A DNA stretch of 64,000 nt from an uncultured Chloroflexia bacterium (GTDB lineage: Bacteria > Chloroflexota > Limnocylindria > Limnocylindrales > CSP1-4). The notes beneath the pieces are model-generated. The model ran no database searches, was not told the DNA's origin, and was given only the letters and a program-made list of their open reading frames with translations. This document shows positions 1 through 64,000 of this stretch, in pieces; within the stretch, counting starts at the first letter, position 1, and each line of letters begins with the position of its first letter. The DNA lies in NCBI GenBank assembly GCA_963722105.1, contig CAVRKQ010000004.1, positions 101,759-165,758 of the forward strand, written 5' to 3'. A program made the translations under genes and the position numbers.

Positions 1-50
1 CCCGCTACGACGCGGCGACGGCCCTCCCTGGCGACGCCGAGCGCGCGTAC

Positions 51-1610
51 ATGCCCGCCGCCGACCGGCCGGAGCGCGTCTACGCGAGGCGCCCTCGCCC
101 AGCCGCCGGGGCCTCTGGCGGGGCCTCGGGCGGCGCGGAGCGCACGCGGGTCTCATCGCCAGAAAGCTTCGGGGTCAACAGCCGGGACGTGCGGCACTTC
201 CTGACCGAGCTCCGCACCCTCGGCGGGAGCCGTGCCACCGATGTCCTGAACGCAAAGCTCGCCCTCGATGCGACGGCCTACGCCGAGGCGCGTTCCTCAG
301 CCCTGGCGGCCGCGCGCGCATGGCGCGAGGGCGAGTGGACCTTCGCGCGTGAGGCTGCGTACGTCATCGCCCGAGGCAAGCTGTCCGGGTCGCCGATCGA
401 GCCGGCGGTCGCGACGATCGTCGCCGACATCGCGGGCGCCATCGTGGTCCGCGACCAGATCACCTCGCGCGAGTTCCTGCTGCTCCTCGCACCATGGTCC
501 GAGACGGCAACGCCCAGCGTGGCGACGCGTGAGCGACCGCAAAGAACCAGCACCCCTCGGCTCGCCGGGGTCGGCGCGCTGGCCGGACGAACGATGCGAT
601 CCGGGCGCACGGGGCTCGCCGGGCTGGGCGCGCTTGCCGGCCAGGCCGCACGATCGGGACGAACTGGGCTCAATGAGCTCAGCGGACTGGCCGAGCAGAC
701 GGTCCAGACCGGGCTCGAGGGGCTCGACGGGATCGGTGCCCGGGCCGGACAAGCGGTGCGATCTGGGCAAGCCGGGCTCAGTGGGCTCGGCGCGCTAGCT
801 GGACGAGCCGCCCCGACCGGCCAACGTGGCCGCGAAGCGGTCAGCGGGCCCGGCGAGGCGAGCTGGCCGGCCGACGGAACCGGGCGAATCGGGCTCGATG
901 GGCTTCGAGCGCCGGCCGGCTGGGCGATGCCGACCAACCTCTCCAAACCGGTCCGAAGCGGACCCACCAGGTTCGGCCGATCGCGACGGCCGCTGGCAAT
1001 CGGTGTTTCGGTGTCCGTGCTCATCGCGGTCATCGCGATCGCCGCCCTTGGTCGGATCCCGAAGCCCGAGACGGCCATCGCCGCGTTGACGGACGCCCCG
1101 CCGTCGTTCTCGGCCCTTGTCTCGCCCGGCGTTGCGGCCCCGTCGGCGTCCACGGGCATCGTCGGCCCGATCCTGCCAGGCGCGAGCCCCACGCCCGAGG
1201 TCGAGACGCCGGACGCGACCACCGAGGTCGATGCGACGCCGGTGCCCGCCGGGCCCCCAACGGCGCGTCCACCCGGCCCGACCCCGACGCCGAAGCCGGG
1301 CCAGACACCGAAGCCGACGCCGAAGCCGACGCCGCACCCCACGCCGCCGCCGACGTCGGCGCCGACACCCACACCCACGCCGACACCCACACCCGCGCCA
1401 ACCACGCCACCGACGACGTGCACCGTCATCAACCTCTTCAACGTGAACACGGGCAACGCGCAGGCCGCCTGGAACACCGCGGGGTTCACCGGGGTCGTGC
1501 TCTTCTCACCGCAGCCGCCACCGCAGTACAAGATCAAGTGGCAGAGCCTCGGCGCCGGGACCAGCGTGCCGTGCACGAGCGACATCAGCGTCCAGAAGAC
1601 CGCGCCCTGA
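51..1610 (+). CDS. Membrane-anchored repeat protein, family unknown. It has a conserved N-domain, about 8 degenerate G/A/R-rich 17-18-aa repeats (GLxGLGALAGxAxRSGRT), one TM helix, a Pro/Thr linker and a Cys-containing C-terminal module. The N-terminus may extend upstream of the window, as the frame is open back to position 3.
   Basis: 519-aa ORF. The N-terminal ~110 aa align with ORF 19291..20961 (SFGxNxxDVxxFLxEL...AYAxAR...REAAxxVAR...IAGxIxVRDxI...LLLxPW). TM segment LAIGVSVSVLIAVIAIAALG. PT-rich linker PTPTPKPGQTPKPTPKPTPHPTPP. Confidence 0.6.
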   Translation: MPAADRPERVYARRPRPAAGASGGASGGAERTRVSSPESFGVNSRDVRHFLTELRTLGGSRATDVLNAKLALDATAYAEARSSALAAARAWREGEWTFAREAAYVIARGKLSGSPIEPAVATIVADIAGAIVVRDQITSREFLLLLAPWSETATPSVATRERPQRTSTPRLAGVGALAGRTMRSGRTGLAGLGALAGQAARSGRTGLNELSGLAEQTVQTGLEGLDGIGARAGQAVRSGQAGLSGLGALAGRAAPTGQRGREAVSGPGEASWPADGTGRIGLDGLRAPAGWAMPTNLSKPVRSGPTRFGRSRRPLAIGVSVSVLIAVIAIAALGRIPKPETAIAALTDAPPSFSALVSPGVAAPSASTGIVGPILPGASPTPEVETPDATTEVDATPVPAGPPTARPPGPTPTPKPGQTPKPTPKPTPHPTPPPTSAPTPTPTPTPTPAPTTPPTTCTVINLFNVNTGNAQAAWNTAGFTGVVLFSPQPPPQYKIKWQSLGAGTSVPCTSDISVQKTAP

Positions 1611-1616
1611 CGGTCG

Positions 1617-2099
1617 CTACTTCCAGTCGACGGTGACGACCTCGACGGGCTCCGAGAAGCCCTTCAGCGTCTCGCTTCGGGCCTGCGAGATCGGGTAGGT
1701 GTCGCCCGCGGTCGAGGTGCTGGCGACGATCTCGCCGCCCTTCGCCAGCGCGGCGATGCGCGCCGCCTCGTGGACGCCGCGCCCGCGGTAGTTGTCGCCG
1801 ATGACGTTCGCGTCGGCGGCGTGCAGGCCGATCCGGACCGGCGGCGCGAAGCCCTGCTGCTGGCGGTGCTCGGCGAGGCGGCGCTGGATCGCGACCGCGG
1901 CAGCGACCGCCTGCTCCGGCGAGTCGAAGCCCACGAAGAAGCCGTCCCCGGTCGTCGAGATCTCCTTGCCCTGGTGGGCGCTGAAGACCTCCCGGATCGT
2001 CGCGTCGTGCCAGCGCAGGAGGGTGTCCCAGGCCTCGTCGCCCATCACCTCGACGAGGTTCGTCGACCCGACGACGTCGGTGAACATGAACGTCTTCAT
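1617..2099 (-). CDS. Stand-alone class III adenylate/guanylate cyclase catalytic-domain protein, about 160 aa.
   Basis: KTFMFTDVVGSTNLVEVMGDEAW...TTGDGFFVGFDSPEQAVAAAVAIQRRL...RIGLHAADA...YRGRGVHEAARIAALAKGGEIV is the canonical CHD fold. It is a paralogue of the cyclase domain in 17256..19238. Confidence 0.8.
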   Translation of the reverse strand: MKTFMFTDVVGSTNLVEVMGDEAWDTLLRWHDATIREVFSAHQGKEISTTGDGFFVGFDSPEQAVAAAVAIQRRLAEHRQQQGFAPPVRIGLHAADANVIGDNYRGRGVHEAARIAALAKGGEIVASTSTAGDTYPISQARSETLKGFSEPVEVVTVDWK

Positions 2100-2351
2100 G
2101 ACGCGCCGCTTCGGCTCGCTGCGGCCACGGAGCTGCCACGGCAGGAGCTCGGCGACGTCCTCGATGATGACGGCCGCGGTCGGGCAGGCGAACGCGGCCT
2201 CGCGCAGGAGCTCGTCCTCGACGCTGTCGGGGTCGACGACATCGGCCTTGCGAGAAGTCGCCGCGGAGCCAGTCGAAGGCCGTCGGCGCGATCGTGATGC
2301 AGTTGCCGGCGCCGATGCACTTGTGGCGATCGACCCGGACGCGGAGCGGCA

Positions 2352-5300
2352 TCAGCCCCTCACGGCGACCATGCTCGACGGCGGGGTCAGCCCCCGGAAC
2401 GCGAGCGATGTCGCCTCGGCCCGGCTCGACGTTCCGAGGCGGGCCAGGACGCGAGACAGGCGTTCGGCGAGGTCGGCCTCGGACATGTCCAGTGCGTCGG
2501 CCATCTCGCGGTTCGTCTGGCCCTCGGTCAGCAGGTGCATGATCCGGCGATCGAGGTCATCGAGGGACCCGACACCGTCGGCCGTGGCCTCCGCTCCAGC
2601 CGCCCGGGCCGGAGCCGCGACAATGGTGGGCTCGAGCCCGCCGGTGAGCTCGACCAGCTCGCGGCCGAGCGGGCCCCGCAGCCAGCGGACGCGCACCTGG
2701 TCGTCGAGGGTCGCCTGGGCGATACGCGACAGGACCAGCTGCAGGTAGCCCCGGATCCCCTCCTGCATCTCTGGCGGGCCGCCGGCGAAGACGCCCGCGA
2801 CTCGCGGACAACAGCGTCTCGAGGTGCGCGTCCTCGGTGAGCGACGCATCGAGCGCCTCGAACGCAGCGCCGCCCGCGGCTGCTGCCGCCGCGGACATCA
2901 CCGCGCGCCACGGCGATCTCGGCTCGCGCCGCGTCGGCCTGCGCGGCCCAGAGCGCGTGCCCGGGCAGCGAGGCCGCAAGCGCCGTCGCCTGGTCGGCGG
3001 CCTCCTCGGCGAGGGCGAGCAGCTCCGTGTCGGCGGTTCGTGCGCCCAGGCGCGCGGCCGTGATCGCGAGCCACGCGGCGACTTCGCAGCGGGCCACCGC
3101 GCCGGCGCGATTCGCGAGCGAGCCGGGCCTGCTCGAAGTGCAGGCGCAGCCCATCCGCGTCCCCCGCCGCGGCACGGGCTCGGCCGCGCCACAGCTCGAT
3201 CTGCCGCGTTCGCAGTCGGGGTCGGCGCGCTCGCGGCCACTGGCGCCGCGATATCGAGCCAGCGCTCCGCCTCCTCGATGTCGCCGAGCTCCAGGTGGGT
3301 CAGCGCCACACCGCCCGCGGCGCGGAACTCCGTCGCCTGGTCGCCGGCGAGCCTTGCGGCGCGGTACGCCTCCTCGCCGCGCGTTGATGGCGAGGTCCGG
3401 CACGACCTTGGCGCGCGCGAAGACATGCACGCCGAACAGCATCTGGAGCTCCTGCCGCTCCCGCTCGCTCTCGGTCACGAGCTCGGCGAAGCGCGAGGTG
3501 ACCCGTCGGATCTCCTCGAGGTGGCGCGCCGATGCGTTCAGGTGAATGGCCGGCGCGTAGTTGATGTAGGCCATGAGGATCACGGTCGACATCACGCCGG
3601 TGCGGTCGTCGAGGCGGATGAAGATCTCGAGCGCGCGCTCGCAGTGGCCCCTTGCGCGCATCACCAGCGGCGCGACCGGCTGGTCCTTCAGCACGGCGTC
3701 GAGCTCCTCGCCCGCGAGCACCCGCCGCGCGAGCTCCTGGACCTTCCCGGCCTTGACCTCGCCGACGAACCACGTCCGGACCCGCGACAGCGCCAGCATC
3801 CCGGCCTCGCGCTCCGCGGCCGCGAGGCTCCGCTCGTCGCCGAGCTCGGTCGCGAGCTCGATGGCCCGGGCGAACGCCTCCTCGGCGGCATCGACGTCGA
3901 CCTCGAGGTCCGAGACGCCGAACCCCTCGCCCAACGTCGACTGCGTCAGCGCCTGTCCGAGCTCGAGCGTCGCTCGCAGCTCCGATGTCGTGTCCCCATC
4001 CGCCGCGGCGCGCTCACGGACGCGACGCGCGAGCTCCGCGGCCGCGTCCTCGTCGTGGCCGGCTCGAAGCGCGGCGGCGCGGCGCAGCTGGACATCGATC
4101 TCGAGGGGTCGATCCTTCGAGGCCTCGGCCAGCGCACCGAGCTCGGCCAGGCCATCCAGCCGGTCGGTCGATCGGCGGAGCACGGCGAACGCGTCGTCGC
4201 GGCAGGCCAGCAGCGTCCGGCGATCGGCCACGGCCGACACGACCGGCAGCGCTGCCTCCACCAGTCGCAAGGCCTCTTCCGGCGCATTCGACTTGAGGGC
4301 CGCCGTGGCGGCGTCGATCGAGAACCGCGCCGCGCGCTCGTTGTCGCCCGCCGCGAGGGCGTGCTGGGCGAGCATCTGGAGACCCTCGGCGGGCGGCTCG
4401 CCGCCCTCGAGCAGGAGGTCGACCACCGCCCGATGGACCTCGCGCCGTCGGGCGTTCGAGAGCTGGGCCGTCGAGAAGTCGCGGACCTGCTCGTGGGTGA
4501 AGGTGTAGTCGGCGGCGTCGCCCTCGGGGTGCGGGAGCAGGAGGCCGGCTTCGACGGCCGGCGCGAGCGCTTCGGCGATCTCCGCCGCGCGGTCATCCGC
4601 GTCGCGGGCTGTCAGGCCCGCTGCCGCACCGGATCCCGCACCTCCGATGGTGACCAGGTCCCGAACGCTGAAGCTCCGGCCGAGGACGCCGGCGTCGCCG
4701 AGCAGGGCCAGCGTCGGGGCCGGGAGCCGCGCGGCCCGGCGCGAGATGAGCGTCCGAACCGCCGAGGGCACCAAGCGGGCCGCGTTCCGCCCGAGCCGCC
4801 ACTCCCCATCGCTCTGCTGGAGCGTGCCGGCCTCCCGATGCGTCCGGGCGAGCTCTTCGACGATGAAGGGGACGCCCTCGGACTGGGCGTGCATCGCGGC
4901 GACGGACTGGCCATCGACCGGGCCGCCGAGGACCTGGCGAAGGAGGAGCGCGGTCTCGGCGGCGGCAAACCTGGACACCCGGAGCCGGCGGACGAGGCCC
5001 ATCCGCTCCATGTCGGCGATGAAGTTGACTGCCTCGGCAACCTTGGCGAGCTCGTCCGAGCGGAAGTTGAGGAACAGGAAGACGGGCTGCTCGGCGACGC
5101 TCCGGATGGCGTAGCGGAGCATCCGGAGGGTGTCGTCATCGGCCCATTGGACGTCGTCGAGGAGCAGCGCGATCGGCTTCACCGTTGCCAGCTCCTGGAT
5201 CGCGATGCCCGCGAGGTCGAAGGTCCGGAGGAGCTTGGCGTCGGGCGAGAGCGTCTCGAAGCCCGGCTCGTCGCGGCCGCTGAGGGCGTCCGTCACGCGC

Positions 5301-5737
5301 CGGACCGCCACCTCCGCGCGGGTCCCGACGGCGGTCTCGCGGAGCGCGCCGTTCCCGAACAGGCTCCGGGCGACGAGGAATGGGCCGCGGATCTCCTCGT
5401 CAGCGGTGATCGCGACCGTGGCGAATCCGGCCGCCGTGGCCATCTCCGCGGCCGCGATGAGGAGCCGGGTCTTGCCGATGCCCGGCTCGCCCTCGAGCGT
5501 GACCGCGGTCAGGTGGTTCCTGGCGTCGCGGATGGACTGCTCGATCGCGGTGAGCTCCAGGGTCCGGCCGACGATCGACCCGGTCGCGCGCCGAAGCTGG
5601 ACGCTGAGCGAGCACTGCGGCTGGACGAGCGGGTCGAGCGCCTCGCCGTCGAGCAGCCGGAGGCCGGCGCCGCTTGCGGGCTCGGCAGCGCTCGCGACCG
5701 GGCCATTCGCGTCCGGCTTGTGTGCCTCCGCAACCAT
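2352..5737 (-). CDS. Large NACHT/AAA ATPase - TPR - LuxR-HTH transcriptional regulator (MalT/Rv0386-like, but without a cyclase domain). Reading through needs at least 3 frame changes, at about 3410, 3140 and 2860, so it is either a pseudogene or an indel-error artefact.
   Basis: N-terminal P-loop GEPGIGKTRLL, Walker-B LLLDDVQWADDDTL, TPR-like helical repeats and a C-terminal LuxR HTH (LTEGQTNREMADALDMSEADLAERLSRVLARLG in frame 2352..2849). Real-looking sequence switches between three frames (ORFs 2528..5737, 2557..3426, 2352..2849). Confidence 0.7.
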
Positions 5738-5771
5738 CGCGTTCGATTATGCGCGTGCCGTCCTGCGACAG

Positions 5772-5805
5772 GAAAAGCCGCCGGGTCCAAGCGGGCCCGG
5801 CGGCT
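5772..5805 (-). terminator. Intrinsic terminator-like hairpin downstream of the glsB-like gene. The stem is GCCGCCGGGTCC/GGGCCCGGCGGC, followed by a T-run on the minus strand.
   Basis: 12-bp stem with one mismatch, 4-nt loop, then TTTTCC on the minus strand. Confidence 0.4.
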
Positions 5806-5851
5806 CGATGCTCACGGTGTTGGCGCCGTCAGAGGGCGCCGGGTCTGGACC

Positions 5852-6157
5852 TCAGACCGGGCCGCTGCCCGTCCGGGTTCGCCCGCGAAGGGCATTCCAG
5901 CCGACCACGACGATCACGGCGCCGATGACGGCGACGATGATGGTGGTGAGGCTGAAGTCGTTGATGTAGTTACCGCCGGTGCCAGGCAGCAGCAGACCGG
6001 CGAGGAACCCGCCGACGAGCGCGCCGACGATGCCGAGCGCGATGTGCCCGATGACACCCATGCTCTCGTCACCCTTGACGAGGAAGCCGGCCAGGTAGCC
6101 GGCGATCGCCCCGACGACCAGCCACGAAATGATTCCCATGGGTTTCGACCCCTCCAT
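5852..6157 (-). CDS. GlsB/YeaQ/YmgE-family transglycosylase-associated small membrane protein. The true start is probably Met7 at 6139.
   Basis: MGIISWLVVGAIAGYLAGFLV...GIVGALVGGFLAGLLL is the typical fold. Three TM helices. Confidence 0.8.
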   Translation of the reverse strand: MEGSKPMGIISWLVVGAIAGYLAGFLVKGDESMGVIGHIALGIVGALVGGFLAGLLLPGTGGNYINDFSLTTIIVAVIGAVIVVVGWNALRGRTRTGSGPV

Positions 6158-6278
6158 GTTTGCTCGCGCGTCGTTCGACGCGCGCTTGGGCTACGTGAAC
6201 CATCGACCGGATGACGATACGCCTAGACAGCAGCCGGGATCGAACCTGAATCAGCCGCATGACGAGCGCAGCGGCGAG

Positions 6279-6758
6279 CTAGCCCGTGATCGACCCCAGG
6301 TGAGCCTCGGCCTGGAAGAGATTGATGCCGCTGTCGATGAGGTCGAGCAGCGCCCGCATCGTGCGCTCCTCCTCGACCTGCTCGGCGATGAACCACTGCA
6401 GGAACTCGAGGCTGCGGTGGTCGCCGGCGTCGCGAGCAGCCGCCGCAAGCGTGTTGAACAGGCCCGTGACCCTCGCCTCGTTGGCTCCTGCGGCCTCGAC
6501 GACGTCGCGCGCGGACGCGTAGGACGTGGGGGCACCTCGGACCGCCGGCAACGCGAACTTGATGTCGTTGTCGATCAGGAAGGTCATGATCCTGGCGCCG
6601 TGGCCCGCCTCCTCGACCGCCTGGTCGTGGAAGAGCTTGGCCCAGCCCTTGAGGCTCACGCGCTCGAAGTAAAGCGACATCCCCATGTAGGTCTGGTGCG
6701 CCGTCAGCTCGTGCGCGATCTGGGCCACGAGGAGCTTGGCGACCGGCTCGCTGATCAT
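6279..6758 (-). CDS. Ferritin-like protein (non-haem ferritin / bacterioferritin superfamily).
   Basis: MISEPVAKLLVAQIAHELTAHQTYMGMSLYFE...EEAGHGARIMTFLID...EFLQWFIAEQVEEE is the ferritin four-helix di-iron signature. The upstream part of the 232-aa ORF is Arg/Gly-rich junk. Confidence 0.8.
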   Translation of the reverse strand: MISEPVAKLLVAQIAHELTAHQTYMGMSLYFERVSLKGWAKLFHDQAVEEAGHGARIMTFLIDNDIKFALPAVRGAPTSYASARDVVEAAGANEARVTGLFNTLAAAARDAGDHRSLEFLQWFIAEQVEEERTMRALLDLIDSGINLFQAEAHLGSITG

Positions 6759-6775
6759 GCTGGAAGGGTACGTCG

Positions 6776-8362
6776 TCAGTCGCGCCACGGCGCAGGCGCC
6801 GGCCGGCCCAGCAGGTAGCCCTGGCCGAGCCCGACGCCCAGCCCCCGAAGCGCCTCGAGCTCCGCTTCTGTCTCGATGCCCTCCGCGATCAGCTCGCAGC
6901 CCGTCTCGCCGGCGAAGTGCACGAGGCCGGAAACCAGGGCCCGCCGGATCGGGTCCTCGTCGATGAGGCGGACCCACTCGATGTCGAGCTTCACGTAGTT
7001 CGGCTTGAGCGCGAAGATGTGGCGGAGGCTCGCGAATCCCGAGCCGGCGTCGTCGATCGCGAGGCGGACGTTCTGGCCCAGGCCCGCGAGCGCCGTCTTC
7101 ACCGCTTCGTAGTCGTCGATCCGCTCGTGCTCGGTGAGCTCGACGATGATCGTCCGATCGGTCGAGGCGAAGAGCTCGGGCAGCGACGGCTCGTGCTCGA
7201 TGACCTCCGCCGAGAGGTTGACGCTGAGCGCGACGCCGGGATCCAGGGACGCGACCCCCTCGACCGCGGCGGCGGCGGTTGCCCGCTGCAAGGCCGCCCC
7301 GAGCCCGATCGCGGCCGCCTCCTCGAACACGACGTCCGGCGCGGTGCCGTCGGCGAACCGCGTCAGCGCTTCCACGGCGACGAGCTCCCGCGACTCGAGC
7401 CGGACGATCGGCTGGAAGACCATCGTGAAGGCCCGATCGGCAATCAGCGTGCGCAGCCGCGTGATGGCGGCATCCGCGGTCTCCGCGCGCTCGACGGCCG
7501 GGCGCAGGACGACCACGATCTGACCGGTCGCGTCGATCAGGTCCGGCAAGCGGTGCGACATCGGCGCGCCGCGCCCGGCGGGTCGGAGGGCATAGACGAG
7601 GCAGCCCAGCGGCGCCCCGCCCGCGCCGAGGCGGAACGGAACGTAGGCGGCATCCACGAGCCAGCCGTCGGAGACCGACGGCGCCTTGCCGCTGTCAGTC
7701 CAGGGGCTGCTGGAGGCGCGGGCCGCGATCTCGCTCCCGAGTGGCTCATCGATCGCCCGCCCCGGCGGGAACCGCGACTCGAGGATGCCGCTCGCCGCAA
7801 TGCTCCGGACGGCGTCGCCACCGAAATGGAGGATCGCGACGCCGTCGACGCCGAGCGCGCTCGGGATCTGCTTCGTGAGCTCGGCGGCGAGCTCCAGGAG
7901 CGACCCGCTCTTGGTGAGCCCCTCGAGCATCGCGTTCAGGTTGCGCCGGACCTCACGACCCTGCTCCAGCTCTGAGGTCCAGGCGGTTCGCTCCCGCAGC
8001 TGCGCCCGCACGCGAGCCGTCAGCTCGCGGACCCGGACCGGTTTCCCGAGGTAGTCGTCCGCACCGAGCTCGAGGCCGCGGATCCGCTCGGTCTCATTGA
8101 TCGACCCGGTCACGAGGATCACCGGCAGCGTCTTGAACCGGTCGCTGGCGCGGATCTGGCGGAGCGTCCGGAGGCCGTCGAGGAACGGCATGTCGACATC
8201 GAGCAGGACGACATCGAAGGCCTGCTCGTCCAGCCTGGCGAGGGCGTCGCGACCGTTCGTGGCGAGGACCGTTTCATAGCCCTCGCGCGCGAGGGCGGCT
8301 TCGAGGTACGCGCGGGTCGCCGCGTCGTCGTCAGTGATCAGGACGCGCGGATTCTTCGCCAC
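6776..8362 (-). CDS. Response regulator with REC, a GAF-like middle region and an EAL c-di-GMP phosphodiesterase domain.
   Basis: REC: VLITDDDAATRAYLEAAL...VVLLDVDMPFLDGL...PVILVTG. EAL: FTMVFQPIVRLESRELVAVEALTRF...LAIDDAGSGFASLRHIFALKPNYVKLDIEWV...ELIAEGIETEAELEALRGLGVGLGQGYLLGRP. Confidence 0.85.
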   Translation of the reverse strand: MAKNPRVLITDDDAATRAYLEAALAREGYETVLATNGRDALARLDEQAFDVVLLDVDMPFLDGLRTLRQIRASDRFKTLPVILVTGSINETERIRGLELGADDYLGKPVRVRELTARVRAQLRERTAWTSELEQGREVRRNLNAMLEGLTKSGSLLELAAELTKQIPSALGVDGVAILHFGGDAVRSIAASGILESRFPPGRAIDEPLGSEIAARASSSPWTDSGKAPSVSDGWLVDAAYVPFRLGAGGAPLGCLVYALRPAGRGAPMSHRLPDLIDATGQIVVVLRPAVERAETADAAITRLRTLIADRAFTMVFQPIVRLESRELVAVEALTRFADGTAPDVVFEEAAAIGLGAALQRATAAAAVEGVASLDPGVALSVNLSAEVIEHEPSLPELFASTDRTIIVELTEHERIDDYEAVKTALAGLGQNVRLAIDDAGSGFASLRHIFALKPNYVKLDIEWVRLIDEDPIRRALVSGLVHFAGETGCELIAEGIETEAELEALRGLGVGLGQGYLLGRPAPAPWRD

Positions 8363-8438
8363 GGAATGCGACGATGCGCCGCTCCCGGGTTCTCAGAAAG
8401 GAATTTGTGCCGCGAGACCGCCGCGGAGGCGAGCTCCG

Positions 8439-9125
8439 CTACTCGTCCAGGCGCTCCGGCCGGAGCAGCCGCAGGCCGACCCGGCCCTCCCGGCGCACGA
8501 TCCCCTCCCCCTCGAGCTGCCGCAGGACCCGCCGGGTCATCTCCGGGCTCGTTCCCACCAGGCCCGGCAGGTGCGTTCGGTTCAGCACGACGGGCTCGTC
8601 GAAGAACAGCGCCCGATGGCGAGCCAGGATCCGGAGCACCCGCCGTCGCCCGTCCTGGTGGAGGAAGCCCTCGATCCGCTCGATCGTCTGGTGCAGCGAC
8701 GCGGCCATCGAGTCGATCGCGACCAGGGCAAAGCCGGGATCGGCCGCGACGAGGGCCCGGACATCCGCTCCCGGCCACTGGGCGACCGCGGCCGGAGTGA
8801 TCGCGATGAGCTCCACGCTCGACGACTGCGCCCCGATTCCCGAATATCCGAACACCACGCCGGACTGCGCGACGCCGCTCAGCAGCTCGTGGCCGTCGGC
8901 GGTCGTTCGTCGGGCGACGCCATAGCCGTCGAGGATCAGCGTCAGCGGCACCAGCTCGCCCTGGGGGTAGATCACGTCGCCGGCGCGGAGGGGCCGCAGC
9001 CGGGCGGTCGCCGCAAGTCGCTCGATCGTCTCCTGCCGGGCGCCGTGCAGCAGCGTCGCGAGGCGGTCCGCCAGCTCTCGGCGGCTGCCCTGGACAGGCG
9101 ACTCCGGTGCGATCGTCGCAACCAT
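8439..9125 (-). CDS. Crp/Fnr-family transcriptional regulator with a cNMP-binding domain and a C-terminal HTH.
   Basis: cNMP-binding fold (LRAGDVIYPQGELVPLTLILDGYGVARRTTADGHELLSGV...) followed by the HTH RTHLPGLVGTSPEMTRRVLRQLEGEGIVRR. The start is Met184 of the 411-aa ORF. Confidence 0.8.
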   Translation of the reverse strand: MVATIAPESPVQGSRRELADRLATLLHGARQETIERLAATARLRPLRAGDVIYPQGELVPLTLILDGYGVARRTTADGHELLSGVAQSGVVFGYSGIGAQSSSVELIAITPAAVAQWPGADVRALVAADPGFALVAIDSMAASLHQTIERIEGFLHQDGRRRVLRILARHRALFFDEPVVLNRTHLPGLVGTSPEMTRRVLRQLEGEGIVRREGRVGLRLLRPERLDE

Positions 9126-9245
9126 GCGAGACAAGGCTAATCCCCGTGCGACGTTGCCGTCCGCGCCGTTGACGCCGTGGTGATGCCGCCGACCGGCGCG
9201 CGGGCTACGATCGGATCGGTCCGGGAACTGAAGAGGGAGTGTCCA

Positions 9246-9716
9246 ATGCAACCGCATGCAACTCCCGTTGTGCTCCTCCCCGGTGAGGGTCGGGCGATCG
9301 ACCTTGGCAACTTCGGCATGTCGGTCAAGGTCGCCGGCGCGGAGACGGGCGGCGTCTTCACGCTGCTGGAGGCGACGGAGCCGCCCAACTTCGGTCCCCC
9401 GATGCACATCCATCACGACTGCGCGGAGGCGTTCTTCGTCCTCGAGGGCGAGTACCGGATCTTCATCGAGGGCCTGGAGCATCGCTGCCCGCCGGGCTCG
9501 TTCATCCTGATCCCGAGCGGCCTCCGCCACGGCTTCCGCGTCGGCGACGTGCCGAGCCGGAAGCTGAACCTCTACGCGCCGGCCGCGATGGTCGACTACT
9601 TCTTCGACCTGTCGAAGGCGATGGCCGGCGGCGTGGCCGATCCGGGCACACTGGATGACATCGCCCGACGCCATGGCATGGAGGTCGTTGGGCCGGTCCC
9701 GGAGGGCTATCTGTAG
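9246..9716 (+). CDS. Cupin-domain protein.
   Basis: FTLLEATEPPNFGPPMHIHHDCAEAFFVLEGEYRIFIEG...PGSFILIPSGLRHGF carries the cupin motifs G(X)5HXH(X)3-4E(X)6G and PxGxxHxF. Confidence 0.7.
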   Translation: MQPHATPVVLLPGEGRAIDLGNFGMSVKVAGAETGGVFTLLEATEPPNFGPPMHIHHDCAEAFFVLEGEYRIFIEGLEHRCPPGSFILIPSGLRHGFRVGDVPSRKLNLYAPAAMVDYFFDLSKAMAGGVADPGTLDDIARRHGMEVVGPVPEGYL

Positions 9717-9859
9717 CTCCGCGGGGTTGGATCAGTCGAACATTTGTGCTATGATCTAACGACCGCCGTCATCTGACGACGCTGCTGCGTGTGGTCGACC
9801 CCCTTTTCGAACGGGCCGTGCGTCTTGCAATCCGTGTTCGGGAAGTGTTGGAGGTCAAT

Positions 9860-10066
9860 GTGACCACCGGAACCATCAAGAAGGTCATCGCCGATCGAGG
9901 CTTTGGCTTCATCACCGCCGACGATGCGAAGGAATACTTCTTCCACCGCGACGGCCTCGACTCCACGCTCGACTTCGATCGCCTCATGGGCGGTGAGAAG
10001 GTCGAGTTCGAGATCGAGCAGGGCCCCAAGGGTCCTCGCGCCAAGCTGGTCCACGCGGCCGCATAG
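9860..10066 (+). CDS. csp: Cold-shock protein (CspA family), using a GTG start.
   Basis: (M)TTGTIKKVIADRGFGFITADDAKEYFFHRDGL...GEKVEFEIEQGPKGPRA carries the RNP1/RNP2 motifs. It has a long conserved 5'UTR shared with the second csp at 42459. Confidence 0.85.
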   Translation: MTTGTIKKVIADRGFGFITADDAKEYFFHRDGLDSTLDFDRLMGGEKVEFEIEQGPKGPRAKLVHAAA

Positions 10067-10071
10067 CGCAC

Positions 10072-10110
10072 CCGGCGACCCGCCTCGTGCGGGTCGCCGA
10101 TCTCTTCATC
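10072..10110 (+). terminator. Terminator-like hairpin after csp. Stem CCGGCGACCCGC / GCGGGTCGCCG, loop CTCGT, then ATCTCTTCATC.
   Basis: Perfect 11-bp GC-rich stem followed by a T-containing tract. Confidence 0.35.
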
Positions 10111-10143
10111 CGGCGGCCCCGTGGTTGATCGACCACGTCCCCG

Positions 10144-11403
10144 TTGGCATTGCATCTGCGCCTGCGCCGGAGAACCGTCATCGTCCGAACCGCCTTCGTC
10201 TCCACGTACCCGCCCCGCCGCTGTGGGATCGCCACGTTCACGAGCGATCTGGCCTCGGTGACGCCCGACAGCGAGATCGCGGTCCTGCACCCGGGCGGCT
10301 CGGCCCTGACCTACCCCCTGAAGGTGCATCACCGGATCCGCAAGCACGAGCTGGCGGACTACCGCCGCACTGCCCAGGACCTGAACCGGTGCGTGGACGT
10401 CGTCTCGATCCAGCATGAGTACGGGATCTGGGGCGGCGAGGATGGCGAGCACGTGCTCGACTTCGTCCGCGCCCTGCGCGTCCCATCCGTCGCGACACTC
10501 CACACCGTGCTGCGCGACCCGACGCCCCACCAGCGCTCCGTCCTGGAGGACCTGGTCGCGACCGCGGAGAAGACCGTCGTGATGTCGCGCTCGGCCGCCA
10601 ACCTGCTCATCAGCGCCTACGACGTGGATCCCGATCGCCTGCAGGTCATCCCGCACGGCGTGCCCAACGTGCCGCTCGTCGATTCCGCGACGGTCAAGCC
10701 GGCCCAGGGAATCAAGGATCGCGACGTGGTCCTGAGCTTCGGCCTGCTCGGCCCCGGCAAGGGCTACGAGCTCGCGATCGAGGCACTGCCGGCGATCGCG
10801 GCGGCGCACCCGGACGTCCTGTACGTCATCGTCGGCGCGACGCACCCGGACCTGATCAGCACCGAGGGCGAGGCGTACCGCGAGAAGCTGCAGGCTGCGA
10901 TCGCGCGGCTGGACATGGAGCGCCACGTCCGGTTCATCGATCGGTTCGTCGGTCGGGACGAGCTCACCCGCTGGCTCCAGGCTGCCGACGTCTTCGTCAC
11001 GCCCTATCCGAACCTCGGCCAGATCGTGTCCGGGACCATGTCCTACGCGATGGGCGCCGGTCGCGCGGTCGTCTCGACGCCCTACACCTACGCCTCGGAG
11101 CTCCTGGCGGATGGCCGCGGGGTGCTCGTCGAGCCCGGTTCGGCGGCGGCGCTCGCCGACGGCGTGGCCTCGGTTCTCGGCGACCCGGAGCTGCGCGCGG
11201 CGATCGGCCGACGGGCCCATGCCCACAGCCGGCGGATGATCTGGCCTGCCGTCGGCACGGAATACAGCTCGGCTCTTCAAGGCGACCGCGCAGGGTTCGC
11301 GCGCCGGCTCGCCGGTCAGGACGGGCGTCCCGATCCATGCTTGAGGACGTCACGCCGGACGCCACGCTGGCGCCCCTGTACCCGATCAGCCGGAAGCACC
11401 TGA
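10144..11403 (+). CDS. GT4-family glycosyltransferase, paralogue of 42742..43872. The start may be a later GTG near 10175-10185. The 3' end overlaps the next gene by about 66 nt.
   Basis: AFVSTYPPRRCGIATFTSDL...GLLGPGKGYELAIEALPAIAAAHPDVLYVIVGATHPD...FVTPYP...E(x)7E-like C-terminal GT-B fold. About 55% identical by eye to 42742..43872. Confidence 0.75.
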   Translation: MALHLRLRRRTVIVRTAFVSTYPPRRCGIATFTSDLASVTPDSEIAVLHPGGSALTYPLKVHHRIRKHELADYRRTAQDLNRCVDVVSIQHEYGIWGGEDGEHVLDFVRALRVPSVATLHTVLRDPTPHQRSVLEDLVATAEKTVVMSRSAANLLISAYDVDPDRLQVIPHGVPNVPLVDSATVKPAQGIKDRDVVLSFGLLGPGKGYELAIEALPAIAAAHPDVLYVIVGATHPDLISTEGEAYREKLQAAIARLDMERHVRFIDRFVGRDELTRWLQAADVFVTPYPNLGQIVSGTMSYAMGAGRAVVSTPYTYASELLADGRGVLVEPGSAAALADGVASVLGDPELRAAIGRRAHAHSRRMIWPAVGTEYSSALQGDRAGFARRLAGQDGRPDPCLRTSRRTPRWRPCTRSAGST

Positions 11404-12533
11404 AGGTCATGGGCGGCGAGCTCGGCATCTTCCAGCACGCGAAGGGCTCCCTGCCGGATCCCGAGCACGGCCACTGCGTCGACGACGTCGCGCGCGCGCT
11501 CGAGGTCGACCTCCTCCACGCACGGACCCTCGGCTGGGCCCCGGTCGCCGAGAGCGCCCGCCGCAACATGCAGTTCCTCGAGGACGCCTTCGACGAGCCG
11601 AGCGGCCGCTTCCTGAACTTCCGCACCGTCGCCGGCGAGTGGACCGGCGGTCCCGGCTCCAACGACAGCCTCGGCCGCGCGATGCTGGCCCTCGGCGAGA
11701 CGATCGCCGCGGCACCCGAGGCGCGCCTCGTCGAGCAGGCCCTCGAGCTCTTTGCCCGCGCGCTCAAGGCCGCCCGCCGCGTGACCTCGCCGCGAGCCCA
11801 GGCATCGGTCGTCCTCGGATGCGCCGCCGTCGCACGCTCGTCCGCGATCGCGAGCTCCACGGAGGTGCGGGACATGGCCCTCGCGCGCGACGTGCCCGTC
11901 GTCATGCGCACCCTCGCGACCGGCCTCCACGCCCAGTTCCTGACCTACGCCGAGCCCGGCTGGCCCTGGCCGGAGGACGCGCTGACCTACGAGAACGCGC
12001 TCCTCCCGCGGGCGCTCATCGTCGCCGGCCAGCGCGGCCGAGCGGAGACGATGGTCGATGATCGGGCTCCAGGTGCTCGACTGGCTCATCGACGTCCAGA
12101 CGGCACCCGAAGGCCACCTCTCCCCGATCGGGCAACGGCTGGTGGCCGATCGAACGGCGAACGATCCAGGTTCGACCAGCAGCCGATCGAGGCGACCGCG
12201 CTGCTGCTCGCCGCCGAGGCTGCCTACGCGGCCACGGGGAATCCGCGCTACCGGGCCGCGATGGAGCGGGCATACGCCTGGTTCCTCGGCGAGAACGACC
12301 TCGGCGTGCGCATCGCCCATCCGGCCCGCGGGGCCGGCTCCGACGGACTGACGCCCAAGGGCATGAACCGCAACGAGGGCGCCGAGTCGACGCTGATGTG
12401 GCTCATGCGCCGCCGAGCACATCCGTGCGCTCCGCGCCGCCAAGCCGCGGGTGCATCGGTCCCGCTGCCGCCCGGGCGCGTCGCCGCGTCCCGCGTCGGC
12501 GCCGCTGCTCGTGCGTCCCGGTCGCCGGCGTGA
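11337..12533 (+). CDS. Uncharacterised (alpha/alpha)6-barrel-like putative glycoside hydrolase between GT4 and GH130. It needs two frame changes, at about 12050 and about 12170.
   Basis: MLEDVTPDATLAPLYPISRKHLKVMGGELGIFQHAKGS... then MIGLQVLDWLIDVQTAPEGHLSPIG in frame 12058..12351, then ...ATALLLAAEAAYAATGNPRYRAAMERAYAWFLGENDLGV. The stop overlaps the GH130 GTG (GTGA). Confidence 0.5.
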   Translation: MLEDVTPDATLAPLYPISRKHLKVMGGELGIFQHAKGSLPDPEHGHCVDDVARALEVDLLHARTLGWAPVAESARRNMQFLEDAFDEPSGRFLNFRTVAGEWTGGPGSNDSLGRAMLALGETIAAAPEARLVEQALELFARALKAARRVTSPRAQASVVLGCAAVARSSAIASSTEVRDMALARDVPVVMRTLATGLHAQFLTYAEPGWPWPEDALTYENALLPRALIVAGQRGRAETMVDDRAPGARLAHRRPDGTRRPPLPDRATAGGRSNGERSRFDQQPIEATALLLAAEAAYAATGNPRYRAAMERAYAWFLGENDLGVRIAHPARGAGSDGLTPKGMNRNEGAESTLMWLMRRRAHPCAPRRQAAGASVPLPPGRVAASRVGAAARASRSPA

Positions 12534-13493
12534 CCGCCCGAGTCCCGCTGTTCCGGCGGTCGGACCTGAACCCGATCCTGACCGCCGCCGATGTCCCCTA
12601 CCCCGCCAACAGCGTCTTCAATCCCGGTGCGGCCCGGATCGGCGACGAGACGATCCTGCTCGTCCGCGTCGAGGACCTGCGCGGCATCTCCCAGCTCCAC
12701 GTCGCGCGCAGCAAGGACGGCGAGTCGGGCTGGACGTTCGACCCCGAGCCGCTGCTCCGCGCCGACGTCGATCGCGACCCCGAGGAGACCTGGGGCTGCG
12801 AGGACCCCCGCGCTGACCTGGCTGCCCGAGCGCGAGGAGTGGGCGATCGCCTACACCGCGTACAGCCGGCGCGGCCCGCTCGTCTCGCTGGCCACCACGC
12901 GCGACTTCCAGACCGTCCGCCGCCTCGGGCCGGTCATGCCGCCCGAGGACAAGGACGCGGCGATGTTCCCGCGCCGGTTCGGCAACCGCTGGGCGATGAT
13001 CCATCGACCTTCGCCCCTCCGCGGCGGCGCCCACATGTGGGTCTCCTACTCGCCGGACATGCGCCACTGGGGCGACCACAAGCTGCTGCTCGAGGCGCGC
13101 GACGGGGCCTGGTGGGACGCCGGCAAGATCGGCCTCGGGCCACCGCCGCTCGAGACGCCCGAGGGCTGGCTCGTCATGTACCACGGGGTCCGCGTGACGT
13201 CCGACGGACCGATCTACCGGGCCGGGCTGGCGCTCCTCGACCTCGAGGACCCGGGAACCGTGCTCCATCGCTCCGACGAATGGGTGTTCGGGCCCGAAAC
13301 GCCCAATGAGATGATCGGCGACGTCGGGCGGGTCGTGTTCCCGTGCGGGTGGATCCACGACCCCGAGACGGACGACCTCGCCCTGTACTACGGCGCCGCG
13401 GACACGGTCATCGGCCTCGCGACCGGCAAGCTCAGCGACGTCATCGCGACGGTCAAGGCGGCACCCGTACCGAAGCGCAAGACGCGGCGCTAG
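12530..13493 (+). CDS. GH130-family glycoside hydrolase / beta-mannoside phosphorylase-like protein (DUF377 fold). It has one frame change, at a C5 run around 12805-12812.
   Basis: RSDLNPILTAADVPYPANSVFNPGAARIGDETILLVRVED...WGCEDPR | LTWLPEREEWAIAYTAYS...GWLVMYHGV...VFPCGWIHDPETDDLALYYGAADTVIGLA. Confidence 0.75.
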
Positions 13494-13529
13494 CCGCGGC
13501 CTCGCGCCGACGAGGAGCCGCCGCCCAGG

Positions 13530-14744
13530 TCAGCGCAGGCCGATCGCCAACGTGTGGGTTCTGAGCACGATCGAGCCCGTGCCGAACAGCGTCACCTTGA
13601 GCTCGTAGGTCGCCGGCTTGGCGAGGCCCTTCGTGCTGAGATTGAAGATGAACTGGTTCGCGCCCGCGTCGTAGCGGAAGCAGTTGCCCGCGTGTGGCTG
13701 GTTGCTGTTGACCGTCTCGTCGACCGCCGGCGCGCCACTTCCGATGCGCACGAGCGAGATCTGCAGCGCACAGGCGCCAGCGAGCTCGCCGGCTGCGGCA
13801 TCGGAGAACAACGCCCCGGCGGCATCCCGTAGCGCGAACTTGACGGGCACCGTCGAGCCGCCCTTGAAGACGCTCATTGGGCTCGATGCCGAGATCGGGT
13901 CGTTCAGGGGCTGGAAGAAGCTGGAGATCGTCGGCGGCGCCACCGTGACAGCCACGAACGGCGAGAGCGACGTGGTCTCGCCGCAGATGGTCTCGGGTCC
14001 GAGATTTCCCTCGATCGTGATGTCGACCCACGCGCCACCCTCGAAGTGGAGCAGCGCCGTTGGGGCTGGCGTCACTCCCGCGAAGTTGAGGCAGACCGTG
14101 ATCGAGCCGCTGATCGTCGCTGTCGTCTGGAGGTCGTAGAACCGCGGCGGGCTGCCGAGCTGGAAGCCCGCCGGGAGCGCCGGCCCTGTCGAGCTCGTGG
14201 TCACGGTCGTGACACCAGAAGACGTCACGTTCTCGAAGATCACCTGGTGCGGCGTCGGCACGCCGTTCTCCCCAGGCGACGTCTGGACGTTCCCCCCGGT
14301 CGGCGTGTTGCCGGCACCAGGGTTCGGGCTCGGCCCGAAGCTGGGCTGAGGCGCGTCAAACCCGGTACAGGTGTACTGCAGGGAAAGCGCGTTGCCATCG
14401 ACGTCGGTGCTCGCGGTCACGAGCGTGTCCTCGCCCGTGATGACCTCGAAGTGGGCGGTGCTCTGGTTGGTCTGGCCGTTCGGAACCTGGAACGTGCCCG
14501 CCACGGCGAACTCCGCAGTCAGCGTGATCGGGTCGGACTCCCATCCCGAGAGAACGAAATGCCAGAGGACCAGACCGGGGTCGAGTGGGTCCGGGCACGA
14601 GATGTGGAAGTCGGGATCGTCCCAGGTGACTCCCTCGTGCGACGGGACCAGGTCCTGCGCGGAGACGACGGCGACCGCCGAGAACGCCAGCACCACAGTT
14701 GACACGCCTGCCAGCAGGCGCATGCGATTTCGCCCGGTTGCCAC
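13530..14744 (-). CDS. Secreted hypothetical protein with a signal peptide. No recognisable catalytic motif.
   Basis: MRLLAGVSTVVLAFSAVAVVSAQD is a signal peptide. 404 aa, rich in T/S/G, with scattered Cys pairs. Confidence 0.6.
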   Translation of the reverse strand: MATGRNRMRLLAGVSTVVLAFSAVAVVSAQDLVPSHEGVTWDDPDFHISCPDPLDPGLVLWHFVLSGWESDPITLTAEFAVAGTFQVPNGQTNQSTAHFEVITGEDTLVTASTDVDGNALSLQYTCTGFDAPQPSFGPSPNPGAGNTPTGGNVQTSPGENGVPTPHQVIFENVTSSGVTTVTTSSTGPALPAGFQLGSPPRFYDLQTTATISGSITVCLNFAGVTPAPTALLHFEGGAWVDITIEGNLGPETICGETTSLSPFVAVTVAPPTISSFFQPLNDPISASSPMSVFKGGSTVPVKFALRDAAGALFSDAAAGELAGACALQISLVRIGSGAPAVDETVNSNQPHAGNCFRYDAGANQFIFNLSTKGLAKPATYELKVTLFGTGSIVLRTHTLAIGLR

Positions 14745-14926
14745 GTTCCCTCCAGATCGTCAGACCGCTGCCCAGCCCCGCGCGGCCCTCGAGACGACCA
14801 GTGAGTCTAGGCCGGACGAATCGCGGAACTCTGTCGTCGAACCGACTCCGCGCGAGAACGCCGTTCGCGGCCGGTACGTCCACAGGCCCACACGCCCTTG
14901 TGAACCGCGGGCGGAAATACCCTCGG

Positions 14927-16117
14927 CTACGGCGTCCCCGCACTGACGCTTGGGCGCGAACACTCCGGGTCCCCGACCGCGACGACCGTCGAGACGCCGC
15001 TGGCGATCGAGCGCAGCTGGCATTCGGACCAGTCGAGGCCGGTTGGGTGCTCCTCCCAGGTCTCGCCGTCGGGCGAGGTCCAGGCGCGCAGGGGCGACGG
15101 CTCGACGGTCAGGTCGACACCGAGCAGGATCCAGCCGGTCCCGACAGCGGCAAGCTTTGGCGATCGCAGCTGTTGACCGGTGAGGGTCGATTTGAACGAG
15201 CCGTCACCGGTCTGCACCCAGACGGTGGTCGGACAGGTTCCATCCGCACAGCTCGCGATGGCTGCGGCGAGTCGCTCGCCGTCGGAGGTGATTGAGAGGT
15301 CGTCGATCGCCCGGGCGTCGATCGGTCCGATCCGTCGCCATTCGATCCCGTCCGGTGATGAGAAGGCAACCGCCGGGTCGTCGCCGAAGGACAGGACGAG
15401 CGCCAGCTCGGAACCTGTCGCCATCACGTCGGCCGCTCGGACGGGCGTTTCCTGCGGGTACCCGAACTCCGTGGGCTCGATGCGTGTCCAGTTCGTGCCA
15501 TTCGCGCTCCGGTACGGGCCGCCGAGCCCGGAGTGCGTGCGGTCCTCCAGCGTCACGATGATGGAGCCGTTCGGGCCCACCGCCAGGCGATCGAGCAGCG
15601 GGCAGCCGTTCTCGCACGAGCGCTCGAACGAGCCGAGCAGCGTCCAGTCGCGGCCATCAGTTGAGTGCCAGAACAGGAACTCGAGCTGCCCATTCTGCGA
15701 GCGGGATCCGGCCGCCACGTACGACCCGTTGAACGCGACCACGCTGGGGGTCGCGCCACCCGCACGGGGCATCGCCGAAGCGGTCCACGTCATCCCGTCG
15801 TCCGATCTCCAGGCCGTTGGTTGGCCTCTGCCGCAGTTGCCAATGACGGCGCAACCTCGACCGACGAGGACGAACCCCGGCTCGCCGTAGGCGACGCCAT
15901 ACCCCTCGCCTTCAACCCCCAGGTCGACGTCCGCCCACGTCGCACCGAGGCGCGGACCCGAGGGCGTTGCCTCGGGCGTTCCCGGCACGGCCGTCGATGG
16001 AGCGCCTGTTGCTGCGGCGGTGGTCGACGCCGACGGAGTCGCGGGAGGCGAAGTCGCGCAGCCGGCGACCAGCCCGACCGTCACGGTAAGCGCCAGCCAC
16101 ACCGGACCCCGTGTCAC
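14927..16117 (-). CDS. Lipoprotein with at least five BNR/Asp-box repeats (SxDxGxTW), giving a beta-propeller-like fold.
   Basis: Lipobox LVAGC. Repeats SDDGMTWT, STDGRDWT, SANGTNWT, SPDGIEWR, SPDGETWE. Confidence 0.7.
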   Translation of the reverse strand: MTRGPVWLALTVTVGLVAGCATSPPATPSASTTAAATGAPSTAVPGTPEATPSGPRLGATWADVDLGVEGEGYGVAYGEPGFVLVGRGCAVIGNCGRGQPTAWRSDDGMTWTASAMPRAGGATPSVVAFNGSYVAAGSRSQNGQLEFLFWHSTDGRDWTLLGSFERSCENGCPLLDRLAVGPNGSIIVTLEDRTHSGLGGPYRSANGTNWTRIEPTEFGYPQETPVRAADVMATGSELALVLSFGDDPAVAFSSPDGIEWRRIGPIDARAIDDLSITSDGERLAAAIASCADGTCPTTVWVQTGDGSFKSTLTGQQLRSPKLAAVGTGWILLGVDLTVEPSPLRAWTSPDGETWEEHPTGLDWSECQLRSIASGVSTVVAVGDPECSRPSVSAGTP

Positions 16118-16638
16118 TCCGTCGCCACGAACTGGCCGGAGGCCAGGACTTCTCCGCCACCCATCTCGGCAATCTCGAACCGCCAGGTCCCGGGCCGCAT
16201 CATCGGACCGATGCTGAACGCCCAGGTGTCCATCTCCTCAGTGCTCCTGCTCCAGGCAATGGTGATCAGCACGTCGTCGACATATTCCCGGATCACGAGG
16301 CGCGTCCCCGCCATCGAGCGCGGCAGGCGACCAACCATGTAGAACGTCGCATCGGGTCCCACGGAGGTCAGCTGGTCGCGGACCTCGAAGCTTTCCGGAT
16401 CGAAGCCCATCCCGAACCAGATGGCGCCTGTCGGCGGGATGTTCGCGAATGGATGGCCGCCGGTCGCGTCGTAGTAGGCCGCCGCCCCCAGGACAACGAC
16501 GACCGCGAGGGCGGCCAACCATCGGCGGCGGCTCGTTCTGCGGGCAGACCGGCCGTCAGGTTCGTGGGAGCCGTCGGGAGCAGGGGGCGACGCCGCGGGA
16601 TCGTCAGAGTCGAGCTCGGACGAGGTGTTCCCTAACAT
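16114..16638 (-). CDS. Small membrane-anchored hypothetical protein. Its start overlaps the end of the BNR lipoprotein by 4 nt.
   Basis: N-terminal TM helix WLAALAVVVVLGAAAYY, then a ~110-aa soluble domain. Confidence 0.55.
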   Translation of the reverse strand: MLGNTSSELDSDDPAASPPAPDGSHEPDGRSARRTSRRRWLAALAVVVVLGAAAYYDATGGHPFANIPPTGAIWFGMGFDPESFEVRDQLTSVGPDATFYMVGRLPRSMAGTRLVIREYVDDVLITIAWSRSTEEMDTWAFSIGPMMRPGTWRFEIAEMGGGEVLASGQFVATE

Positions 16639-16668
16639 CGAGGGAGCATAGAGTGGCCTCGATGTCGC

Positions 16669-17181
16669 TCACCTTTCTCGCGCCTGATCGGGCGTGGCCG
16701 GCGCCGAATCCGAGCCCGTGAACAGGAACCAGGCGAGCAGGATCCCGATCAGGAGGATCACCAGGAGCAGCAGCCCCTCGACCTGGAGCGGCTCGACGCC
16801 CAGGCTCGTCCGGACGACGTCGGGGACGAGCGCGACGGCGGTGATGAGCCCGTAGATCGGGAGGCCGAGCCAGGCCGCTCTGTACAGGCCGCCGAGGAGG
16901 CTTCGCAGCGCACCACCCGTGCGCATGCTCGCGACCGCCGCCGCCATCCCCGTGAGCCCAGCGAGCCCGAACGCGATCCGCCACATCGGTCCCGACGCGA
17001 GCAGCGAGGCCAGCGAAACCAGCCCCGGCACGATGAAGTGCAGCGAGACCAGGAACGTGAAGCGGCGCGCGGAGGCGTCGGCCGTCAGCTCCCTGTGGCG
17101 GAACTGGACGACCACCCACCAGAAGCCCAGCAGCGTGAAGCACAGCGCGGAGGCCGCGGCGTAGAAGGTCGTCGTGTCCAT
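16669..17181 (-). CDS. Integral membrane protein with about 5 TM helices, function unknown.
   Basis: MDTTTFYAAASALCFTLLGFWWVVVQF...LVSLHFIVPGLVSLASLLA...LLLLVILLIGILLAWFLF. The start is Met49 of the 218-aa ORF. Confidence 0.6.
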   Translation of the reverse strand: MDTTTFYAAASALCFTLLGFWWVVVQFRHRELTADASARRFTFLVSLHFIVPGLVSLASLLASGPMWRIAFGLAGLTGMAAAVASMRTGGALRSLLGGLYRAAWLGLPIYGLITAVALVPDVVRTSLGVEPLQVEGLLLLVILLIGILLAWFLFTGSDSAPATPDQARER

Positions 17182-17255
17182 CGAGCGCGATTGTGCCGCA
17201 GCCGACGACGAGGCAAGCCGAGTCGTGGCGACGTTCGGCGTACGATCCTGACGCC

Positions 17256-19238
17256 ATGACCCAGACGCTCGAGGCCGGCAGGGACGCGGCGACGCGCCAC
17301 GACTGGGCGGCTGCCGTCGCTGCACTCACCGAGGCCGATCGGGACGGTGGACTGTCCGGTGAGGACCTCGAACTGCTCGGCACGGCGTCGTGGTGGCTCG
17401 CCAAGCCGGAGGAGTCCGCCGGGGTCCTCGAGCGCGCGTTCAACGCGTACTCGAAGGAAGGCCGTCGCCTCGACGCCGCCCGGGTGGCGATGAGCCTGGC
17501 CTACCAGGCGTATCGAGGCCTTTCGGGCCCGGCGGGCGGCAGCTGGTCGGCTCGGGCAGAACGTCTCCTCGCGAACGAGCCCGAGAACCGACTGCACGCT
17601 CGGGCTCTGATGTACCAGGCGCAGGCAGCGATCTACGCGGGCCGGCTCGATCAGGGCGTGGAGCTTGCCGACAAGGCGATCGAGATCGCGCGCCGTCACG
17701 ACGCCGCGGACGAGCTGCAGATGGCCATTTCATTCCGCGGCATCGCCAAGCTGTTGGCGGGCGATCTCGCGGCCGGGATGCAGGACATCGACGAGAGCGC
17801 CGCGGCCGCATCGAGTGGGCAGCTGGACCTCCGCATCTCGAGCGACATCTTCTGCGTGGCCATCGGAGGCTGCCGCAGGGTCGGCGACCTCGAGCGCGCC
17901 GGCCAATGGGCGGACGAGGGCGAGCGCTGGATGGAACGCAACGGCGCGGGTGGGTTCCCGGGCGTCTGCAAGGTCCACCGGGCCGAGCTCAAGATGTTCC
18001 GCGGCGACTGGTCGGGGGCCGAGCAGGAGGCCCGCGCGGCGTGCGACGAGCTCCAGCGGTTTCGCCTGCTCGATGGCCTCGGGTTCGCGCACAACGCGAT
18101 CGGGGAGGTTCGCCTGCGAATGGGAGATCTCGATGGCGCGGCGACCGAGTTCGATCAAGCCTACGAGCATGGTCACGACGCCCAACCGGGCCTTGCCCTG
18201 CTCCAGCTGGCTCGAGGCGAGATCGACGATGCGCGGCGCTCGCTGGGCCGGGCACTCGCCGGGGCGAGCGGCGGTGGCGGGCCTGCGGATCTTGCCAATC
18301 GGGCGAATCTCCTCCCCGCCCAGGTCGAGATCGCCCTCGCCGCGGGCGACCTCGATGCCGCCCGGGCGGCGGTCGAGGAGCTCGAGTCGATCGCAACTGG
18401 CTTCGAGCGACCGTTCTTCAAGGCCGGCGCCCTGACGGCTCGCGGCGAGCTCCTCCTGGGCGAGCGGAAGCCCGTCGAGGCGTCGCCCGTGCTCGATCAG
18501 TCGTGGCGGCTGTGGCAGACCCATGACCTGCCCTACGAGGCGGCTCGGGCCAGGCTGCTGTACGGCGAGGCGCTCGCGGCCGAGGGCGACCAGGCGATGG
18601 CCAGGCGCGACCTGCTCGCGGCGCGATCGACATTCGACCGACTTGGCGCGCGGCTGGACGTCGAGCGCGTCGACAAGCTGCTCGGTCCGGACGCGGGCAC
18701 GGCCGCGGCGGCCCGGTCCGGCGAGCGCGTCGAGCGGACCTTCATGTTCACCGACATCGTCGTCTCGACCGATCTCGTCGGGATCATGGGCGATGACGCG
18801 TGGGGCGAGCTCCTGCACTGGCACGACCGCGAGCTGCGGGCTTCCATCGCGGAGCACAACGGCCTCGAGGTCAGCCACACCGGCGACGGCTTCTTCGCGG
18901 CCTTCGACCGGGCAACCGATGCGATCGCCTGCGCCGTGGACATCCAGCGCCGGCTCGTGCGCCACCGGCGCGAGCATGGCTTCGCGCCGTGGGTCCGCAT
19001 CGGCCTGCACAGCGCGGAGGCCACGCGCGAGGGTGGCAACTATCGAGGCCAGGGCGTCCACGTGGCGGCGCGGGTCGGTGCTGCTGCCGATCGGGAGGAG
19101 ATCGTCGTCTCGAGCTCGGTGGTGGAGGCGGCCGGGCGCGTCCCGTTCGCGCTGTCCGAGCCGCGGTCCGCGAAGCTCAAGGGCCTGAAGGAGCCGGTCG
19201 AGCTGCGGTCCGTCGAATGGCGGGCCGCGCCACACTAG
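17256..19238 (+). CDS. TPR-like helical-repeat sensor domain fused to a class III adenylate/guanylate cyclase catalytic domain.
   Basis: About 480 aa of TPR-like helices, then RTFMFTDIVVSTDLVGIMGDDAW...HTGDGFFAAFDRATDAIACAVDIQRRL...RIGLHSAEA...YRGQGVHVAARVGAAADREEIVVS. The start is chosen at Met22 of ORF 17193..19238. Confidence 0.8.
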   Translation: MTQTLEAGRDAATRHDWAAAVAALTEADRDGGLSGEDLELLGTASWWLAKPEESAGVLERAFNAYSKEGRRLDAARVAMSLAYQAYRGLSGPAGGSWSARAERLLANEPENRLHARALMYQAQAAIYAGRLDQGVELADKAIEIARRHDAADELQMAISFRGIAKLLAGDLAAGMQDIDESAAAASSGQLDLRISSDIFCVAIGGCRRVGDLERAGQWADEGERWMERNGAGGFPGVCKVHRAELKMFRGDWSGAEQEARAACDELQRFRLLDGLGFAHNAIGEVRLRMGDLDGAATEFDQAYEHGHDAQPGLALLQLARGEIDDARRSLGRALAGASGGGGPADLANRANLLPAQVEIALAAGDLDAARAAVEELESIATGFERPFFKAGALTARGELLLGERKPVEASPVLDQSWRLWQTHDLPYEAARARLLYGEALAAEGDQAMARRDLLAARSTFDRLGARLDVERVDKLLGPDAGTAAAARSGERVERTFMFTDIVVSTDLVGIMGDDAWGELLHWHDRELRASIAEHNGLEVSHTGDGFFAAFDRATDAIACAVDIQRRLVRHRREHGFAPWVRIGLHSAEATREGGNYRGQGVHVAARVGAAADREEIVVSSSVVEAAGRVPFALSEPRSAKLKGLKEPVELRSVEWRAAPH

Positions 19239-19290
19239 GCAACCGCCAGGGGCTAGGCGTCACTCGTCGGGCTGCCGGCGGCGTTTCGAC

Positions 19291-20961
19291 GTGCGAGAAT
19301 TCGAGATCCGTCTCATCGACAGCGCCACCAGCTTGGAGGAGCACGTGGAACTCGTCGGAGCCAAGATGATTCCCGTTCCAGTGGGCAATCCGTCGTTCGG
19401 CGGGAACGCCGCGGACGTCGAGCAGTTTCTCGCCGAGCTCCAGCGCCTGGACAGGCGTCGAGCCTTCGTCGTGTGGTCGGGTCGGACGGGGGTCGACTCG
19501 TACGCGTACGCGACCGCCCGGCAGCGCGCCGAAGCCGTCGCCATCGAGCAGCGAAACGCTGCCTGGATTGCCACGCGCGAGGCCGCCGAGTCGGTCGCCC
19601 GGGCCGCCCTCGACGACTCGGCGCTGTCGACCCAGGTCGTCTCGATCGTCAGCGAGATCGCCGGCATCGTCGCCGTCCGCGATCTCATCTCCGTCGAGGA
19701 TTTCGACCTGCTCCTGCTGCCCTGGACACGCCGCGGCGGGGAGCCTGCGACGAGGATCCACCACTGGCATTCAATGGCCGAGGCGACGGCCGAGGTCCGT
19801 CCGGCCGCGGAAGCGGAACGTGCGGGCGAGCAGCCCCAGGAGGAGACCACGGTGGCAGAGGACCTGAGGATCGTCGATGTGATTCGGCTCGATGCGGAGG
19901 AGACCGCCGCCGTCGCCGAAGCCGGACGGATCGCCGAGGAGGCGCGACGAGCGCAAATCGGCGAGCCGGCCAACACTCCCCCGCCGTCCGAGGAAGCGCG
20001 CCTCGAGGCTGCTCGGGCGACCGCCGCGGCAGAGGCCGAGCGCCTGGCGGCCGAGGACCGGCTGGCGGAGAACGCGCGCCTTGCGGACGCGGCGCGTCTC
20101 CAGGCGGAGCGGGCCGCGGCCACCGCGGAAGCGCAGCGAATCGCCGAGCGAGCTCGTCTCGGCGAGGAGGCGCGGCTGACGGAAGAATTGCGGCTCGCAG
20201 ACGAGGCTCGGGTACGGGCCGAGCGCGCGGCCACGGCGTCCCAGGCGGTGAACGACGCCGAGGACGCGATGTTGGCGCTGGTGGCCCGCCAGGCGCACGA
20301 GGCGCGGACCGCCGAAGCCTCTCGGCTCGCGGATCAGGGTCGTCTCATGGCGAGGGCTGCGCTGGCGGAAGAGGCCCGAAGGAAGGCGCAACGGTCCGTC
20401 GACCTCGCGGTATCGGAGCGATCGGCCGCCGAGGCTCGGCTCGCCGAGGCGATGCGCCTGGCCGAAGCGGCCCGGGCCGCCGAGGAACAGCACCGTGCAG
20501 ACTTCGCGCGGGCGACCGCCGAGGCTCGACGCGAGGAGGCGGCACGGGCGGACGCCGAGCGCGCCGCTTTCGCCGCCGCGGCCGTGCGGCTGACCGCGGA
20601 GGGTCGACTCGCCGAGCAGGCCGAGTCCGCCGAGCGCGCCCAGGCCGAGATGGAACGCACGGTCGCGGGGGCCGAGGAAGGCCGCCAAGCCGCGCGCGAA
20701 GCGGCGGATCGCCTGGGGGCGTTCCGTGCCGCCGAGGAGGACGCCCGCGCAGAGGCTGCTCGATTGGCCACGCTCGCCGCGGCTCGCACGAAGCCTTCCA
20801 CCCCTCCACGTGCGATGCGGCGGCCGCGCCCGGCAGCGGCATGGAAGATCGGCTCCCCCCGGTTCCGTCAGGCGGTCTCGGACTCGCGTCCCGCCGCGGT
20901 GGCGATCGTCGGGGTCGCTCTCGTCGCGGGCAGGGTCCTCTGGCGGATCGCGAGAGGCTGA
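19291..20961 (+). CDS. Tail-anchored repeat protein, paralogue of 51..1610. It has the same N-domain, then a ~350-aa charged helical array of A-R-L-x-E-E / AERAAAxAEAxR repeats, then a C-terminal TM.
   Basis: The N-domain aligns with ORF 51..1610. It has a long low-complexity coiled-coil-like segment and a C-terminal TM helix, AVAIVGVALVAGRVLWRIA. Confidence 0.65.
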   Translation: MREFEIRLIDSATSLEEHVELVGAKMIPVPVGNPSFGGNAADVEQFLAELQRLDRRRAFVVWSGRTGVDSYAYATARQRAEAVAIEQRNAAWIATREAAESVARAALDDSALSTQVVSIVSEIAGIVAVRDLISVEDFDLLLLPWTRRGGEPATRIHHWHSMAEATAEVRPAAEAERAGEQPQEETTVAEDLRIVDVIRLDAEETAAVAEAGRIAEEARRAQIGEPANTPPPSEEARLEAARATAAAEAERLAAEDRLAENARLADAARLQAERAAATAEAQRIAERARLGEEARLTEELRLADEARVRAERAATASQAVNDAEDAMLALVARQAHEARTAEASRLADQGRLMARAALAEEARRKAQRSVDLAVSERSAAEARLAEAMRLAEAARAAEEQHRADFARATAEARREEAARADAERAAFAAAAVRLTAEGRLAEQAESAERAQAEMERTVAGAEEGRQAAREAADRLGAFRAAEEDARAEAARLATLAAARTKPSTPPRAMRRPRPAAAWKIGSPRFRQAVSDSRPAAVAIVGVALVAGRVLWRIARG

Positions 20962-20975
20962 GCCCGCGCGATCGG

Positions 20976-21563
20976 CTAGCGCGGCTCGTACGTCAGGATC
21001 AGCACGCCGCCCTTGGTGGCCCGGGACTCCTTGAGCTTGAGGCTGGCCTCGGCGCCGTCGCGGAAGAGCTTCCTGCCCGTGCCGAGGACGATCGGGTAGA
21101 CCATCAGGCGGTACTCGTCGACGAGGTCGTTGGCGATCAGCGTCTGCACCAGCTCGCCGCTGCCGATGACCTGGATGTCCTTGCCCGGCGCCGCTCGAAG
21201 CTCGTTGACGGCCTTCGGGACGTCACCGGAGATGAGCGTCGAGTTCTGCCAGCTGAGCGGCTCGGTCAACGTCGTCGAGACGATGTACTTCCGGAACCGG
21301 TTCATGAACTTGCCGTGCGGCTCGTCGGGCGGCACGTTCGGCCAGAAGCCCGCGAAGATGTCGTACGTCCGCCGGCCGAGCAGCAGGCCGTCGGTGTGCT
21401 CGAACGAGTCGAGCACGACGCTGTCGTCGTTGTCCTCCCCGTCGTCGAGCTCGGTCGCCCAGCCGCCCTTGTCGAAGCTGCCGCTGGGATCCTCCTCGGG
21501 GCCGCCCGGGCCCTGGTACACGCCGTCGAGGGTGAGGAACTCGCTGACCACGATCTTCGCCAT
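20976..21563 (-). CDS. Dihydrofolate-reductase-like protein (RibD C-terminal domain / YwjB family).
   Basis: MAKIVVSEFLTLDGVYQGPGG...LLLGRRTYDIFAGFWP...IQVIGSGELVQTLIANDLVDEYRLMVYPIVLGTGRKLF. Confidence 0.8.
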   Translation of the reverse strand: MAKIVVSEFLTLDGVYQGPGGPEEDPSGSFDKGGWATELDDGEDNDDSVVLDSFEHTDGLLLGRRTYDIFAGFWPNVPPDEPHGKFMNRFRKYIVSTTLTEPLSWQNSTLISGDVPKAVNELRAAPGKDIQVIGSGELVQTLIANDLVDEYRLMVYPIVLGTGRKLFRDGAEASLKLKESRATKGGVLILTYEPR

Positions 21564-21572
21564 GGCGTCAGC

Positions 21573-22112
21573 CTACCCGGCAGGAACGTAGGTCAGCCTG
21601 ATCACGTCGTCGTCGATCGCTTCGTGCGCCACGAGGCGGAGCGGCGGCCGGGGTCCCGCGAAGAACGGCTTGCCCTGACCGAGGACGATCGGGTGCAGGT
21701 AGATCCGGTATTCGTCGATCAGGCCGAGCTCCGTGAGGCTGTGCGCCACGCGCGTGCCGGCGACCTCGATCTCGCCGTCGCGCTCGGCCTTCAGCGTGCG
21801 GATGAGACCTTCGAGATGGGCCGCGACCAGCGTGGCGTTCGGCCCGACTGACTGCAACGTGCGCGAGACGACCCATTTCGGCTGGTTCCGCCATGCCGCG
21901 GCGAACGCGCGCTCCTCGGAATCCCACTCGGGCTGGTCGTCGTCCCAGTACCGCATGATCTCGTACATCGTGCGGCCGTAGACGCTGCCCGCCGACCGCT
22001 CGGCGGCCTCGATGAAGTGGCGGAAGAGCTTCGGGCTCGGGTCGAACGCCGTGTGATCGACGTAGCCGTCCAGGGTCTGGTTCAGTCCGTACACGATCTT
22101 CGCCACGCCCAT
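21573..22112 (-). CDS. Second dihydrofolate-reductase-like (RibD_C) protein, tandem paralogue of 20976..21563.
   Basis: MGVAKIVYGLNQTLDGYVDH...IEVAGTRVAHSLTELGLIDEYRIYLHPIVLGQGKPFF. Confidence 0.8.
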   Translation of the reverse strand: MGVAKIVYGLNQTLDGYVDHTAFDPSPKLFRHFIEAAERSAGSVYGRTMYEIMRYWDDDQPEWDSEERAFAAAWRNQPKWVVSRTLQSVGPNATLVAAHLEGLIRTLKAERDGEIEVAGTRVAHSLTELGLIDEYRIYLHPIVLGQGKPFFAGPRPPLRLVAHEAIDDDVIRLTYVPAG

Positions 22113-22224
22113 CTCCTTCGCCGGCTACGCCAGGGTCACCTCGGGTTGAGACCGTAGCGCGCCAATGATTGCCTCGCCGCCCGCGTCTTCGATCATCTTC
22201 GGCATTAGCCGGCTCAATAGGCGT

Positions 22225-23245
22225 TCAGTTGCCGTCACTGACGCCCCAGGCAAGACCAAGGGCCTCGACACGAGCGATGAGCTCGACCGGGCTCGCCGTG
22301 GTGGCAAGGTCGCGCGCCAGGGCTATCGCGCGTTCCACGTTGATCCGCCCGCTCGGGTCGCCGATGTGGAACACGAGTTGGGCGACGCCCGCCATCTCGG
22401 CCGCAAGGATCTGGACCAGGGTCATCATCACGCGGTTGCCTCCGAACGCCCCGCCTCCCCAGAAGCCGGAGTGGATGGCGACAAGCGCATGTGGGCCGGC
22501 AGTTCGCCTCGACTCGAGGACCGCGGCGCGGAAACCCGAGTAAGCGGTGGCGAGTGCGAGATCGATCTGCTCCCGCTGATAGCGGCCGCGACCGCCGTAC
22601 GGGGCGGCGATCGCGAGGATGTTGGAGATCGTCGGCGGTTCGATCCGCGTCGTCGCCTCGCGAACGGCATCGGCGGTGGCTCTCGCGAATGCCATGCCGT
22701 AGAGCCAGCTCGGTCGGCCGCCGGCTGCCTCTGGGGCGGTCTGGAGGCTGAGGCGCCGCTCGGCTCCCAGGACGAGCACCGGCGTCGGACGACCGTTCGC
22801 GATGGTGGTGGCGGGTCGACCTTCCGCGACGATCGCTTCGCGGAGCGAACCGAGGCTCGGATGCTCTGCGACCTGGATCTCGTCCTGGGCGAACAGCACC
22901 GAGCCGTAGGCATCGAAGAGGTTTGGATCGGCGAAGTTGACGTGCCACTCGACGCCGACGCTCGGATCGAGGACCGGGCGGTAGTCGTACTAGCCGTCGC
23001 GAACCACCACGAGGCGGTCGAGGCCTACCGCGTCGAGCTCGAGCGGAACCGGCAGCAGGAGCCCCGGCCACCGGCTGTACTCGAGCTGGCCCGTATGGAT
23101 GGTGCCTGGGGGACACGCGATCGCGTACAGCCGCTGCTTGTTCTCGTTGCGGGAGCACCGCTGGGTGCTGTCGCACCAGCGCAGCCGCCTCGTACGTTCG
23201 CCGCTGAAGAGGCTCGGGGACGGCCGGATCCTGCGGCTCGGTCAT
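22225..23245 (-). pseudogene. Canonical (eukaryotic-type) poly(ADP-ribose) glycohydrolase-like macro-domain protein. It is disrupted by one frame change near 23180 and an in-frame TAG at 22990..22992. The catalytic Gly-rich/QEE loop is degenerate (QDE).
   Basis: C-terminal motif IHSGFWGGGAFGGNRVMMTLVQILAAEMAGVAQLVFHIGD matches PARG ...[38 protein letters not shown]. Upstream, VNFADPNLFDAYGSVLFAQDEIQV matches [24 protein letters not shown]. Lower GC than the flanks. Confidence 0.6.
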
Positions 23246-23289
23246 CTCCCCACCACTATCCGGCCGTCGACGGCCGGCCCCGCACCGTG

Positions 23290-24471
23290 TTAGGCCGCGT
23301 GGACGTTCCCGAGCCCGAATGGGGGAGGATCGAACCGCCGCAAGAGCGCGCCCACTTCCCCTCGTTCGATCTGGGGCCATGCGATGCTGTCGCCGAAGGC
23401 GGCGACCCCCATGCCCCGCGCCATACGGTCGGAACGGTCGGCGATCCTGATAATTTCATCGAAGACGTCAATGCCAAAAGGCTCCCGCCAGAACATTCCC
23501 ATATCGAGAGTGCGATCCAATTCGCTGAGGTGCGGAAGATGTGCGATCTGCCAGCGAACGGAAGCGACGGCCGCGGCGACCTCTGCCGCATCAATGCGCG
23601 ATGAGAATGCCGCTCGGAAGAAGGGCTTGCCGACGTCGCGTGAGGTGACGACCGCGACAAATTGCCCAGGCAGGGGCTCCACAGTCGCTGGGAACTCCCG
23701 CGACACGCTTCCGCGCTCGAGCCAGCCCATCTTCCGGGGAGCCGGAACGATCCACCGACACAACCTACCGGTTGCCTGTTCCGCTGCCCGTTTTCGATTG
23801 AGGTCATCCTCGTCGGCCTTTGCTCGCGTCCCGAGCCTGGTCATCGCCGCAACCCACGGGAAGAGGTCATCGGACCTCGTCGTGCGAGTCGGACCCGACG
23901 GTTCCCTGGCGAGCTCGCGGACCGCGCCACCAAGGGTCGTCTCCGATCGCAGGGCGGATGCAAACTTGGCTGCAAATCCGTCTCGGTATGCGTGACGCGA
24001 TTCGCGCGTCCCGCCTGCATACGCGTTTTGGCCTCGCCAGGGCCAGCTAGAGCCGAGCGCGTCCTCAGCAATCCCTGCGACGAAATCGGCCGATCCTGGG
24101 ATCTTCGAGAGGCCCCCTTCAGCGAGTGTGAGAGCGCCATAGAGAGCTGGGATGTGCGCTGCCAAGAGGACCGCAGCGACAGCTTGCGCCAGCTTCTCGC
24201 CGTCGGCTTCTCCCATCGCCTGGGCCGCAGCCGGGGATGGCAATTCTTTGCGTCGTTTCGCATCCGTTGCCATATGTACACCTCTGCTTTCGGACTGCGG
24301 TCTGGTCGCTGCCCGCATCCGCGCAACATCCGCGAGGGCCCGCTCTTTGCGACCTGCGATTTCGGCAGCCTCCTCCTCCGAATGCTCGGCCGGATCGTGG
24401 CTGTGGATCACACCGCTCTCGTGGCGATGGGAGTTCGCGATCTCGTCCAGGATGTCCCGTTTCTTGGTCAT
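23290..24471 (-). CDS. Uncharacterised 393-aa protein encoded immediately upstream of, and co-oriented with, the PARG-like gene. No recognisable domain.
   Basis: Long ORF in a lower-GC (A/T-containing codon) region where spurious ORFs are unlikely. Acidic N-terminus (HSEEEAAEIAGRKERALAD). Confidence 0.6.
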   Translation of the reverse strand: MTKKRDILDEIANSHRHESGVIHSHDPAEHSEEEAAEIAGRKERALADVARMRAATRPQSESRGVHMATDAKRRKELPSPAAAQAMGEADGEKLAQAVAAVLLAAHIPALYGALTLAEGGLSKIPGSADFVAGIAEDALGSSWPWRGQNAYAGGTRESRHAYRDGFAAKFASALRSETTLGGAVRELAREPSGPTRTTRSDDLFPWVAAMTRLGTRAKADEDDLNRKRAAEQATGRLCRWIVPAPRKMGWLERGSVSREFPATVEPLPGQFVAVVTSRDVGKPFFRAAFSSRIDAAEVAAAVASVRWQIAHLPHLSELDRTLDMGMFWREPFGIDVFDEIIRIADRSDRMARGMGVAAFGDSIAWPQIERGEVGALLRRFDPPPFGLGNVHAA

Positions 24472-24472
24472 C

Positions 24473-25433
24473 TCAAGTGTTCGAGCTCATGAGCTTGCGC
24501 ACCAACGGACTCGGTCCAACCTGGATCCCGTTGTGTGCGAGGGTCGCCTCAACCGCAGGCCGATCCGGTAGCACGAAAGTTCTTCCCGTGACCTGCTCGA
24601 CATAGCGCAGCTCTGCCTCGGCGGCCCGGGCGTGACCGCGATCGATACCGAGGCTCATGCAGTAGCAGGCCACGGCGAGTTCGTAGTTCGCATCCTCAAC
24701 CGCGAGGTAGCCCAAGTTCCGATAGCCGCGTGCGAGCGCGTCCACCGAATGAGCGACCTGCATGGCGTGAAGCGTCAATTCGCGCAGCTCCGACTTCCTG
24801 CCGGAAAGCTTCATGACCTCGCCCAGCTCAAACATGGCATAGGTACTTACCGGGTTGACGCGAAGCGCTTCTTTGAGCGACGCCTCAGCGCCATCCAGAT
24901 CTCGAAGCTCGATCAACACCGCGCCGAGGAGTGAGTAGAGCGTGGCGCGATCCTGAGGCAGCTTCCGCACGTGCCTTGTTGGCTGGTAGAGCTGTCCATA
25001 GATCGCCAGCTCGAAGGGGTTTGCGAAGTGGCGATATTCCGAGACGCTGTCGTCGACGTACAGGCCATTGCCAGTCCCGTATTGGCGGACCAGATTCTTC
25101 CAGCACGATCCGGGCCGTCGCGAAGTCGCCAGCGCCGATCTTCGCACGGGCTGCTGTCAGGCCTTGGTCAAATCCACGCTCGAAGCCGTCAGCAATCCCA
25201 TCGAACTTGACTCTCACGTCGGCCGGGGCGATCGCATGCAGCATGCGCCCAAGCTCGCGCAGGATCTCCTTGGCTTGGGGATGACCTCCGCACGATTGAG
25301 CGACCGACGTGATGAGGGCGCCGTCGTGCTTGAAGTCGCCGGTCAGACTGGCCGTGACTCCCGCGATGACCTCAGCGTAGGTTCGACCGGCAACGTCGGC
25401 CGGGCCGGCGCCGTTCACCATTGGATGCCTCAT
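24473..25433 (-). CDS. Uncharacterised helical/TPR-like protein, about 320 aa, with one frame change near 25090. First gene of the three-gene lower-GC island.
   Basis: Frame 24885..25526 (MRHPMVNGAGPADVAGRTYAEVIAGV...) joins frame 24473..25147 (...WKNLVRQYGTGNGLYVDDSVSEYRHFANPFELAIYGQLY...TPR-like LKEALRVNPVSTYAMFELGEV). Confidence 0.5.
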
Positions 25434-25479
25434 GCGTAGGCGCGACCGTGCGTCCACAACGAGGCCCGGAACAACCCCA

Positions 25480-26376
25480 CTAAGGTCCCACCGCAGCCGA
25501 CGGCAGCCCGGGATCCGGCACGGCATCGGGGTGCAGCAGGTGGCCGAGCTGGCGGACGCCGTCGGCGAGGCGCGGGCCGGGGCGGGAGTAGTAGGCGTCG
25601 CCGTCGACGACGAGCCAGCGGGCGTTCGGGGCGATGCGCTCGCGGTCGAGGTGGGCGGAGCGACGGACAGCCTCGTCGACGTCGAAGCCGCACGGCGCGA
25701 TGACGACGACCTCGGGATCGGCGGCCGCGACGTCGTCCCAGGTCGTCGGGTGCGACGGTCGACCGGGCTCGCCGAGGAGGGCCTCGCCGCCCGCGGCCTC
25801 GATCATCTCGGGCAGCCAGTGGCCGGGCACGAACGGCGGGTCGATCCACTCGGCGACGAAGACCCGCGGCCGGCGGGCGCCGGCGCGGATGGCGGCGTCG
25901 GTGCGGCGTCGGACGTCGTCGATCGTCGCGCGCATCTCGCCGGCGACTTCCCTGCCCCGCTCCGGGACGCCGAGCCGCGACGCGAGCGTCTCGATCGATG
26001 CGGCGACCTCCTCGAGCGTCGAGGGGTCGAGCGAGATCACGGTCGCGCCGACCGGGCAGGCCGACCCGAGCTCGCCCGAGCTGACGGCGCAGACCGTGCA
26101 CAGGTCCTGGGTGACGATGACGTCCGGTGCGAGGCGCTCGATGAGCGCCGCGTCGACCGCGTAGAGGAGCGGCCGTCCCTGATCGCCTCGCGGACCTGGC
26201 GGTCGATCTCGACGCTCTCGAGCTCCGCCGGGTCGATCCGCGCCGCCGTCACGACCGGCAGGTGCTGCGACCTCCGGCGGGTAGGTGCACTCGTTCGAGC
26301 GGCCGACGAGGGAGTCGGCGAGGCCGAGGCGGGCGATGATCTCGGTGGCGGACGGGAGGAGCGAGACGATGCGCAT
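25480..26376 (-). CDS. BtuF/TroA-like (class III) periplasmic-binding-protein homologue, cobalamin/siderophore-type. No signal peptide. Two frame changes around 26230-26150.
   Basis: MRIVSLLPSATEIIARLGLADSLVGRSNECTYPPEV... then ...TAARIDPAELESVEIDRQVREAIRDGR in frame 26037..26627, then PLLYAVDAALIERLAPDVIVTQDLCTVCAVSSGEL. Confidence 0.6.
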   Translation of the reverse strand: MRIVSLLPSATEIIARLGLADSLVGRSNECTYPPEVAAPAGRDGGADRPGGARERRDRPPGPRGDQGRPLLYAVDAALIERLAPDVIVTQDLCTVCAVSSGELGSACPVGATVISLDPSTLEEVAASIETLASRLGVPERGREVAGEMRATIDDVRRRTDAAIRAGARRPRVFVAEWIDPPFVPGHWLPEMIEAAGGEALLGEPGRPSHPTTWDDVAAADPEVVVIAPCGFDVDEAVRRSAHLDRERIAPNARWLVVDGDAYYSRPGPRLADGVRQLGHLLHPDAVPDPGLPSAAVGP

Positions 26377-26500
26377 CGGTCGAGCCTACGCGCCGCGGAT
26401 CCACTGCGGCCCGCCGCCTGCGGATCGGACGGCTTGGCTGCGCAAGACGCGCGACCTGCGGGGCGTATTCGTGAGCACCACGCCAATCCCCGGAGGTCCG

Positions 26501-27585
26501 ATGCGAGCTCTGTCGTTCCTGACCACAGCCGGCCTGCTCCTGATCGTCGCGTGCGGCGGCCCGACGGGCCCAACTGCGAGCTTCCCCGCAGCGACCACGT
26601 CCCCATCGGCCTCGGCGCCGGCCGCAAGACCCGAGGAAAGCCCAGGACCCCTCCCCACCGAGCTCGTCCTCGGCCAGACGTTCGGGCTCTTCTACGACCC
26701 GCAGATCGAGCGCGTGGTCCTCGTCAATGGCGCCCAGGAAACCGGCCCTGCCATGCCGACCGAGCTGTGGAGCTGGACAGGCACCGCCTGGGAGCTGCTC
26801 GATGCGGCCGGTCCAGAGGCACGCGGATTTGCGGTCGATCGGCCGGGATCCGGTCCGCAATGTCGTCGTCGTGCATGGCGGGATCTCGAGCTCCGGGACG
26901 GCGTTCGACGAGACGCTCGAGTGGGACGGCCGCGATTGGACCGTCCATGTCGCCGGCGACGCTGGGCCGGGTGCCCGCGAAGGGGCTGGTCTCGCCTACG
27001 AACCCGACACGGGACGGATGCTCCTCTTCGGCGGCGCGGTCGGGTTCGAGCAACGGGCCGACACGTGGGCGTGGGACGGCGAGACCTGGTCCCTCGTCAC
27101 GCAAACCGGCCCGAGACCCCGTTTCGTCAGTCTCATGACCGAGGATCGGGCCACCGGTGATGTTCTCCTCCAGGGTGGACACTGGGTCGCCGGCAACGAT
27201 GGCGACTTCCTGGCCGACACCTGGCGCTGGGACGGCGATACCTGGATCGAGATCACGGGCGGCGACGGGCCCGGAAAGCGCGTGAACGCGCCAGGAACGT
27301 GGGACGAGCGGCTCGGAGGGATCGTCATGTTCGGTGGCGGGGTCGGCGAGCGTGAGCCCAATGGCATCCGACACGTGGCTGTGGACGGACGGCTGGACGG
27401 AGCTCGCGTTGGCGACAGCGCCCACACCCAGAGGTGGGCACCAGGTTGCGTTCGATGCGAAGCGCCAGGTGCTCGTGCTCGTTGGCGGGATCGCGGAAGC
27501 GGGTGGTAGCCAGATGCTCGACGTCTGGGAGCTCGATGCGGACGGCTGGAACGAGGTGCTCCGTGCATCGTCGCCGTCAACCTGA
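26501..27585 (+). CDS. Kelch-repeat beta-propeller lipoprotein with two frame changes, near 26850 and 27340.
   Basis: Lipobox LLLIVAC. Repeated xTWxWDGxxWxxV modules (TWAWDGETWSLVTQTGPRPR, DTWRWDGDTWIEITGGDGPG, DTWLWTDGWTELA...PTPRGGHQVAF, DVWELDADGWNEV) spread over three frames. Confidence 0.6.
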
Positions 27586-27661
27586 GGGCGACGGCGAGTC
27601 TCCGTGGCGAATGGAAGCAACGACCGAGGTGCGACATCGGGAGCCAAAATTGTCATTGCCT

Positions 27662-28600
27662 TCAATCGGAGGGCTTGCCTTGGAACACGCTGGCGAGATG
27701 AAATCGCAGGTATTCCGGGTGCGGCCACAACGCCTGGGCTCTCGGCGGGATAAGCGGAAGGTTCTCGACGAGCCCAAGCGTCACCCCGCGGCCAGGAGCC
27801 GCAGTCATCGATGTTTCGAGGTTTGGCGACCGGCGAAGGCGGGGCGTGCCGTCTACGTATTCAAAACCAATGAGCCCGCTGTCAAACAGTCTGTGCACTG
27901 TTGGGGTCATAGGCAGACCATTCATGACCAAGTCCGGCCCGCCGGCCAGAACCGGGCGGATGTGCGCGGCGTCCAGCAGGCGCTTGGACTTGATCGTGCG
28001 ATTGCCCCGATGCCGAGGCCGGTAATTGCGCAGCGGTAGTTGTAGGCATCGAGGACATCGCGACGGAAACTCGCTGCGCGTACGAACGACTCGACCAGCG
28101 CCTCAGACCTCTCGCGGGCGACCACCTTCGCATCGGCGGCGTGATCGAGCTGTGGATACTCGGTCACCATTGGAAGCTGCGCATTAGCAAGAGTAAGAAG
28201 GATCGTCGCCAGATCTGAAATCCGTGAGCGGGCGGACCGCACGGCCGACTGTTGCGACATTCCGTGCTCGTCCGCGATCCAGCGACTGCAGCCACGACTC
28301 CACTGGTTGACCAGCGCATTCTCGAGGCACCGGTGTGTCGAATGGCTCTGCCGATCGCCGGTAGTTCACGCGCCAGAGTGACGCACCGGCCTTGCTCTTG
28401 CGAGCCGAGATCTCGGGTTCGCCAACGATTTCCGCAAGCGCCACGTACGCCATGCGACCGCGGCCGGTGTTACCTCGAGGCTCGTAAATGACCGCATAGA
28501 GCGGCTTCTCGCCGTTTGTGCGCTCGAAAAAGCGCAGATACCTCGCCGGAAATTCGTAGGACGACGGGCTGTCGTCATATTCAGAACCGATCTCTGATTT
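27662..28600 (-). pseudogene. HNH-family restriction-type endonuclease remnant with at least 2 frame changes and no in-frame start. It lies in a short lower-GC patch.
   Basis: ...YEFPARYLRFFERTNGEKPLYAVIYEPRGNTGRGRMAYVALAEIVGEPEISARKSKAGASLWRVNYR... | ...DVLDAYNYRCAITGLGI | KSKRLLDAAHIRPVLAGGPDLVMNGLPMTPTVHRLFDSGLIGF (HNH motif). The parts lie in three different frames. Confidence 0.55.
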
Positions 28601-28670
28601 CCAGTGAGACAGCCGGCATGGTCGAGCTTACCGCGAGCGGCCAGCGGGAAGGCTATGTCCCATGAATCCC

Positions 28671-29684
28671 TCAGGCGAACAGGCTCGCGTACCCATTGAT
28701 CGCCGGCTGCCCACCGAGGTGCGCATACAGCACGTTCGATGACCGCTCGATCTCCCCGCGGCTGACGAGGTCGATCATCCCGGCCATCGACTTTCCCTCG
28801 TAGACCGGGTCGGTGATCATCGCCTCGAGGCGGGCGGCGAGGCGCATCGCCGAGAGGGTCGACTCGTCCGGGATCCCGTAGATGCCGGCGTGGTAGCGGT
28901 CGTCGAGGAGGATCTCGTCGTCGCGCAGGTCGCGCCCGAGGCCGATCGCCTCCGCCGTGAAGCGCGCGATCCGGGCGATCTGGTCCCGCGTCTCGGCGGG
29001 CTTCGCGGACGCATCGATCCCCAGGATCCGCCGCTCCCCCGCCCCGGGCCGGTCCGCGAACCCCGCGATCATCCCGGCCTGGGTGGAGCCCGTGACCGAG
29101 CAGACGATGATCGTGTCGAAGAACACGCCGAGCTCGCGCTCCTGGACCTCGACCTCGCGGGCCCACGACGCGAACCCGAGGCCGCCGAGCGGATGGTCGG
29201 ACGCTCCCGCGGGAATCGCGTAGGGCTTGCCGCCGCCCGCCTCGACGTCCGCGAGCGCCTGCTCCCAGCTCTCCTTGAACCCGATCCCGAACCCGGCCTT
29301 CACGAGCCGCACGTCGGCGCCCATCAGCCGCGACAGCAGGATGTTGCCGACGCGGTCGTAGGTGACGTCGGGCCAGTCGACCCAGCTCTCCTGCACCAGC
29401 ACGCACTTGAGGCCGGCCACGGCGGCCGCGGCCGCGACCTGGCGGGTGTGGTTCGACTGGACGCCCCCGATCGAGACGAGCGTGTCGCAGCCCTGCGCCA
29501 GCGCGTCGGCCACCAGGTACTCGAGCTTCCGCGTCTTGTTCCCGCCGAACGCGTACGCCGAGTTCAGGTCCTCGCGCTTGGCCCAGAGCGTCGCGCCGCC
29601 GAGGTGCTTCGTCAGCCGCTCGAGCTTCTGGATCGGCGACGGCCCGATCAGGAGCGGAAAGCGCGGGTAGTCCTCGAGCCGCAT
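28671..29684 (-). CDS. acdS: 1-aminocyclopropane-1-carboxylate deaminase (PLP-dependent AcdS/DcyD family). Residues favour AcdS over D-cysteine desulfhydrase.
   Basis: [30 protein letters not shown]...[43 protein letters not shown]...[13 protein letters not shown]...[15 protein letters not shown] is near-collinear with Pseudomonas AcdS. Confidence 0.75.
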
Positions 29685-29696
29685 CGCCGGAGCGTA

Positions 29697-30413
29697 CTAG
29701 CCGCGCGAGTCCTGGGGCACCCCGTCGACGGCATCGACTGCGCGCCCAAGGGTGTCGAGCGCCACGATGCTCCAGCGGGCGGGCATCGGACCGGGCGTCC
29801 AGGCGGCCCACCAGCCGTTCGCGCTCGAGGCCACGATCGAGGGCTGTCCCGGACTCCGGATCTCGACTCGAGCGATGCCCGGGCCTGTGCGGCCGACGAG
29901 ATGGCTCGCGGTGATCGGATCCTCGCCGGACCAGTTGAAGTCCGTGAACTCGAGCTCGAGGGGGTCGAGGTCTCCAGTTCCGGCGGACACGATGTGGCCG
30001 CGCTCGGCCGACACGCCACCCAGGGGGTCGACGGCCATGTCGGTGCAGCTCGCCCAACCACCACTCACATTCGCGTAGTAGTACGTCTGCAGGACGCCTC
30101 CGCCGCGAGCGTCGATCAGGTTGATGACGGCGCCAGCGGGAAGGTCAGCGCCAAGGTTCGCGCGGCACGCCTGGTCCACCCGCGGTACGAGATTCGGCGG
30201 AATGGGCACGGGTTCCGGCAGCCACTTGCCGAAAATCGCGCCGGCAAGGGGTAGCTCGCCTGCCGGCGCGGAAGACGAAGGCTCGGAAGTGGCACGCTCG
30301 GCCGACGCCGGAGGTGAACCCGGCGCCGAGGGCGGAGCGGTCAATTGGCACGCGACAACGCCGAGTAATCCCATGAGGATCGGCGCGAGGCACCAGCGAC
30401 CGACCAGACGCAC
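29697..30413 (-). CDS. Putative lipoprotein, function unknown. A GTG start gives the signal peptide MRLVGRWCLAPILMGLLGVVAC.
   Basis: Lipobox VVAC, a Pro/Ser-rich linker, then a ~170-aa domain. Confidence 0.5.
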   Translation of the reverse strand: MRLVGRWCLAPILMGLLGVVACQLTAPPSAPGSPPASAERATSEPSSSAPAGELPLAGAIFGKWLPEPVPIPPNLVPRVDQACRANLGADLPAGAVINLIDARGGGVLQTYYYANVSGGWASCTDMAVDPLGGVSAERGHIVSAGTGDLDPLELEFTDFNWSGEDPITASHLVGRTGPGIARVEIRSPGQPSIVASSANGWWAAWTPGPMPARWSIVALDTLGRAVDAVDGVPQDSRG

Positions 30414-30531
30414 GGTCGAGATGGTAGGCGGGGCCACCCGGGAACCCGGCAGCAGCGGAAACCGCGCATGCGACTCGAGCGCCACCTGGTCCTCCCGAGC
30501 CCGCCCGGTCACCGCGGGCCAGGCGGTCGGA

Positions 30532-31743
30532 TCATGGCGTCGGGCGCGACGATGGCTCGGGCGGGAACACCTCCAACGGGACGCGCTCACCATCGCTCCA
30601 GAGCTCGTATGTCGTGCCCGGGACCGTGGAGTGGAACATGCCCGTCATCCCGTCCCAGCCGATGCACACCGCCTGACCGATCCAGCGGCGGGTTCGATCC
30701 GATCCGGACGGGTCGGGGGTCCACATGTTCAGCGGCACGTCGGGCTCGGTCACGGCCACGTAGACCCATTTCGGGGCGAGCGCCGTCATGAGCTCGATCG
30801 TTGAGGGCTGAACGTTGAGCGACTCGAATGCGACCCATCGACTGCTGACGATCTCGATCCGCTCGGGATCACCCGGCTCCGGCGACGGAGTCCGCGGGAG
30901 CGAGCAGTTCTCCACCAGCTGCGGGAAGGATGCCGGCGGCGGGTCGTCCGGATCGGGCGCGGGAGCCGACGGGTCGGGGGTCGGCAGCGGGCCGCCAGCT
31001 TCGACCCAGATGATCTCGTCGATGACGAATCGATCGCGACATGCCTGGCGCAGCTCGGCCGGGCAGGCATCCGCAAGCGGGCTGTCGAAGCGACCGATGA
31101 CGGTGCTGAAGACGGGCCCAGACGGGTCGCCCGCCTCGTCCACCAGGCCGATGAGGCTGCGGCCGAGGCCGGGTGTCGGCAGCTCCGGCGAGAGGAGCGG
31201 CGTGAGCGAAGGGCCATCGGTGGGGACGAACGTGTCGCCGTCCCATGTACCGATGGGCTTCTCGTCGTCGATCAGGCCGAACTGCCCGTCGCCGCAGGCG
31301 ATGAGGAGCGGCGAAGGTGACGGCGTGCCGCAGGCCACGTCGGGTCGCAGATCCGTCCACCACCCGGCGACCAGGACCTGCTCGTCCCCGACCTCGCCGG
31401 CGGCTCGTGCCGCGAGCAGCGTGGCCACCGTATACCCGACCCATCCCGTCGACTCCGGCGTTGGCGCCGGGCTGGGCGCGGGCGGGGCGGTCGGGACCGG
31501 TGTCGCCGTGGGCGAGGGACCGAACGGCAGGATTCCGAGCTGGCCGAAGACCAGCCCGACGGCGACCGCGATCGAGGCGGCCGCAGCCAGGACCGCGATC
31601 CACGGGCGCCGGGTGCTGCGAGCGGCGCTCGTCGAGCCCCTCACCCGCAGCGCCTCGAGGGTGTCGCGGAGGCGCGGATCGGAGGCGGGCAGGTCCAGGG
31701 ACCGGAAGGCCGCGGAGAGGCGGAGGTCGAGCTCGTCGGTCAT
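30532..31743 (-). CDS. Anti-sigma-factor-like membrane protein. It has a cytoplasmic N-terminal anti-sigma helix region, one TM and a Pro-rich extracytoplasmic domain.
   Basis: MTDELDLRLSAAFRSLDLP... TM helix WIAVLAAAASIAVAVGLVF. The start overlaps the upstream ECF sigma stop (ATGA). Confidence 0.6.
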   Translation of the reverse strand: MTDELDLRLSAAFRSLDLPASDPRLRDTLEALRVRGSTSAARSTRRPWIAVLAAAASIAVAVGLVFGQLGILPFGPSPTATPVPTAPPAPSPAPTPESTGWVGYTVATLLAARAAGEVGDEQVLVAGWWTDLRPDVACGTPSPSPLLIACGDGQFGLIDDEKPIGTWDGDTFVPTDGPSLTPLLSPELPTPGLGRSLIGLVDEAGDPSGPVFSTVIGRFDSPLADACPAELRQACRDRFVIDEIIWVEAGGPLPTPDPSAPAPDPDDPPPASFPQLVENCSLPRTPSPEPGDPERIEIVSSRWVAFESLNVQPSTIELMTALAPKWVYVAVTEPDVPLNMWTPDPSGSDRTRRWIGQAVCIGWDGMTGMFHSTVPGTTYELWSDGERVPLEVFPPEPSSRPTP

Positions 31744-32306
31744 CGCTGCACCTCGTCACGGCTCGCGCCAAGCTGTGTCCGGAGGACGGACTTCGCGCGG
31801 TGGAGGCGCGATTTGACGGTTCCGGTGGGGCACTCGAGCCGCGCCGCGATGTCCTCGAGGCGCAGGTCCGCCCAGTAGTGGAGGACCACCACGACGCGGT
31901 CGTCGGGTTGGAGGGCCTGGAGGCCGGCGAGGATCGCGTCGCGCTCGCCGATGGCGCCGAAGACGTCCCGAACCGGCACGGTGTCGTGGGTCGAATCGAT
32001 CGGAATGAACCGGAGGACCTTCCGTCGCCGCATTCGGTCGCGGCAGCCGTTGACCAGGATCCGATCGAACCAGGCCTCGAACCCCGCGGCGTCGCGAAGG
32101 CTTCCGGCGGAGTTCCACGCCCGCAGGAGTGCGTCCTGGACCGCGTCCTCTGCCTCGGTGCCATCGCCCAGGACGAGCCCAGCAAGCCGGTACGCGCGAT
32201 CCATCCCGCTTCCGGCAAGCCGAAGGAAGCGCTCGTGGACGTCGTCCAGTGCGGCGGGCGCTACTCCCGGCTGGGTCGTGCGGCGCTGGACCACGGGCTG
32301 CTCCAT
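31740..32306 (-). CDS. ECF (sigma-70 family) RNA polymerase sigma factor.
   Basis: Region 2 (DAVQDALLRAWNS...FEAWFDRILVNGCRD) and region 4 (RVVVVLHYWADLRLEDIAARLECPTGTVKSRLHRAK). Confidence 0.8.
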   Translation of the reverse strand: MEQPVVQRRTTQPGVAPAALDDVHERFLRLAGSGMDRAYRLAGLVLGDGTEAEDAVQDALLRAWNSAGSLRDAAGFEAWFDRILVNGCRDRMRRRKVLRFIPIDSTHDTVPVRDVFGAIGERDAILAGLQALQPDDRVVVVLHYWADLRLEDIAARLECPTGTVKSRLHRAKSVLRTQLGASRDEVQR

Positions 32307-32474
32307 CGACCATCCAGACGAGTCAGCTCGACGGAAGGTTCGACCTCGTGGGATCGAGAGTAGGCAGTCGTCGGCGCGCTCGGTTCAACCGCCGCACCAT
32401 TGGAGGCTCCAATATGCAGGCACGGGACCTCGCAATGCATTGACTGCTGCCACCTTTCTGCATATCGTGCCGGG

Positions 32475-32717
32475 ATGAGAAAGCACACCACGATCGACCT
32501 GGACGTCGATCTGGTCCGCAAAGCCGCCGAAGCACTCGGGACGACCAGGACCACCGACACGGTCCATGCCGCACTGTCCGATGTGGTACGAAGGCGCTTG
32601 CGGATGGAGATCGCCAGCCTTCGCCCTGCGCTGACCCTCGAGGACCTCGATGCGATGCGGTCGCACCGATTTGCGGAGGACAAGGCGCCGTACGGGTCGG
32701 ACGTCGACGGTGGTTGA
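32475..32717 (+). CDS. vapB: Type II antitoxin (VapB family; MRKHTTIDLD... ribbon-helix type).
   Basis: MRKHTTIDLDVDLVRKAAEALGTTRTTDTVHAALSDVV. Its stop overlaps the PIN toxin start. Confidence 0.7.
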   Translation: MRKHTTIDLDVDLVRKAAEALGTTRTTDTVHAALSDVVRRRLRMEIASLRPALTLEDLDAMRSHRFAEDKAPYGSDVDGG

Positions 32718-33123
32718 GATCTGGGACACGAGTGCGCTGATCCTTGCTGCTCGCGAGCCGACCGCCGGGCGCGACCTGACGGACGCGCTGGCGGATGATG
32801 CGGTCGCGGTAACGGAGCCCATCGTCCTTGAATACCTGAACGGCGCCCGCCAGCTCATTGAATACGAAGCCTTCAGCGTCAGACTGCAGGCCGCCAAGGT
32901 GATCACGACGACGCCCGAGGATTGGCAGCGTGCGCTGAGCGTCCATCGCGCACTCGCGGCGAGCGGCCCGGGGCATCAGCGAAGCGTTCGGCTCGTCGAC
33001 CTGATCGTCGCCGCCGTCGCCGAACGCGCCGACCTTCCGATCGTGCATCTTGACAAGGACTACGAGCGGATCGCCGCGATCACGGGGCAGCCGATCCGCC
33101 GTCTCGTGACCACGACGTCGTGA
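32710..33123 (+). CDS. vapC: PIN-domain ribonuclease toxin VapC.
   Basis: (M)VEIWDTSALILAAREP...VTEPIVLEYLNG...VDLIVAAVAERADLPIVHLDKDYERIA carries the PIN acidic residues. Confidence 0.75.
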   Translation: MVEIWDTSALILAAREPTAGRDLTDALADDAVAVTEPIVLEYLNGARQLIEYEAFSVRLQAAKVITTTPEDWQRALSVHRALAASGPGHQRSVRLVDLIVAAVAERADLPIVHLDKDYERIAAITGQPIRRLVTTTS

Positions 33124-33337
33124 ATCCGCATCGACGCCGCAAGCGATTGCCCAGCGCCCGGGAGGCAGATGCCCGGCGCTTGCGCAGGCTCCCGCAGGCA
33201 GACAACCAGGAGCGGCGCGATCGCGCGCTCGAGCTGGACGCCGCTGACAACCGGGCGTGGACAGAGGATTCGCTTCCGCTCACGGCCTCGCTGTGGTCGC
33301 GCTTGGAGTGGTAGGCCGCACCTAGACTCGCGCCGAG

Positions 33338-34378
33338 ATGCGAGCGGTCATGTTCGAAGCCTTCGGGGAGCCGGCGGCCATCCGCTCCGTGCCTGATCCC
33401 TCGCCACCCGCGGATGGCGTCGTCGTCAAAGTCGAGGCAACTGGCCTGTGCCGGTCGGACTGGCACGGCTGGATGGGCCACGACCCGGACATTCCCCTGC
33501 CCCACGTGCCGGGCCACGAGCTGGCCGGGACGATCGTGGAGGTCGGATTGGGCGTCCGGAAATGGAAGCCGGGCGATCGGATCGTCGTGCCGTTCATCTG
33601 CGCGTGTGGCGTCTGCGAGCCCTGTCTCGCCGGCGACCACCAGGTCTGCGACGACCAGTTCCAGCCGGGCTTCACGCACTGGGGCTCGTTCGCGGAGCTC
33701 GTTGCGCTGCACCGCGCAGACGTCAACCTCGTCCGCCTGCCCGACGAGCTCGACTTCGTGACGGCGGCTGGCCTCGGCTGCCGGTTCGCGACGGCCCATC
33801 GCGCGGTCATGCGGCAGGGCCGGGTCGCGCCGGGCGAGTGGGTGGCCGTGCACGGCTGCGGCGGCGTCGGGCTCTCGGCGGTGATGATCGCGGTCGCGGC
33901 CGGCTCGCGCGTCGTCGCGATCGATGTCTCCGAGCGCGCCCTCGCATCAGCCGTCGAGCTTGGGGCGACGGCGACCGTCGATGCCGCCGCCGTCGCAGAC
34001 GTCGCGGGAGCCATCAAGGCGCTCACCGGTGGCGGCGCCCACCTGTCGATCGACGCCCTCGGCAGCGCTTCGACGGCTTTCAACTCGATCGCCGGCCTGC
34101 GCAAGCGCGGGCGGCACGTCCAGGTCGGGCTGATGGTCGGCCCGGACGCGCGAGCGCCCATCCCGATGGACGTCGTCATCGCCCGCGAGCTCGAGATCCT
34201 CGGGAGCCACGGCATGGCCGCCCACGACTACGCCGCGATGCTCGCCGACATCACCTCGGGCCGGCTGGATCCCGCCCGACTCGTCGGTCGAACGATCTCC
34301 CTCGACGAGGCGCCCGCCGCGCTGATGGCGATGGACCAACCGCAACCAGTCGCCGGCATGACGGTCATCGTTCCTTGA
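33338..34378 (+). CDS. Zinc-dependent alcohol dehydrogenase (MDR superfamily).
   Basis: [13 protein letters not shown]...[13 protein letters not shown], structural-Zn Cys cluster [17 protein letters not shown], Rossmann motif [19 protein letters not shown]. Confidence 0.85.
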
Positions 34379-34391
34379 TGCGCGAGGGTCG

Positions 34392-35471
34392 CTAGGCGAC
34401 TGGCTGTGCCACGAGCGGCCCGATGACCGAGGCCGCCTTCTCGATGTCGGCCTCGTCGTTGTAGACGTGCGTCGAGAAGCGGATGGCGGTCCCGCGGAAG
34501 GCCGCCTTGATGCGGTGCTCGTCGAGCGCGGCGCGGACGAGCTCGGCGTCGTCGATGCGCGGGCACACGAGGGTCGCGCCGCCCCACGGGATGCCGAACC
34601 GGTCCGCGAGCTGCCGTGCCAGCGCCACGGGCTCCTCGAGCCACCCGGCCTCCTGCCACTGGACGAGCAGCTCCAGCGATTCGGCCGCGCCGATCCAGGG
34701 ATGCCACGCGAGCGAGGCGTCGTACTGCGCGGCGCCGTCGGCGAGCTGCAGCGGCCCGCCGAAGAACTGCGTGTACGGGTTGTCCGACGCGCGCCAGCTC
34801 GAGACGATCGGCGGCAGCGGCCCGATGTGATCCTCGCGCAGGACCATGAACGACACGCCGCGCGGGCAGAGCAGGTGCTTGTACCCGTGGACGAGGTTGT
34901 AGTCGATGCGGTCGACGACGTCCCCGAGGTCGACGAACGGGACGCCGTGCGTCGCGTCGAGCAGCACCTGCGCCCCGACGGTCTCGGCGCGATCGACGAT
35001 CTCGCGGACGGGCAGCACCCGCCCGGTCTGCATCTGGACGAGGCTGAGCGCGACGAGCTTCGTGCCGGGGATGATCGCCTCGACCAGTCGGTCGATGTCC
35101 TCCACCTCGACGAGATCGACGCCCCTGTCGCGCGCCACCAGCAGCGGATAGAGGACGGACCGGAACTCAGCCGCCGGGGCGACCACCCGGTCGCCAGGCT
35201 GGAGCGCGGCGGCCACGACCCCCACACCGACCGAAACGGTCGGGAGCAGCGCGACCCGGCTCGGCGTCACGTGCATCAGGCGCGCAAAGGCAACGCGCGC
35301 GCGTTCCGACTGCTTGTCCCACTCGACCCACTTGCCCGTGCCGTCGACCCACTCGTCGTGCGCCCGGCGCATCGCGTCAGTCGTCGGGTCCGGCGGCAGC
35401 CCGTAGGTCGCGGTGTCGAGGAAGGTCAGGCCCGGCGCGGGATGGAACAGCGCCCGGATGCTGGGTTCCAC
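34392..35471 (-). CDS. Class-V aminotransferase (PLP-dependent, cysteine-desulfurase/IPN-epimerase-like).
   Basis: FLDTATYGLPP...VALSLVQMQTGRVLPV...QVLLDATHGVPFVDLGDV...YNLVHGYKHLLCPRGVSFM. Confidence 0.8.
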   Translation of the reverse strand: MEPSIRALFHPAPGLTFLDTATYGLPPDPTTDAMRRAHDEWVDGTGKWVEWDKQSERARVAFARLMHVTPSRVALLPTVSVGVGVVAAALQPGDRVVAPAAEFRSVLYPLLVARDRGVDLVEVEDIDRLVEAIIPGTKLVALSLVQMQTGRVLPVREIVDRAETVGAQVLLDATHGVPFVDLGDVVDRIDYNLVHGYKHLLCPRGVSFMVLREDHIGPLPPIVSSWRASDNPYTQFFGGPLQLADGAAQYDASLAWHPWIGAAESLELLVQWQEAGWLEEPVALARQLADRFGIPWGGATLVCPRIDDAELVRAALDEHRIKAAFRGTAIRFSTHVYNDEADIEKAASVIGPLVAQPVA

Positions 35472-35621
35472 GGCCCGAGTCTACGACGCGATGCATCTGT
35501 AACCGCCCAACAGGACTTCCGCGTAGCCGTCCGCGCCCCGATGGGGGATGCGGACGCAATGCGGCCTTCCTACGATCAAAGGCACGACCGTACCGCCCCG
35601 GTGCGGCCCCGGGGGACCCCG

Positions 35622-36315
35622 ATGCCTGACCGATCCATCCGCCTCGTGATGGTCGAATCGCGCCCGCTCATGGGAACGGGCGTCCGCGAGGTGCTCGACC
35701 GCGCAGCGGGCATCGAGGTCGTCGGCCAGGTCGGCTCGGCAGACGAGGCCCGCGAGGTGGTCGACTCGACGGCGCCAGATGTCGTCCTCATCGACACCTC
35801 CCTCGAGGAGCCTTCAGGGAGCGTGGCGACGCGTCGGCTGCGACGTGAGACGCCCGACGCTGCCTTCGTCGTCCTCGGCGGCCACGACGACGATGCGAGC
35901 ATCATCGAGGCCGTGGAGATCGGCGCCAGGGCCCACATCTCCGAGGTCGCCCAGCCGGCCGAGCTCGTCGAGATCATCCGCCGCGTGGCCTTCGGCGACT
36001 ATCCGTTGCACGACGAGCTCCAGGACCGGCCCGACCTCCTCGAGCGCGTCCTCGCTGACCTCCGCGACACGCCGACGGTCGCCGACGGCGAGCCCAACCC
36101 GCTGACGCCGCACGAGATCGAGCTCCTGCAGCACGTCGCGAAGGGTCTGAAGAACCGGGAGATCGCCGAGCGCTTCGAGGTCGCCGAGCAGACGGTCAAG
36201 AATTCAGCTTCGCGGGGCGATGCGGAAGCTGGGCGCGCCGAACCGGACGCAGGCGGTGCTCGCGGCGATGCGGCACGACTGGCTGGTCGTCCCGGAGGCC
36301 GACGAGCCGACCTAG
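35622..36315 (+). CDS. NarL/FixJ-family response regulator (REC plus LuxR HTH). One frame change lies at a G-run near 36214.
   Basis: IRLVMVESRPLMGTGVREVLD...DVVLIDTSLEEP...LTPHEIELLQHVAKGLKNREIAERFEVAEQTVKN | ..MRKLGAPNRTQAVLAAM. Confidence 0.75.
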
Positions 36316-36325
36316 CGCCTCCTTC

Positions 36326-38376
36326 TCATTCCCCCGCGAGCGCCGTCACCAGCTCGACCATCTCCTGGCCGTACCGCGCGAGTCGGGACGGACCCATGCC
36401 CTTGATGCGGCGCAGCGCCGGGATGGTGGTCGGGCGCTGGTCGACGATCTCGATCAGCAGCGAGTCCGGCGCGATGACGTAGGCCGGCACGCCATCCGAC
36501 CGCGCGGTATCGAGCCGCCACTCCCGCAGCGCCGTCATCAGCGGGCTGTCCTCGTCGCGAGCGCGGCGCGGCGCAGGGAGCGGCGCGCCGGGCACGATCG
36601 TGACTCGGCGGGCCGGGCGATCCCCCAGCGCGGCGAGGAACTCGCTGGGCCGGCGCCGTGTCTCGCGATCGCCCTGGCCGAGGCGCTTCTCCGCCCACGA
36701 CAGCGCGAGGTGGCGCCGGGCGCGCGTCAGCCCCACGTACAGCAGCCGGCGCTCCTCGGCGAGCTCGTCGTCCGACTCCGCCTGGCGGATCGGCAGCGTC
36801 CCGTCCTCGAGCTGCGGCAGCAGGACCGCGTCCCACTCGAGGCCCTTGGCGCGGTGGAGCGTCAGGAGGTTCACGCCGTCGGCCTGCGCCCTCGCCCTCC
36901 GCGGCGGCCCGGCGCGTCGAACTCGGCCGCCAGCGCCGCCCGATCGAGGTCGTGCCGAGCCGCGACCGCCTCGCCCGCGATCTCCAGCAGCAGCGCCAGC
37001 GAGGCCGTGCGCTCGCGCGCCTCCGCTCCTGCGCGCGACGGCGGCCCGCCCGCGGCTCCCGCGCCGCTCGAGTCGTCCTCGAACCCGAGCTCCGACGCGC
37101 AGCCGCGCGTCGAACGCGGCCAGCAGCATCGAGCCGACGGCGTCCTCCGGCAGGCGTCGCAGCAGGCGCAGCGCGTCGCGGATCTCCGGGCGCTGGAAGA
37201 ACCGCTGGCCGCGGACGCGGAACGGGATCCGGGCCTTCGTCAGCGCGGCCTCGATCGGGTGGGATCTGGGCGTTGATGCGAACGAGGATCGCGATCTCCG
37301 ACGCCGCGATCCCCTCCCCCACGAGGCGTCCGATCGTCGCGACCAGGTGCGCGAGCTCCGCATCGGCGTCGGCGAAGCGATCGATCGAGGGCTTCGGCCC
37401 GGCGGGCATCGTGGCCACGAGCTGCTTCCGGCGGCCCTCGGCGGCGAGCAGCCGGTTCGCGAGCGCGAGGATCTGCGGCGAGCTCCGGTAGTTGCGCGAG
37501 AGCGTGATCTCGCGGGCGTCGGGATGGCGTGCCGCGAAGCCGGTCAGGTAGTCGGGCGTGGCGCCGGTGAAGGTGTAGATCGTCTGGTCGGCATCGCCGA
37601 CGACGCAGAGGTCGCGCGACTCGCCGAGCCACAGCTCCAGCAGGCGCTCCTGGAGCGGGTTCGTGTCCTGGTACTCGTCGACGCTGATCCAGGTCTTCTG
37701 GGCCTGGACGGTCTCGGCGGCGTCCGGGTCGGTCTCGAGCAGGCTCGACCGTCAGCGAGAGCATGTCGTCGAAGTCGATCCGGCTCGTTGCGCTCCTTGG
37801 CGCGCTCGTAGTCGGCGTAGATGCGCGCGAACAGGTCGGCCGGGATCGGCGGCTCGCGGCCGGCCGCCGGGGCCTCGGCCTCGTAGCGCCGGGGCCGGAT
37901 GCGGCGGGCCTTGGCCCACTCGATCGCGTCGGCGATGTCCTTGGAGGGCGTGAAGCGGTAGTGGCCGGGCAGCTGCCGGGCGAGCCGGCGATGATCAGCG
38001 GCGCTTGGAGTCGAGGATCTCGGGCAGCGGCGCGCCGTCGTGGCGGCTGGGCCAGAAGTGTCGTAGCTGGCTCAGCGCGTGGGCGTGGAACGTCCGCGCC
38101 ATGACCCCGGGCAGGCCGAGCGCCCGCATCCGCTCGACCATCTCCGTCGGCGGCCTTGTCCGTGAAGGTGACGAGGAGCACCTTGTCCGCGGGCACGGCG
38201 TTCGTCGCGATGGCGTGCGCCGCGCGGCGGCTGATCACCCGCGTCTTGCCGGTGCCCGCGCCGGCGAGGATCGCGACGGGGCCGTCGACGAGCCGAACGG
38301 CCTCGAGCTGCTCCGGGTCGAGGTCGCGCAGGAGCGCCTCGGCGTCAGGCTGGGGCATGCCTCGAAGGGTAGGCAT
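36326..38376 (-). CDS. uvrD: UvrD/PcrA-type superfamily-1 DNA helicase with a C-terminal HRDC-like domain (UvrD2-like). It needs at least 3 frame changes, so it is either a pseudogene or an indel-error artefact.
   Basis: N-terminus LDPEQLEAVRLVDGPVAILAGAGTGKTRVISRRAAHAI...VLLVTFTDKAA. Later TEMVERMRALGLPGVMARTFHAHALSQ and LARQLPGHYRFTPSKDIADAIEWAKARRI lie in other frames. C-terminus TALREWRLDTARSDGVPAYVIAPDSLLIEIVDQRPTTIPALRRIKGMGPSRLARYGQEMVELV. Confidence 0.7.
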
Positions 38377-38475
38377 GCCGGCTCAACGCGCGGTCATCAG
38401 GCTGCGACCCTCCGGCCTCGTTGACATACCGCCGGGTCGAGAGCCATACTTTGCGTTGTCAAGTAGGTATCGAAG

Positions 38476-38742
38476 GTGGCATGCATGGCGAGCACGGTCG
38501 GCGAGCGGGGCCAGGTCACGATCGAAAAGGCGATTCGCGAGGAACTGGGCGTCTACGCGGGGGATGTCGCCGTCCAGCGGGTCGAGGACGGCAAGGTCGT
38601 GATCGAGTTCGTCCCGGCGCCGCATCGCCGCTCGCTTGCTGGCGCGCTGCGTGACAAGGTCGGTCGAATGCCGGCGGACCAGACGTGGTCCGCCCTTCGA
38701 CACGTCGCGGAGAGCACGCCGGATCCGGATCGCAAGCCTTGA
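38476..38742 (+). CDS. vapB: AbrB/SpoVT-domain type II antitoxin.
   Basis: MASTVGERGQVTIEKAIREELGVYAGDVAVQRVEDGKVVIEFV is a swapped-hairpin fold. Its stop overlaps the downstream TTG start. Confidence 0.65.
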   Translation: MACMASTVGERGQVTIEKAIREELGVYAGDVAVQRVEDGKVVIEFVPAPHRRSLAGALRDKVGRMPADQTWSALRHVAESTPDPDRKP

Positions 38743-39134
38743 TCGGGGTCGATACGTCGGTCGTCGTCCGCTATCTCGTCGGCGAGCCGCCCGACCAGGC
38801 CAAGCGGGCGGCGGTGATCATCGACGGCGACGCGGACGTCGGGATCTCGATCCTCGTGATCGTCGAGGCCGCGCACGTCCTCCGTTCGAACTACGAGCTC
38901 GCCCGCTCGGACATCCTCGACGCCCTGATCGACCTCGTGTCGAGGACGAATCTCATCCCGCTCGAGCTCTCGAAGGCGGATGTCATGGACGCCCTCGTGC
39001 GCGCCCGCGCGTTCCCCTCGTCGCCGCTCCAGGACGCGCTCATCGCGGCCAGTGCGCGCGCATTCGGGGCGCTGCCGGTCTTCACGTTCGACGAGCGCTT
39101 CGGGCGGCTCGGATCCGCCGTCGCCTCGCCCTAA
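38739..39134 (+). CDS. vapC: PIN-domain toxin VapC (TTG start).
   Basis: (M)IGVDTSVVVRYLVGEPPDQ...ILVIVEAAHVLRS...ALPVFTFDERFGRLG. Confidence 0.7.
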   Translation: MIGVDTSVVVRYLVGEPPDQAKRAAVIIDGDADVGISILVIVEAAHVLRSNYELARSDILDALIDLVSRTNLIPLELSKADVMDALVRARAFPSSPLQDALIAASARAFGALPVFTFDERFGRLGSAVASP

Positions 39135-39652
39135 GAAGGGCTGACGCCGGCAGCCGGCTCGAGCACGACGATCGCCGCCTCGCGGGCCCGCGTCGCGGCA
39201 TTCGCATCCGTGTACGCGGCCGAGCCGATGTCGACCAGCTGCCGCCACAGTCGCGCACGCTCTTCGCCGTCCGCGGACCTGGCCCGGAGCTCGCGCGTCG
39301 AGCCATCCGACAGGCGGACGACGGCACTCGGCGTGGCCTGGAGGTTGAGCCACCACGCCGGCTCGGGCTGGAGCCAGCCGTTCATCGCCGGCACGACGAG
39401 GTTCGCGCCGTCCTCGACGTAGCCGACGATCGCGACGCGCTTCGCGCCGCTCCGGCGCCCGACCGTCGTCAGCCGGAGCATCCCCCACTGCGTCGGGGTC
39501 GGCCGGCGAAGCCCGAGGCGCCCGCCCGTGAGCCGCAGCATCGCTCGATGGCCCTTCCAGATCGTTCGGATCAGCCAGGGTGGCACCTTCGGCGACGGCT
39601 TCGATCGATCGATCGTCTTCGTCTCGGTGGTGGTTGTGGTCGTCGTCGCCAT
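39131..39652 (-). CDS. Deazaflavin (F420H2)-dependent nitroreductase-family protein (DUF385).
   Basis: MATTTTTTTETKTIDRSKPSPKVPPWLIRTIWKGHRAMLRLTGGRLGLRRPT...LRLTTVGRRSGAKRVAIVGYVEDGANLVVPAMNGWLQPEPAWWLNLQATP...LRARSADGEERARLWRQL. Confidence 0.75.
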   Translation of the reverse strand: MATTTTTTTETKTIDRSKPSPKVPPWLIRTIWKGHRAMLRLTGGRLGLRRPTPTQWGMLRLTTVGRRSGAKRVAIVGYVEDGANLVVPAMNGWLQPEPAWWLNLQATPSAVVRLSDGSTRELRARSADGEERARLWRQLVDIGSAAYTDANAATRAREAAIVVLEPAAGVSPS

Positions 39653-39678
39653 GTCGTGCTCTCCTCCGGATCGCTTGC

Positions 39679-39726
39679 GTTTACGGTGTATGCTTACGTC
39701 GTAAACGTAGCCGCTACACCGTAAAC
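39679..39726. promoter_or_regulatory. Candidate TetR operator in the 93-bp divergent intergenic region. A perfect 12-bp inverted repeat GTTTACGGTGTA (N24) TACACCGTAAAC has a third central GTAAACG half-site.
   Basis: Seen directly. Three GTTTAC/GTAAAC elements lie between the divergent nitroreductase and TetR starts. Confidence 0.45.
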
Positions 39727-39745
39727 CTGTCAAGGTCCAAATTCG

Positions 39746-40465
39746 ATGGCAACGACAACTCGAACCGAGACCGGCCGATCCCGTCTGAGCCGTGACCTCG
39801 TCCTCCGGGCCGCGGTCGAGCTCGGTGACGAGGGCGGACTCGACGCCCTGAGCATGCGCAAGCTCGGCCAACAGCTCGGCGTGGAGGCGATGGCCCTCTA
39901 CCGCCACGTCCGCCACAAGGACGACCTGCTCGACGGCGTCGTCGAGGCGATCGTCGGCGAGATCCGGATCTCCCCACCGGCGACGGGCGACGACTGGAAG
40001 GCGGCCCTCCGGACCCAGATCCTCGACGCCCGCGCGGTGATGCTCCGCCACCCCTGGGCTCGCCGAGTGCTCGAGGACCGCGGCGTCGGTGGCCCGGCGA
40101 CCCTCGCCTACATCGAGTCCGTGCTGGCGATCCTCCGCGCCGGCGGCTTCTCGGTCGACGTGGCCCACCACGCGCTCCACGTCCTCGGCAGCCGGATCCT
40201 GGGATTCAACCAGGACCTCTTCGAGGACTCGACGCCGGACCCCGCGACCGCTCCCCCACCCGAGGACGATCCGATCCGGTCAGGCAAGCTCGCCTCGGTC
40301 TACCCGCGCATCACCGAGCTCGCGACCCAGGTGACGCACGACGGCGTCCTGGGCGCCTGCGACGACGACTTCGAGTTCGCGTTCGGGCTCGACCTCATCC
40401 TCGATGGCCTGGACCGGGCCGCGTCGCTCCCCGAGACCCGCGGCGACCCCGAGGGAGCGCCATGA
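39746..40465 (+). CDS. TetR-family transcriptional regulator.
   Basis: LSRDLVLRAAVELGDEGGLDALSMRKLGQQLGVEAMALYRHVRHKDDLL is the TetR HTH. Confidence 0.85.
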   Translation: MATTTRTETGRSRLSRDLVLRAAVELGDEGGLDALSMRKLGQQLGVEAMALYRHVRHKDDLLDGVVEAIVGEIRISPPATGDDWKAALRTQILDARAVMLRHPWARRVLEDRGVGGPATLAYIESVLAILRAGGFSVDVAHHALHVLGSRILGFNQDLFEDSTPDPATAPPPEDDPIRSGKLASVYPRITELATQVTHDGVLGACDDDFEFAFGLDLILDGLDRAASLPETRGDPEGAP

Positions 40466-41187
40466 GCAGGCTGTTGCCGTTGGTCGTGGTGGTGCTGGCA
40501 GCGTGCGGGGGTGGCCCGACAGCCACACCAGGACCCGGGCAGACGACCGCAGTTGGCCAGACGCCCGGCCCGGCCGCGACAGCGGGTCCAGCTGCGACCG
40601 TGGGGCCAGGCGCCACGCTCCTCCCGCCCCCGGGTGGCGTCACGATCCCCGAGGCCTGCGCCGCGGGCTTCGTCGAGTACCTGAAGGCGATCGAACCCGT
40701 GGTTTCCGGCTTCGACCCTGCGACATCGACCCTGGGTGACTTCTTCACCACCGACCAGGCGGCGAGCGAGAAGGGCGTCGAGCTGCTGGTCGCCAACGAC
40801 GGGAACGCCACCTACAGCTGTTCCGAGGTCGGGCTCGAGTTCGCCTACTTCGACGCGCGCTCGCCCTGGGCGGCGATCCACCAGGTCGCGTCCGCGAACG
40901 CCCCGGGCACGGAGCCCTACCTGCAGGTCAACGAGCGGGTCGCCGCGCTGGACAACACGCAGCTGAGCGACTTCGGCGCGGCCACCTGCGCGGACGCGTC
41001 CGGGCGGATCAAGGAGGCCGTGTCCGGCCTGATAAGCGCGGGCACGGCGAGCGCCGAGGACATGCCCGTCGAGGCTGGTATCGACCTGCTGGGTCTCTAC
41101 CGTGCGTACCTGAACAGCGTCGCGGACGGGACATGTCCCGACGTGCTCGGCAACGACGAGTTCGACTTCTTCGGCTCCATCGGCTGA
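40462..41187 (+). CDS. Lipoprotein, function unknown. Its start overlaps the TetR stop.
   Basis: MSRLLPLVVVVLAACGGGP lipobox, a Gly/Pro/Thr linker, then a ~170-aa domain with 4 Cys. Confidence 0.65.
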   Translation: MSRLLPLVVVVLAACGGGPTATPGPGQTTAVGQTPGPAATAGPAATVGPGATLLPPPGGVTIPEACAAGFVEYLKAIEPVVSGFDPATSTLGDFFTTDQAASEKGVELLVANDGNATYSCSEVGLEFAYFDARSPWAAIHQVASANAPGTEPYLQVNERVAALDNTQLSDFGAATCADASGRIKEAVSGLISAGTASAEDMPVEAGIDLLGLYRAYLNSVADGTCPDVLGNDEFDFFGSIG

Positions 41188-41212
41188 GGCGCCGGCAGCA
41201 ACGCCCCGAGGG

Positions 41213-42212
41213 TCAGCCCGGGGCGTACCGGGCCACGAGCCCGGCGTCCACGAGCGCCCGATCGACGTCGAGGTCGTCCGCTGTCGTCGTCCGGGACCAG
41301 GAGGGAGGCGTGCGAGCCGGGCCATGGGGCGTTGGCCTTGGCCGCGTAGCGCACCGAGACCTCCGACCCATCCGGCCGCTCGAGGACGTACGGCCCCTCC
41401 ATCGAGCCCTCGGCGACGAATTGATCCCAGGCGTCCCGAACCTCGGTGCGCTCCGAGTGCCGCGTGAGGTCCTCGACCCGCATCGTCAGCAGGCGCGCGA
41501 GCGGCCGCCCGGAGAGGCGCGCCGCCGCGGGCGTGGCGTGCACGTAGCGACGGCTGTTGTCGGCAAGGAGGATCGCCGGGGCATTCGGCTGGGCATCGAC
41601 CGCGGTGAGCGCGTCGAAGTGCTCGATCGTCGGCTCGGCCGCCCAGAACTGCGACAGCTCCTCGCCGCCCATCGGCTTTGCGAGGTCCGTGCCCGCGGCG
41701 TCGCGCAGCGCGTCCTCGTCCTGCCAGATCTGGACCGCGACGATGTCGTCCTGACGCCCCACCACCCTCCGCCCGAGGCTGAAGGCGACGAGCCCGGTCT
41801 CGTCGAGCAATCGATCCGCCCACTGCCGGACGGTCTCGTAGTACCGCGCCTCGGTGTTGGCTCGAATGGGAATCCGCGTGAGCCTGAGCTTGGCCTTGCG
41901 CAGGGGCATCGAGCGCGACTCGCCGATGACGAGCTCGTAGTGCTCGGCATGGGTTTCGGCGAGCATCTCGGAGGCGCCGGGCATCGACACGGGTGAGTAG
42001 AGGTCGCGGCCGGCGGCGGTCATCGAGTCGAAGCCCGTCCAGGTCGAGACGATCACCAGCTCCGTACCGTCCCGCGTCGCGCGGACGGCCGGCTGGAACG
42101 ACAGCAGCCCCGGGATCGTGAGCGCGTGGGCAACGGCCTCATCTCGGACGAACCGCGTCAGCCGCGATTCCTCGCCGTCGATGACCCGTCCCCGAAGCAC
42201 CCGAAGGATCAT
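41213..42212 (-). CDS. Protein with two ABM (antibiotic-biosynthesis-monooxygenase / Dabb-like) domains and a C-terminal PAS domain. One frame change lies near 41290.
   Basis: MILRVLRGRVIDGEESRLTRFVRDEAVAHALTIPGLLSFQPAVRA...IVAVQIWQDEDALRDAAG... PAS-like AILLADNSRRYVHATPAAARLSGRPLARLLTMRVEDL. The C-terminus resumes in another frame (...ADDLDVDRALVDAGLVARYAPG*). Confidence 0.6.
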
Positions 42213-42458
42213 TGCCCGCTGCCCTCGCGCGCTCTGTTGCGCCCTGCGACCTGCCCTGTCCCTACCGGTTCCCCGTCCGGATCTCGAACCATACCGCGCT
42301 GCGCGCGAATTGCCACATCGAGTTTTGGGTCCGGTGCGTGCGAACGTCCGTGCTACGCTGGTGGCTCACCGCAACTCGCGGTGCCTCGCGTGGCCCTACC
42401 TCCTTCTCGAACGGACCGTGCGCTTTGTAGCCCAGTTCGGGAAGCTTTGGAGGTCACT

Positions 42459-42677
42459 GTGACCACCGGAACCATCAAGAAGGTCATCGCCGATCGCGGC
42501 TTTGGCTTCATCACCGCCGAGGATGCGAAGGATTACTTCTTCCATCGCGGCGCCCTCGACAGCTCGCTTGACTTCGACCGCCTGAACGGCGGGGAGAAGG
42601 TCGAGTTCGAGGTCGAGGAGGGCCCGAAGGGTCCTCGCGCCGCCAAGGTCCGCGCCGCTTCCAGCGCCGCGGTCTAG
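42459..42677 (+). CDS. csp: Cold-shock protein (CspA family), second copy, with a GTG start.
   Basis: (M)TTGTIKKVIADRGFGFITAEDAKDYFFHRGALDSSLDFDRLNGGEKVEFEVEEGPKGPRAAKV. Its 5'UTR is about 80% identical to that of the csp at 9860. Confidence 0.85.
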   Translation: MTTGTIKKVIADRGFGFITAEDAKDYFFHRGALDSSLDFDRLNGGEKVEFEVEEGPKGPRAAKVRAASSAAV

Positions 42678-42686
42678 GCAACGCTC

Positions 42687-42727
42687 CAGGCGGCTCGTCC
42701 ACCCGGACGGGCCGCCTCGTGCTTTCT
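42687..42727 (+). terminator. Terminator-like hairpin after csp2. 13-bp stem AGGCGGCTCGTCC / GGACGGGCCGCCT with one mismatch, loop ACCC, then CGTGCTTTCTC.
   Basis: Seen directly. Confidence 0.3.
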
Positions 42728-42741
42728 CACACCGAATCCCC

Positions 42742-43872
42742 ATGGTCCGCGCCGCCTTCGTTTCGACGTACTCGCCGCGCGTCTGCAGCCTGGCGAGCTA
42801 CACGGCCGAGCTCAGCCGGGTCACCCCCGACCGTGAGATCGTCGCGCTCTACTCGGACGAGCCGGCCGACAAGCACGCGTTCGAGGTGCACCACCGGATT
42901 CGCCTCGACGAGCGGCCCGACTACGCCCGAACGGCCAGCGCGCTCGCACGCTGCGCCGACGTCGCGTCCATCCAGTTCGATGCCAGCGTCTGGGGTGGCC
43001 CGGGCGGCGATTCCGTGCTCGACTTCGTCCACGCCCTCGAGATCCCCGCGGTCGCGACGCTCCACTCGCTCCCCCGCCGGCCGACCGAAGACCAGCGCGA
43101 GATCCTCGCGGAGCTGATTCGGACGGTCCAGGCGACCGTCGTCATGTCCGAGACCGCCGCTCGCCTTCTTGTCGACGAGTACGGCGCCGACCGGCGTGCG
43201 GTCGAGGTCATCCCCTACGGCGCACCGGACCTGCCGAGCGTCGCCCCCGAGTCGATCGCACCGACGCTCGGGCTCGAGGGGGTGGACGCGATCCTGAGCT
43301 TCGGGCTCCTCGGGCCGGACAAGGGCTTCGGGCTGATGATCGAGGCACTGCCGGCGATCGTGGCGGCCCACCCGAGGGCGGTCTACGTGATCCTCGGCGC
43401 GACGCACCCTGACGTGGTCCGCGAATCGGGGCAGGCCTACCGGACGTCGCTCGCCGCGCGCGCCGCCGCGTTGAAGGTCACCAAGAACGTGCGGTTCGTC
43501 GACGAGTTCGTCGGGCGGAACGTGCTCACCCGCTGGCTCCAGGCCGCGACGGTCTTCGTCACCCCGAACCCCGACCTCGACACCATGCTCTCCGGCCCGC
43601 TCTCCTACGCGATGGCGACCGGCCGCGCGACGGTGTCCACCCGCTACCCCTACGCGGAGGAGCTGCTCGCCGATGGCCGCGGCCTGCTCGTCGATCCCAC
43701 GCCGGAGGCGCTCGCCGAGGCGGTCATCCGGCTCCTTGGCGACCCCCAGCTCCGGGCGGACCTCGGCGAACGCGCCCATGACCATGCCCGCCCGATGGCC
43801 TGGGGTCGCGTGGGTGAGGCGTATCAGCGCCTCTTCGAACGGGTCAGCGCCCGGCCGCTCGCACCCGCCTGA
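42742..43872 (+). CDS. GT4-family glycosyltransferase, paralogue of 10144..11403.
   Basis: MVRAAFVSTYSPRVCSLASYTAEL...GLLGPDKGFGLMIEALPAIVAAHPRAVYVILGATHPD...FVTPNP...RYPYAEELLADGRGLLVDP. Confidence 0.8.
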   Translation: MVRAAFVSTYSPRVCSLASYTAELSRVTPDREIVALYSDEPADKHAFEVHHRIRLDERPDYARTASALARCADVASIQFDASVWGGPGGDSVLDFVHALEIPAVATLHSLPRRPTEDQREILAELIRTVQATVVMSETAARLLVDEYGADRRAVEVIPYGAPDLPSVAPESIAPTLGLEGVDAILSFGLLGPDKGFGLMIEALPAIVAAHPRAVYVILGATHPDVVRESGQAYRTSLAARAAALKVTKNVRFVDEFVGRNVLTRWLQAATVFVTPNPDLDTMLSGPLSYAMATGRATVSTRYPYAEELLADGRGLLVDPTPEALAEAVIRLLGDPQLRADLGERAHDHARPMAWGRVGEAYQRLFERVSARPLAPA

Positions 43873-43891
43873 CGCTCGCTGGGGGCTCCGA

Positions 43892-44560
43892 CTAGAAGCC
43901 GACCGGCTCCTTGATGATCACCACCGTGAACCGGGTGGGCCGGAACTCCTTGCGGATGATCAGGAGCTTCTTGATCTCGCTGTCGATCCCGTAGAGGCCC
44001 TGCATCCGCTCGCTCTCGAGCGGCAGCGTGTGCTCCTCGAGGCGCTGGAGCGCGGTGGCGAGATCCGGGACGAGCTTCTGCGACCCGACTGCGAAGATCA
44101 CCTCGCCGGCGCCAAACGCGAGGGGCGCGAGCTGGCTGCCGGTGTTCGAGGCGACGACGATCGTGCCGTCCTCGGTGATGGCGTGGGCGCTGTTCACGTA
44201 CCAGTCCGGCCCGACGCCGAGCTTCCGCATCGCCCGGAGGCCCTCCGGCGAGTTGCGATCCATCGAGCGGGTGTGCTTCCGGACCGCGTCGTATCGACCG
44301 GACTCTTCGAGCTCTTTCGTGACGCCGATGACCTCGAGCGTGTGCGAGGCGCCCTGTCCGACCTCCGCGCCCTCCGGGAGGATGTCGAGGATGACCTCGC
44401 GGGCCTCGTCTCCATCTTCGACGACGTGGACGGTGTAGCCCTTGGCCTTGAGGGCGTCCGCGGTGCGCTCGATGGTCGCGTCGTCGGCGCGATCGCCGAA
44501 CCCCGGCGCTGGGGATGGATGGCCGGTCGGGTTCGGCTCGAGGGCCGTGGCGAGGCTCAT
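43892..44560 (-). CDS. LUD-domain protein (lactate-utilisation LutC/YkgG-like, DUF162).
   Basis: ...IERTADALKAKGYTVHVVEDGDEAREVILDILPEGAEVGQGAS...AITEDGTIVVASNTGSQLAPLAFGAGEVIFAVGSQKLVPDL. Confidence 0.7.
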   Translation of the reverse strand: MSLATALEPNPTGHPSPAPGFGDRADDATIERTADALKAKGYTVHVVEDGDEAREVILDILPEGAEVGQGASHTLEVIGVTKELEESGRYDAVRKHTRSMDRNSPEGLRAMRKLGVGPDWYVNSAHAITEDGTIVVASNTGSQLAPLAFGAGEVIFAVGSQKLVPDLATALQRLEEHTLPLESERMQGLYGIDSEIKKLLIIRKEFRPTRFTVVIIKEPVGF

Positions 44561-44600
44561 GTTCAGAGGGCTCCTGGGTTGCTGGTGTCGACGTAGATCG

Positions 44601-44642
44601 TTGACTCTGCAACTATTCTACGCGGTTTGCGCAATTGCGCAA
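44601..44642 (-). promoter_or_regulatory. Putative promoter for the LUD-domain gene with an overlapping perfect 16-bp palindrome TTGCGCAATTGCGCAA (44627..44642). On the minus strand there is a -35-like TTGCGC, a 16-nt spacer and a -10-like TAGAAT.
   Basis: Seen directly. The palindrome lies 67 bp upstream of the LUD start and 20 bp downstream of the XRE gene stop. Confidence 0.35.
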
Positions 44643-44661
44643 GCCCATGCCCTGCACGCAT

Positions 44662-45399
44662 TCACCTGCCGACGCGACACCCGCGCGGCGGTGCGTCGAG
44701 GACCTCGGCTCTTCCATCTTCGACCGTCGCCCAGACGATCCCCGAACCGGGCCACGCGGCGCTGCCACGAAGCGCGTCGAGGACGTTGACGGTCCTCGCT
44801 GGAAAGGCAGCCGAGAGGGTCGCCGCGAATGACGCTGCGACCTCTCGAGTCTGCCTCGTGGATCTGAGCAGCAGCATGCTGGCCACAACGTCCGTTGGTG
44901 GGGACTGGGCTCGCACCGCATCCTCCTTCTCGGCAAGTCTCCGGAGCACGGCTTCGAGCCGCCGAATCTCGGAATGGCACTCACACACGATCGTGAGATG
45001 GTCAAGCCCGCGCCGCAGGATGAGATCGGCAACCCCACGCGCAGCTGGGATCGGCACCTCTGGCTGCGGTTGCCATGCATTTCCCAGCAACCTCACAAGG
45101 GCCTCGACCATCGGCGCCTGGAAGCGATCATGCAGACGCCATCCCGCCGTCGGAAACAGTCGGACGCCGAGGTCCGCTCCGAGGCAGGTCGACAGGGCGA
45201 CGAGAGCATCGAGGCTGGCGTTCGCGGTGCCGGCTTCGATGCGCCAGAGGTGTCCAGGATCGACGCCCGAGCACCGCGCGAGATCGGCTCGGGTCACGCC
45301 TGCGTCGGTCCGAAGCTCGGCAACCTGCCTGCCGATCCGCTCACGGAGTGTCCGAAGGAGGCGAGCTCGTTCTCGACTGCCAGGTCCTGGCGCTGTCAT
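44662..45399 (-). CDS. XRE (Cro/C1)-family HTH transcriptional regulator with a C-terminal ~170-aa domain of unknown function.
   Basis: LRTDAGVTRADLARCSGVDPGHLWRIEAGTANASLDALVALSTCLGADLGV is an XRE HTH. Confidence 0.7.
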   Translation of the reverse strand: MTAPGPGSRERARLLRTLRERIGRQVAELRTDAGVTRADLARCSGVDPGHLWRIEAGTANASLDALVALSTCLGADLGVRLFPTAGWRLHDRFQAPMVEALVRLLGNAWQPQPEVPIPAARGVADLILRRGLDHLTIVCECHSEIRRLEAVLRRLAEKEDAVRAQSPPTDVVASMLLLRSTRQTREVAASFAATLSAAFPARTVNVLDALRGSAAWPGSGIVWATVEDGRAEVLDAPPRGCRVGR

Positions 45400-45463
45400 G
45401 TCTACCAGTCAAGACCTGGGCGGTTACCTGCGGCTTATCGCCACTCGTGGCCCCGTGGAGTGG

Positions 45464-45492
45464 TTGTTCGTGTCTCGTGGACACGAACAACG
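45464..45492. promoter_or_regulatory. Perfect 12-bp inverted repeat GTTGTTCGTGTC-tcgtg-GACACGAACAAC, about 65 bp upstream of the XRE regulator start. It is a member of a recurring TTCGTGTC..GACACGAA motif family.
   Basis: Seen directly. Confidence 0.45.
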
Positions 45493-45599
45493 AGTTGACT
45501 GGGCCGATTCGCCGCATCTGGGGCCTGATCGTGTCCGTGGTGCACGAAATCGGCATGAAGGCGACGAAATGGGCCCGCCTCACGGGACTTCCAGCTGCC

Positions 45600-45620
45600 T
45601 TCGTGTCTGACAGACACGCC
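45600..45620. promoter_or_regulatory. Perfect 17-bp palindrome CGTGTCTGACAGACACG (TTCGTGTCTGACAGACACGCC). It belongs to the same motif family and lies between the antiporter stop and the XRE start.
   Basis: Seen directly. Confidence 0.4.
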
Positions 45621-45649
45621 TCGGGGCTCGTCGAGGGGAAGTGGGCCCC

Positions 45650-47206
45650 CTATCCCTCTGCGCGGAGCTCCTCGAGGTCCAGGTCGCGCTCGATGAGGCG
45701 AAGCGTGCGGTCGTTGATCTGGCCGGCGTCGCGGAGCTCGATCACGGCCGTGCGCTGCGCCGCGATGACGGAGCGCTGGATCTCTTCGTGCTCGAGGCGC
45801 TCCTGGGCTCGCTCGGCCGTCTCGTTCGCGTCCTCGGTGGCGAGGTGCTCGGTGCGGTCGCGGAGGCCGGCCTCGAGCCGGTCGATCAGCTCGGCGTGGC
45901 CCGGCCAGGCGACACGGGCTCGGACCAGCTCGTCGAGGCCCGCGCGGTAGGCGGCACTTCGGGCGAGCGTCGTCTCGTCGCCGTCGATGTCGACGCCCTC
46001 GATGCGCGCCCAGCGGACCAGCCTCGGCAGCGTCAGCCCCTGCCCCACCAGCGTGACGACGATCACGACGAACGTCACGAGCAGGATCAGGTTGCGTTCC
46101 GGGAAGTCCTGCGGCAGCGCAAGGGCCGCCGCGAGCGAGACGGCGCCGCGGAGCCCGGACCACCCGACGACCCACGTGAGGCGCCGGGCGAGCTCGGGGC
46201 TGACGAGGGCGATCTGCTGCCGGGTCGAGTTCGGGATGCGGCTGGCGACCTCGACGTAGGCGAGGCGGGTCAGCACCACGGCAGCGGTCACCAGCCCCAC
46301 GATCAGGGCGACCTGGCCGATCGATCGATCGCCGAGCTCTCCCAGGACCTCGGGCAGCTCGAGCCCGACCAGCACGAACGCGAAGCCGTTCAGCACGAAC
46401 CCGACCATCTTCCAGGTCGACAGCCACAGCAGCCGCGTCTGCGGCCCCAGGATCGTCCCGAGCCGGTTGCCGATGATCAGCCCCGCGGCCACCGCCGCGA
46501 GCACGCCCGAGAGCCCGAGCCGGTCCGCCGGCAGGTAGGCCACGAACGGGATCACGAGGGACAGGAGGACCTCGACCGGCGGGTTGTCCAGCCAGCGCAG
46601 GACAAGGGAGGCGGCGACCCCCACGACCACCCCGATCGCGATGCCGCCGACGACGGCAGCGGCGAATCCCGCCACCGCGTCCGCCAGCACGAACGTCCCT
46701 CCGATCGTCGCCAGGAGCGCGGTCCGGTACGCGACGAGCGCGGTCGCGTCGTTGAACAGGGACTCGCCCTCGACGATCGCGGCCGCCCGCCTGGGAAGGC
46801 CGAGCCGGCGGAAGACGGAGGTCGCGGCGATCGCGTCGGTCGGGCCGACGATTGCGCCGAGGGTGAATGCAGCCGCCCAATCGAGCCCGATCGCGAAGCG
46901 TCCCACGATCGCGACGGCCAGCATCGTGAGCAGCACGAGCACGATCGAGAGCCGGATGATCGGCCAGCCGTCGGTCCGGAGCTCCCGCACCGGTGTCTCG
47001 ACGGCCGCCTCGAACAGCAGCGGCGGCAGGAAGACGAGGAGCACGAGCTCCGGCTCCAGCGTGATTCGGGGCAGCCCGGGCACGAATGCGAGCGCCAGCC
47101 CACCGAGCACGAACAGGCTCGGATAGGGCACGCCGATGCGGCGCGCGACCTCGAAGAGCAGCGCGATCGCGACGACGATCGCGAGGATCGCGCTCAGAGA
47201 GTCCAC
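45650..47206 (-). CDS. Na+/H+ antiporter (CPA1/NhaP-type) with a C-terminal cytoplasmic regulatory helix region.
   Basis: About 12 TM helices. LFNDATALVAYRTALLATIGG...WSGLRGAVSLAAALALP is the conserved CPA1 core. Confidence 0.85.
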   Translation of the reverse strand: MDSLSAILAIVVAIALLFEVARRIGVPYPSLFVLGGLALAFVPGLPRITLEPELVLLVFLPPLLFEAAVETPVRELRTDGWPIIRLSIVLVLLTMLAVAIVGRFAIGLDWAAAFTLGAIVGPTDAIAATSVFRRLGLPRRAAAIVEGESLFNDATALVAYRTALLATIGGTFVLADAVAGFAAAVVGGIAIGVVVGVAASLVLRWLDNPPVEVLLSLVIPFVAYLPADRLGLSGVLAAVAAGLIIGNRLGTILGPQTRLLWLSTWKMVGFVLNGFAFVLVGLELPEVLGELGDRSIGQVALIVGLVTAAVVLTRLAYVEVASRIPNSTRQQIALVSPELARRLTWVVGWSGLRGAVSLAAALALPQDFPERNLILLVTFVVIVVTLVGQGLTLPRLVRWARIEGVDIDGDETTLARSAAYRAGLDELVRARVAWPGHAELIDRLEAGLRDRTEHLATEDANETAERAQERLEHEEIQRSVIAAQRTAVIELRDAGQINDRTLRLIERDLDLEELRAEG

Positions 47207-47208
47207 GG

Positions 47209-49102
47209 TCAGCCGACCAGGTCCGTCTCCGGCGGCGTCTCGGTGTCCTTGCCCTCGAGGCGGTTGCCCAGCTCGCTTGCCTTGGCGGCCTCGGCCGGCC
47301 GCGGGGCCGCGGGCGCGGCGACGCGTTCCTTCGGCCGCTGGCGGTAGCGCCGCAGGATCAGCTCGTGGATGGCCCCGGCCTCGTCCCGGACCGGCGCGGG
47401 GTCGCCCTGGTGGACGTCACGGATCCCGGCCTTCGACTGGACGACGAACCGCTCCGAGCCCCGGTACCGCGCCGTGATGTCCGCCCCATCGAGTGGGCGC
47501 AGCGCGGCGAACCAGCCGCCCCTTCGTCACGCTCGAGCCGGATCCCGATCTCGGGGCCCCAACCGAGCGGCGTGTTCGCGCCGCCGTCGATCTGCGCGGT
47601 GATCCAGACGCGGTTCCGCCGCCGGTAGCGGTTGAACGCGTAGATCCCGATCGCGAGCGCCGCGGCGAGCACGCCCCCGATGAGCGACGAACTTCGTCCA
47701 CGGCTGGCACTCGAACAGCCCGCCACACGGTGAGAAGCTCGCGGACGCGACCGACGCCGGGCTCCGCCCGATCCGGTTCTCCGCGTAGGCGATGCAGTCG
47801 TACGTCTGGCCATTCGCGAGCCCCTGCACCACGCCGGAAGGCTGGTCGACCAGCGCCGAGCCGGCGATCGCGCCCGCGGTGTCGCGGCACTCGAAGATGT
47901 ACTTCTCCGCGGGCGCACCGCCGGCGACGGGGTCCACGGACACGCGGGCCGCGGCATCGCCCGGCTCGATCCGGGGCTGCCCTGGCGCCAACGGGATCGC
48001 CAGCACGGCGACCGTCGCCGATTCCGGGCTGAACTCGCCCGGTGACGGCGCCCGTAACCCCGGCGACCGCGCAGTGGAATCGCGCGCCGGCCTCGAGCCC
48101 GGGGAGCTCCGCCTCGACCTGCTCCGGGCCCTCGACCCGGACCTCGATCGGGTCGCCGTCGCCCTCGGGTGTGCAGCGCGCCAGGTAGCCGGTGATGCCC
48201 GCGACGCCCTCCGACGGCGCGACCCACTGCACGGTCAGCGACTCGTTGCCGGCCAGGACCTGGACGTTGAGGGGGACGCCGGGCGGCGGGGGCGCGGTCG
48301 GCGTTGGGACCGGCGTCGGCGCGGCGGTCGGGGGCGGGGCGAAGTTGAAGCTGCAGGTGACCTCCTGGAGGGCCTGCGCGACGGCGATCCCCGCGTTGTC
48401 GGCCTCGGGGAACACGACCGTCGGCCACGCGAAGCTGGCCCGGCCCTCGCACGGCTCCATGTCCCGGAAATAGGTGCTGTAGATCGCCCGGAGCTCGGTC
48501 TCGAAGGCGCCGGCCGTCGAGCCAAGGCCCACCGGCAGGATCGCGAGCGGGGTCTGGCCCTCGAAGGCCGCCTCGACCTCGTTGACGACGTTCTCGTCGT
48601 CGCGGGCCGTGCCGGGGGGATCGTGCTGGCCGTCGGTGAAGAAGATGACCGCCGAGCGGGTCGTCTCGTTGGGCAGGAGGTTGGCTGCCGCGCGCAACGC
48701 CGCGACGTGGTCGGTGTTCTGCGTGTTGATGCGATCCCGCACCTGCGCGTTGGGGCCGGCTCGATACTCCGCGGCGATGTCCCGGAGGCACCGCTCGAGC
48801 GCCGCGATCGCCGCGGGATCCTCGTGCAGAGCCAGCCGCAGGCAGCGATCGCGATAGGTGATCGCCGTTCGACCGAAGACCACGAACGAGATCTCGGCGT
48901 TGCCGATCGCGAGGTCCTCGGCGTTCGCCTCGACCCGGTCGGCGATGCCCTCGAGGGCGTCGGCGAACTCCGTGTTCGTGCCGTCCTCGGACAGGAGGAT
49001 CGAGTTCGAGACGTCGAAGACGAGCACGACGTCCGAGGGATCCTCCGCCGTCTGGGCGGCAACGAGCATCGGCCCCGCGAGCATGGCGCCCATGGCGACC
49101 AA
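47209..49102 (-). CDS. Envelope protein with a signal peptide, vWA domain, PT-linker, two FN3 domains, one TM and a ~100-aa cytoplasmic tail. It needs at least 3 frame changes (about 48050, 47760, 47520). Its stop is 2 nt from the antiporter GTG start.
   Basis: vWA: VVLVFDVSNSILLSEDG...AVIFFTDGQHDPPG. FN3: VPLNVQVLAGNESLTVQWVAPSEGVAGITGYLARCTPEG and EKYIFECRDTAGAIAGSALVDQPSGVVQGLANGQTYDCIAYAENRIGRSPAS. TM helix LIGGVLAAALAIGIYAF. Tail ...FVVQSKAGIRDVHQGDPAPVRDEAGAIHELILRRYRQRP. Confidence 0.6.
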
Positions 49103-49213
49103 TGCGAGCCAGGCGGCGCCCCCGATTCGTGCTCGTCTGATGTGGACGACCTCCGCAACTCCAGCGCGACCCGGCGCGACTGTACCAGCCCGAGGCCCGC
49201 GATCAGGTCTCGA

Positions 49214-49738
49214 TCAGGTCGGCTTCGGGATCGGCCGGTTCCAGGCGTCGTGGACGAGGATGCCGAAGCGCTCGCGACAGGCCTCCTCGATCGGGATGAA
49301 CAGGAGCCCGCCCTTGATCGTCACGCTGTAGGTCGCCTTGCCGCACGGCTCCGGCGCGCGGAGCTTCACGGTCCAGGTGCCGCGCGGATCGGACCACTCC
49401 ACGGACTCGAGGCGGCCGGCCCACGCCAGGGGCTCGCCGGCCTCGTCGGTCACGAGGATCTCCCTGCCGAAGTCGAGGAAATAGCGAACGGGCTCGAGCT
49501 GCGGGCCCGGCACCGCCGCGACGAGGGCCCAGGTGCCGCCGAGCCATTCGGCATCAAGCGGGTCCGGCCACTGGGTGGGGTTGTAGGTGCGTCGCGGCGC
49601 GGGCGGCGAGGGGCTCGGCGCTGGCGCGATGGTCTCGCCCGCCGCGAGCGGCGCGGGCGGCCACTGCCCCCCAGATGCAACCCGATCCGCTGCCCGCGTT
49701 CTCCGACCGCAACCCGATCGCGCGCAGGATGGGTGCAT
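49214..49738 (-). CDS. Hypothetical protein, possibly secreted. The start and frame are uncertain.
   Basis: The C-terminal ~130 aa look protein-like (YNPTQWPDPLDAEWLGGTWALVAAVPG...CGKATYSVTIKGGLLFIPIEEACRERFGILVHDAWNRP). The N-terminal part is Arg/Gly junk. Confidence 0.3.
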   Translation of the reverse strand: MHPSCARSGCGRRTRAADRVASGGQWPPAPLAAGETIAPAPSPSPPAPRRTYNPTQWPDPLDAEWLGGTWALVAAVPGPQLEPVRYFLDFGREILVTDEAGEPLAWAGRLESVEWSDPRGTWTVKLRAPEPCGKATYSVTIKGGLLFIPIEEACRERFGILVHDAWNRPIPKPT

Positions 49739-49766
49739 TCATCGTCGAACCCCCTGTCGACGACAT

Positions 49767-50381
49767 GTGCGAACCAGCTTGCGTTCCCGGGCGAGGGCGA
49801 TAGCCCTCATCCTCGTCGTCGTACCACTGTCCCTCGCGGCAACCGCCGCGGCCGGGTCCCAGCAGAGCGAACCGACCCCGATCCCCAAATCGGCGTTTCG
49901 CCAGGTCTCGGTGCCGCCATTGAGCGGCAGCTCCTCGCCGGCGGCAACGCGCCCCGGCGATCTCGCCGATGCCGGCGAGTTGGGCGAGCTCCGCGACATC
50001 GTCCTGGCAACGACTCCCCCGCCTCGCGCCCGGCCGTCGATCGACCCGGCCAAGCCGATCGTCGTCACCGTCCCGCCGCCGGCCCCGCGGACCACGCACG
50101 CGATCCGGGGCAACGCCTCGTACTACTGCCGCGCGGGATCCTCGCCGTGCACGGTCGACCACCCTGATCGCTCCGGCGTGCAGGCCTTCGCGGCTGCCGG
50201 CCCTCGGCTTCGCGCCGCGATGGGCTCCGGCTGGCGCGACTCGATCGTCTACGTCGACGGCATCCGCGTGAAGCTCATCGACTGGTGCCAGTGCTACAAG
50301 GGCGAGTCGAACGAGAAGCTGCTCGACCTCTACTACGACGTCTTCTCGCGCACGGGCTCGCCGGTCGTCGTTCGCTGGTGA
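49767..50381 (+). CDS. Secreted RlpA-like double-psi beta-barrel (DPBB) protein.
   Basis: GTG start giving the signal peptide MRTSLRSRARAIALILVVVPLSLAATAAAG, a Pro/Ser linker, then RGNASYYCRAGSSPCTV...AFAAAGPRLRAAMG...IVYVDGIRVKLIDWCQCYKG...LLDLYYDVFSRTG. Confidence 0.6.
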   Translation: MRTSLRSRARAIALILVVVPLSLAATAAAGSQQSEPTPIPKSAFRQVSVPPLSGSSSPAATRPGDLADAGELGELRDIVLATTPPPRARPSIDPAKPIVVTVPPPAPRTTHAIRGNASYYCRAGSSPCTVDHPDRSGVQAFAAAGPRLRAAMGSGWRDSIVYVDGIRVKLIDWCQCYKGESNEKLLDLYYDVFSRTGSPVVVRW

Positions 50382-50400
50382 CCCAGGTCTCGCTGGTGAC

Positions 50401-51198
50401 CTAGCCCTCGGTGAGGAACGCGACGGCGTCCGCGAGGAGCTGGGGTCCCGGCCCGGCGTGGCCGACGCCGGGATACTCGACGTGGCGGGCGCCGGGGATC
50501 GCCGCGGCAAGCGCGCGATTCCGCTCGGGCGGGTAGAGCGGGTCCAGCCCGGCGCCCTGGACGAGCGTCGGCGCGCGAATCTCCCTGAGCCGCGGCCCGA
50601 GGTCGTGGACGTCCTCGGCCTCGATCTCCGCGAGGGCGTGGGTCGGGTCCGCCGGCGCTCCCATCCAGCGCGGCCCGTACAGCCACATCGCGATCGACAT
50701 GCGGGTGGCCTTCGTCGGAAACATCGCCCCGGCGAGCAACGCATAGACGCGCCGCCATTTCCCGCGCCGGATGAGGTCCTCAGCGCGACGGTTGAGGGCG
50801 AGCGCGCGCTCCGACAGCCGATCCGCCGTGAGCGACAGGACGAGGCGTCCCACGAGGTCCGGGTGATCGACCGCGAGGTCCTGGGCGATCACGCCGCCGG
50901 TCGAGAGCCCGATCACGCCGACGGCGCCGCCATCGGGCACGATCTCGGATCGGATCACCGCGGCATAGTCGGCCGCCATCTGGGCAATCGAGGTCGGGCC
51001 GTCGTGCGGGCGGCGCCAGACGGTCCAGAAGGTCGCGGCCTCGAGGTACGGGTGATAGCCGCCCTCGAAGGATCCGAGCTCCGCCGCGCCCGGGGTGCCG
51101 GCCTGGATCATCAGCCCTGGCAGGTAGACGATGGTCGCCGGTCCGGTTCCGACCCTGAGGAACGGCTGGCCGCTCGGGAACGTGCCGACCTCGGTCAT
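50401..51198 (-). CDS. Alpha/beta-fold hydrolase.
   Basis: IVYLPGLMIQAG...GVIGLSTGGVIAQDLAVDHPDLVGRLVL has a GxSxG nucleophile elbow, here with Thr in place of Ser (STGG) and slightly atypical...PGVGHAGP C-terminal His motif. Confidence 0.75.
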   Translation of the reverse strand: MTEVGTFPSGQPFLRVGTGPATIVYLPGLMIQAGTPGAAELGSFEGGYHPYLEAATFWTVWRRPHDGPTSIAQMAADYAAVIRSEIVPDGGAVGVIGLSTGGVIAQDLAVDHPDLVGRLVLSLTADRLSERALALNRRAEDLIRRGKWRRVYALLAGAMFPTKATRMSIAMWLYGPRWMGAPADPTHALAEIEAEDVHDLGPRLREIRAPTLVQGAGLDPLYPPERNRALAAAIPGARHVEYPGVGHAGPGPQLLADAVAFLTEG

Positions 51199-51216
51199 CG
51201 CCGGAGCCTAGTCCGA

Positions 51217-51618
51217 TCAGCCTCGCAGGATCCGGTGCCACGCCTCCCCGAGCCGCGCCCGTGCGGACTCGACCGGCGCGGGCGGAGCGAACGCCTCGGC
51301 CCCCCGGCGCTGCGCCGGATCCGGGATCAGGTCGCGAACGCCGCGAGCCTTCAGGCCCGCCGCCTGGGCGAGATTCGTGAGGGCCGCGCGGGCCGCCGCG
51401 TGTTCCTCGGCCCTCGCCGCGTGGCCTGCCCCGGCCGTCGTTCCATTCCCGCCATGCATGGTGCGTCCCTCGCGCAGGACGGCTTCGGCCGCGGCGACAT
51501 CGAGCCCCAGGGCGCGCGCGGGCACGAGCCCAGCCGCAAGGGCATCGAACGCTCCATCTCCGGGATCGACGCGACAAGCTCCTCTGTCACGCCGCCAAGA
51601 TGTTCGATTTCGGCGCAC
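51217..51618 (-). CDS. Hypothetical protein. It may be part of a frame-shifted gene that also uses frame 51351..51740.
   Basis: Only the codon-usage impression and the absence of Arg-run junk in ...AQRRGAEAFAPPAPVESARARLGEAWHRILRG support this call. Confidence 0.25.
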   Translation of the reverse strand: MRRNRTSWRRDRGACRVDPGDGAFDALAAGLVPARALGLDVAAAEAVLREGRTMHGGNGTTAGAGHAARAEEHAAARAALTNLAQAAGLKARGVRDLIPDPAQRRGAEAFAPPAPVESARARLGEAWHRILRG

Positions 51619-51942
51619 CGCGCTACAGGGCGGGTCGCAGGGCCCGCACCACTACCTCGGGGAGCCCCGGTGTCGGCCGGCGGTGACGCGCCGCGGCTGA
51701 CCCTCGCTCCCCACGCGGAAGTTCTCCAATCGTCGTCCACGGACAGCTATCCGCCAGATCCCGGGTTCGAGCGGCCTCCAGGCCGGTCTCCGGGGCCAGG
51801 CTGAGCGTGGCCAAGCCGTCGTTGCCCCTCAAACCAGCATTGGGCCGGGCGTTTCCGTGGATAGCGGTCCGGAGGTGAGAGGTACGGGATCCGGGCGGCA
51901 ACCCGGGCGGCGCGCGAGTCGTCGCCGCGAGTCGTGGCTCTG

Positions 51943-52900
51943 CTAGCTCCCCTGGCTCCCGTCGACCATCGGGCGGACCTCGTTGATCCAGCGATCCACG
52001 GTCTCGTCGTCGAAGGGTGCCGCCATCTCGGCGAGGAACGTGTGGAAGCCGATCGCCTTCACCTCGGCCATCTTCTCGGCGATGTCCTCCGGCGTGCCGA
52101 CCCAGAAGGTGTCGTCGTCGAGCACGTCGGCCATCGGCGTTCGGTTGTGCGCCATCTGGGCCTCCCAGAGGCGGCGCGCCTCTTCGCGCGTCGAGCGGAT
52201 GATCGGCTTGCAGCCGCCGGTGAACTCGATCTCGGCGATGTCCCGACCGACGTCGTCGCAGTGCCGCTGGAGCACCTCGATCTTGTGGCGGAGGAAGTCC
52301 GGCGTGCCCATCGCGTTCCACATGTCCGCCGACTTCGCGACCGTCCGCAGCGTCTTCTTCTCGCCCGAGCCGCCGATCATGATCGGCAGGCGCTCCTGGA
52401 TGGGGCGTGGAAGCAGCACGAGCTCGTCGAACTGGTAGTGCGCGCCCGGCTCCGACGTCACCGTGCCGCCGGCGAACAGGGTGCGCAGCGGCGGCCGCCG
52501 CTTCGTCGAGCCAGCCCAGGCGCTCACCCGGAGACGCACCGAACTCGATCCCGTGCGCGGCGTGCTCGAGCTCATGCCACGCGCCGCCGAGGCCCGCGAT
52601 GGCCCGCCCGCCCGAGGCGTGATCGATGGTCGTCAGCATCTTCGCCACGACCCCGGGGTTCCGGAACGTGTTCGCGCCCACGAGCAGGCCCAGCCGGACC
52701 CGCGTCGTCACCTTCGACCACGCGGCGAGGGTCGTGTAGCCCTCGAAGATCGGCTGGTACGGGTCGCCGAAAATCGCATAGAGGTGGTCCCAGGCCCACA
52801 GGCTGTCGTAGCCGAGCGCGTCGACGCGCTTCGCCGCCGCCTCGTACGCGGGCCAGTCCGTCGCCTGGTTCCAGAGCAGGATCCCGAGCTTGGTTGTCAT
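51943..52900 (-). CDS. LLM-class (luciferase-like, probably F420-dependent) oxidoreductase. One frame change lies near 52500.
   Basis: MTTKLGILLWNQATDWPAYEAAAKRVDALGYDSLWAWDHLYAIFGD...VGANTFRNPGVVAKMLTTIDHASGGRAIAGLGGAWHELEH | ...TSEPGAHYQFDELVLLPRPIQERLPIMIGGSGEKKTLRTVAKSADMWNA. Confidence 0.7.
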
Positions 52901-54090
52901 GGCGTGGATTCTGCACGTACGGGGCGCCGCGGGAGCACGGCGATGGCAACGACCACGGTTGCCGCGGCGCCGACAACCGCAGCGATCGCGAACATGCCGG
53001 CGATCCCCACGATTCCGGCAGCGAGACCCGCGGCTGCCGCGGCCACGACCTGGCTCAGGCTCAACGTCACGCCCTGGAAGATGCCCTGCCCCGTGGCAGC
53101 GAGGTGTGCGGGCACATGCTCCGCGACGAACGTGACCCCGCCGACCAGGAACAACGCGTACCCGATGCCGCCGATACCGCTTGCGACCACGAGCAGCGCC
53201 GGGTCGGCCGCGACCGAGGCGAGCGCCGACCGCAGCGCGATGAACGCGGTGCCCGCGACCAGCAGCCGTGTCCCGCCGAATCGCCTTGCGAGGCTCGGAA
53301 ATCGGAGCATCACCGGTACCTCGACGGCCGCGGACAGTGCCGACGCGATCCCGATGACGCCCGTCGCCGCACCGAGCTCCTCGAACCGCAGGGCCACGAA
53401 GTTGACCGCGGCGGCCAGTGAAGCGGCTGTGAACAGCATCCCCGTGAGAAAGAGCAGCAGGGCCGGCGTCCGGAAGACGAGGAGCGTCGCGCGAAATGGC
53501 CGGTCCGCGCGGGTGACCACGGCGGGCGCGAGCCGAAGGCCGATCGCCGCCGCGAGCACCAGCCCGGCCGCGAGGACCACGAACATGGCTCCCAGGCCCC
53601 AGGCCTGGATCGCAAAGCCCGTGAACAGCGACGAGGCGACGTACCCGACCGAGCCCCACGCCCGGACGGGGCCGTAGTTCGCGCGCTCGTCCCGAACGGT
53701 TTCGAGCGCGCGGGCATCGATGATCGGCGTCAGGCCGGTGAAGCCGACGGCGATGACGATGTTGGCCGCGAGGATGGCGGCGAAGCTCGCGGCCACGGAC
53801 ATGAACGCCACGCCGGCGAGCGCCACGCCGGCACTTGCCAGGAGCACCCGCGGCGAGCCGGCCCGCCGGTCGGAGATGGCGCCCCACGCGGGGCCCGCGA
53901 CCAACGCGACGATCGCGCCGAGGCTGATGATCGCCCCGATCTCCGCGTAGTCCAGGCCTCTGGCCAGGTAGTAGAGCGCGGCATACGGGTAGACGGCCCC
54001 AAAGCCGCCGAAGAGCACGAGGTACGCCAGGGCCGCTCGGGTGCGCGGCGCAAGGCCACGGCGGCTCGCGACCGCGCGGTCGGAGCTCAC
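52897..54090 (-). CDS. MFS transporter with 12 TM helices. GTG start. Its stop overlaps the LLM gene start and its start overlaps the GH4 stop.
   Basis: ...YLVLFGGFGAVYPYAALYYLARGLDYAEIGAIISLGAIVALVAGPAWGAISDRRAGSPRVLL... through 12 hydrophobic spans. Confidence 0.8.
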   Translation of the reverse strand: MSSDRAVASRRGLAPRTRAALAYLVLFGGFGAVYPYAALYYLARGLDYAEIGAIISLGAIVALVAGPAWGAISDRRAGSPRVLLASAGVALAGVAFMSVAASFAAILAANIVIAVGFTGLTPIIDARALETVRDERANYGPVRAWGSVGYVASSLFTGFAIQAWGLGAMFVVLAAGLVLAAAIGLRLAPAVVTRADRPFRATLLVFRTPALLLFLTGMLFTAASLAAAVNFVALRFEELGAATGVIGIASALSAAVEVPVMLRFPSLARRFGGTRLLVAGTAFIALRSALASVAADPALLVVASGIGGIGYALFLVGGVTFVAEHVPAHLAATGQGIFQGVTLSLSQVVAAAAAGLAAGIVGIAGMFAIAAVVGAAATVVVAIAVLPRRPVRAESTP

Positions 54091-55421
54091 CCGTTCGGCG
54101 CAGCCGGGAAGAAGCGCGGCAGGTGGTTGCGATTGGCCTCGAGCAGCGCATCGAGCAGCGGATCGGCGATCGACCAGTGGGCGACCAGCGGGTTGGCGAG
54201 GAGCGCCCGGAGTGCGACGTCGCGGTCGCCGGACTTGGCCGCGGCGACCGCGAGCTCCTCGTAGGCCTTCACCGCCTGGACGAGGCCGCGCATCCCGGGC
54301 TCGAGGGGCGCCTGCGGCAGCACCTGCGCGCCCTCCCGCGTGATTCGCGCCGGGACCTCGACGACCGCGTTGTCCGGCAGATCGGGGAGCGCTCGCTCGC
54401 CGTGCCCGTCGCCGTTCCGAATGTCGACGACCTGCACGTCGCCACGGCCGTCGTGGAGTGACGCGATCAGCTGGGCGGCCGCCTCGGAATAGAACGCGCC
54501 GCCACGCTGCTCGAGCAGCGCCGGCTTCTGGTCGAGGTTCGGGTTGCGGTACATCGAGAGCAGCTCGAACTCGATGTCCATCACCTGCCCGGCCCTCGAC
54601 TCGGCGCCGTCGAGCTGCGAGGCGAGCACCTTGTCGAACGCGTAGTAGTACTTGAGGTAGTAGCTCGGGATCGAGTGCGTCAGCCGGACGATCCCCGGCG
54701 GTGTTCCGACCTCGTCGGCGAGGTCCGCCGCTGCCTCCTCGAGGATCTCCGGCAGCCGCTCGACGCCGTCGACCTTGACGCCACGGATCCACGAGAGGTG
54801 GTTGAGCCCGACGTGCTCGAGCTCCACGCGCTCCGGCTCGACGCCGAACCGGGCCGCGAACCGCCGCTGGAACCCGATCGCGACGTTGCACAGCCCGATC
54901 GCCCGGTGGCCCTCGTCGAGCAGGGCCTGGGTCACGATCCCCACGGGATTGGTGAAGTCGACGATCCACGCCCGGGGAGCCGCCCGCCGGCCCACGCGCT
55001 CCGCGAGGTCGAGCACGACCGGCACGGTTCGCAGGGCCTTGGCGAACCCGCCGGCCCCGGTCGTCTCCTGCCCGATCGTCCCGAACTTCGGCGGAAGCGT
55101 CTCGTCGACGAGCCGTGCGGCCTGCCCGCCGACCCGCAGCTGGATCAGCACGAAATCGGCGCCGTCGATCGCCGCATCCGCGTCCGAGGTGGCCGTGAGC
55201 CGACCGCCCCAGCCAAGCCGATGGAGCATCCGCTGGGCCAGCCCGCCCACGATCTCGAGCCGCTCCGGATCGATGTCGAGGAGCACCAGCTCGTCGACCG
55301 GCAGGCGATCGGCCCGCCGCGCGATCCCGTCGATCAGCTCCGGCGTGTAGGTGCTCCCGCCGCCCACGACCGCAAGCTTCAGGCCCAAACCCCGCTCCTC
55401 CGCTGCACTCCGCCTTGACAT
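54087..55421 (-). CDS. GH4-family NAD+/Mn2+-dependent glycosidase (6-phospho-glucosidase / alpha-glucosidase-type).
   Basis: LKLAVVGGGSTYTPELIDGI is the N-terminal NAD-binding fold. ...FTNPVGIVTQALL...GLCNVAIGF...LNHLSWIRGV are GH4 signature regions. Confidence 0.8.
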   Translation of the reverse strand: MSRRSAAEERGLGLKLAVVGGGSTYTPELIDGIARRADRLPVDELVLLDIDPERLEIVGGLAQRMLHRLGWGGRLTATSDADAAIDGADFVLIQLRVGGQAARLVDETLPPKFGTIGQETTGAGGFAKALRTVPVVLDLAERVGRRAAPRAWIVDFTNPVGIVTQALLDEGHRAIGLCNVAIGFQRRFAARFGVEPERVELEHVGLNHLSWIRGVKVDGVERLPEILEEAAADLADEVGTPPGIVRLTHSIPSYYLKYYYAFDKVLASQLDGAESRAGQVMDIEFELLSMYRNPNLDQKPALLEQRGGAFYSEAAAQLIASLHDGRGDVQVVDIRNGDGHGERALPDLPDNAVVEVPARITREGAQVLPQAPLEPGMRGLVQAVKAYEELAVAAAKSGDRDVALRALLANPLVAHWSIADPLLDALLEANRNHLPRFFPAAPNG

Positions 55422-56308
55422 CGGCGGATGCGATTGCTTATAACGTTATCAACTCTCGCGCCAGGCACAAGACCCCGACCACCGAAACCCACCCCGATGG
55501 AGGAGGAGCCGAGCGACCCGTGGCGCGCTACCGCCTCGAGATCGGTCCCGTCCCGCTCCACCACCAGGTCTATCTTGACCTGCGGTCGGCGCTCGATTCT
55601 GGCGAGTACAAGGTGGGCGAGCGGCTCCCGCCCGAGCGCGAGCTCGCGACCCTCTACGGCTGCTCCCTGATCACGGTTCGGCGGGCCCTGGACGAGCTCT
55701 CGCGGGAGAGCCGGCTCCAACGCCGCCAGGGTCGCGGGACGTTCGTGCTCGCGCCGCGCCTGGACGTCGGCGTCGCCGACTCGCTGAGCTTCACCGAGGA
55801 GATGCAGCGCCGCGGCCTGGACGCGGAGACGCGCCTGGTCGCGGCCCGCCCCGAGGCGGCGAGCGAGACGGTCGCAGCGGCCCTCGAGCTCGAGGCCGGC
55901 TCCCCCACCCTGTACGTCGAGCGGCTCCGGCTCGCGGGCGGCGAGCCGCTGCTCCTCGAGATGGTCCACCTGCCCGCGGAGCGGTTCCCGGGGCTGCTCG
56001 CCTCGGACCTCGAGCACGGCTCGCTCTACGCGCTCCTGAACGAGCGCTACGGAACGTCCGTCGCTCGTGCCCGCGAGATCCTCGAGCCGGTCCTGCTCCC
56101 ATCCCGCGAGGCGAAGCTCCTGGGCGTCGCACGTCGCAGCCTCGGCCTGCTCGTCGAGGGCACCGCATACACGCCTGATGGCGTTCCGGTGGAGTTCGGA
56201 CGGACGTACGTCCGAGGCGACCGGACCCGCTACTACGTCGACCGCATCGTCGTCCGGTCCGGCACCAGCCGCGCCCGGGAACAGCAGCCGGCATCCGTCG
56301 CCGGCTGA
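55415..56308 (+). CDS. GntR-family regulator, HutC/UTRA subfamily (DasR/NagR-like). The true start is probably a GTG/ATG around 55500.
   Basis: HTH: LPPERELATLYGCSLITVRRALDELSRE. UTRA effector domain: ...LEAGSPTLYVERLRLAGGEPLLLEMVHLPAERFPGLL. Confidence 0.8.
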   Translation: MTSADAIAYNVINSRARHKTPTTETHPDGGGAERPVARYRLEIGPVPLHHQVYLDLRSALDSGEYKVGERLPPERELATLYGCSLITVRRALDELSRESRLQRRQGRGTFVLAPRLDVGVADSLSFTEEMQRRGLDAETRLVAARPEAASETVAAALELEAGSPTLYVERLRLAGGEPLLLEMVHLPAERFPGLLASDLEHGSLYALLNERYGTSVARAREILEPVLLPSREAKLLGVARRSLGLLVEGTAYTPDGVPVEFGRTYVRGDRTRYYVDRIVVRSGTSRAREQQPASVAG

Positions 56309-56326
56309 GTCGAGAAGGAGGAGCTC

Positions 56327-57808
56327 GTGCTCACGCAATCCCGGCGCGTCCTGTCGCTGATGGCGGCGACAGTTCTGGTCGCGAGCGCCTGCGGCTCGCC
56401 GACCACGTCCCCGACGACAACGGCCGCCGCGGGCCAGACCCAGGGCCTGCCCGCGACGCAAGGCCCGACGGCCGCGCCCGCGCAGACCTTCCACGTGCCC
56501 GCGTTCGACGCGGCCGCCCTCCGCTGGTTCTGCTGCCTCGGCGGTGGCGAGGATCCGGAGGCCCAGGTGCCGACCGAGGAGAAGGTGGCGAACGAGTTCG
56601 CCGCGAGCTACCCGGGCAGCAGCCTGAAGTTCGAGGTCACGACCTACGAGGCGGCGCCCGGCGCGCTCTCGACCCAGATCGCCGGCGACAACTCGCCGGA
56701 CATCGCGGGCCCGGTCGGCGTCGGTGGCATCGCCCAGTTCGCGGGCCAGTGGCTCGACCTCAGCCCGTACCTCACGGAGAGTGCCTACGACCTGAGCCAG
56801 TTCCCGGCGAACCTCGTCGAGTTCAACAAGACGTCCGACGGCCAGATCGGCGTGCCCTTCTCGCTCTACCCGTCCGTGCTGTGGTACGTGCCCGAGATGT
56901 TCGAGGAGATCGATCTCGCCGAGCCGCCCCACAAGTACGGCGAGATGTACACGATGCCGGACGGCACCGAGGTCGAGTGGAACTACGACACCGTCCGCGA
57001 GCTGGCGATGCTGCTCACCGTCGACAGCGAGGGCCGTGACGCCAACGATCCGAACTTCGACCCGACGAACATCGTCCAGTACGGCTTCGAGCCGCAGCGG
57101 GACGACCTCCGCGGCCTGGGTTCGTACTTCGGGGCTGGGAGCCTCGACAGCGGCGACGGCGCAACGGCGGCAGTCCCGCCAGCGTGGGCCGCCGCCTGGA
57201 AGTGGGTCTACGACGGCGTCTGGAAAGACCACTTCATCATGACCGACCAGGTCTTCAACTCCGATGCCATCGCCGCCGGCGACCAGGCGTTCTTCTCCGG
57301 CAAGGTCGCGATGAGCACCAACTTCCTGTGGATCACGTACGGCCTCGGGCCCGACTATGGCGAGACCGGCGGGAAGTGGGACATCGCGGCCGTCCCGGCC
57401 TACAACGGGACTATTACGTCGCCCCTGAACGCGGACACGTTCGCGATCCTGGAGCCGAGCAAGAACCCGGACGCGGCGTTCGCCGCGCTGGCCTACCTCA
57501 TGGAGGAGCGCGGCGACGAGCTCCTGACCCTGTACGGCGGCATGCCGGCGCGCGAGGCAGAGCGCCCCGCGTTCCTCGAGACCCTCGGGGCTACCGCGGG
57601 CTTCCCGGAGGACGCCGACTGGCAGGTCGTCAGCGACAGCGTCCAGTACGCCGACGTCCCGAACTTCGAGGGCGGGATGCCCAAGTACAACGAGACCAAC
57701 GACATCCTCCGCAAGTTCCGGAGTCGATGGCTCACCGACGGGAAGCTCGATATCGATGCGCAGATCGCCCAGCTCCTGGCAGAAGTCCAGGCCGAGTGGG
57801 ACAAGTAG
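56327..57808 (+). CDS. ABC-transporter extracellular solute-binding lipoprotein (family 1, carbohydrate).
   Basis: MLTQSRRVLSLMAATVLVASACGSP lipobox. About 490-aa SBP fold. Confidence 0.85.
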   Translation: MLTQSRRVLSLMAATVLVASACGSPTTSPTTTAAAGQTQGLPATQGPTAAPAQTFHVPAFDAAALRWFCCLGGGEDPEAQVPTEEKVANEFAASYPGSSLKFEVTTYEAAPGALSTQIAGDNSPDIAGPVGVGGIAQFAGQWLDLSPYLTESAYDLSQFPANLVEFNKTSDGQIGVPFSLYPSVLWYVPEMFEEIDLAEPPHKYGEMYTMPDGTEVEWNYDTVRELAMLLTVDSEGRDANDPNFDPTNIVQYGFEPQRDDLRGLGSYFGAGSLDSGDGATAAVPPAWAAAWKWVYDGVWKDHFIMTDQVFNSDAIAAGDQAFFSGKVAMSTNFLWITYGLGPDYGETGGKWDIAAVPAYNGTITSPLNADTFAILEPSKNPDAAFAALAYLMEERGDELLTLYGGMPAREAERPAFLETLGATAGFPEDADWQVVSDSVQYADVPNFEGGMPKYNETNDILRKFRSRWLTDGKLDIDAQIAQLLAEVQAEWDK

Positions 57809-57834
57809 CCGCCGGATAGCACCGGCCCAGGACG

Positions 57835-58821
57835 ATGGAGCAGCTGCCGGTTGCCGTCACCTCGCCTCGCCGCGGGCTCTCCGGGCTCCGCGGCCTGGCG
57901 AGACGAGGTGCCTGGTCTCGGATGTCTCCCCTGGCGCGCCGCGAGGCGCGCCAGGGGCTCCTCTTCGTCTCGCCCTGGATCATCGGGTTCATCGCCTTCA
58001 CCGCCCTGCCGATGATCGCGACGTTCGCGTTCACGTTCATGAACGTGACCCTCCGCCAGGAGGAGCCACTCAGGTTCGTGGGGCTGGACAACTACACGAC
58101 GCTCGGGCGCGACCCCCAGGTCTGGTCGTCCCTGTTCGTCACGTTCAAGTTCGCGGCGGTCTGGCTGCCGGTCTCGCTGATCGTGCCGTTCGCGGTGGCG
58201 CTCGGGCTCAACAGCCGGTACATCCGCGGCGCCGGCGCGATGCGAACGCTCTTCTTCGCTCCCTACGTCGTCCCGTTCGTCGCCGGCTGCCTGATCTGGA
58301 ACCAGATGCTGGGTCCCGGCGGCTGGTTCAACGAGGGCCTGCGGCTCCTCGGCTGGGCCAGCCCCCCGGATTGGTTCTACGACGAGCTCTGGATCTACCC
58401 GGGCTTCGCGATCATCGCCCTCTGGGGCATCGGGGCCGGGATCATCATCAACCTGGCCGGCCTCCGTGGTATCCCGACCGAGCTGTACGAGGCGGCTCGC
58501 ATCGATGGCGCCGGGGCCTGGAAGCAGCTCCGCCACGTGACCGTCCCGATGATGTCGCCGGTCCTCTTCTACACCCTGATTCTCGGCATCGTCGAGGTGC
58601 TCCAGTACTTCCTCGTGCCGCTCGTCCTCAAGAACGGCACCGGAGAGCCCGGCGGCTCGACGATGTTCTTCAACCTGAACATCTTCCGGACGTTCTTCAA
58701 CTTCCAGCAGATGTCCTACGGGGCAACGATGGCCTGGATGCTCTTCGTGATCACCCTCGTGGTCACCGTGGTCCTGTTCCGACTCTCGAGGCGGTACGTC
58801 TTCTACGCGGGCGAGCGGTGA
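57835..58821 (+). CDS. ABC-transporter permease (MalF/UgpA-type).
   Basis: Six TM helices and an EAA loop (EAARIDGAGAWKQLRHVTVPMMSP). Confidence 0.85.
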   Translation: MEQLPVAVTSPRRGLSGLRGLARRGAWSRMSPLARREARQGLLFVSPWIIGFIAFTALPMIATFAFTFMNVTLRQEEPLRFVGLDNYTTLGRDPQVWSSLFVTFKFAAVWLPVSLIVPFAVALGLNSRYIRGAGAMRTLFFAPYVVPFVAGCLIWNQMLGPGGWFNEGLRLLGWASPPDWFYDELWIYPGFAIIALWGIGAGIIINLAGLRGIPTELYEAARIDGAGAWKQLRHVTVPMMSPVLFYTLILGIVEVLQYFLVPLVLKNGTGEPGGSTMFFNLNIFRTFFNFQQMSYGATMAWMLFVITLVVTVVLFRLSRRYVFYAGER

Positions 58822-59906
58822 GGACCACGTGGTCGACGACCGGGATCACCGCGGTCGGCCGCCGCGGAGGTCGGCGCCGCACGCCGGCCGAGCTCACCCG
58901 GACAGGCCTGCTGACGACGCTCTACCTCGGGATCCTCCTGGTCTTCCTGTCGCCGCTCGCGTACAGCTTCCTGACCTCGGTCAAGACCGAGGCGCAGATG
59001 TCGCAGGCGAACTCGCCGATCCTGCCGTCCGACCCGCGGACGTTCGAGTGGGACGGGGAGTCCTACGACGTCTATTTCGTGCCGATGCCGGACGGCGCGA
59101 TTCGCGAGCTTGCGCTCGTCAAGAAGGGCCGCCAGAACAGCGACTTCATCGACCCGGCCAACCCGGACGCCGGCGTGATCGCCTGGCAGGGCTCGTGGCG
59201 GTCCCTTGCCCAACCGTGGGAGATCTCGCCCCATTTCGAGAACTACATCGATGTCTGGAACGCGATCGACTTCCCTCGGCACCTGGGGAACACCCTGATC
59301 CTGGCGATCGTGACGACCTTCGGGACGGTCCTCTCGTGCACGCTCGTTGCCTACGGGTTCGCGCGGTTCCGCTTCCCGGGCGGGCGGCGCTCTTCACGCT
59401 GGTCCTGTCGACGATCTTCCTGCCGGCTGCCGTCACGTTGATCCCGACGTATGCCGTGTTCGTGAAGCTCGGCTGGGTCGGCAGCTATCTGCCACTCCTC
59501 GTGCCGACGTTCTTCGCCAACGCCTACGACGTGTTCCTGCTGCGCCAGTACCTGATGACGATCCCCCGCGACCACGACGAGGCGGCGATGATCGACGGTG
59601 CCGGCCCCCTGCGGATCCTCCGCTCGGTCATCCTGCCGCAGGCCTGGCCCGTGATCGTCGCGGTCTCGATCTTCACGTTCGTCTATTCGTGGAACGACTA
59701 TTTCGGGCCGCTCGATCTACCTCGCCGGCCACGAGGACATGCAGCCGCTGCAGGTCGCGCTGTCCCACTTCCACAGCATCTACTTCTCGGAGTCGACGCT
59801 GATCCAGGCCGGCAACATCATGACCCTGGTCATCCCGGTGATCCTGTTCTTCATCTTCCAGCGGGTCTTCATCCGCGGCATCGTCATCACCGGCATCGAG
59901 AAATAG
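58818..59906 (+). CDS. ABC-transporter permease (MalG/UgpE-type). It has two frame changes, near 59390 and 59710. The GTG start overlaps the upstream TGA.
   Basis: (M)RTTWS...LLTTLYLGILLVFLSPLAYSFLTSVK... | ...FTLVLSTIFLPAAVTLIPTYAVFVKLGWVGSYLPLLVPTFFANAYDVFLLRQYLMTIPRDHDEAAMIDGAGPLRILRSVILPQAWPVIVAVSIFTFVYSWNDYFGPL | IYLAGHEDMQPLQVALSHF...VFIRGIVITGIEK. Confidence 0.7.
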
Positions 59907-59922
59907 GCGCAGATTCCCGGTC

Positions 59923-60573
59923 GTGACCTCTTCGGCGCCACCGTTCCGCGTCGCCCTGACGTTCGACGCCGAGCATCCCGATCGACCGGCCCGGGCAGGC
60001 AACGATCGACGCCTGCTCGATCTCCTCGCCCGGCTCGACGTCCGCGCCACGTTCTTCGTCCAGGGCCGCTGGGCCGAGGCGTATCCGGAGCTCGCGCGGC
60101 GGATCGCGACCGACGGCCACCTCGTCGGGCATCACTCGCACTACCACGTCCGGATGGTCGGCCTCTCCGGCCACGGCCTGAAGATCGACATCGCCCGCGG
60201 CGAGCAGGCGATCATCGAGGCGGCCGGCGTGGATCCCCACCCCTGGTTCCGTTGCCCGTTCGGGTCGGGAGACGATGATCGGCGCGTGCAGGCGGCGATC
60301 CGGGCGGCCGGCTACCGGCATGCCGGCTGGCACGTCGCGGCGGTCGACTGGGAGCCCGAGCGCTCGGCGCGGGACGTCGCGGCGACGGTCGTCGGAGGCG
60401 CGATCGCGCATGGCGATGGCGCGGTCGTGCTCCTGCACACCTGGCCGGACCCGGCCGTTGGCGCGCTGCCGGCGATCGTCCGGCGCTTGCGGGCGCGCGG
60501 TGCGACCTTCGTGCGGCTCGACGACCTGCCGGTACGGGCCGTGCCCAGGCGCGACGTTTCGGATGCGGCGTAG
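59923..60573 (+). CDS. CE4 polysaccharide deacetylase (NodB-homology domain).
   Basis: VALTFDAEHPD...ATFFVQGRWAEAYPELARRIATDGHLVGHHSHYHV...VLLHTWPD has the Asp-Asp / His-His metal-binding motifs. Confidence 0.8.
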   Translation: MTSSAPPFRVALTFDAEHPDRPARAGNDRRLLDLLARLDVRATFFVQGRWAEAYPELARRIATDGHLVGHHSHYHVRMVGLSGHGLKIDIARGEQAIIEAAGVDPHPWFRCPFGSGDDDRRVQAAIRAAGYRHAGWHVAAVDWEPERSARDVAATVVGGAIAHGDGAVVLLHTWPDPAVGALPAIVRRLRARGATFVRLDDLPVRAVPRRDVSDAA

Positions 60574-60589
60574 CGGCGTGACCCAAGGA

Positions 60590-61648
60590 ATGGGAGGCGC
60601 GGAGTCGCGACCGGCCGTGCTTGCGGTCGACGGCGGCAACTCCAAGGCGGATCTCGCCCTCGTGGCAGCCGACGGGACGCTGCTCGCGGCGGTCCGCGGC
60701 CCGACGATCTCGCACCAGGCCGTGGGGCTCGATCGGGGGATCGCGAACCTCGTGGCGCTTGCCGCAGAGGCGCGACGCGCTGCCGGAGGCCTCGGCGCGG
60801 CCCCCGACAACAAGAGGGAACCGACCAGGGGCGAACGGGGCGAGCCGATCGCGGCTGCCGCTGTCTACTCCCTCGCCGGCGCCGACTACCCCGAGGACGT
60901 CCGCCTGCTTCGCCGCTCGATCGAGGCCGCCGGCCTCGCGACCTCGACCACCGTCCTGAACGACACGTTTGGCGCGCTCCGTGCCGGCACCCACCGTCCG
61001 TGGGGTGTCGTGCTCATCTGCGGCCAGGGCAGCAACGCGGCCGCGGTCGCGCCGGATGGCCGATCGGCCCGGTTCGACGGCGTGGGCGAGTACTCCGGCG
61101 ACTGGGGTGGCGGCGGCTCGATCGGGCAGGCGGCGCTCGCGGCAGCCGTCCGCGGGCGCGACGGGCGGGGGCCCCGGACGACCCTCGAGCGGAGCGTCCC
61201 GGCGTCCTTCGGCCTCGCCTCGCCGCGAGCGTTGACGAAGGCTCTGTACGTCGGGCAGGTGGACCATCACCGCGTTTCCGAGCTGGCGCCGATGGTCTTC
61301 GAAGCCTCGCAGGGCGGCGACGCCGTCGCCCGGTCGATCATCGACCGCCTCGCCGACGAGCTGGTCGGCATGGCGAGCGCGCTCATCAGGCGGCTGCGGC
61401 TCGGTCGGCTCGATCCGGAGGTCGTGCTCGCCGGCGGCGTGTTTCGGACCAGGGATTCGACGTTCTACGACCGGCTCGAGCGCGGCATCCATGCCGCGGC
61501 GCCCGCAGCGCGGCTCGTGCGGCTTGCGGCGCCGCCGGTGCTCGGCGCCGCGCTGATCGGCCTGGACCGACTCGCGCCCGACGGGGCCGTCTCGCCGGAC
61601 GTGGATGCGCGCCTCCGCGGCGCGCTCGAGCGCTGGGACCCGCGTTGA
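60590..61648 (+). CDS. BadF/BadG/BcrA/BcrD-type ATPase, an N-acetylglucosamine-kinase-like sugar kinase.
   Basis: VLAVDGGNSKADLALVAADGTLLAAVRGPTISHQAVG is the N-terminal ASKHA phosphate-1 motif. ...VVLICGQGSNAAAVAPDG...LAGGVF. Confidence 0.7.
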   Translation: MGGAESRPAVLAVDGGNSKADLALVAADGTLLAAVRGPTISHQAVGLDRGIANLVALAAEARRAAGGLGAAPDNKREPTRGERGEPIAAAAVYSLAGADYPEDVRLLRRSIEAAGLATSTTVLNDTFGALRAGTHRPWGVVLICGQGSNAAAVAPDGRSARFDGVGEYSGDWGGGGSIGQAALAAAVRGRDGRGPRTTLERSVPASFGLASPRALTKALYVGQVDHHRVSELAPMVFEASQGGDAVARSIIDRLADELVGMASALIRRLRLGRLDPEVVLAGGVFRTRDSTFYDRLERGIHAAAPAARLVRLAAPPVLGAALIGLDRLAPDGAVSPDVDARLRGALERWDPR

Positions 61649-61694
61649 TCGACTCGGTAGCTGATCGACTCGGTAGCTGATCGAATCGGTGCCG
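61647..61694. repeat. Three tandem copies of a 16-bp unit (TGATCGACTCGGTAGC x2, TGATCGAATCGGTGCC). They overlap the kinase stop and precede a small hypothetical gene.
   Basis: Seen directly. Confidence 0.5.
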
Positions 61695-61757
61695 CGAGGC
61701 CGTCGACCCCGAACCTTGAGGCGAATCGGCTGCCGCCTCGGGCGCAGGATCGGTGCC

Positions 61758-62114
61758 ATGGCCCGATACGAGCTGAACGAGGCCGCGTTCGAGCATGCCC
61801 GCGACCTGATCGAGCGCCGCCAGTACATCCTGCGGAGCGACTGGGGCGAGCGCCAGCCCAGCGCGGTCGACCAGAACCGCTACCTCAAGACGCACGGCTG
61901 GGACGAGTACGCCCTTTGGCACCTCGGGCTCACCGAGGGCCGGACCGATGGCACGAAGGCCCGCTATGCCTTCGTCTACGGCGACCTCCGGCGGATCCAC
62001 CGGACCGGGATCATCGCGGTCCATTTCCGGGCCGCGGAGTGGCGGCACAAGGCCGTCGAGCTCGCGGCCCACGAGCTGCTGCAGCTCCTGGACAAGCGCG
62101 CCGGCATCGCCTGA
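61758..62114 (+). CDS. Hypothetical 118-aa protein.
   Basis: MARYELNEAAFEHARDLIERRQYILRSDWGERQPSAVDQNRYLKTHGWDEYALWHLGL... has a balanced, non-junk composition. Confidence 0.5.
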   Translation: MARYELNEAAFEHARDLIERRQYILRSDWGERQPSAVDQNRYLKTHGWDEYALWHLGLTEGRTDGTKARYAFVYGDLRRIHRTGIIAVHFRAAEWRHKAVELAAHELLQLLDKRAGIA

Positions 62115-62185
62115 GTCGGGTTCCCCCGGCGCCCGGCCTCCGGCGCCCCGGCCCGGCGCCCCGCCGAACCGCCGAACGGCGGTCG

Positions 62186-63484
62186 CTACCGGAAGTCGGA
62201 CGTGTCGACCGCCTCGAAGTCCGAGCCGTGGAGCTGGCCGAAGTCGTGGAGCTGGTCGTCGTCCCAGTTGGCGTGCGGCGCGCCGGTCACGTACATCGCC
62301 GAGCCGTTGTCCGCGAGGTACATGCCGTAGCGCTTGAGCGCCAGCAGGATCACCCGGGCCTGCGGCCCGAAGCCGGAGATGTCGACCGACGACTTGAGCC
62401 GGATTCGGAGCCCCATCGGCGGGTACGTCGAGCAGCTGTAGCTCCCGGCGTCGTGACGGGCCGGGTGGATGTGGCCGTCGCAGGTCCGCGGCGCCGTGAA
62501 CCGGAGCGCGTGGCGAATCACGCCGTCGGCGACCTCGTCGTAGCGAGCGAGCCCCGGCAGGATCGGCAGGCCCGCCGCATCGGCGCTGGTCCAGCCGTTC
62601 GGGCGCAGGGCGTTCGAGCGCAGGTTCCAGATCGCGCCCGAGTCCGCCTGCCACTCGCCGCCTGACTTCCGGGCGTTGAACAGCTCGTACAGGTCGCAGC
62701 CTTCGGTGTCCCACATGAGGATGTGGCGGTCCGAAGCGTTCTCGATCTTGGGGTTCGCCGGGATCGGGTAGGGACCGGCCTCCGACTCGTCGTCCCAGCG
62801 GAACGCGACGTCCGCCAGGGGGGTCGACCCGGTGACCTTGTTGAACGGGATCCCGTAGCCGACGCCGTCATTCCAGTCGGTCGAGCTGAAGTCCGGGTGG
62901 AGCTGCGCCGACAGCCCGATCGAGCCCATCAACGTGGCGGAGTCGGAGCGCACGGGCAGGTCGTCGATGCGGCGGTTCCAGACGTTGTCCGAGGGGAAGA
63001 GCGGGCAAGGCCCGGGGTTCGCTGTCGGCGCGGCGGTCGGGTGTGCGGTCGGCGCGGCGGTGGGCGCCGGCGTCGGCGACGTGGTGGGCTTCGGGGTCGG
63101 AGGAACGGTCGGATGGGTGGTCGGGCCCGCGATGGGGCCGAGGGTCGGGGCAGCTGTCGGGCCAACCGGCGGATTCGGTGTCCTGCCGGGCTTCTTCGTG
63201 GGCTTGGGACCGGCAGCTGAGTTCGGGTCGGTCGTCGCGCTGACCACGGCCTTGGCCGAGGGCGTCGGCACGGCAAGGACCTCGTCCCAGGTGCTGGAGC
63301 CGGGGATGGCGGTCGGCCCGACCGCCGCGAAGGTGGTCGGACCGGCCATCGATGAGGGCGGACCTCCGGGGTTTCCGGCCGCGGTCGTGTCGCTCCCGGG
63401 CTGCGTGCGCGGCACGAGCAGCGCCAGGAGCGGAACGACCATAACCGCAAGCACGAGCAGGGCTCGAGCCCCCCGACGATCCAT
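62186..63484 (-). CDS. Secreted protein. It has a signal/anchor, a long Pro/Thr/Ala linker and a ~260-aa C-terminal domain with 6 Cys. No recognised catalytic motif.
   Basis: MDRRGARALLVLAVMVVPLLALLVP... PTPKPTTSPTPAPTAAPTAHPTAAPTANP... then CPLFPSDNVWNRRIDDLPV...HILMWDTEGCDLYELFNARKSGGEWQADSGAIWNLRSNALRPNGWTSADAAGLPILPGLARYDEV... Confidence 0.65.
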   Translation of the reverse strand: MDRRGARALLVLAVMVVPLLALLVPRTQPGSDTTAAGNPGGPPSSMAGPTTFAAVGPTAIPGSSTWDEVLAVPTPSAKAVVSATTDPNSAAGPKPTKKPGRTPNPPVGPTAAPTLGPIAGPTTHPTVPPTPKPTTSPTPAPTAAPTAHPTAAPTANPGPCPLFPSDNVWNRRIDDLPVRSDSATLMGSIGLSAQLHPDFSSTDWNDGVGYGIPFNKVTGSTPLADVAFRWDDESEAGPYPIPANPKIENASDRHILMWDTEGCDLYELFNARKSGGEWQADSGAIWNLRSNALRPNGWTSADAAGLPILPGLARYDEVADGVIRHALRFTAPRTCDGHIHPARHDAGSYSCSTYPPMGLRIRLKSSVDISGFGPQARVILLALKRYGMYLADNGSAMYVTGAPHANWDDDQLHDFGQLHGSDFEAVDTSDFR

Positions 63485-63694
63485 GCCGGGCAGGGTCGGC
63501 GCTGGCGGGTGGCGTTGTCGATGGCGAAGTGGTCAGGGGCCCGGTGCCGTCCGGCACCGCGGACCCGACGCGTCAGGCCCGCGGGCTCGCCGATTCCACT
63601 CTCGCAAGCCAACCAGCCTGCCTCTCGTGTTTCCCAGTCACGAACCTGGCGGATACCTCGCGCACATCGGCGATCGGGCGACCCCGCCGGAGGT

Positions 63695-63848
63695 GTTCAT
63701 GTCTGTGAGACACGAACCAGCCCCCTGAGGTGCTCGATCCCCTTGTTCGAGGCGCCGATCGTGTCTGTGGCGCACGGCACCTGCGCCAACACCGTCAAAT
63801 CGCCGTTCCTTGGGCTCCTCGCGCCAGATTCGTGTCCCGTAGACATGC
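63695..63848. promoter_or_regulatory. Cluster of three palindromic sites of the TTCGTGTC..GACACGAA family (GTTCATGTCTGTGAGACACGAAC at 63695, ATCGTGTCTGTGGCGCACGG at 63758, ATTCGTGTCCCGTAGACATGC at 63828). They lie upstream of the secreted-protein gene or of a gene beyond the window end.
   Basis: Seen directly. Same core as the sites at 45464 and 45600. Confidence 0.4.
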
Positions 63849-64000
63849 AGGAGGCGGCGACTGGACCCCGTGCCGACTGGACCCGGTGGCGAGCTGGTCA
63901 GCCGGGTGCGGGCTCCGGCGGGCTCGCCGATTCCGTGGGAGCCGCGACCGCCGGCGCGGGGTCGTCGCCGATCTGCATTCGTCGCCACGGCAGGATGACG

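Follow-up and report, generated by a model that had tools for sequence, protein, structure and literature searches.

J-domain proteins set where, and on which substrate, Hsp70 acts. They are known as Hsp70 partners, with no other role known (PMC8215388, PMC10410713), and contact with DnaK requires that the J-domain be cytoplasmic (PMC8215388). Of the non-canonical members, about half carry the annotation “J-domain only” in large surveys (PMC10410713). The closest described systems include DjlA and the tail-anchored DjlB and DjlC of E. coli, J-domain proteins of class C that reside in the inner membrane (PMC8215388). Here, we describe two paralogous genes (copy 1 and copy 2) within a 64-kb window, i.e., the whole stretch of DNA that was analyzed. 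As predicted from its sequence, copy 1, whose ORF runs into the window edge, represents the 3′ part of a membrane-spanning J-domain protein of 602 aa. In this protein, the J-domain is followed by a six-helix domain, a linker, a transmembrane (TM) helix, a stalk, and a PASTA-like ectodomain. Copy 2 carries the six-helix domain and has no J-domain.

Both open reading frames listed in the previous sequence-only reading, 51 to 1610 and 19291 to 20961, exist as given, but position 51 is not the start of copy 1. No stop codon interrupts its frame as far back as base 3, so that the ORF is truncated by the window edge, and the translation from there (535 residues) occurs unchanged in a database protein of 602 aa (P0001), beginning at residue 68. 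A check for upstream continuation had been advised, and P0001 supplies the 67 additional N-terminal residues (MSRGSIPRFDLYEELEVS...HPD...KRA), which would correspond to the 201 nt before base 3. These first 67 codons, which include almost the whole J-domain, lie upstream of the window, and the ATG at position 51 encodes an internal Met inside the linker that follows the J-domain. The orthologue at locus L001 aligns with copy 1 from R-Y-D onward. Comparison with L001 and 20 metagenome loci (the scan used an alignment of seven family sequences as the query) showed conservation of the helical domain, TM helix, and Cys module, all in a single frame. Frameshifts are present in at least three other genes of the window and, since the 18-aa repeat stretch has in addition no orthologous counterpart, this part of the frame is not fully vouched for. 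The features of both genes and of their neighbors are collected in Table 1.

Table 1. Features of the two paralogous genes and their neighbors, in window coordinates
Feature	Position (nt)	Strand	Basis
Partial CDS, copy 1	1..1610	+	Open from nt 3, with the stop codon at 1608-1610; covers the final 535 of 602 codons
J-domain end, residues R-Y-D	3..11	+	Alignment with L001 orthologue and P0001
Ala/Arg/Pro/Gly-rich linker, J-domain to helical domain	12..161	+	Composition
Shared six-helix domain, copy 1 (P0001 residues 121-235)	162..506	+	BLASTP to copy 2; AF2; phrog_8332
18-aa Gly/Ala/Arg/Leu repeats (RSGRTGLAGLGALAGQAA)	543..929	+	Unit scan versus shuffles; TRF
Single TM helix (LAIGVSVSVLIAVIAIAAL), P0001 residues 398-416	993..1049	+	KD 2.8 over 19 aa
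Pro/Thr/Ala-rich stalk, predicted extracytoplasmic	1056..1406	+	P 32%, T 20%
PASTA-like module with two invariant Cys	1407..1607	+	Alignment A7; Pfam PASTA weak; hhalign
Ferredoxin (4Fe-4S) + class III cyclase-domain gene	1617..2355	-	Pfam; convergent with copy 1, 6-bp gap
TPR + class III cyclase-domain gene	17193..19238	+	Pfam; 52 bp upstream of copy 2
Copy 2, 556 aa, without J-domain	19291..20961	+	BLASTP, composition, no Pfam DnaJ hit
Shared six-helix domain, copy 2	19393..19731	+	BLASTP to copy 1; phrog_8332
C-terminal hydrophobic segment, copy 2 (AAVAIVGVALVAGRVLW)	20893..20946	+	KD 2.33 (15 aa), 1.89 (19 aa)

To consider a J-domain present, we used a stretch of ca. 63 residues above the Pfam PF00226 gathering threshold with the HPD motif between helices II and III. 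P0001 was hit by Pfam DnaJ over residues 10 to 70 with 46.4 bits and the L001 orthologue with 51 bits (cut-off of 27.8), and the HPD motif of P0001 occupies residues 38 to 40. An HPD near residue 38 was found in ca. 36 of the 52 family representatives. Only the last three J-domain residues fall inside the window. The features of class A and B Hsp40 proteins (G/F region, zinc finger, and C-terminal beta-sandwich client-binding domains) are absent from P0001, which places it in class C; the linker after the J-domain, rich in Ala, Arg, Pro, and Gly, contains no Phe at all. Pfam detected the J-domain and nothing else in P0001 and nine of its relatives. No Hsp70 gene was found in the window or in the family loci examined.

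The domain shared by the two copies was described in the sequence-only reading as an N-terminal domain of ca. 110 aa. The paralogy stands, with a single colinear, ungapped stretch of 112 aa at 44% identity (BLASTP with composition adjustment, E = 1e-21), while the regions beyond it are, as had been stated, unrelated between the copies. In copy 1, however, the domain is internal, being preceded by the J-domain. Similarity driven by composition, one of the two refuters put forward at that time, was ruled out, as the Smith-Waterman score of 212 compares with 32.7 ± 6.0 in 2,000 composition-preserving shuffles (z of ca. 30). The other refuter, identity with DivIVA or FHA, was rejected as well, given that no Pfam family matched either ORF at E ≤ 1 and that NCBIfam gave no match to the domain. 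Only two copies of the domain were detected in the window by tblastn. AF2, run on a 44-sequence alignment of the domain, produced six helices with a pLDDT of 90.4 and a pTM of 0.79, the first 13 residues being of low confidence. A search of the PDB with the shared domain gave no match, and neither did Foldseek with the model against the PDB and BFVD (best E > 1, TM < 0.3). According to the model, the domain folds confidently, and its relatives are neither curated nor solved. The earlier remark that it could not be assigned to a known family holds for Pfam, NCBIfam, and the PDB but not for phages, since the phage family phrog_8332 matched copy 1 (E = 2.2e-6) and copy 2 (E = 2e-8) at profile positions ca. 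127 to 245 of 248, i.e., over the C-terminal half of the profile only.

Between the helical domain and the membrane, copy 1 carries the repeat array, of which ca. 8 degenerate Gly/Ala/Arg units had been reported. The 18-aa repeats are real, but they number ca. 5 to 7, with five contiguous in-register units (nt 543 to 812) and two degenerate ones reaching nt 929. The unit scan gave a mean of 0.7 hits in shuffled controls, and TRF identified a 54-nt period at 559 to 671. The L001 orthologue lacks the array and has a linker of ca. 60 aa at that place; this low-complexity segment is variable, and in copy 1 it has expanded into the repeats. As judged from the sequence, the array is a predicted cytoplasmic juxtamembrane linker. 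The mid-protein TM helix and the Pro/Thr-rich stretch after it were both recovered, the former as a single strong hydrophobic helix that appears at the equivalent place in ca. 40 family members. Its N-side flank (RFGRSRRP) has a charge of +5 and its C-side flank of 0, which, together with the need for the J-domain to be cytoplasmic, led us to predict an N-in/C-out topology for copy 1. The DNA of the stalk is itself repetitive, with hexamer and 18/30-nt repeats at 1278 to 1399 (TRF).

The stalk ends in the small C-terminal module with two Cys (codons at nt 1419 to 1421 and 1572 to 1574), whose presence had been correctly noted. An alignment of 27 family modules (A7) showed invariant C, W, F, P, WQ.L, and C positions. 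The only recurrent Pfam hit was a weak one to PASTA, in five of the 27 modules (best E = 0.0033); the module of the window copy itself had no Pfam hit, the curated threshold of PASTA (PF03793) was not reached, and a profile search of PDB sequences with the module retrieved no PASTA chain. By hhalign, A7 aligned end to end over 56 columns with the PASTA domains of PknB and Stk1 (88.9% probability, E = 2.4e-6; the set comprised six units from Mycobacterium tuberculosis PknB, 2kui, and Staphylococcus aureus Stk1, 3m9g), while an unrelated profile compared with the identical set gave a probability of 0.07%. PASTA domains consist of one alpha helix packed against a three-stranded beta sheet. Single-sequence AF2 of the whole ORF gave a pLDDT of 42, with values <50 in the region of the Cys module. 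We therefore call the two-Cys module PASTA-like, as it resembles PASTA domains at the sequence level below the Pfam cut-off; it is probably stabilized by a disulphide. The literature search returned no paper joining a J-domain and a PASTA domain.

Copy 2 has a different layout, shared by its relatives P0002 and P0030, in which the helical domain is preceded by a short N-terminus (34 residues in copy 2) and followed by a helical region rich in Ala, Glu, and Arg (ca. 370 aa in copy 2) and by a hydrophobic tail. The tail of copy 2 contains an internal Arg, and its hydrophobicity falls short of that of the copy 1 TM helix. From these sequence features, it is a probable tail anchor, with the remainder of copy 2 predicted to be cytoplasmic. 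The anchoring of the two proteins is thus predicted to be different and not, as had been proposed, opposite, since the topology check predicted both to be N-in. The extended repeat or low-complexity regions of both copies, their membrane segments, the long arm of copy 2, typical of spacer or coiled-coil proteins, and the lack of a J-domain in ca. 15 family members would fit envelope scaffold, cytoskeletal, or surface-display proteins, in which the domain is combined with low-complexity arrays without any chaperone link. This was the interpretation in the sequence-only reading, and we consider it quite improbable. Copy 1 and ca. 36 family representatives have a bona fide J-domain with HPD, and J-domains are known as Hsp70 partners alone (PMC8215388, PMC10410713), which shifts the interpretation to a membrane-anchored Hsp70 co-chaperone. 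Furthermore, the domain and repeats of copy 1 are predicted to be cytoplasmic and hence would not be displayed at the surface.

With a two-sequence profile, a search of 1.84 billion representatives yielded 59 proteins (E < 1e-10). The ca. 55 related cluster representatives, a family built on a common plan, come from soil metagenomes, together with one Limnocylindrales (Chloroflexota) MAG; ca. 36 family representatives have a J-domain and ca. 15, copy 2 among them, do not. Given the J-less members, the helical domain would not need DnaK for its core function, which counts against the co-chaperone reading. A word-indexed protein search with the family alignments gave 5 and 16 matches, all unnamed, while the N-terminal part of copy 1 had no match by this approach, not even to itself. 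Short standalone proteins are also homologues of the helical domain (hhalign, 99.3%, E = 5e-20) and are encoded in prophage or phage early regions beside YqaJ/RecT or RecE/RecT; two of these standalone relatives (P0074 and P0062) gave no tblastn match in plasmids and phages. The phage setting, together with the phrog_8332 matches of both window copies and a neighborhood of STAND-type AAA/TPR/LuxR genes and cyclase genes (weak Pycsar-cyclase hits), could indicate a helical module of phage origin or relation and a family involved in phage-host conflict, acting, for instance, as a DnaK-coupled membrane sensor or decoy to which a phage early protein binds, or as the host target of such a protein. 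This seems very unlikely to us, because the phage proteins share chiefly the first and last helices of the domain, phage genes were not found nearby in the window, and the gene sits in a conserved chromosomal synteny at loci L001, L004, L005, and L010. Assignment to a defense system was likewise rejected, as PADLOC gave weak or low-complexity hits only, none of them credible for either paralogue, and the sole hit of P0001 lies in its TM segment and Pro/Thr stretch.

The cyclase genes deserve separate consideration. The only two cyclase-domain genes in the 64 kb each adjoin one of the two domain genes, in two arrangements, convergent (6-bp gap) for copy 1 and co-directional (52-bp gap) for copy 2. 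The ferredoxin-cyclase gene, frameshifted in the window at ca. nt 2250 (tblastn frames -2/-3), is also found 0 to 5 kb from the J-protein gene in L001, L004, L005, and L010. At L001, two dynamin-family GTPase genes are located upstream of the J-protein gene. We discarded the idea that the two pairs of cyclase and domain genes arose by simple segmental duplication, as they differ in gene order and orientation. The proximity would fit a role of the helical domain in cyclic-nucleotide signaling, binding or regulating the neighboring cyclases or answering their product, with the J-domain and the PASTA-like end as accessories. We regard this as unlikely, considering that the loci all belong to one lineage, so that shared ancestry can explain the synteny, that other genes intervene in L010 and L004, and that copy 1 and its cyclase neighbor are convergent and hence not co-transcribed. 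In the 52-bp gap before copy 2, no promoter-like or terminator-like site was found.

On balance, we consider it reasonably probable that copy 1, cut by the window edge, encodes a bitopic N-in/C-out class C J-domain protein of a helical-domain family that includes a J-less paralogue. With this layout, the J-domain would recruit DnaK (Hsp70) to the cytoplasmic side of the membrane, where it would stimulate the ATPase activity of DnaK. The helical domain may pick the client or partner, or drive self-association or hetero-association with the J-less paralogues, and the PASTA-like ectodomain could bind a cell wall component, thereby localizing the protein or reporting the status of the wall. In this way, DnaK would reach the membrane at a partner that the helical domain selects and the wall-binding ectodomain positions, and a J-less paralogue might engage this partner but not DnaK, as an adaptor or a competitor. 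The stronger proposal of a new kind of transmembrane link between the cell wall and Hsp70, with an extracellular PASTA-type sensor connected to a J-domain in place of a kinase, client selection by a helical domain that phage early proteins share, and J-less paralogues as antagonists or adaptors, appears unlikely; if true, wall ligands (muropeptides or lipid II) would control where or when membrane DnaK is activated. Proteins annotated as “J-domain only” can hide a novel helical domain and a PASTA-like, probably wall-binding ectodomain. Should the layout work as proposed, it would provide a route from envelope status to cytoplasmic chaperone activity in Chloroflexota and a first handle on the function of phrog_8332.

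DjlA has its TM helix at the N-terminus and its J-domain at the C-terminus, while the order is reversed in copy 1 (J-domain at residues 10 to 70, TM helix at 398 to 416 of 602). In ARC6/Ftn2 (ZipN) of chloroplasts and cyanobacteria, a J-like domain at the N-terminus precedes a cytoplasmic or stromal region that binds partners, and a single TM helix connects these parts to a C-terminal domain across the membrane; copy 1 shares this overall plan but differs in the far-side domain, and no sequence relation to P0001 was detected (Pfam finds DnaJ alone). The PASTA receptors (the kinases PknB, PrkC, and Stk1, as well as PBP2x and PonA2) carry an effector in the cytoplasm, one TM helix, and extracytoplasmic PASTA units, a layout that is also predicted for copy 1 with its PASTA-like module. 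However, copy 1 has as its effector a J-domain and a novel helical domain instead of a kinase or transpeptidase, and one unit with a long Pro/Thr stalk and two invariant Cys takes the place of their two to four units.

With the proteins of phrog_8332 (PHROGs v4), such as gp40 of Propionibacterium phage E6, the six-helix domain shares the signature FG(P)N..V..F(L/I) at the start of the domain and VRDLI..(E/D)F..L..PW at its end. The phage proteins differ in being soluble, of 180 to 230 aa, and without a J-domain; their N-terminal DUF7666 is absent from the window proteins, which have a J-domain (copy 1) or the 34-residue N-terminus (copy 2) there. Ala/Trp/Asp-rich pseudo-repeats replace the middle helices in the phage proteins, whose genes lie beside RecET-type recombination genes.

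Finally, like DjlA, DjlB, and DjlC, copy 1 combines an HPD-containing J-domain, predicted in its case to lie on the cytoplasmic face of the membrane, with a specificity region not found in DnaJ, and all of them lack the G/F region, the zinc finger, and the C-terminal client-binding domains (PMC8215388). In contrast to these three proteins, copy 1 is predicted to place ca. 185 residues, including the PASTA-like domain, outside the membrane, and its six-helix domain has no counterpart in them. A J-domain set on a membrane-spanning layout with a PASTA-like end is thus a variant of the known class C J-domain proteins.

The copy 1 reading frame extends back without a stop to base 3 of the window, and the 535 residues translated from there are an exact substring, beginning at residue 68, of a 602-residue database protein (P0001), so the ATG at nt 51 is an internal methionine. 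P0001, the best match among 1.84 billion representative proteins to a profile of the two window domains, has a Pfam DnaJ domain at residues 10 to 70 (46.4 bits; cut-off, 27.8) with its HPD motif at residues 38 to 40. The window edge truncates copy 1, whose complete form is a J-domain protein. The sequence-only reading had missed both points; the upstream continuation that it left to be checked adds 67 residues in P0001, and its "N-terminal" domain is in copy 1 the second domain, after the J-domain. Pfam found no class A or B features in P0001, and copy 1 is, going by sequence, a class C J-domain protein. In a scan of one genome per species, the sole related locus (L001) was on a Candidatus Limnocylindrales (Chloroflexota) MAG contig; the 494-aa orthologue there has a DnaJ domain at its start (Pfam, 51 bits; cut-off, 27.8) and aligns with the window from R-Y-D, the residues closing that domain.

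Both ORFs first listed are present and are true paralogues, as proposed, with a single ungapped 112-residue stretch shared at 44% identity (E=1e-21; BLASTP, compositional adjustment); tblastn found no third copy of the domain within the window. Their Smith-Waterman score was 212, against 32.7 +/- 6.0 in 2000 shuffles of the second sequence (z about 30), so the similarity is not driven by low complexity and a compositional origin is ruled out. The claim that the domain is unassigned holds, though both copies match PHROG family phrog_8332 ("unknown function"; E=2.2e-6 for copy 1, 2e-8 for copy 2) over profile positions ~127-245 of 248, and by these matches it is not entirely uncatalogued. Members of phrog_8332 have an N-terminal DUF7666 region followed by the domain common to the window copies, and lie in early regions, beside YqaJ/RecT or RecE/RecT. 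This was seen in two prophage-like contigs from metagenomes and in Propionibacterium phage E6 (gp40, "hypothetical protein"). The common signature starts with FG(P)N..V..F(L/I) and ends with VRDLI..(E/D)F..L..PW; when E6 gp40 alone is compared with the window domain, only the last helix aligns. Weak profile-search matches were standalone proteins of 120-170 residues, whose alignment matched the family profile with 99.3% probability (E=5e-20).

Coordinates of the features discussed
Feature	Sequence	Position (nt)	Strand	Remark
Copy 1	window	51-1610	+	
Copy 2	window	19291-20961	+	
18-residue units, contiguous	window	543-812	+	copy 1
Hydrophobic helix	window	993-1049	+	copy 1; KD 2.8; 3' of repeats
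Class III cyclase-domain genes	window	1617-2099; 18726-19223	-; +	only two in window
Fer4-cyclase gene	window	1617-2355	-	frameshift at about nt 2250
AAA/TPR/LuxR gene	window	2352-5737	-	frameshifted, about 2810-3430
Glycosidase-like gene	window	12530-13532	+	frameshifted, about 12807-12811
GlsB/YeaQ-type gene	window	5852-6157	-	
Receiver plus EAL gene	window	6776-8362	-	
Glycosyltransferase/glycosidase cluster	window	10144-13493	+	
Syntenic cluster	L012	767-4009		
Second glycosyltransferase copy	window	42742-43872		
Tandem pair of family genes	L012	4088-5910	+	
Dynamin-family GTPase genes	L001	4265-7647	+	two genes
Phage relative of helical domain	L023	8001-8369		independent context
Phage relative of helical domain	L024	8001-8558		independent context
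Phage relative of helical domain	L025	3492-4178		E6 gp40; independent context

The helical domain of copy 1 is followed by five 18-residue units, contiguous and in register (consensus RSGRTGLAGLGALAGQAA; 54-nt period by TRF), and by two degenerate ones reaching nt 929, compared with 0.7 hits on average in shuffled controls; the array previously described is thus real, its count of about 8 is not. The L001 orthologue has a linker of ~60 residues in its place. The mid-protein TM helix, the Pro/Thr stretch following it (32% Pro, 20% Thr) and the small C-terminal Cys module (67 residues, two Cys) are all as reported. The helix is flanked by charges of +5 on its N-terminal side and 0 on its C-terminal side, and J-domain activity is confined to the cytoplasm (PMC8215388), from which the J-domain, helical domain and repeats are predicted to be cytoplasmic and the stalk and PASTA-like module extracytoplasmic, where a disulphide might link the two invariant Cys. 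The only hydrophobic stretch of copy 2 is at its C-terminus, is modest in strength (KD 1.9-2.3) and contains an Arg; copy 2 would be tail-anchored, the remainder being cytoplasmic. The anchoring of the copies therefore differs, rather than being opposite as first described.

The profile yielded 80 matches (59 at E<1e-10) among the 1.84 billion proteins, and 52 family representatives were surveyed for layout. In about 36, an HPD-bearing J-domain is followed by the shared domain (about residues 105-240), a variable linker rich in Pro, Ala and Arg, one TM helix and 160-290 residues more. The two-Cys module forms the C-terminal end in 24 representatives; others have an alternative extracytoplasmic region of about 270 residues without a Pfam match. 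Roughly 15 of the 52 lack the J-domain, some retaining the TM helix and Cys module and others (such as copy 2, P0002 and P0030) having an Ala/Glu/Arg-rich helical region instead. A pure scaffold protein, to which the repeats and these J-less members might point, seems improbable in view of the J-domain of copy 1. Relatives are encoded at 21 soil-metagenome loci, one of which (L012) has a tandem pair. There, the product of the first gene (298 aa) comprises a J-domain and the helical domain and ends immediately after the latter, with ectodomain remnants in another frame; in the second gene the J-domain is degenerate and lacks HPD.

Aligned over 27 members, the C-terminal module has invariant C, V, W, F, P, WQ.L and C. 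PASTA (PF03793) was the only Pfam family matched repeatedly in a one-by-one scan, by 5/27 members (best E=0.0033), all below the curated threshold; the copy 1 module itself had no Pfam match, and a module profile search of PDB sequences found no PASTA chain. Compared by hhalign with a profile of six PASTA units taken from PDB alignments (M. tuberculosis PknB, S. aureus Stk1), the module profile gave 88.9% probability (E=2.4e-6) over 56 columns, end to end in both, versus 0.07% for the helical-domain profile as a control against this PASTA set. The module is PASTA-like and probably homologous to PASTA domains, with scores below the Pfam threshold.

Copy 1 is convergent, with a 6-bp gap, with a ferredoxin plus class III cyclase-domain (fer4-cyclase) gene, which comes after a large AAA/TPR/LuxR gene. 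A TPR plus cyclase-domain gene precedes copy 2 in the same orientation, and the 52-bp gap between them has no promoter- or terminator-like site. The two cyclase-domain genes are 55% identical, and each adjoins one of the only two helical-domain genes, in differing arrangements. A fer4-cyclase gene lies 0-5 kb from the J-protein gene in L001, L004, L005 and L010, a proximity that is suggestive, although the loci are all of one lineage. Two genes just past the LuxR-type gene, one for a response-regulator receiver plus EAL (c-di-GMP phosphodiesterase) protein and one for a small "transglycosylase-associated" membrane protein, strengthen the nucleotide-signalling character of the neighborhood. A cyclase-linked signalling partner would fit this proximity and is nevertheless unlikely, given that common descent can account for the synteny and that copy 1, convergent with its cyclase neighbor, is not co-transcribed with it.

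The J-protein gene of L001 is preceded, after a 39-bp gap, by two genes for dynamin-family GTPases (Pfam Dynamin_N; weak PADLOC LeoA/LeoBC matches), an arrangement pointing to a possible operon; neither L010 nor L004 has them upstream. A phage-conflict module, with which the phage relatives might agree, has a low probability in our view, and PADLOC gave nothing credible. Genes directly upstream of the L012 J-protein genes share synteny (63-85% aa identity) with the window's glycosyltransferase/glycosidase cluster.

At least three other window genes carry frameshifts when compared with their L001 and L012 orthologues. Either these genes are pseudogenes or the assembly has indel errors, and ORF limits are taken with caution. 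The copy 1 frame is supported because the helical domain, TM helix and Cys module are all conserved in that single frame.

From this architecture we infer that the copy 1 protein would be a membrane-anchored Hsp70 co-chaperone. Its J-domain would recruit and activate DnaK at the membrane, the helical domain may give specificity as a client/partner binder or oligomerisation module, and the ectodomain may tether the protein to a wall component, while J-less paralogues would bind the same partner without DnaK. No Hsp70 gene was found near family genes in the window or examined loci. The layout resembles that of ARC6/Ftn2, to which no sequence relation was detected. Our literature search found no paper that combines J-domain and PASTA domain. 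Large surveys label about half of the non-canonical J-domain proteins "J-domain only" by annotation (PMC10410713), a group to which this family would belong. The nearest functional counterparts are DjlA, DjlB and DjlC, class C J-domain proteins anchored in the membrane (PMC8215388), which differ in the order of parts and have no ectodomain. PASTA receptors such as PknB have a similar layout, with a kinase where the copy 1 protein has its J-domain.

Follow-up and report, generated by a model that had tools for sequence, protein, structure and literature searches.

A stand-alone bacterial PARG-like gene beside a low-GC islet of apparently unrelated genes

Three abutting, co-oriented coding regions on the minus strand at approximately 22225-25433 of the window (the whole stretch of 64,000 nucleotides analyzed here) raise the question of whether they form one functional unit. 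An earlier note had described them as a horizontally acquired module for ADP-ribose processing, and the three regions themselves were confirmed. From upstream to downstream they are a TPR-module gene (24473..25433; about 315-320 codons once repaired), an open reading frame of 393 aa (core of 327 aa at 23290..24273, N-terminal 66 codons at 24274..24471) and a PARG-like macro-domain gene (22225..23245; about 339 codons once repaired). The spacing is 1 nt between the first two and 44 nt between the last two. The answer favored here is that two unrelated things probably lie side by side: a stand-alone ADP-ribose hydrolase gene, recently inactivated or else mis-assembled, and a decaying remnant of mobile DNA.

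The product of 22225-23245 belongs to the PARG class and, as the earlier note had proposed, stands nearer to the PARGs of eukaryotes than to the DUF2263 type of bacteria. The fragment encoded in the window matched the Pfam domain PARG_cat_C (PF05028) with an E-value of 1.7e-9 and 38.1 bits, above the cut-off of 26.3. PF05028 was the sole Pfam match in 37 of 37 aligned homologues (best E-value 4e-12; profile positions 115-197 of 207 covered), and no match to DUF2263 (PF10021), PARG_cat_N or PF01661 was observed in these homologues at E <= 1. Significant sequence matches in the PDB were to canonical PARGs only. Alignment of the family profile with a human PARG catalytic-domain sequence by hhalign gave a probability of 95.9%, with only the C-terminal 83 columns aligning; over the aligned stretch, this human sequence agrees with the PDB matches. 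A Foldseek search was performed with an AF2 model of the PARG-like protein (pLDDT 76, pTM 0.84), whose least confident stretches (pLDDT < 50) are precisely the two functional loops (117-126 and 263-268). The 42 best PDB matches were all canonical PARGs (E-values of 5e-8 to 1.5e-6, query TM-scores of 0.40-0.54), and the bacterial-type PARG of D. radiodurans (5zdc) was found at rank 44 with an E-value of 1.6e-3.

Significant sequence homology to canonical PARG is confined to the C-terminal half of the protein, and there to the part around the diphosphate-binding loop. This loop and the start of the next helix, HSGFWGGGAFGGNRVMMTL (22414..22470, minus strand), were matched to PARG by phmmer, hmmsearch and hhalign, and the family loop with the LVQLLAA helix behind it aligns with human, mouse and rat PARG. 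The loop of the window copy reads WGGGAFGG, a G replacing the family-invariant C264. The two sequence blocks on which the PARG call had originally been based, IHSGFWGGGAFGGNRVMMTLVQILAAEMAGVAQLVFHIGD at the C-terminus and VNFADPNLFDAYGSVLFAQDEIQV upstream of it, are both present. It is through this conserved loop that the macro domain would bind ADP-ribose.

The PARG-like gene belongs to a bacterial family of stand-alone, single-domain proteins (about 339 aa) that is widespread. Matches number more than 1,346 proteins, and the 296 species genomes with relatives belong to Chloroflexota, Planctomycetota, Acidobacteriota, Gemmatimonadota, Actinomycetota, Bacteroidota, Synergistaceae and Myxococcota, so the description of such proteins as rare in bacteria was overstated. 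Intact homologues of 339 aa share 80-87% identity with the copy in the window. Gene neighborhoods vary from locus to locus, and no conserved partner gene was found across 80 PARG-like loci; when neighbors were clustered, the commonest partner occurred in at most nine loci and in one lineage only. The gene is stand-alone, without a linked dedicated writer gene. A MacroD-type gene adjoins it in 3 of the 80 loci. On its own, the protein might remove ADP-ribose from proteins or nucleic acids, in repair or as an 'orphan immunity' hydrolase; the idea of a hydrolase that protects from ADP-ribosylating toxins comes from work on the bacterial-type PARGs (PMC11833690). No paper on this bacterial PARG-like family was found in the literature searches.

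Two of the three genes are disrupted. Three-frame translation and DNA comparison with the homologues P0001, P0002 and P0040 located a +1 frameshift in the PARG-like gene at 23151..23153 (minus strand), where CCC is found and the homologues imply CC (HPAVL/RNENKQ), and an in-frame TAG at 22990..22992 (minus strand), one base from TAC, in the place of a conserved Tyr (VRDG[Y]YDYRP). The longest unbroken reading frame in the gene is 224 aa (22225-22899), the same as in the deposited record (P0004). With a frameshift and a nonsense codon, the copy would be a pseudogene that lost its function very recently, or else an intact gene carrying consensus errors. Lesions aside, it shows 2 changes at columns conserved to at least 95%, the family median being 1.5; relaxed constraint was rejected, since the copy departs from conserved columns no more than other members. 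The TPR gene carries a +1 frameshift at 25095..25096 (minus strand), where an extra A turns the GAAGATCTG (LEDL) implied by the homologues into GAAGAATCTG. A programmed frameshift was considered for this gene and rejected, as the breaks in the homologues compared (L088-L090, P0150-P0152, P0154) are scattered over approximately residues 50-131 and there is therefore no single conserved site.

It is quite possible that the frameshifts and the stop codon are errors in the consensus of a metagenome assembled from long reads, and that the organism has unbroken, working PARG-like and TPR genes. Lesions aside, the PARG-like copy is conserved like intact members, and both frameshifts are single-base insertions that extend a short run (CC to CCC, A to AA). 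Microflora Danica MAGs built from Nanopore reads only (PMC12313526) are the source of many related loci, and other copies from this source are out of frame as well, for example the N-terminus of P0021 and the TPR genes of L088-L090. However, one of the lesions is a substitution instead of an indel, frameshifts also occur in TPR homologues of JGI assemblies (P0150, P0154), and the four lesion sites (the PARG-like gene has two, the TPR gene and an HNH_2 gene one each) cluster within about 6 kb, whereas reading frames of up to 1,072 aa are unbroken elsewhere in the 64-kb window. Four further pairs of suspected split genes in the window proved to be ordinary adjacent genes, and a general mis-assembly of the window was rejected.

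Loop 1 of the macro domain, VNFADPNLFDAYGSVLFAQDEIQVAEHP (22851..22934, minus strand), contains a family-invariant Q-D-E together with E-H-P, and no GGG. At the 80 loci, which are spread across phyla, Q120, D121, E122, H128 and P129 are conserved in 80 of 80 and E127 in 79; these residues were no part of the search patterns. The family pattern is NFAD-x3-F-x-x-Y-x5-A-Q-D-E-x-Q-x-A-E-H-P, and up to the Q-D-E the family has F-x-A-Y-G-S-x-L-F-A-Q-D-E. The canonical signature GGG-X6-8-QEE is absent from the family; an invariant FAQDE replaces QEE, and the aromatic residues F110 and Y113 occupy the positions expected for glycines. In the AF2 model the motif follows a beta-strand and precedes a helix, which is also its topological position in PARG. 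The alignment of this region with the PARG catalytic loop, suggested in the earlier note, did not gain statistical support: phmmer with the 82-aa loop region against the PDB found no PARG, hhalign aligned the C-terminal part only, and a Smith-Waterman comparison of the N-terminal halves of the family and PARG scored below the shuffle mean. Sequence homology of the catalytic loops was consequently rejected, and the equivalence of loop 1 with the PARG catalytic loop, not significant by sequence, is suggested by order and predicted secondary structure. In the proposed mechanism, the invariant Asp/Glu pair would supply the acid/base for cleavage of an ADP-ribosyl bond to ribose (O-glycosidic).

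In reviews, the 'canonical' PARGs are the eukaryotic enzymes and bacterial PARGs are of the DUF2263 type (PMC8120803, PMC4245714). The canonical enzymes (structures from human, mouse, rat, Drosophila and Tetrahymena) are the best structural match to the macro fold of the family. Both have a homologous C-terminal half with a near-identical diphosphate loop followed by a helix L-x-Q-x-L-A-A, and a Gln-preceded acidic pair in the loop after a strand x-[DN]-F-A-[ND]. In contrast to canonical PARG, the bacterial family is only about 339 aa long, PARG_cat_N was undetected in 37 members, GGG is missing and Q-D-E stands instead of Q-E-E; the N-terminal half has no significant similarity, and the hosts are bacteria with no linked PARP gene. 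TM-scores to the PARGs, at 0.40-0.54, are modest. The bacterial-type PARGs (DUF2263, PF10021; T. curvata, D. radiodurans DRB0099, S. coelicolor SCO0909) resemble the family in being single-domain bacterial macro proteins of the PARG class that often stand alone, but the family has no DUF2263 match, and the fold match to DrPARG is far poorer (1.6e-3, compared to 5e-8 for canonical PARG). MacroD-type proteins (PF01661) have the general macro fold in common with it, as seen in weak Foldseek matches to viral macro domains and YmdB; the family, however, has no PF01661 match and its loop motifs are of the PARG type.

An undescribed third branch of PARG, present in at least eight phyla and with its own invariant loop 1, is a somewhat doubtful interpretation of the family. 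Substrate and mechanism could then differ from those of both canonical and DUF2263 PARGs, and the family could be a bacterial sister group ancestral to eukaryotic PARG. Ribose-linked ADP-ribosyl RNA or DNA, or another nucleotide conjugate, could be the substrate of such a branch. A broad bacterial family nearer to eukaryotic PARG in fold and diphosphate loop would bear on the origin of the eukaryotic PAR erasers, and also on the range of stand-alone 'immunity' hydrolases acting against ADP-ribosylating toxins; its re-designed catalytic loop increases the interest. The family merits biochemistry. The locus itself adds little, the copy being broken or mis-assembled, with no linked writer and with unrelated low-GC cargo as neighbors.

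It is unlikely that the family is no PARG-type glycohydrolase, and that its members are non-catalytic ADP-ribose readers or enzymes for a different nucleotide conjugate. The absence of GGG-X6-8-QEE, with F110 and Y113 at the glycine positions, might point to another ligand or to a protein that binds but does not catalyze, and the N-terminal half without significant sequence similarity to PARG and the undetected PARG_cat_N accessory domain agree with this. Nevertheless, invariance of Q-D-E and H-P across phyla fits a catalytic site and not a reader surface, and PARG has almost the same diphosphate-binding loop.

The base composition separates the PARG-like gene from the other two. Against the GC content of 1-kb windows over the 64-kb window (0.705 +/- 0.028), the PARG-like gene, at 0.690 (z = -0.54), is indistinguishable from background. 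Only the other two genes, at 0.640 (393-aa) and 0.623 (TPR), are among the lowest 1-3% of 1-kb windows and are compositionally foreign; the islet of 23290..25433 as a whole has a GC content of 0.633, within the lowest 2%, and a GC3 of 0.70-0.75 compared to 0.89-0.98 in neighboring genes. The lower GC that the earlier note claimed for an island of three genes is thus seen in the 393-aa and TPR genes (23290-25433), which may have been acquired horizontally, and not in the PARG-like gene. Under the preferred reading of two unrelated neighbors, both genes of the islet, the frameshifted TPR gene and the 393-aa orphan, probably derive from a variable gene pool of Limnocylindrales-like Chloroflexota that is linked to mobile elements or prophages, and the islet would have no functional tie to the PARG-like gene.

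The TPR assignment was confirmed by Pfam TPR_8 (27.5 bits, cut-off 25.7), and related models also match. Homologues of 315-320 aa show 64-76% identity, and the module is also found fused to variable N-terminal domains. Genes for rve integrases, Replic_Relax (relaxase) and Resolvase, Terminase_4 (small terminase) and an IS110 element lie near TPR homologues. Neither a tRNA nor an integrase nor a convincing flanking repeat was detected in the window.

The 393-aa open reading frame is without a Pfam domain, in agreement with its earlier description. Its family is tiny. The N-terminal 66 codons form a module of their own, which is found at the start of unrelated proteins as well: P0163 (66% identity, residues 4-71) and P0167 match only this part, and the deposited annotation begins at M67 (P0121). 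The core is an orphan protein, predicted with confidence to be mostly helical with one alpha-beta-beta-beta-alpha unit. Neither an ART, PARP, DarT or sirtuin fold nor a corresponding Pfam match was found, and the model thus argues against the suggestion that this protein is an ADP-ribosyl writer. An AP2-like or dsRBD-like reading of the beta-beta-beta-alpha unit was rejected, as Foldseek gave only non-significant matches (RNase III, dsRBD proteins). Cassettes are common to the 393-aa family and to the genes beside the TPR gene in L014 (P0155). In the two 393-aa homologues with readable gene context, no PARG-like neighbor was found.

A TPR-module gene lies 1.9-2.8 kb upstream of a PARG-like gene, co-oriented, in the loci L014 and L016 of two further genomes, and the adjacency is therefore not unique to the window. 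It is quite improbable, though, that the TPR protein, variable cargo and the PARG-like gene form a diversifying conflict locus of Limnocylindrales with the PARG-like gene as its constant end. Such a locus would account for the three of eight TPR contexts in which a co-oriented PARG-like gene lies 1-3 kb downstream behind differing intervening genes, for the outer flanks of the pair not being common to the window and L014/L016, and for the variable N-terminal fusions of the TPR module. However, L014 and L016 have a rearranged region in common and are therefore not independent observations; L008, L009 and L013, closer relatives of the window's PARG-like copy, have no TPR gene, the TPR and PARG-like genes differ in composition, and PARG-like loci mostly stand alone in all phyla.

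A single horizontally acquired ADP-ribose module, in which the 393-aa or TPR protein would write a modification for the PARG-like protein to undo, is highly improbable and already largely refuted by synteny: tight co-oriented spacing and the upstream TPR gene in L014 and L016 speak for it, but 78 of the 80 PARG-like loci lack both partners, the intervening genes differ in all three genomes that carry the TPR and PARG-like genes, the readable contexts of 393-aa homologues and five of eight TPR contexts are without a PARG-like gene, the PARG-like gene alone has native GC, the 393-aa model has no ART-like fold, and PADLOC gave no match. Searches of defence, phage and NCBIfam libraries with the three proteins and longer relatives returned only generic TPR and beta-helix matches.

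A 48-nt direct repeat around the block (22157-22204 and 25767-25814; 81% identity) was considered and is probably due to chance, as the similarity stops there and the implied peptide match has an E-value of 0.14. The genes neighboring the PARG-like copy in the window recur, reshuffled, around the homologue in L019.

ORF listing and three-frame translation revealed three abutting coding regions on the minus strand at 22225-25433, and both peptide blocks quoted in the earlier note were found in the window translation. The product of the PARG-like gene (22225-23245) matched PARG_cat_C (PF05028), the model of canonical, eukaryote-type PARG, with an E-value of 1.7e-9 and 38.1 bits (cut-off 26.3). 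All 37 aligned homologues matched PF05028 and no other model; neither DUF2263, the bacterial-type PARG, nor PARG_cat_N was matched at E <= 1 in any of them. The sole significant matches in a PDB sequence search were the canonical PARGs of rat, mouse, human and Drosophila (E 1.6e-5 with one protein, 3e-7 with the family profile). Folds were compared using an AlphaFold2 model of P0002, an intact orthologue with 87% identity (pLDDT 76, pTM 0.84). Canonical PARGs occupied ranks 1-42 in Foldseek against the PDB (E 5e-8 to 1.5e-6, TM 0.40-0.54), and the bacterial-type PARG of D. radiodurans was found at rank 44 (E 1.6e-3). The Pfam, PDB sequence and Foldseek results thus uphold the earlier assignment to the PARG class, nearer to the eukaryotic type than to DUF2263. 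The identification is correct in class and was over-read in detail. Significant sequence homology to canonical PARG was observed only in the C-terminal half of the protein, from NIIAIAAP through to HIGD, and the proposed alignment of the catalytic loop to PARG was without statistical support in phmmer, hhalign and Smith-Waterman comparison against shuffles.

In the P0002 model, the topology of this loop region (loop 1) is equivalent to that of PARG, with the strand VEWHVNFA, a loop and then a helix. The family sequence is F-[YVF]-A-Y-G-S-x-L-F-A-Q-D-E-[MI]-Q-V-A-E-H-P, which, in contrast to canonical PARG, lacks the glycine triplet and has Q-D-E instead of Q-E-E. Q120, D121, E122, H128, P129 and F110 were kept in 80 of 80 loci, and E127 and Y113 in 79, across many phyla and at 46-87% identity; none of these residues had served as a search pattern. 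As judged from sequence conservation, this invariance argues for an active site, although not for the canonical PARG signature. ADP-ribose binding is predicted from the conserved diphosphate loop together with the PARG-like fold, and the invariant Q-D-E/E-H-P loop would imply catalysis. The simplest chemistry would be that of PARGs, an acid/base cleavage of a ribose-linked ADP-ribosyl bond. Since GGG is missing, the family may instead act on a different substrate or serve as a reader. It is rather unlikely that the family has a distinct activity or is a sister group of eukaryotic PARG.

The PARG-like gene stands alone, and its surroundings are frequently accessory genes, toxin-antitoxin pairs and CHAT among them. 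Stand-alone bacterial PARGs were recently shown to be protective hydrolases against ADP-ribosylating toxins (PMC11833690), and by analogy the setting of the PARG-like family fits such a role. Occasionally the gene has MacroD-type or ARPP-1 genes beside it. In locus L001 a pair of ARPP-1 (PF20208) and MacroD-type Macro genes is located 1.4 kb downstream (10421-11996), in L008 a MacroD-type gene directly adjoins (1189-1737), and in L083 a broken MacroD-type gene lies nearby (5379-5942). MacroD-type neighbours in three of the 80 loci give a weak hint that ADP-ribose-processing genes cluster.

More than 1,346 proteins of the PARG-like family were found at E <= 1e-3. Among the best 120, from which details were taken, most were about 339 aa long, all carried PF05028, and some were already labelled PARG by JGI. 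A pattern scan with one genome per species identified a relative in 296 genomes. The relatives belong to Chloroflexota (many 'Candidatus Limnocylindrales'), Planctomycetota, Acidobacteriota, Gemmatimonadota, Actinomycetota/Coriobacteriia, Bacteroidota, Synergistaceae and Hydrogenedentota, and include Pyxidicoccus fallax DSM 14698, a cultured myxobacterium with an intact orthologue at L086 8001-8978. Although uncommon, the family is broadly distributed, and the description of the fold as rare in bacteria therefore goes too far. In the reviews found (PMC8120803, PMC4245714), canonical PARG is treated as a eukaryotic enzyme and the bacterial PARGs are of the DUF2263 type; NCBIfam holds no model for the PARG-like family. 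The interest that remains lies in this family, a widespread bacterial variant of the eukaryote-type PARG fold that is unstudied and has an invariant loop 1 of its own.

In the sequence supplied, the flagged PARG-like copy is disrupted, and the reading frame is interrupted in two of the three genes of the block, the PARG-like and the TPR gene. From the ATG at 23245 (MTEPQDPAVPEPLQRRTYEAAALVRQHPAVL), three-frame translation of the minus strand runs into a frameshift at 23151-23153, a CCC run where CC is implied by intact homologues, and an in-frame TAG at 22990-22992, in place of the Tyr of the homologues (VRDG-Y-YDYRP). The longest uninterrupted ORF is 224 aa, and the deposited record P0004, on a 292,247-bp contig, is the same ORF with 100% identity. 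In the TPR gene (24473-25433, minus strand) the frame changes at 25095-25096, with GAAGAATCTG in the window versus GAAGATCTG (LEDL) implied by homologues.

Two explanations of these lesions were considered. One is real decay. The lesions cluster in one region (the PARG-like gene has two, the TPR gene and an HNH_2 gene one each) and one of them is a substitution, other suspected split genes in the window are ordinary gene pairs, intact ORFs in the window reach 1,072 aa, and TPR homologues from JGI are also frameshifted. The other, to which we give somewhat less than an even chance, is assembly error. The window PARG-like copy has two changes (E61G, C264G) at columns with at least 95% conservation, the family median being 1.5, and the frameshifts in the PARG-like and TPR genes each consist of a short run longer by one base. 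Many sister loci are from Nanopore-only Microflora Danica MAGs (PMC12313526), in which the N-terminus of P0021 and the TPR genes of L088-L090 are also out of frame. In the PARG-like homologue P0021 (L003/L013), residues ~9-30 of the N-terminus are out of frame (PAAAYVRGGCSWLDSTRPVL versus EPLQRRTYEAAELMRQHPPVL) before the frame is regained, a pattern that would imply paired indels in another long-read MAG copy. The HNH_2-type endonuclease gene (minus strand, ORFs 27662-27931 and 27922-28260), split by a frameshift near 27920-27935, is located in a second low-GC islet at 27250-28900, with a GC of ~0.62, the lowest in the window. Its C-terminal ORF matches PF13391 positions 46-66 of 66, and the domain start YNYRCAITGL is found in the N-terminal ORF.

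Background GC in 1-kb windows was 0.705 +/- 0.028. The PARG-like gene has a GC of 0.690 (z = -0.54) and a GC3 of 0.82. The 393-aa gene (23290-24471) and the TPR gene, with GC of 0.640 and 0.623, are among the lowest 3% and 1% of 1-kb windows, respectively, and have a GC3 of 0.70-0.75 versus 0.89-0.98 in neighbouring genes. From these values the real low-GC segment is 23290-25433. In composition, the earlier proposal of a horizontally acquired low-GC island holds for the 393-aa and TPR genes and not for the PARG-like gene.

The earlier note further took the three genes for a module. For 83 loci, or 80 once duplicates were merged, ORFs within 5 kb on either side of the PARG-like gene were called and grouped into clusters. 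No neighbour family occurred in more than 9 of the 80 loci, own shadow ORFs aside; the commonest (9/80) was confined to Actinomycetota/Coriobacteriia. The contexts of close homologues were wholly dissimilar, with MFS transporters, an aminotransferase, a TetR regulator, toxin-antitoxin genes and CHAT. A PARG-like neighbour was absent beside both 393-aa homologues with readable context and in five of eight TPR contexts (L005, L006/L007, L088, L089, L090). With no widely shared partner and with these contexts lacking the PARG-like gene, the module fails. In the remaining three TPR contexts (the window, L014 and L016) a co-oriented PARG-like gene lies 1-3 kb downstream. In L014 and L016 the TPR module is the C-terminus of a 985-aa and a 757-aa ORF, respectively, followed, before the PARG-like gene, by 141-aa and 271-aa ORFs in L014 and by a LysM-amidase on the opposite strand and a 261-aa ORF in L016. 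L014 and L016 are not independent observations because they have a rearranged region in common, and L008, L009 and L013, nearer relatives of the window's PARG-like copy, are without a TPR gene. We take the adjacency for a neighbourhood specific to the lineage, bordering a region of variable insertions, rather than for a functional module. A protein of ~240 aa with the motif 'ALYIDFEGxKDxPPxLLG ... RIVSWSEHDLNVVRTL' was seen at most 5 kb from the PARG-like gene in five Chloroflexota loci (L001 9865-10380, L003 13429-14238, L043 6845-7561, L083 12524-12964, L084 13192-13938); the L003 copy has no recorded Pfam match.

About 30 homologues of the TPR protein were found, the intact ones being 315-320 aa long. 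PADLOC, PHROGs, NCBIfam and Pfam gave only generic TPR and beta-helix matches for the two low-GC genes. TPR homologues adjoin rve integrases, a Replic_Relax-Resolvase protein, an N6/N4 methylase, a small terminase, an IS110 transposase and toxin-antitoxin genes, a setting that fits genes carried by mobile elements or prophages. The window has no tRNA, and neither an integrase near the low-GC islet nor a convincing flanking repeat was found. A 48-nt imperfect direct repeat around the block (22157-22204 and 25767-25814, 81% identity) is probably due to chance, because the similarity extends no further and the implied peptide match has an E-value of 0.14; its upstream copy lies inside a Peripla_BP_2 gene. 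The 315-aa TPR module forms the constant C-terminus of much longer ORFs (L014 3187-6144, L016 2949-5222, and P0125, P0130, P0132 and P0146) with varied N-terminal parts, one with parallel beta-helix repeats and others with an 'ASxRDGSAWxGDAK' domain. Some homologues have a C-terminal extension with a hydrophobic end resembling a membrane anchor. Genes of this family are unusually often frameshifted in public assemblies (L088 1500-1900, L089 1450-1800, L090 7850-8150; P0150-P0154), with break points scattered over module residues ~50-131; real decay or errors of sequencing in variable low-GC regions may account for this.

For the 393-aa protein, two homologues came from a word-indexed search and 18 matches from an exhaustive HMMER search across 1.84 billion representatives. 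The ORF is a composite of a 66-codon N-terminal module (24274-24471, starting MTKKRDILDEIANSHRHESGVIHSHDPAEH), skipped in the deposited annotation, and a 327-aa core that defines a small family. The module matches only the N-termini of the otherwise unrelated P0163 (243 aa) and P0167 (138 aa), at 55-66% identity. P0155, a member of the 393-aa family, runs on into a domain with homology to the 271-aa ORF (6877-7692) that sits between the TPR and PARG-like genes of L014, suggesting that cassettes from a common pool are shuffled around the TPR gene. The AlphaFold2 model of the core (mf1bb47446cdf, window 23293-24273) is confident (pLDDT 86, pTM 0.81) and helical with one alpha-beta-beta-beta-alpha unit at residues 184-245. 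Foldseek gave no match below E 0.46; the top matches, all non-significant, were mitoribosomal mL44, Dcr1, T. maritima RNase III, Drosha and ADAR1 dsRBD3, and these RNase III/dsRBD matches fall on the alpha-beta-beta-beta-alpha unit. No ART, PARP, DarT or sirtuin fold was seen in the core model, and the idea that one of the partner proteins is a writer is therefore unsupported.

Elsewhere in the window, a cyclase-like sequence was judged by eye only at 1617-2351 (minus strand), and a MalT-like TPR region is followed by a C-terminal adenylate/guanylate cyclase domain at 17193-19238 (plus strand). At 38467-39134 (plus strand) overlapping ORFs for a MazE-like antitoxin and a PIN-domain toxin form an ordinary toxin-antitoxin pair.

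Follow-up and report, generated by a model that had tools for sequence, protein, structure and literature searches.

A PARG-like macrodomain gene with two lesions in a Chloroflexia metagenome assembly belongs to a widespread bacterial clade with a conserved QDE loop

The stretch of DNA analysed here (64 kb, hereafter the window) carries on its minus strand a PARG-like macrodomain gene of what we call the QDE clade, at positions 22225..23245, as delimited by translations, homologues and a match to Pfam PF05028. The gene comprises 1021 nt (340 codons plus 1 base), from an ATG at 23245..23243 to a TGA at 22227..22225, and is broken into three pieces as assembled; it becomes a gene of 339 codons once one extra base is removed and an in-frame TAG is taken as a sense codon. 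The start codon (ATG, 23243..23245, minus strand; MTEPQDPAVPEPLQRR...) coincides in alignments with the starts (ATG or TTG) of nine related loci and with homologous N-termini. The natural N-terminus, MTEPQDPAVPEPLQRRTYEAAALVRQHPAVL, in the upstream part of the gene, is in a different frame from the TAG-containing part. The equivalent of the PARG catalytic loop, NFADPNLFDAYGSVLFAQDEIQVAEHP, which is the signature of the family, was located at 22858..22938 (minus strand) by conservation in relatives and by hhalign. It includes QDE (CAG GAC GAG; 22879..22887, minus strand), which sequence and hhalign identify as the counterpart of the PARG QEE, and FDAYG (approximately 22903..22917, minus strand), whose Asp (GAT; 22912..22914, minus strand) occupies a variable position in the alignment of relatives. 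The diphosphate-binding loop, GFWGGGAFGGN, was found at 22435..22467 (minus strand), in the region covered by both the Pfam and PDB sequence alignments, and is kept in the family. Downstream of the TAG, a 224-aa ORF with a GTG start survives (22225..22899, minus strand); it appears in the ORF listing and is identical to the database protein P0094. The first 115 residues, and with them the EWHVNFAD...AYG part of the loop, are missing from this ORF, and the 224-aa product on record for the gene is thus a truncation.

The stop is a plus-strand CTA at 22990..22992 (minus-strand TAG, codon 85) and lies in frame between ...LDRLVVVRDG and YDYRPVLDPSVGVEWHVNFADPNLFDAYGSVLFAQDEIQ..., the minus-strand frame reading ...LELDAVGLDRLVVVRDG, the stop, and then YDYRPVLDPSVGVEWHVNFADPNLFDAYGSVLFAQDEIQVAEHP...; an earlier interpretation made from the sequence alone (the sequence-only reading) had placed it correctly. 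It had also described protein-like sequence on both sides of the stop, in agreement with tblastn alignments of homologues from related genomes, which run uninterrupted across the TAG with 70–78% identity. Relatives have Tyr, Phe or His at this codon (TAC, TTC or CAC), and a change from TAC to TAG needs one C-to-G transversion. The second lesion is one extra base in a GGG (plus strand; CCC on the minus strand) at 23151..23153. It was found by DNA alignment, the minus strand reading CTC-C-CGC in the window versus CT[CT]CGC in nine relatives (L001, L003–L006, L008, L009, L011 and L012). Homologues read HPAVL-RNENKQ, and the window changes frame between HPAVL and RNENKQ. A further frame change had been postulated about 190 nt upstream of the TAG; such a change is real, at a distance of approximately 160 nt. 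Relative to the intact orthologues of ~339 aa, the reading frame of the window copy is disrupted by one +1 base and one TAG. The restored protein keeps all 70 of the 70 family-invariant residues and deviates at 6 of the 162 columns that are ≥90% conserved (family median 5, range 0–17), which argues against any decay of the gene beyond the two lesions, and the rest of the gene showed no relaxed constraint. The stop lies in a GTACTAGC-type context, which may be a candidate for systematic G/C miscalls, e.g. at methylated CTAG.

Directly downstream of the PARG-like gene lie two tandem RibD_C-type genes (20976–21563 and 21573–22112, minus strand), both intact, both ending with TAG and both named 'dihydrofolate reductase' by a source database. 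Directly upstream, after a 44-nt gap, is a 393-aa ORF (23290..24471, minus strand) for which no Pfam or PADLOC match was found and whose region was scored as non-coding by the codon-usage model. Further upstream lies a TPR-like gene fragment (24482–25415, minus strand), frameshifted near position 25097, which matches only the C-terminal ~300 residues of proteins of 815–988 aa. In L005 and L007 the genes of these proteins are situated a few kilobases upstream of the PARG-like copy, which is the only trace of local synteny. No recurrent partner gene was found across 80 loci of the family, the largest neighbour cluster (10 of 80) having the appearance of an off-frame ORF, and a PADLOC search for anti-phage defence systems gave no match for the PARG-like family.

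The PARG-like identity proposed earlier was upheld by sequence, profile and structure comparisons. The match to PF05028 scored 37.3 bits against a cut-off of 26.3 and covers only profile positions 115–197 of 207, i.e. the diphosphate-loop region; the same region was aligned with the rat, human and mouse PARGs (E = 1.6e-7) in a profile search of the PDB sequences. An AlphaFold2 model was built for P0001, an orthologue with 84% identity (pTM 0.84, mean pLDDT 76), in which the loops at residues 111–126, 170–185 and 262–265 have low confidence, the pLDDT being <50 in loops of interest. When this model was compared with the PDB by Foldseek, the 42 best matches were all canonical PARGs (E-values from 2e-8 to 6e-7), with alignments of ~305 columns, 18–19% identity and moderate TM scores (0.4–0.5 by query). 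The profile of the N-terminal alpha-helical accessory domain, PF20811 (PARG_cat_N), gave no match at E ≤ 1, and the Foldseek alignments span ~305 of the 339 residues, including the N-terminal 95. In an hhalign comparison of the family profile with an alignment of collected eukaryotic PARG sequences (probability 97.6%, E = 3.4e-12, 176 columns), the loop was aligned on DFAN..GGG..QEEIRF of the eukaryotic enzymes, with QDE exactly on QEE, FAD on FAN and one Gly on GGG. The Glu of QDE (E122) is aligned with the second Glu of QEE, the counterpart of human Glu756, which is the catalytic residue of human PARG (PMC7050489).

The PARG-like class is defined by the signature GGG-x(6-8)-QEE (PMC7050489; PMC8120803). 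This signature is absent from the window protein and from all relatives examined, in which the segment is [x]AYG-x(3)-[FL]A-QDE. The replacement of GGG and the change of QEE to QDE reported in the sequence-only reading therefore stand in the main, QDE lying on QEE and GGG being largely missing, with the correction that one Gly is kept. The diphosphate loop of PARGs carries G[AV][FY] (PMC7050489; PMC8120803), and this motif is present in the window protein, within GFWGGGAFGGN. Since the clade retains the PARG fold, diphosphate loop and catalytic Glu and lacks the defining signature, it is best described as a PARG-like variant and not as PARG as defined; databases label its members 'PARG'.

Canonical PARGs are the best structural matches of the clade protein and share with it the strand-loop-helix order around the catalytic loop, a near-identical diphosphate loop followed by LxQxLAA, and the Glu756 counterpart. 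The clade differs from them in having QDE for QEE, only one Gly left of GGG and Asp for Asn before the loop, and in its clade-specific invariant blocks (RPTPVLVMGAERR, PSWLYG, IDPPT.SN and APYGG.GRY). Its proteins, moreover, are ~339 aa long without regulatory regions, and they are bacterial and have no known PARP partner. The microbial PARGs (DUF2263/TIGR02452; 3SIG of T. curvata and 5ZDB of D. radiodurans) are likewise bacterial, single-domain PARG-like macrodomains, and the residue before the motif, which is Asn in canonical PARGs, is Asp in them as in the clade (PMC7050489). However, they keep GGG-x(6-8)-QEE (PMC8120803), which is absent from the clade. The TIGR02452 profile scored 13.9 bits against a cut-off of 50, which together with the missing signature places the protein outside the microbial PARGs, and the Foldseek matches to microbial PARGs were far weaker than those to canonical PARGs (from E = 4e-4 for D. 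radiodurans to 1e-3). The Arg-specific MavL/Larg1/DUF4804 proteins provide a precedent for macrodomain hydrolases that lack both the MacroD and PARG signatures and act on a non-PAR linkage (PMC10951314). Kinship with this group was considered and rejected, as its motifs ([VIL]xGxGxGx[FWY] and WDxx[SA]xPGN[DE][FY][FWY]; PMC10951314) are absent from the alignment and no match to Pfam DUF4804 was found. The QDE clade is clearly on the PARG branch.

A protein search detected >1,700 relatives of the PARG-like protein. Homologues of ~339 aa with 60–84% identity cover 100% of the restored protein, and the best ~90 of the >1,700 relatives are intact, ~339 aa long and 70–84% identical over the full restored sequence; one of these bears the name of a Limnocylindrales MAG. 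In species-representative genomes, 246 loci of the family were found in many phyla. The segment EWH[VL]NFADPxLFxAYGxxLFAQDExQxAEHP is conserved in 79 of 80 loci from such genomes (Chloroflexota, Planctomycetota, Acidobacteriota, Gemmatimonadota, Bacteroidota, Actinomycetota, Synergistota and a Pyxidicoccus strain), a conservation that is partly built in because EWH[VL]NFAD was one of the two seeds of the scan. When 1.84 billion cluster representatives (clusters at 50% identity) were searched with a profile, without such a bias, 481 clusters were obtained at E ≤ 1e-30, and FAQDE..EHP was present in 146 of the best 150 of the 481 representatives; three of the four lacking it are short (184–282 aa). 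Neither QEE nor GGG was found at the loop in any clade member examined (80 loci and 150 representatives). The clade signature can be written as FAD-x(7)-YG-x(3)-[FL]AQDE-x-Q-x-AEHP together with the canonical PARG diphosphate loop G-x-W-G-C-G-A-[FY]-G-G, and E122 of QDE is invariant in the family.

Its strong conservation across phyla marks the loop as a signature of the family that is under selection. The earlier description of this loop as degenerate can accordingly be discarded, and none of the close homologues has an intact GGG..QEE here, which had been named as possible counter-evidence to that description. The Asp of FDAYG is the sole motif residue peculiar to the window: relatives have Tyr, Val, Phe, Cys, Trp, Gly, Ala, Thr or Leu at this, the only variable, position. 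As two bases separate GAT from the common TAC, this Asp represents a genuine divergence rather than a single error, and by the alignment it is an unremarkable one. The window locus encodes an ordinary member of this widespread bacterial clade, and nothing in the window makes the clade special. The named strain Pyxidicoccus fallax DSM 14698 has an intact copy (L077, 10001..10978). The literature searched contained no account of a PARG clade of the QDE type, which is not proof of its absence. Tandem head-to-tail PARG-like paralogues (5907–6941 and 6964–7992 of L042), each ~50% identical to the window protein, were observed in a fen Chloroflexi MAG.

The two lesions have to be viewed against the state of the assembly. 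A self-trained codon-usage Viterbi analysis of the 64-kb window revealed 46 same-strand, zero-gap frame switches, some of which are normal gene boundaries. In stitched translations of six other genes of the window, 11 or more frame junctions are crossed by single Pfam domain alignments. The gene for a UvrD/Rep-type helicase with a C-terminal HRDC domain (36329..38346, minus strand) consists of eight frame pieces, each well conserved, with seven frame changes in 2 kb, and its UvrD-helicase N-domain (profile positions 1–268 of 271) crosses four junctions; no other gene shows as clearly that the consensus is rich in indels. Two junctions each are crossed by one domain alignment in the Peripla_BP_2 and BPD_transp_1 genes, and one junction each in the GH130, Bac_luciferase and GerE genes. 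A further junction at approximately 25097, in the TPR-like fragment, was shown by tblastn with a homologue, which brings the verified frameshifts besides those of the PARG-like gene to at least 12. The window contains roughly one frameshift per 2–3 kb, in otherwise well-conserved genes. Such a density is not natural for these genes and is the pattern expected of an unpolished long-read consensus. An explanation by homopolymers was rejected, as the maximum run length near the 46 junctions (within 20 nt) follows the background distribution; the indels of the window, and likewise that of the PARG-like gene, sit in runs of 2–3 nt. The periplasmic-binding-protein gene (BtuF-like, PF01497; 25480–26376, minus strand) contains two compensating frameshifts ~100 nt apart, so that its ORF stays open and ~33 residues are replaced by an off-frame sequence rich in Arg, Gly and Pro. 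Compensating frameshifts of this kind escape checks of ORF length.

The closest relatives largely come from 'MFD' MAGs, which were obtained from Nanopore reads only, with Flye and one round of Medaka and without short reads (PMC12313526); low-coverage Nanopore bins need polishing (PMC9262707). Similar indel-garbled stretches occur in the PARG-like gene of the Nanopore MAG loci L009 and L013. In L013, an MFD MAG (10001–10933), a compensated frame-shifted stretch lies just after QDEIQ. We infer that the window assembly, too, is of Nanopore origin. RNA genes could not serve as an error gauge, as neither a tRNA nor an Rfam match was found in the 64-kb window. A compensated frame-shifted stretch was also seen in L014 (1967–2950), where it includes a stop and affects the EWHVNFAD..AYG motif; the contig name (K_1441412_L_4864_cov_14) suggests a short-read assembly.

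Against this background, the damage to the PARG-like gene is probably not biological. The extra base at 23151..23153 is almost certainly an artefact, and the TAG arose either by a substitution error, a rarer event, or by a nonsense mutation in the very recent past; that both lesions are assembly or sequencing artefacts we regard as somewhat probable. In the most likely scenario, the gene would be intact in the organism, and the extra C and the TAG would be errors in the consensus of a long-read metagenome assembly that had not been polished; the lesions are thus most likely technical, or at most the result of a trivial recent pseudogenization. The TAG requires separate consideration. It is the only in-gene stop found in the 64 kb, the in-segment stops at 29699, 51210/51219 and 56306, which had been candidates for substitution errors, all being normal gene ends. 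Every other demonstrated lesion of the window is an indel, and because the TAG is a substitution, the indel error model does not automatically explain it. The contrast drawn in the sequence-only reading between the TAG and 'homopolymer indels elsewhere' holds in that the window is full of frameshifts and the TAG stands alone; it fails for the homopolymers, in which the sites are not enriched.

A serious, if rather less than probable, alternative is that the population really carries the TAG, alone or together with the frameshift, and that an accessory gene has just been lost; its product would then be only the 224-aa C-terminal ORF or none. The singular nature of the TAG among the lesions speaks for such a loss, and real inactivation is made plausible by the patchy, accessory distribution of the family and its lack of a conserved neighbourhood, as expected for a dispensable gene, and by the copy in the short-read MAG (L014), which is frame-shifted over the same motif. 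On the other hand, the retention of all invariant residues means that any inactivation must be very recent, the accompanying frameshift is in the same class as the artefacts elsewhere, and a lesion in so error-rich an assembly carries low evidential weight. At roughly one frameshift per 2–3 kb, a stop plus a frameshift should not be read as biology, and for the window itself the result is mainly a caution against such readings. The options that had been listed for this protein, namely catalytic divergence, inactivation or base-calling error, include the likely answers.

The clade protein would use the conserved diphosphate loop with its Phe to bind ADP-ribose, and the retained Glu (the Glu756 counterpart) would hydrolyse an ADP-ribosyl linkage with the help of the Asp in the place of Glu755. 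Several of the longer cluster representatives are fusions: an N-terminal DSP-type phosphatase domain (PF22784 PTP-SAK/PF22785/PF22741) is present in P0258, P0265, P0267, P0329 and P0343, and a DUF429 domain, a CCCH zinc finger (zf-CCCH) and an RNAP-alpha-CTD-like domain are found in one representative each (P0262, P0309 and P0311). The concerted and conserved replacement of GGG and the first Glu, together with the lack of a PARP link, makes a non-PAR substrate likely, and the recurrent phosphatase and nucleic-acid-binding fusions suggest mono-ADP-ribosylated or phospho-ADP-ribose species, possibly linked to nucleic acids. Given the strict loop conservation, the retained catalytic Glu and the domain associations, a predicted active (ADP-ribosyl)hydrolase with a non-PAR substrate is favoured over a pure reader.

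It is unlikely, in our estimate, that the whole clade consists of non-catalytic ADP-ribose readers in which the loss of GGG and of the first Glu abolished hydrolysis, a proposal that is independent of the two lesions. The missing GGG-x(6-8)-QEE signature and the kept ADP-ribose-binding diphosphate loop are what such readers would have, and in mouse PARG the E748N and E749N mutants, in which one or the other Glu is shortened, are dead and the GG737/738AA and N733A mutants impaired (PMC3897571). However, the replacement loop is near-invariant across phyla (FAQDE.Q.AEHP in the great majority of the best 150 representatives) and contains the Glu756 counterpart, an acidic residue at the Glu755 position and new invariant His residues, a conservation more typical of an active site. 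The Asp in place of Asn before the motif is likewise found in microbial PARGs (PMC7050489), and the phosphatase-domain fusions suggest an enzymatic pathway.

The predicted hydrolase activity may be extended to a bolder, tentative proposal that we consider rather doubtful: the QDE clade would be a third, active branch of PARG-like proteins, bacterial and nearer in sequence and fold to eukaryotic PARG than to the DUF2263 microbial PARGs, which would use an Asp-Glu pair and a Gly-poor loop to hydrolyse a non-PAR linkage. Considering the fusions, those to HhH-type domains included, it could act on the ADP-ribosylated ends of nucleic acids or on a phosphorylated ADP-ribose metabolite. If this were true, the branch could be the bacterial sister or the source lineage of the eukaryotic PARG catalytic domain. 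With its PARG fold and diphosphate loop and its different, strictly conserved catalytic loop, the clade offers a modest lead in the biochemistry of ADP-ribosylation; characterization of an intact member would show if a second chemistry or substrate is possible on the PARG scaffold and would bear on the origin of eukaryotic PARG.

Decoding of the TAG at codon 85 (by recoding, read-through, pyrrolysine or a reassigned amber codon), with the gene functional as written, has in its favour only the conserved protein sequence in frame on either side and is highly improbable: it is effectively refuted by the use of TAG as the commonest ordinary terminator in the window (in both RibD_C-like genes, a ferritin-like gene and many others), relatives carry ordinary Tyr, Phe or His codons at the site, an unrelated frameshift correction would be needed besides, and no suppressor or other tRNA gene was found in the window. 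Elsewhere in the window, a long ORF beyond the RibD_C-type genes (19291–20961, plus strand) is highly repetitive and rich in Ala, Arg and Glu (AEAERLAAEDRLAENARLADAARLQAERAA...) and is overlapped by large ORFs in other frames. This ORF may encode a coiled-coil repeat protein, or it may be an artefact of base composition in DNA with 70% GC. Two small gene pairs (32481–33138 and 38485–39142, plus strand) have, from their translations only, the look of VapBC-type antitoxin/PIN-toxin modules with stop/start overlap.

Follow-up and report, generated by a model that had tools for sequence, protein, structure and literature searches.

The window analysed here, a stretch of 64,000 nucleotides of an uncultured Chloroflexia bacterium with a Ca. 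Limnocylindrales-like genome (Chloroflexota), contains two arrays of four palindromic sites, one upstream of the gene of an XRE-family regulator (locus 1) and the other upstream of the gene of a secreted protein of 432 amino acids (p432; locus 2). With a probability of about 0.6, judged from comparative sequence analysis, the adjacent XRE protein binds to these palindromes; it would be an autoregulator dedicated to these sites, and its regulon would be very small. This protein most likely controls its own gene and one gene encoding a secreted protein, p432 being the presumed second target. If this reading is true, the pair would be among the first regulator-operator pairs that can be inferred in Ca. 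Limnocylindrales (Chloroflexota).

Two four-site arrays in the window

The features of locus 1 are the following:

43892-44560: LUD gene, which together with the antiporter gene frames the XRE locus in synteny
44662..45399, minus strand: XRE regulator gene (245 aa), with the HTH at residues ~20-77 and a family-specific C-terminal domain of ~160 aa
45395..45415, no strand: site P0, GTCATGTC-tacca-GTCAAGAC, degenerate (11/16), overlapping the XRE start codon, with its centre 6 bp before the A of the ATG
45422..45443, minus strand: block GGCGATAAGCCGCAGGTAACC between P1 and P0, conserved in alignment A5
45463..45491, no strand: site P1, perfect 12-5-12 palindrome with the core TTCGTGTC-tcgtg-GACACGAA at 45467-45487, centred at -78
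45528..45548, no strand: site P2, ATCGTGTC-cgtgg-TGCACGAA (13/16), centred at about -139/-140
45600..45620, no strand: site P3, TTCGTGTC-tgaca-GACACGCC (14/16), centred at about -211/-212, 30 bp past the antiporter stop codon
45650..47206, minus strand: Na+/H+ antiporter gene (Pfam Na_H_Exchanger, E=6e-63), upstream co-directional neighbour of the XRE gene

The preliminary description had reported two palindromes in this region and a recurrence of their core at a second locus, with three sites. Both palindromes exist: the 29-bp perfect palindrome GTTGTTCGTGTC-tcgtg-GACACGAACAAC occupies 45463..45491, shifted leftwards by one base from the position first given, and CGTGTCTGACAGACACG lies at 45602..45618 as described. 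The recurrence of the core is also found, but the counts of two and three have to be replaced by four sites at each locus, with spacings of 72/61/72 bp at locus 1 and 72/62/71 bp at locus 2. The 21-bp site consensus is TTCGTGTC-N5-GACACGAA. With at most three mismatches, this consensus recovered six matches in the 64 kb, all within the two loci, for an expectation of 0.25 in 100 dinucleotide shuffles, none of which reached six matches. A REP-like repeat had been considered beforehand as a reason to abandon the operator reading; in the 64-kb window, for which this check was run, the sites scoring at least 12/16 number six, all at the two loci and none elsewhere. At 11/16, the signal sinks into noise (28 matches observed versus about 11 in shuffles).

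The position and sequence of P0 are kept in the related loci L027, L001, L003 and L004, and its equivalents in L002 and L155 bear arms of their own. The imperfect form of P2 is conserved in orthologues and at locus 2, and the gene-proximal half-site GACACGAA of P3 is invariant across six aligned sequences. Strings of the type GATAAG...GGTAAG, similar to the block 45422..45443, are also present in L002, L008, L013 and L155, and this block may contain promoter elements. The scan of both array regions with the sigma-70 consensus revealed no promoter-like hexamers, which counts against the autoregulator reading.

Locus 2 is composed of the following features:

62186..63484, minus strand: p432 gene, 432-aa secreted protein with a signal peptide, a Pro/Thr-rich linker and a conserved C-terminal domain of ~270 aa
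63516..63546, minus strand: proximal element CACCGGGCCCCTGACCACTTCGCCATCGACA, ~35-65 bp upstream of the p432 ATG
63573..63597, minus strand: direct-repeat copy B, sense GGAATCGGCGAGCCCGCGGGCCTGA, ancestral 3' end and stop codon of an AI-2E-transporter-like gene, now downstream of the array
63624..63849, no strand: array of four sites (63624-63644, 63696-63716, 63758-63778 and 63829-63849), oriented like the locus 1 array, of which it is a diverged copy, and located upstream of the p432 gene at a distance of 140-365 bp
63898..63934, minus strand: direct-repeat copy A, sense GGAATCGGCGAGCCCGCCGGAGCCCGCACCCGGCTGA, current 3' end of the AI-2E-transporter-like gene, with its stop codon

The two array regions align from end to end over ~255 bp with 75% identity, and locus 2 is thus considered as a diverged copy of the entire XRE upstream region; judged from this alignment, the two regions are paralogous. 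Copies A and B were aligned with the array-less orthologous spacers of L152/L153. The first 17 bp of copy A are identical to copy B, and compared with the AI-2E/p432 spacers of L152/L153, locus 2 is an insertion of ~300-345 bp flanked by a 17-bp target duplication. The proximal element is conserved in L148, L149, L150, L151, L152 and L153, whether the array is present or not, and is probably the promoter or leader of the p432 gene itself. That the locus 2 array lies beyond an element which is conserved without arrays counts against a regulatory reading.

The protein p432 has no match in Pfam, NCBIfam or PADLOC, and its C-terminal domain corresponds to no known family. The comparison with the PDB gave low-complexity matches only, and the comparison with PHROG one weak 'minor tail' match. 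At least 7,999 homologues of p432 were detected, several of them labelled Ca. Limnocylindrales, an uncultured lineage that is abundant in soil and fresh water.

The regulator and its structural relatives

The N-terminus of the regulator is recognized by the Pfam profiles HTH_31 (36.6 bits for a cut-off of 27, E=5.8e-9) and HTH_3 (25.2 bits for a cut-off of 23). The full-length AlphaFold model (pLDDT of 90.4, compared with 93.6 for a model of the C-terminal domain) displays the HTH helices 8-33, 37-44, 48-56 and 63-73 and the five-helix 434-Cro-like fold. These scores above the curated cut-offs and this fold place the regulator in the XRE / HTH_3-HTH_31 family. With Foldseek, the HTH matched C.BclI (E=4.7e-4), ClgR, C.AhdI and HipB, with C.Esp1396I also among the best matches, and rmsd values of 0.6-0.9 A over ~60 residues were obtained with C.BclI, ClgR, C.AhdI and SinR. 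The likeness to controller proteins is no better than that to ClgR or HipB and is therefore generic to XRE proteins. The regulator is also matched by the PADLOC 'Control_protein' model (E=6.7e-5). A phage or mobile-element origin was rejected, since no relative of the regulator was found in viral contigs and the PADLOC and PHROG matches are confined to the generic HTH.

The C-terminal domain has no Pfam match and no sequence-level match to the PDB. Its predicted secondary structure (H95-104, E109-117, E122-130, E135-142, H148-165 and E171-179) suggests a PD-(D/E)XK-like fold with an alpha-beta-beta-beta-alpha-beta core. Every informative Foldseek match of this domain is a PD-(D/E)XK protein (R.BspD6I small subunit, YaeQ, R2 endonuclease domain, XisH, SfsA, McrC, BglII and BamHI), but the matches are weak (best E=2e-3, TM ~0.4). 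The residues E/D99, D125 and E140 are conserved or invariant, and S143, E144 and K158 are invariant. The canonical lysine of the catalytic motif is absent, its position being occupied by H142, or by Q in some family members. The enzymes BglII and BamHI have the active-site variants E-x-Q and E-x-E, respectively. The conservation of E/D99, D125 and E140 is left unexplained by a pure repressor model and counts against the main reading. A restriction-enzyme fold would here have been recruited to a transcription-factor-like protein without a restriction-modification (R-M) context.

More than 251 homologues of the regulator were detected. The exhaustive profile search recovered 551 clusters at 50% identity with a fixed architecture: essentially all have the ~250-aa layout or are fragments, which speaks against relatives of the C-terminal domain in another architecture. 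An actinobacterial origin and a WhiJ/BldB-type XRE protein were both rejected, since the homologues come from Chloroflexota MAGs.

XRE and controller-protein HTHs are typically autoregulators acting on palindromes (PMC2175313; PMC12565409). As proposed for the present regulator, the controller (C) proteins of R-M systems (C.PvuII, C.AhdI, C.BclI, C.Esp1396I) are XRE-type HTH dimers, small and autoregulating via palindromes. The C-box consensus GACT-N3-AGTC (PMC2175313) forms the core of the family motifs of L012 and L010 (GACTCACAGTC in both) and of L016 (GACTCGCAGTC), whereas the window motif has the variant core GTCT-N3-AGAC. Moreover, the recognition-helix starts DRSH, HRSH and HRAY resemble the C-protein classes HRTY and DR(T/S)Y. 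Nevertheless, the differences are numerous. The regulator, with its 245 aa, has a large extra domain. The C proteins are encoded in R-M operons, whereas the neighbours of the XRE gene here encode a Na+/H+ antiporter and a LUD-domain protein as well as a glycosyltransferase and a CSD protein, and no restriction or methylase gene was found nearby in the annotated contexts, to which the gene-by-gene inspection was confined (L004-L026 are unannotated). The C proteins act on two abutting C-box pairs within ~35 bp, whereas we observe single 21-bp palindromes 61-73 bp apart in arrays of at least four; the C operator GACT-N3-AGTC-N4-GACT-N3-AGTC is absent, the inner GACT-N3-AGTC core being present in some lineages only.

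A parallel in domain order is CR.NsoJS138I, a natural fusion of a C protein and a restriction enzyme (REase), in which the HTH part acts as an autoregulator at the promoter of the fusion (Liang and Blumenthal 2013, PMC3850674): its N-terminal C-type HTH precedes a PD-(D/E)XK-fold domain at the C-terminus, as does the HTH here with a putative domain of that fold. However, fusions of this type are orthologous to PvuII, have been shown to cleave and have a methyltransferase next to them, whereas the C-terminal domain described here matches no REase in sequence and has H or Q in place of the ExK lysine. The regulator gene is an orphan with paralogues, and its inheritance within Chloroflexota is vertical. 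The lambda/434-type CI repressors, SinR, BzdR and Xre-RES also combine an HTH_3/HTH_31 domain with an oligomerisation or sensor domain, and two-domain XRE repressors bind cooperatively to multiple palindromes and autoregulate (PMC12204516, PMC12565409). None of them is known to have a nuclease-fold domain, as predicted for the present regulator, or phased four-site arrays (~6-7 turns) copied whole to a second gene.

Sites and recognition helices across related loci

In the orthologues L027, L001, L003 and L004 (68-96% amino-acid identity), the sites are centred at -6/-78/-140/-212 from the XRE ATG. In L155 and L002, which have other arms, the centres are at -6/-78, followed by -150/-222 or -141/-212. 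Across many arrays, the spacings between adjacent sites are of 61-63 bp (24 cases), 71-73 bp (20 cases) and 50 bp (2 cases), classes that differ by about one helical turn. The arms are better conserved than the spacers, with a mean major-allele frequency of 0.89 versus 0.68 and invariant columns of the alignment amounting to 36/64 versus 21/139. Compared with the 96%-identical relative, two of the 64 arm positions are substituted and 20 of the 161 other positions (Fisher p=0.044).

In distant homologues, the geometry of the arrays is kept while both the arms and the recognition helix are different. The arms are lineage-specific, and the 8-5-8 layout and a TGNCA-like centre are common to the lineages. 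The recognition helix DPGHLWRIE is found with the arms CGTGTC, HRAYLGRIE with TTGTTGCC, AQSYLWKIE with TYYWTYSC and DRSHLARIE with TCGCGAC. Even paralogues within one MAG (L004 and L007) have different motifs. In L148/L155, the XRE protein is 56% identical to that of the window, compared with 87% for the antiporter, 83% for the LUD protein and 80% for p432. This relative has four sites before its XRE gene and four before its p432 orthologue, with common arms that are its own, and no further comparable site in ~29 kb; a four-site array is also found upstream of the p432 orthologue of L149. Such a two-locus circuit, with at least three site sequences and flanking proteins 80-87% identical, would offer a clean natural experiment in the evolution of specificity.

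Loss of the gene and absence of the array go together in L150/L154, where the XRE gene is deleted to an 18-nt remnant and p432 has no array. The close relatives L152/L153 (p432 78% identical) have no p432 array, so the regulon link between the regulator and p432 is not stable. The frame of antiporter and LUD genes is syntenic in L001, L148/L155 and L154. In the ~280 kb of related loci covered, no array stood apart from an XRE gene or a p432 gene. In the scan of metagenomes with the exact motif, none of the at least 120 stretches listed encodes an XRE homologue, the matches listed being mostly due to chance or to an unrelated paired-palindrome operator.

Additional arrays are located downstream of the XRE gene in L013, L014, L015, L017, L008 and L011, in convergent 3'-3' spacers. 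There is no gene start to regulate at these places, which counts against plain operators. In L013, the XRE gene lies in the opposite orientation between dxs and tlyA/nadK, with an array on either side; the two arrays are inverted and contain 5.4 and 3.6 copies of a 62-bp unit. The tandem units are nearly identical in L148, L149, L008 and L015. A CRISPR-like array was rejected, since the 'spacers' are conserved between loci and identical in tandem arrays.

Proposed mechanism and competing readings

The XRE protein had been proposed from the outset as the dedicated factor of these sites, with autoregulation and a small regulon. The link between protein and sites is strongly borne out by the comparative evidence: the fixed positions, the conservation of the arms, the joint change of arms and recognition helix and the co-occurrence. 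Binding, cooperativity, the direction of regulation and the role of the C-terminal domain are inferred. Autoregulation fits the -6 site over the start codon, and a small regulon fits the two loci in 64 kb and the two in ~29 kb.

The regulator would be a dimer of an XRE-type HTH protein with a restriction-endonuclease-fold domain, and four dimers would occupy the four sites. As the spacings correspond to an integral number of helical turns (about 6 or 7), the sites would lie on one face of the DNA and allow a cooperative assembly, in which the dimers are probably bridged by their C-terminal domains; this helically phased layout predicts a higher-order nucleoprotein complex. At the regulator's own gene, occupancy of the promoter-proximal site over the start codon would lead to autorepression. 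The copy of the array upstream of the p432 gene would put p432 under identical control. With one array at its own gene and a copy at p432, the regulon would therefore be tiny and local. The specificity of the protein and the sequence of the sites would diversify fast and jointly.

Several observations fit another reading, which we consider unlikely, where the protein and the arrays form a low-copy self-propagating cassette resembling a REP/RAYT 'REPtron' or a transposon whose binding-site arrays are subterminal. The HTH would recognise the palindromes and the PD-(D/E)XK-fold domain would cut at or near them, so that arrays, and sometimes the gene, are copied, expanded and inserted via break repair or gene conversion, regulation being secondary. 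The insertion of ~300-345 bp at locus 2 spans exactly the P3-P0 unit, and its 17-bp target duplication includes the old stop codon. The inverted arrays around the L013 gene, the near-identical tandem units, suggestive of ongoing homogenisation, and the variable presence of arrays among close lineages point in the same direction. So do the evolution of the XRE protein, much faster than that of its neighbours, and the fold with its E/D99-D125-E140-x-H/Q pattern, similar to variant active sites of the BamHI/BglII type. Against this, the arrays number only two in 64 kb, and in ~280 kb of related DNA every array seen adjoins either p432 or the XRE gene. Synteny of the XRE locus, as antiporter-XRE-LUD or as XRE-dxs, extends over deep divergence, and no relative was found in viral contigs. 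The canonical lysine is missing, the Foldseek matches are weak, and transposition does not typically leave a duplication of 17 bp. A promoter-bound function would predict conserved positions with respect to the ATG, as observed at -6 and -78.

REPtrons have lineage-specific palindromes co-varying with an adjacent protein gene, sometimes with inverted flanks, and the sopC/SopB-type arrays of the F plasmid are made of tandem units with one palindromic binding site each. In contrast, the protein described here is neither an HUH/Y1 transposase nor of the ParB type and has no partner ATPase. No HUH/Y1 transposase domain was detected in the Pfam, NCBIfam, PHROG and PADLOC scans, and a parS/sopC-like partition site was set aside since an ATPase partner was found in no context. 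Unlike REP elements, which are dispersed in many copies per genome and bear no positional relation to particular genes, the arrays seen here number two in 64 kb, each of them associated with one particular gene.

A related scenario, which appears rather improbable, would be a domesticated fusion of a controller protein and an endonuclease that has retained the activity of its nuclease-fold domain on the arrays of the family. Site-specific cutting would then be the driver of array copying, tandem expansion and insertion, the locus 2 insertion with its 17-bp target duplication being an example, and of the rapid joint turnover of protein specificity and sites. An active domain would represent a new route for the spread of binding-site arrays in genomes and, if the cutting-driven reading is true, a self-propagating regulator-operator cassette of an undescribed kind.

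It is very unlikely that the palindromes work at the level of RNA or single-stranded DNA, as hairpins of an intercistronic or 3'-UTR transcript (a REP-like stabiliser, a terminator or a structured leader), the XRE gene being a mere neighbour. The arrays are all located just past a stop codon, where co-transcription is possible (antiporter-XRE, AI-2E-p432, XRE/dxs), the 241-nt region folds better than shuffles (z = -3.4), and the arms vary among lineages yet stay palindromic. However, both strands fold alike (z = -3.4 and -3.3), as expected of any palindrome. Paired cells within the clade amount to 70.8% compared with 70.9% in shuffles, and the changes mostly break pairs. Some conserved half-sites cannot pair (one arm each of P3, P1 and P0 in L002, and the left arm of P3 in the window), and the arm sequence common to all sites of a genome indicates a constraint on sequence and not on structure. 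The spacings, quantised by steps of ~10 bp, and the non-compensatory changes thus favour protein-DNA recognition over RNA hairpins. A known RNA family was also discarded, Rfam being empty at the gathering threshold over the whole window, and neither array region contains a terminator-like T-run.

Finally, although locus 2 plainly duplicates locus 1, it is scarcely credible that the sites are bound by another factor or are a neutral, functionless leftover of segmental duplication: in neutral duplicates the arms would not be better preserved than the spacers, the geometry is kept in lineages with different arms, and the sites co-vary and co-occur with the XRE gene.

Palindromic arrays at two loci

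The features concerned are the following.
44662-45399, minus strand: XRE gene, encoding a 245-aa regulator
45463-45491: long palindrome between the antiporter and XRE genes
45602-45618: short palindrome between the same two genes
45650-47206, minus strand: Na+/H+ antiporter gene, the other border of the locus 1 intergenic region
45395, 45467, 45528 and 45600 (start positions): four locus 1 sites, spaced by 72, 61 and 72 bp
62186-63484, minus strand: p432, gene of a 432-aa secreted protein
63624, 63696, 63758 and 63829 (start positions): four locus 2 sites, spaced by 72, 62 and 71 bp

The two palindromes reported upstream of the XRE gene in the preliminary description are both present; the short one lies exactly where it had been placed and the long one is shifted by one base. 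The numbers of sites proposed there, two at locus 1 and three at locus 2, have to be corrected to four at each locus. The pattern TTCGTGTC-N5-GACACGAA (at most three mismatches) recovered six matches from the 64 kb, all within the two loci, for a chance expectation of about 0.25, and six matches were reached in none of 100 shuffles. In a separate scan of the 64 kb, all sites scoring at least 12/16 were confined to the two loci and at 11/16 the matches blended into the background. The two regions display 75% identity over an alignment of ~255 bp, and locus 2 is thus a diverged copy of the whole XRE upstream region. The copy includes the counterpart of the locus 1 site lying across the XRE start codon; it has no adjoining XRE gene and is localized upstream of p432.

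Other repeats are present in the window. Two paralogous segments (9836-11148 and 42435-43710, 73-88% nucleotide identity) each cover a gene with a cold-shock domain and a gene of a GT4 glycosyltransferase, and one of the two copies lies just past the XRE and LUD genes. Directly after a gene end, the intergenic region 540-900 contains degenerate units of ~54 bp rich in GGGCTCG(C/A) (TRF 559-671, families D4/D5), which may represent another repeat or operator family.

The XRE protein and the sites at homologue loci

Residues 22-77 of the XRE protein match HTH_31/HTH_3, and the protein displays no other match. AlphaFold gave confident models, with a pLDDT of 90.4 for the whole protein and 93.6 for its C-terminal 160 residues. 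In structural comparison, the HTH is about equally similar to C.BclI, ClgR, C.AhdI and HipB. The C-terminal domain has a predicted alpha-beta-beta-beta-alpha-beta core, and its informative neighbours are exclusively PD-(D/E)XK nucleases, all of them weak (best E=2e-3, TM ~0.4): R.BspD6I small subunit, YaeQ, R2 endonuclease domain, XisH, SfsA, McrC, BglII and BamHI. The family keeps E/D99, D125, E140, S143, E144 and K158 with few or no exceptions, and has H or Q at the canonical lysine position. Membership of the PD-(D/E)XK nucleases is suggested at the level of the fold only.

More than 251 homologues were found, nearly all metagenomic, and some MAGs contain two paralogues. In a collection of species-representative genomes to which the source genome does not belong, all 23 homologue loci come from Chloroflexota, mostly from Candidatus Limnocylindrales. 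In an exhaustive profile search, the 50%-identity clusters numbered 551, and virtually all show this architecture of ~250 aa; the C-terminal domain is thus specific to this family. No relative was detected in the viral contigs searched, and none of the annotated XRE neighbourhoods contains restriction-modification genes.

Orthologues of 68-96% identity (loci L027, L001, L003 and L004 of other genomes or metagenomes) carry the same motif as the window, with site centres at -6, -78, -140 and -212 from the ATG. In an alignment of six sequences, the mean major-allele frequency is 0.89 in the 64 arm columns vs 0.68 elsewhere, and 36 of the 64 arm columns are invariant vs 21 of 139 elsewhere; the individual imperfections of each site are preserved. 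Distant homologues have other arms but retain the 8-5-8 layout, a TGNCA-like centre and the periodic arrangement.

Arms of the sites at homologue loci
L002: TTGTTGCC
L007: GAGATGTC
L008: TTGTGCG
L010: TTGTCGCC
L011, L012, L014: (C/T/G)CGCGAC
L016: CGTTGAC
L013, L015: GGCGTCG, with a centre of 9 bp

Changes in the arms are accompanied by changes in the recognition helix, and the motifs differ even between L004 and L007, paralogues within one MAG. The C-box core of the controller proteins of R-M systems, GACT-N3-AGTC (PMC2175313), recurs in several lineage motifs; the window variant is GTCT-N3-AGAC. An unrelated recurrent operator pair has its 8-nt arm in common with the window motif by coincidence. 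It consists of ACTTAGTGTC-N5-GACACTAAGT and ACTTCGTGTCA-N4-GACACGAAGT, ~51 bp apart, directly before a gene that has a GGAGG ribosome-binding site, in metagenome contigs L045, L057, L066, L083, L102, L115, L116 and L119.

Probable operators of the XRE protein and the p432 locus

We consider, with a probability of about 60%, that the sites are operators of the adjacent XRE protein, as judged from sequence. Its dimers would occupy a single face of the DNA in a cooperative assembly, the site covering the start codon would confer autorepression, and the locus 2 array would place p432 under parallel control. This proposed mode of working is like that of autoregulated XRE/controller-protein circuits, and the natural C-REase fusion CR.NsoJS138I has the same domain order (PMC3850674). 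The system differs from C proteins in two defining respects, the absence of both an R-M context and abutting C-box pairs. No account of the family or of phased four-site arrays of this kind was found in the open-access full-text literature.

The p432 family is very large within this clade. Its orthologues in L148 (80% identical) and L149 (77%) are preceded by four sites with a period of 70-72 bp and arms unlike those of the window. L155, a further part of the L148 contig, contains antiporter, XRE and LUD genes syntenic with the window, and four sites upstream of XRE (-6, -78, -150 and -222). One degenerate consensus, TYYWTYSC, fits the arms of the four XRE and four p432 sites of this genome; no comparable score occurs elsewhere in ~29 kb of the contig, with a matrix trained on those same sites. 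In the L150/L154 contig, the antiporter gene is directly followed by LUD. Of the XRE gene, only 18 nt from its 3' end (aggtcctcgacgcgcacc) survive in the 332-bp gap (L154, 7557-7889), together with a single palindrome-like string, GGTTCCATTCATGCGGAAC; this points to loss of the regulator gene by deletion in this lineage. The spacer upstream of its p432 is just 62 bp and lacks the array, which is also absent in L151, L152 and L153. The motif at the XRE and p432 loci thus co-varies in two genomes, and a third genome lacks both the array and the XRE gene. These are the strongest arguments for the dedicated factor with a small regulon that had been proposed at the outset, the regulon size being estimated from 64 kb and ~280 kb of related loci.

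Closer to p432, ~35-65 bp upstream of its ATG, the element CACCGG(G/A)CCC(T/C)GAC(C/G)A(C/G)TT(C/G)GCCATCGACA (63516-63546, minus strand) is kept in the L148-L153 orthologues with or without the array, and is probably the own promoter or leader of p432. Part of the conserved gene neighbourhood upstream of p432 in L150 (5776-7104) and L148 (4009-5314) is a RES-domain protein adjoining an Rv2175c-like wHTH protein, and the two look like an Xre/RES-type toxin-antitoxin pair.

Alternative readings and features outside a plain operator model

Five features are not covered by a plain operator model: the locus 2 insertion, downstream arrays, tandem units, the rapid divergence of XRE and an unrecognised promoter. 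In L152 and L153, an AI-2E-transporter-like gene ends ~100 bp before the p432 ATG, vs a gap of ~415 bp in the window. The locus 2 array is flanked on both sides by copies of GGAATCGGCGAGCCCGC, of which the downstream one retains the old frame and stop codon of this gene; the comparison shows that locus 2 is an insertion. Additional arrays lie directly downstream of the XRE gene in L013, L014, L015, L017, L008 and L011, in the spacer towards a convergent neighbour (dxs or another gene), a place with no gene start. L014, L015 and L017 have the convergent XRE/dxs arrangement, with its spacer arrays, in common with L013. In L013, the cassette is placed on the opposite strand between dxs and tlyA/nadK, and inverted copies of a 62-bp unit (2601-2938 and 3742-3965, 5.4 and 3.6 copies) flank the XRE homologue. 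The array units of L148, L149, L008 and L015 are near-identical tandem repeats, implying recent expansion or homogenisation. Divergence is much faster for the XRE protein than for the proteins encoded around it (56% identity between L155 and the window, vs 87% for the antiporter, 83% for LUD and 80% for p432 of L148). A consensus scan of both array regions revealed no recognisable promoter, and a conserved GATAAG...GGTAAC block between the two sites nearest the gene start (P1 and P0) is likewise unexplained by the plain operator model.

In the main alternative, which we regard as unlikely, the arrays would be acted on by the nuclease-fold domain and would spread and turn over by cleavage and repair; the system would then be analogous to REP/RAYT or to transposon ends, at low copy number. 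This reading and the operator reading are not mutually exclusive.

A role of the palindromes as RNA hairpins is very improbable. Among 19 arrays, adjacent sites are spaced by 61-63 bp (n=24), 71-73 bp (n=20) or, in one array, 50 bp, many of these spacings being related by descent or tandem duplication. The two main classes differ by about one helical turn and recur in lineages with unrelated arms. Such quantised spacing would be predicted by same-face binding and is not required by anything at the RNA level. In the clade alignment, 70.8% of the cells of putative hairpin pairs are paired vs 70.9% in shuffles; the changes mostly disrupt pairing and none is compensatory. Several conserved sites are half-sites, folding is equally good on both strands and Rfam gave no match. 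The least probable explanation is that the sites are bound by some unrelated factor, or are neutral duplicates.

Two 16-bp tandem repeats were also observed in the window, TGATCGACTCGGTAGC (61646-61690, 2.8 copies) and CGACTGGACCCCGTGC (63858-63897, 2.4 copies), the latter within the inserted segment between the AI-2E stop codon and the locus 2 site farthest from p432 (P3).
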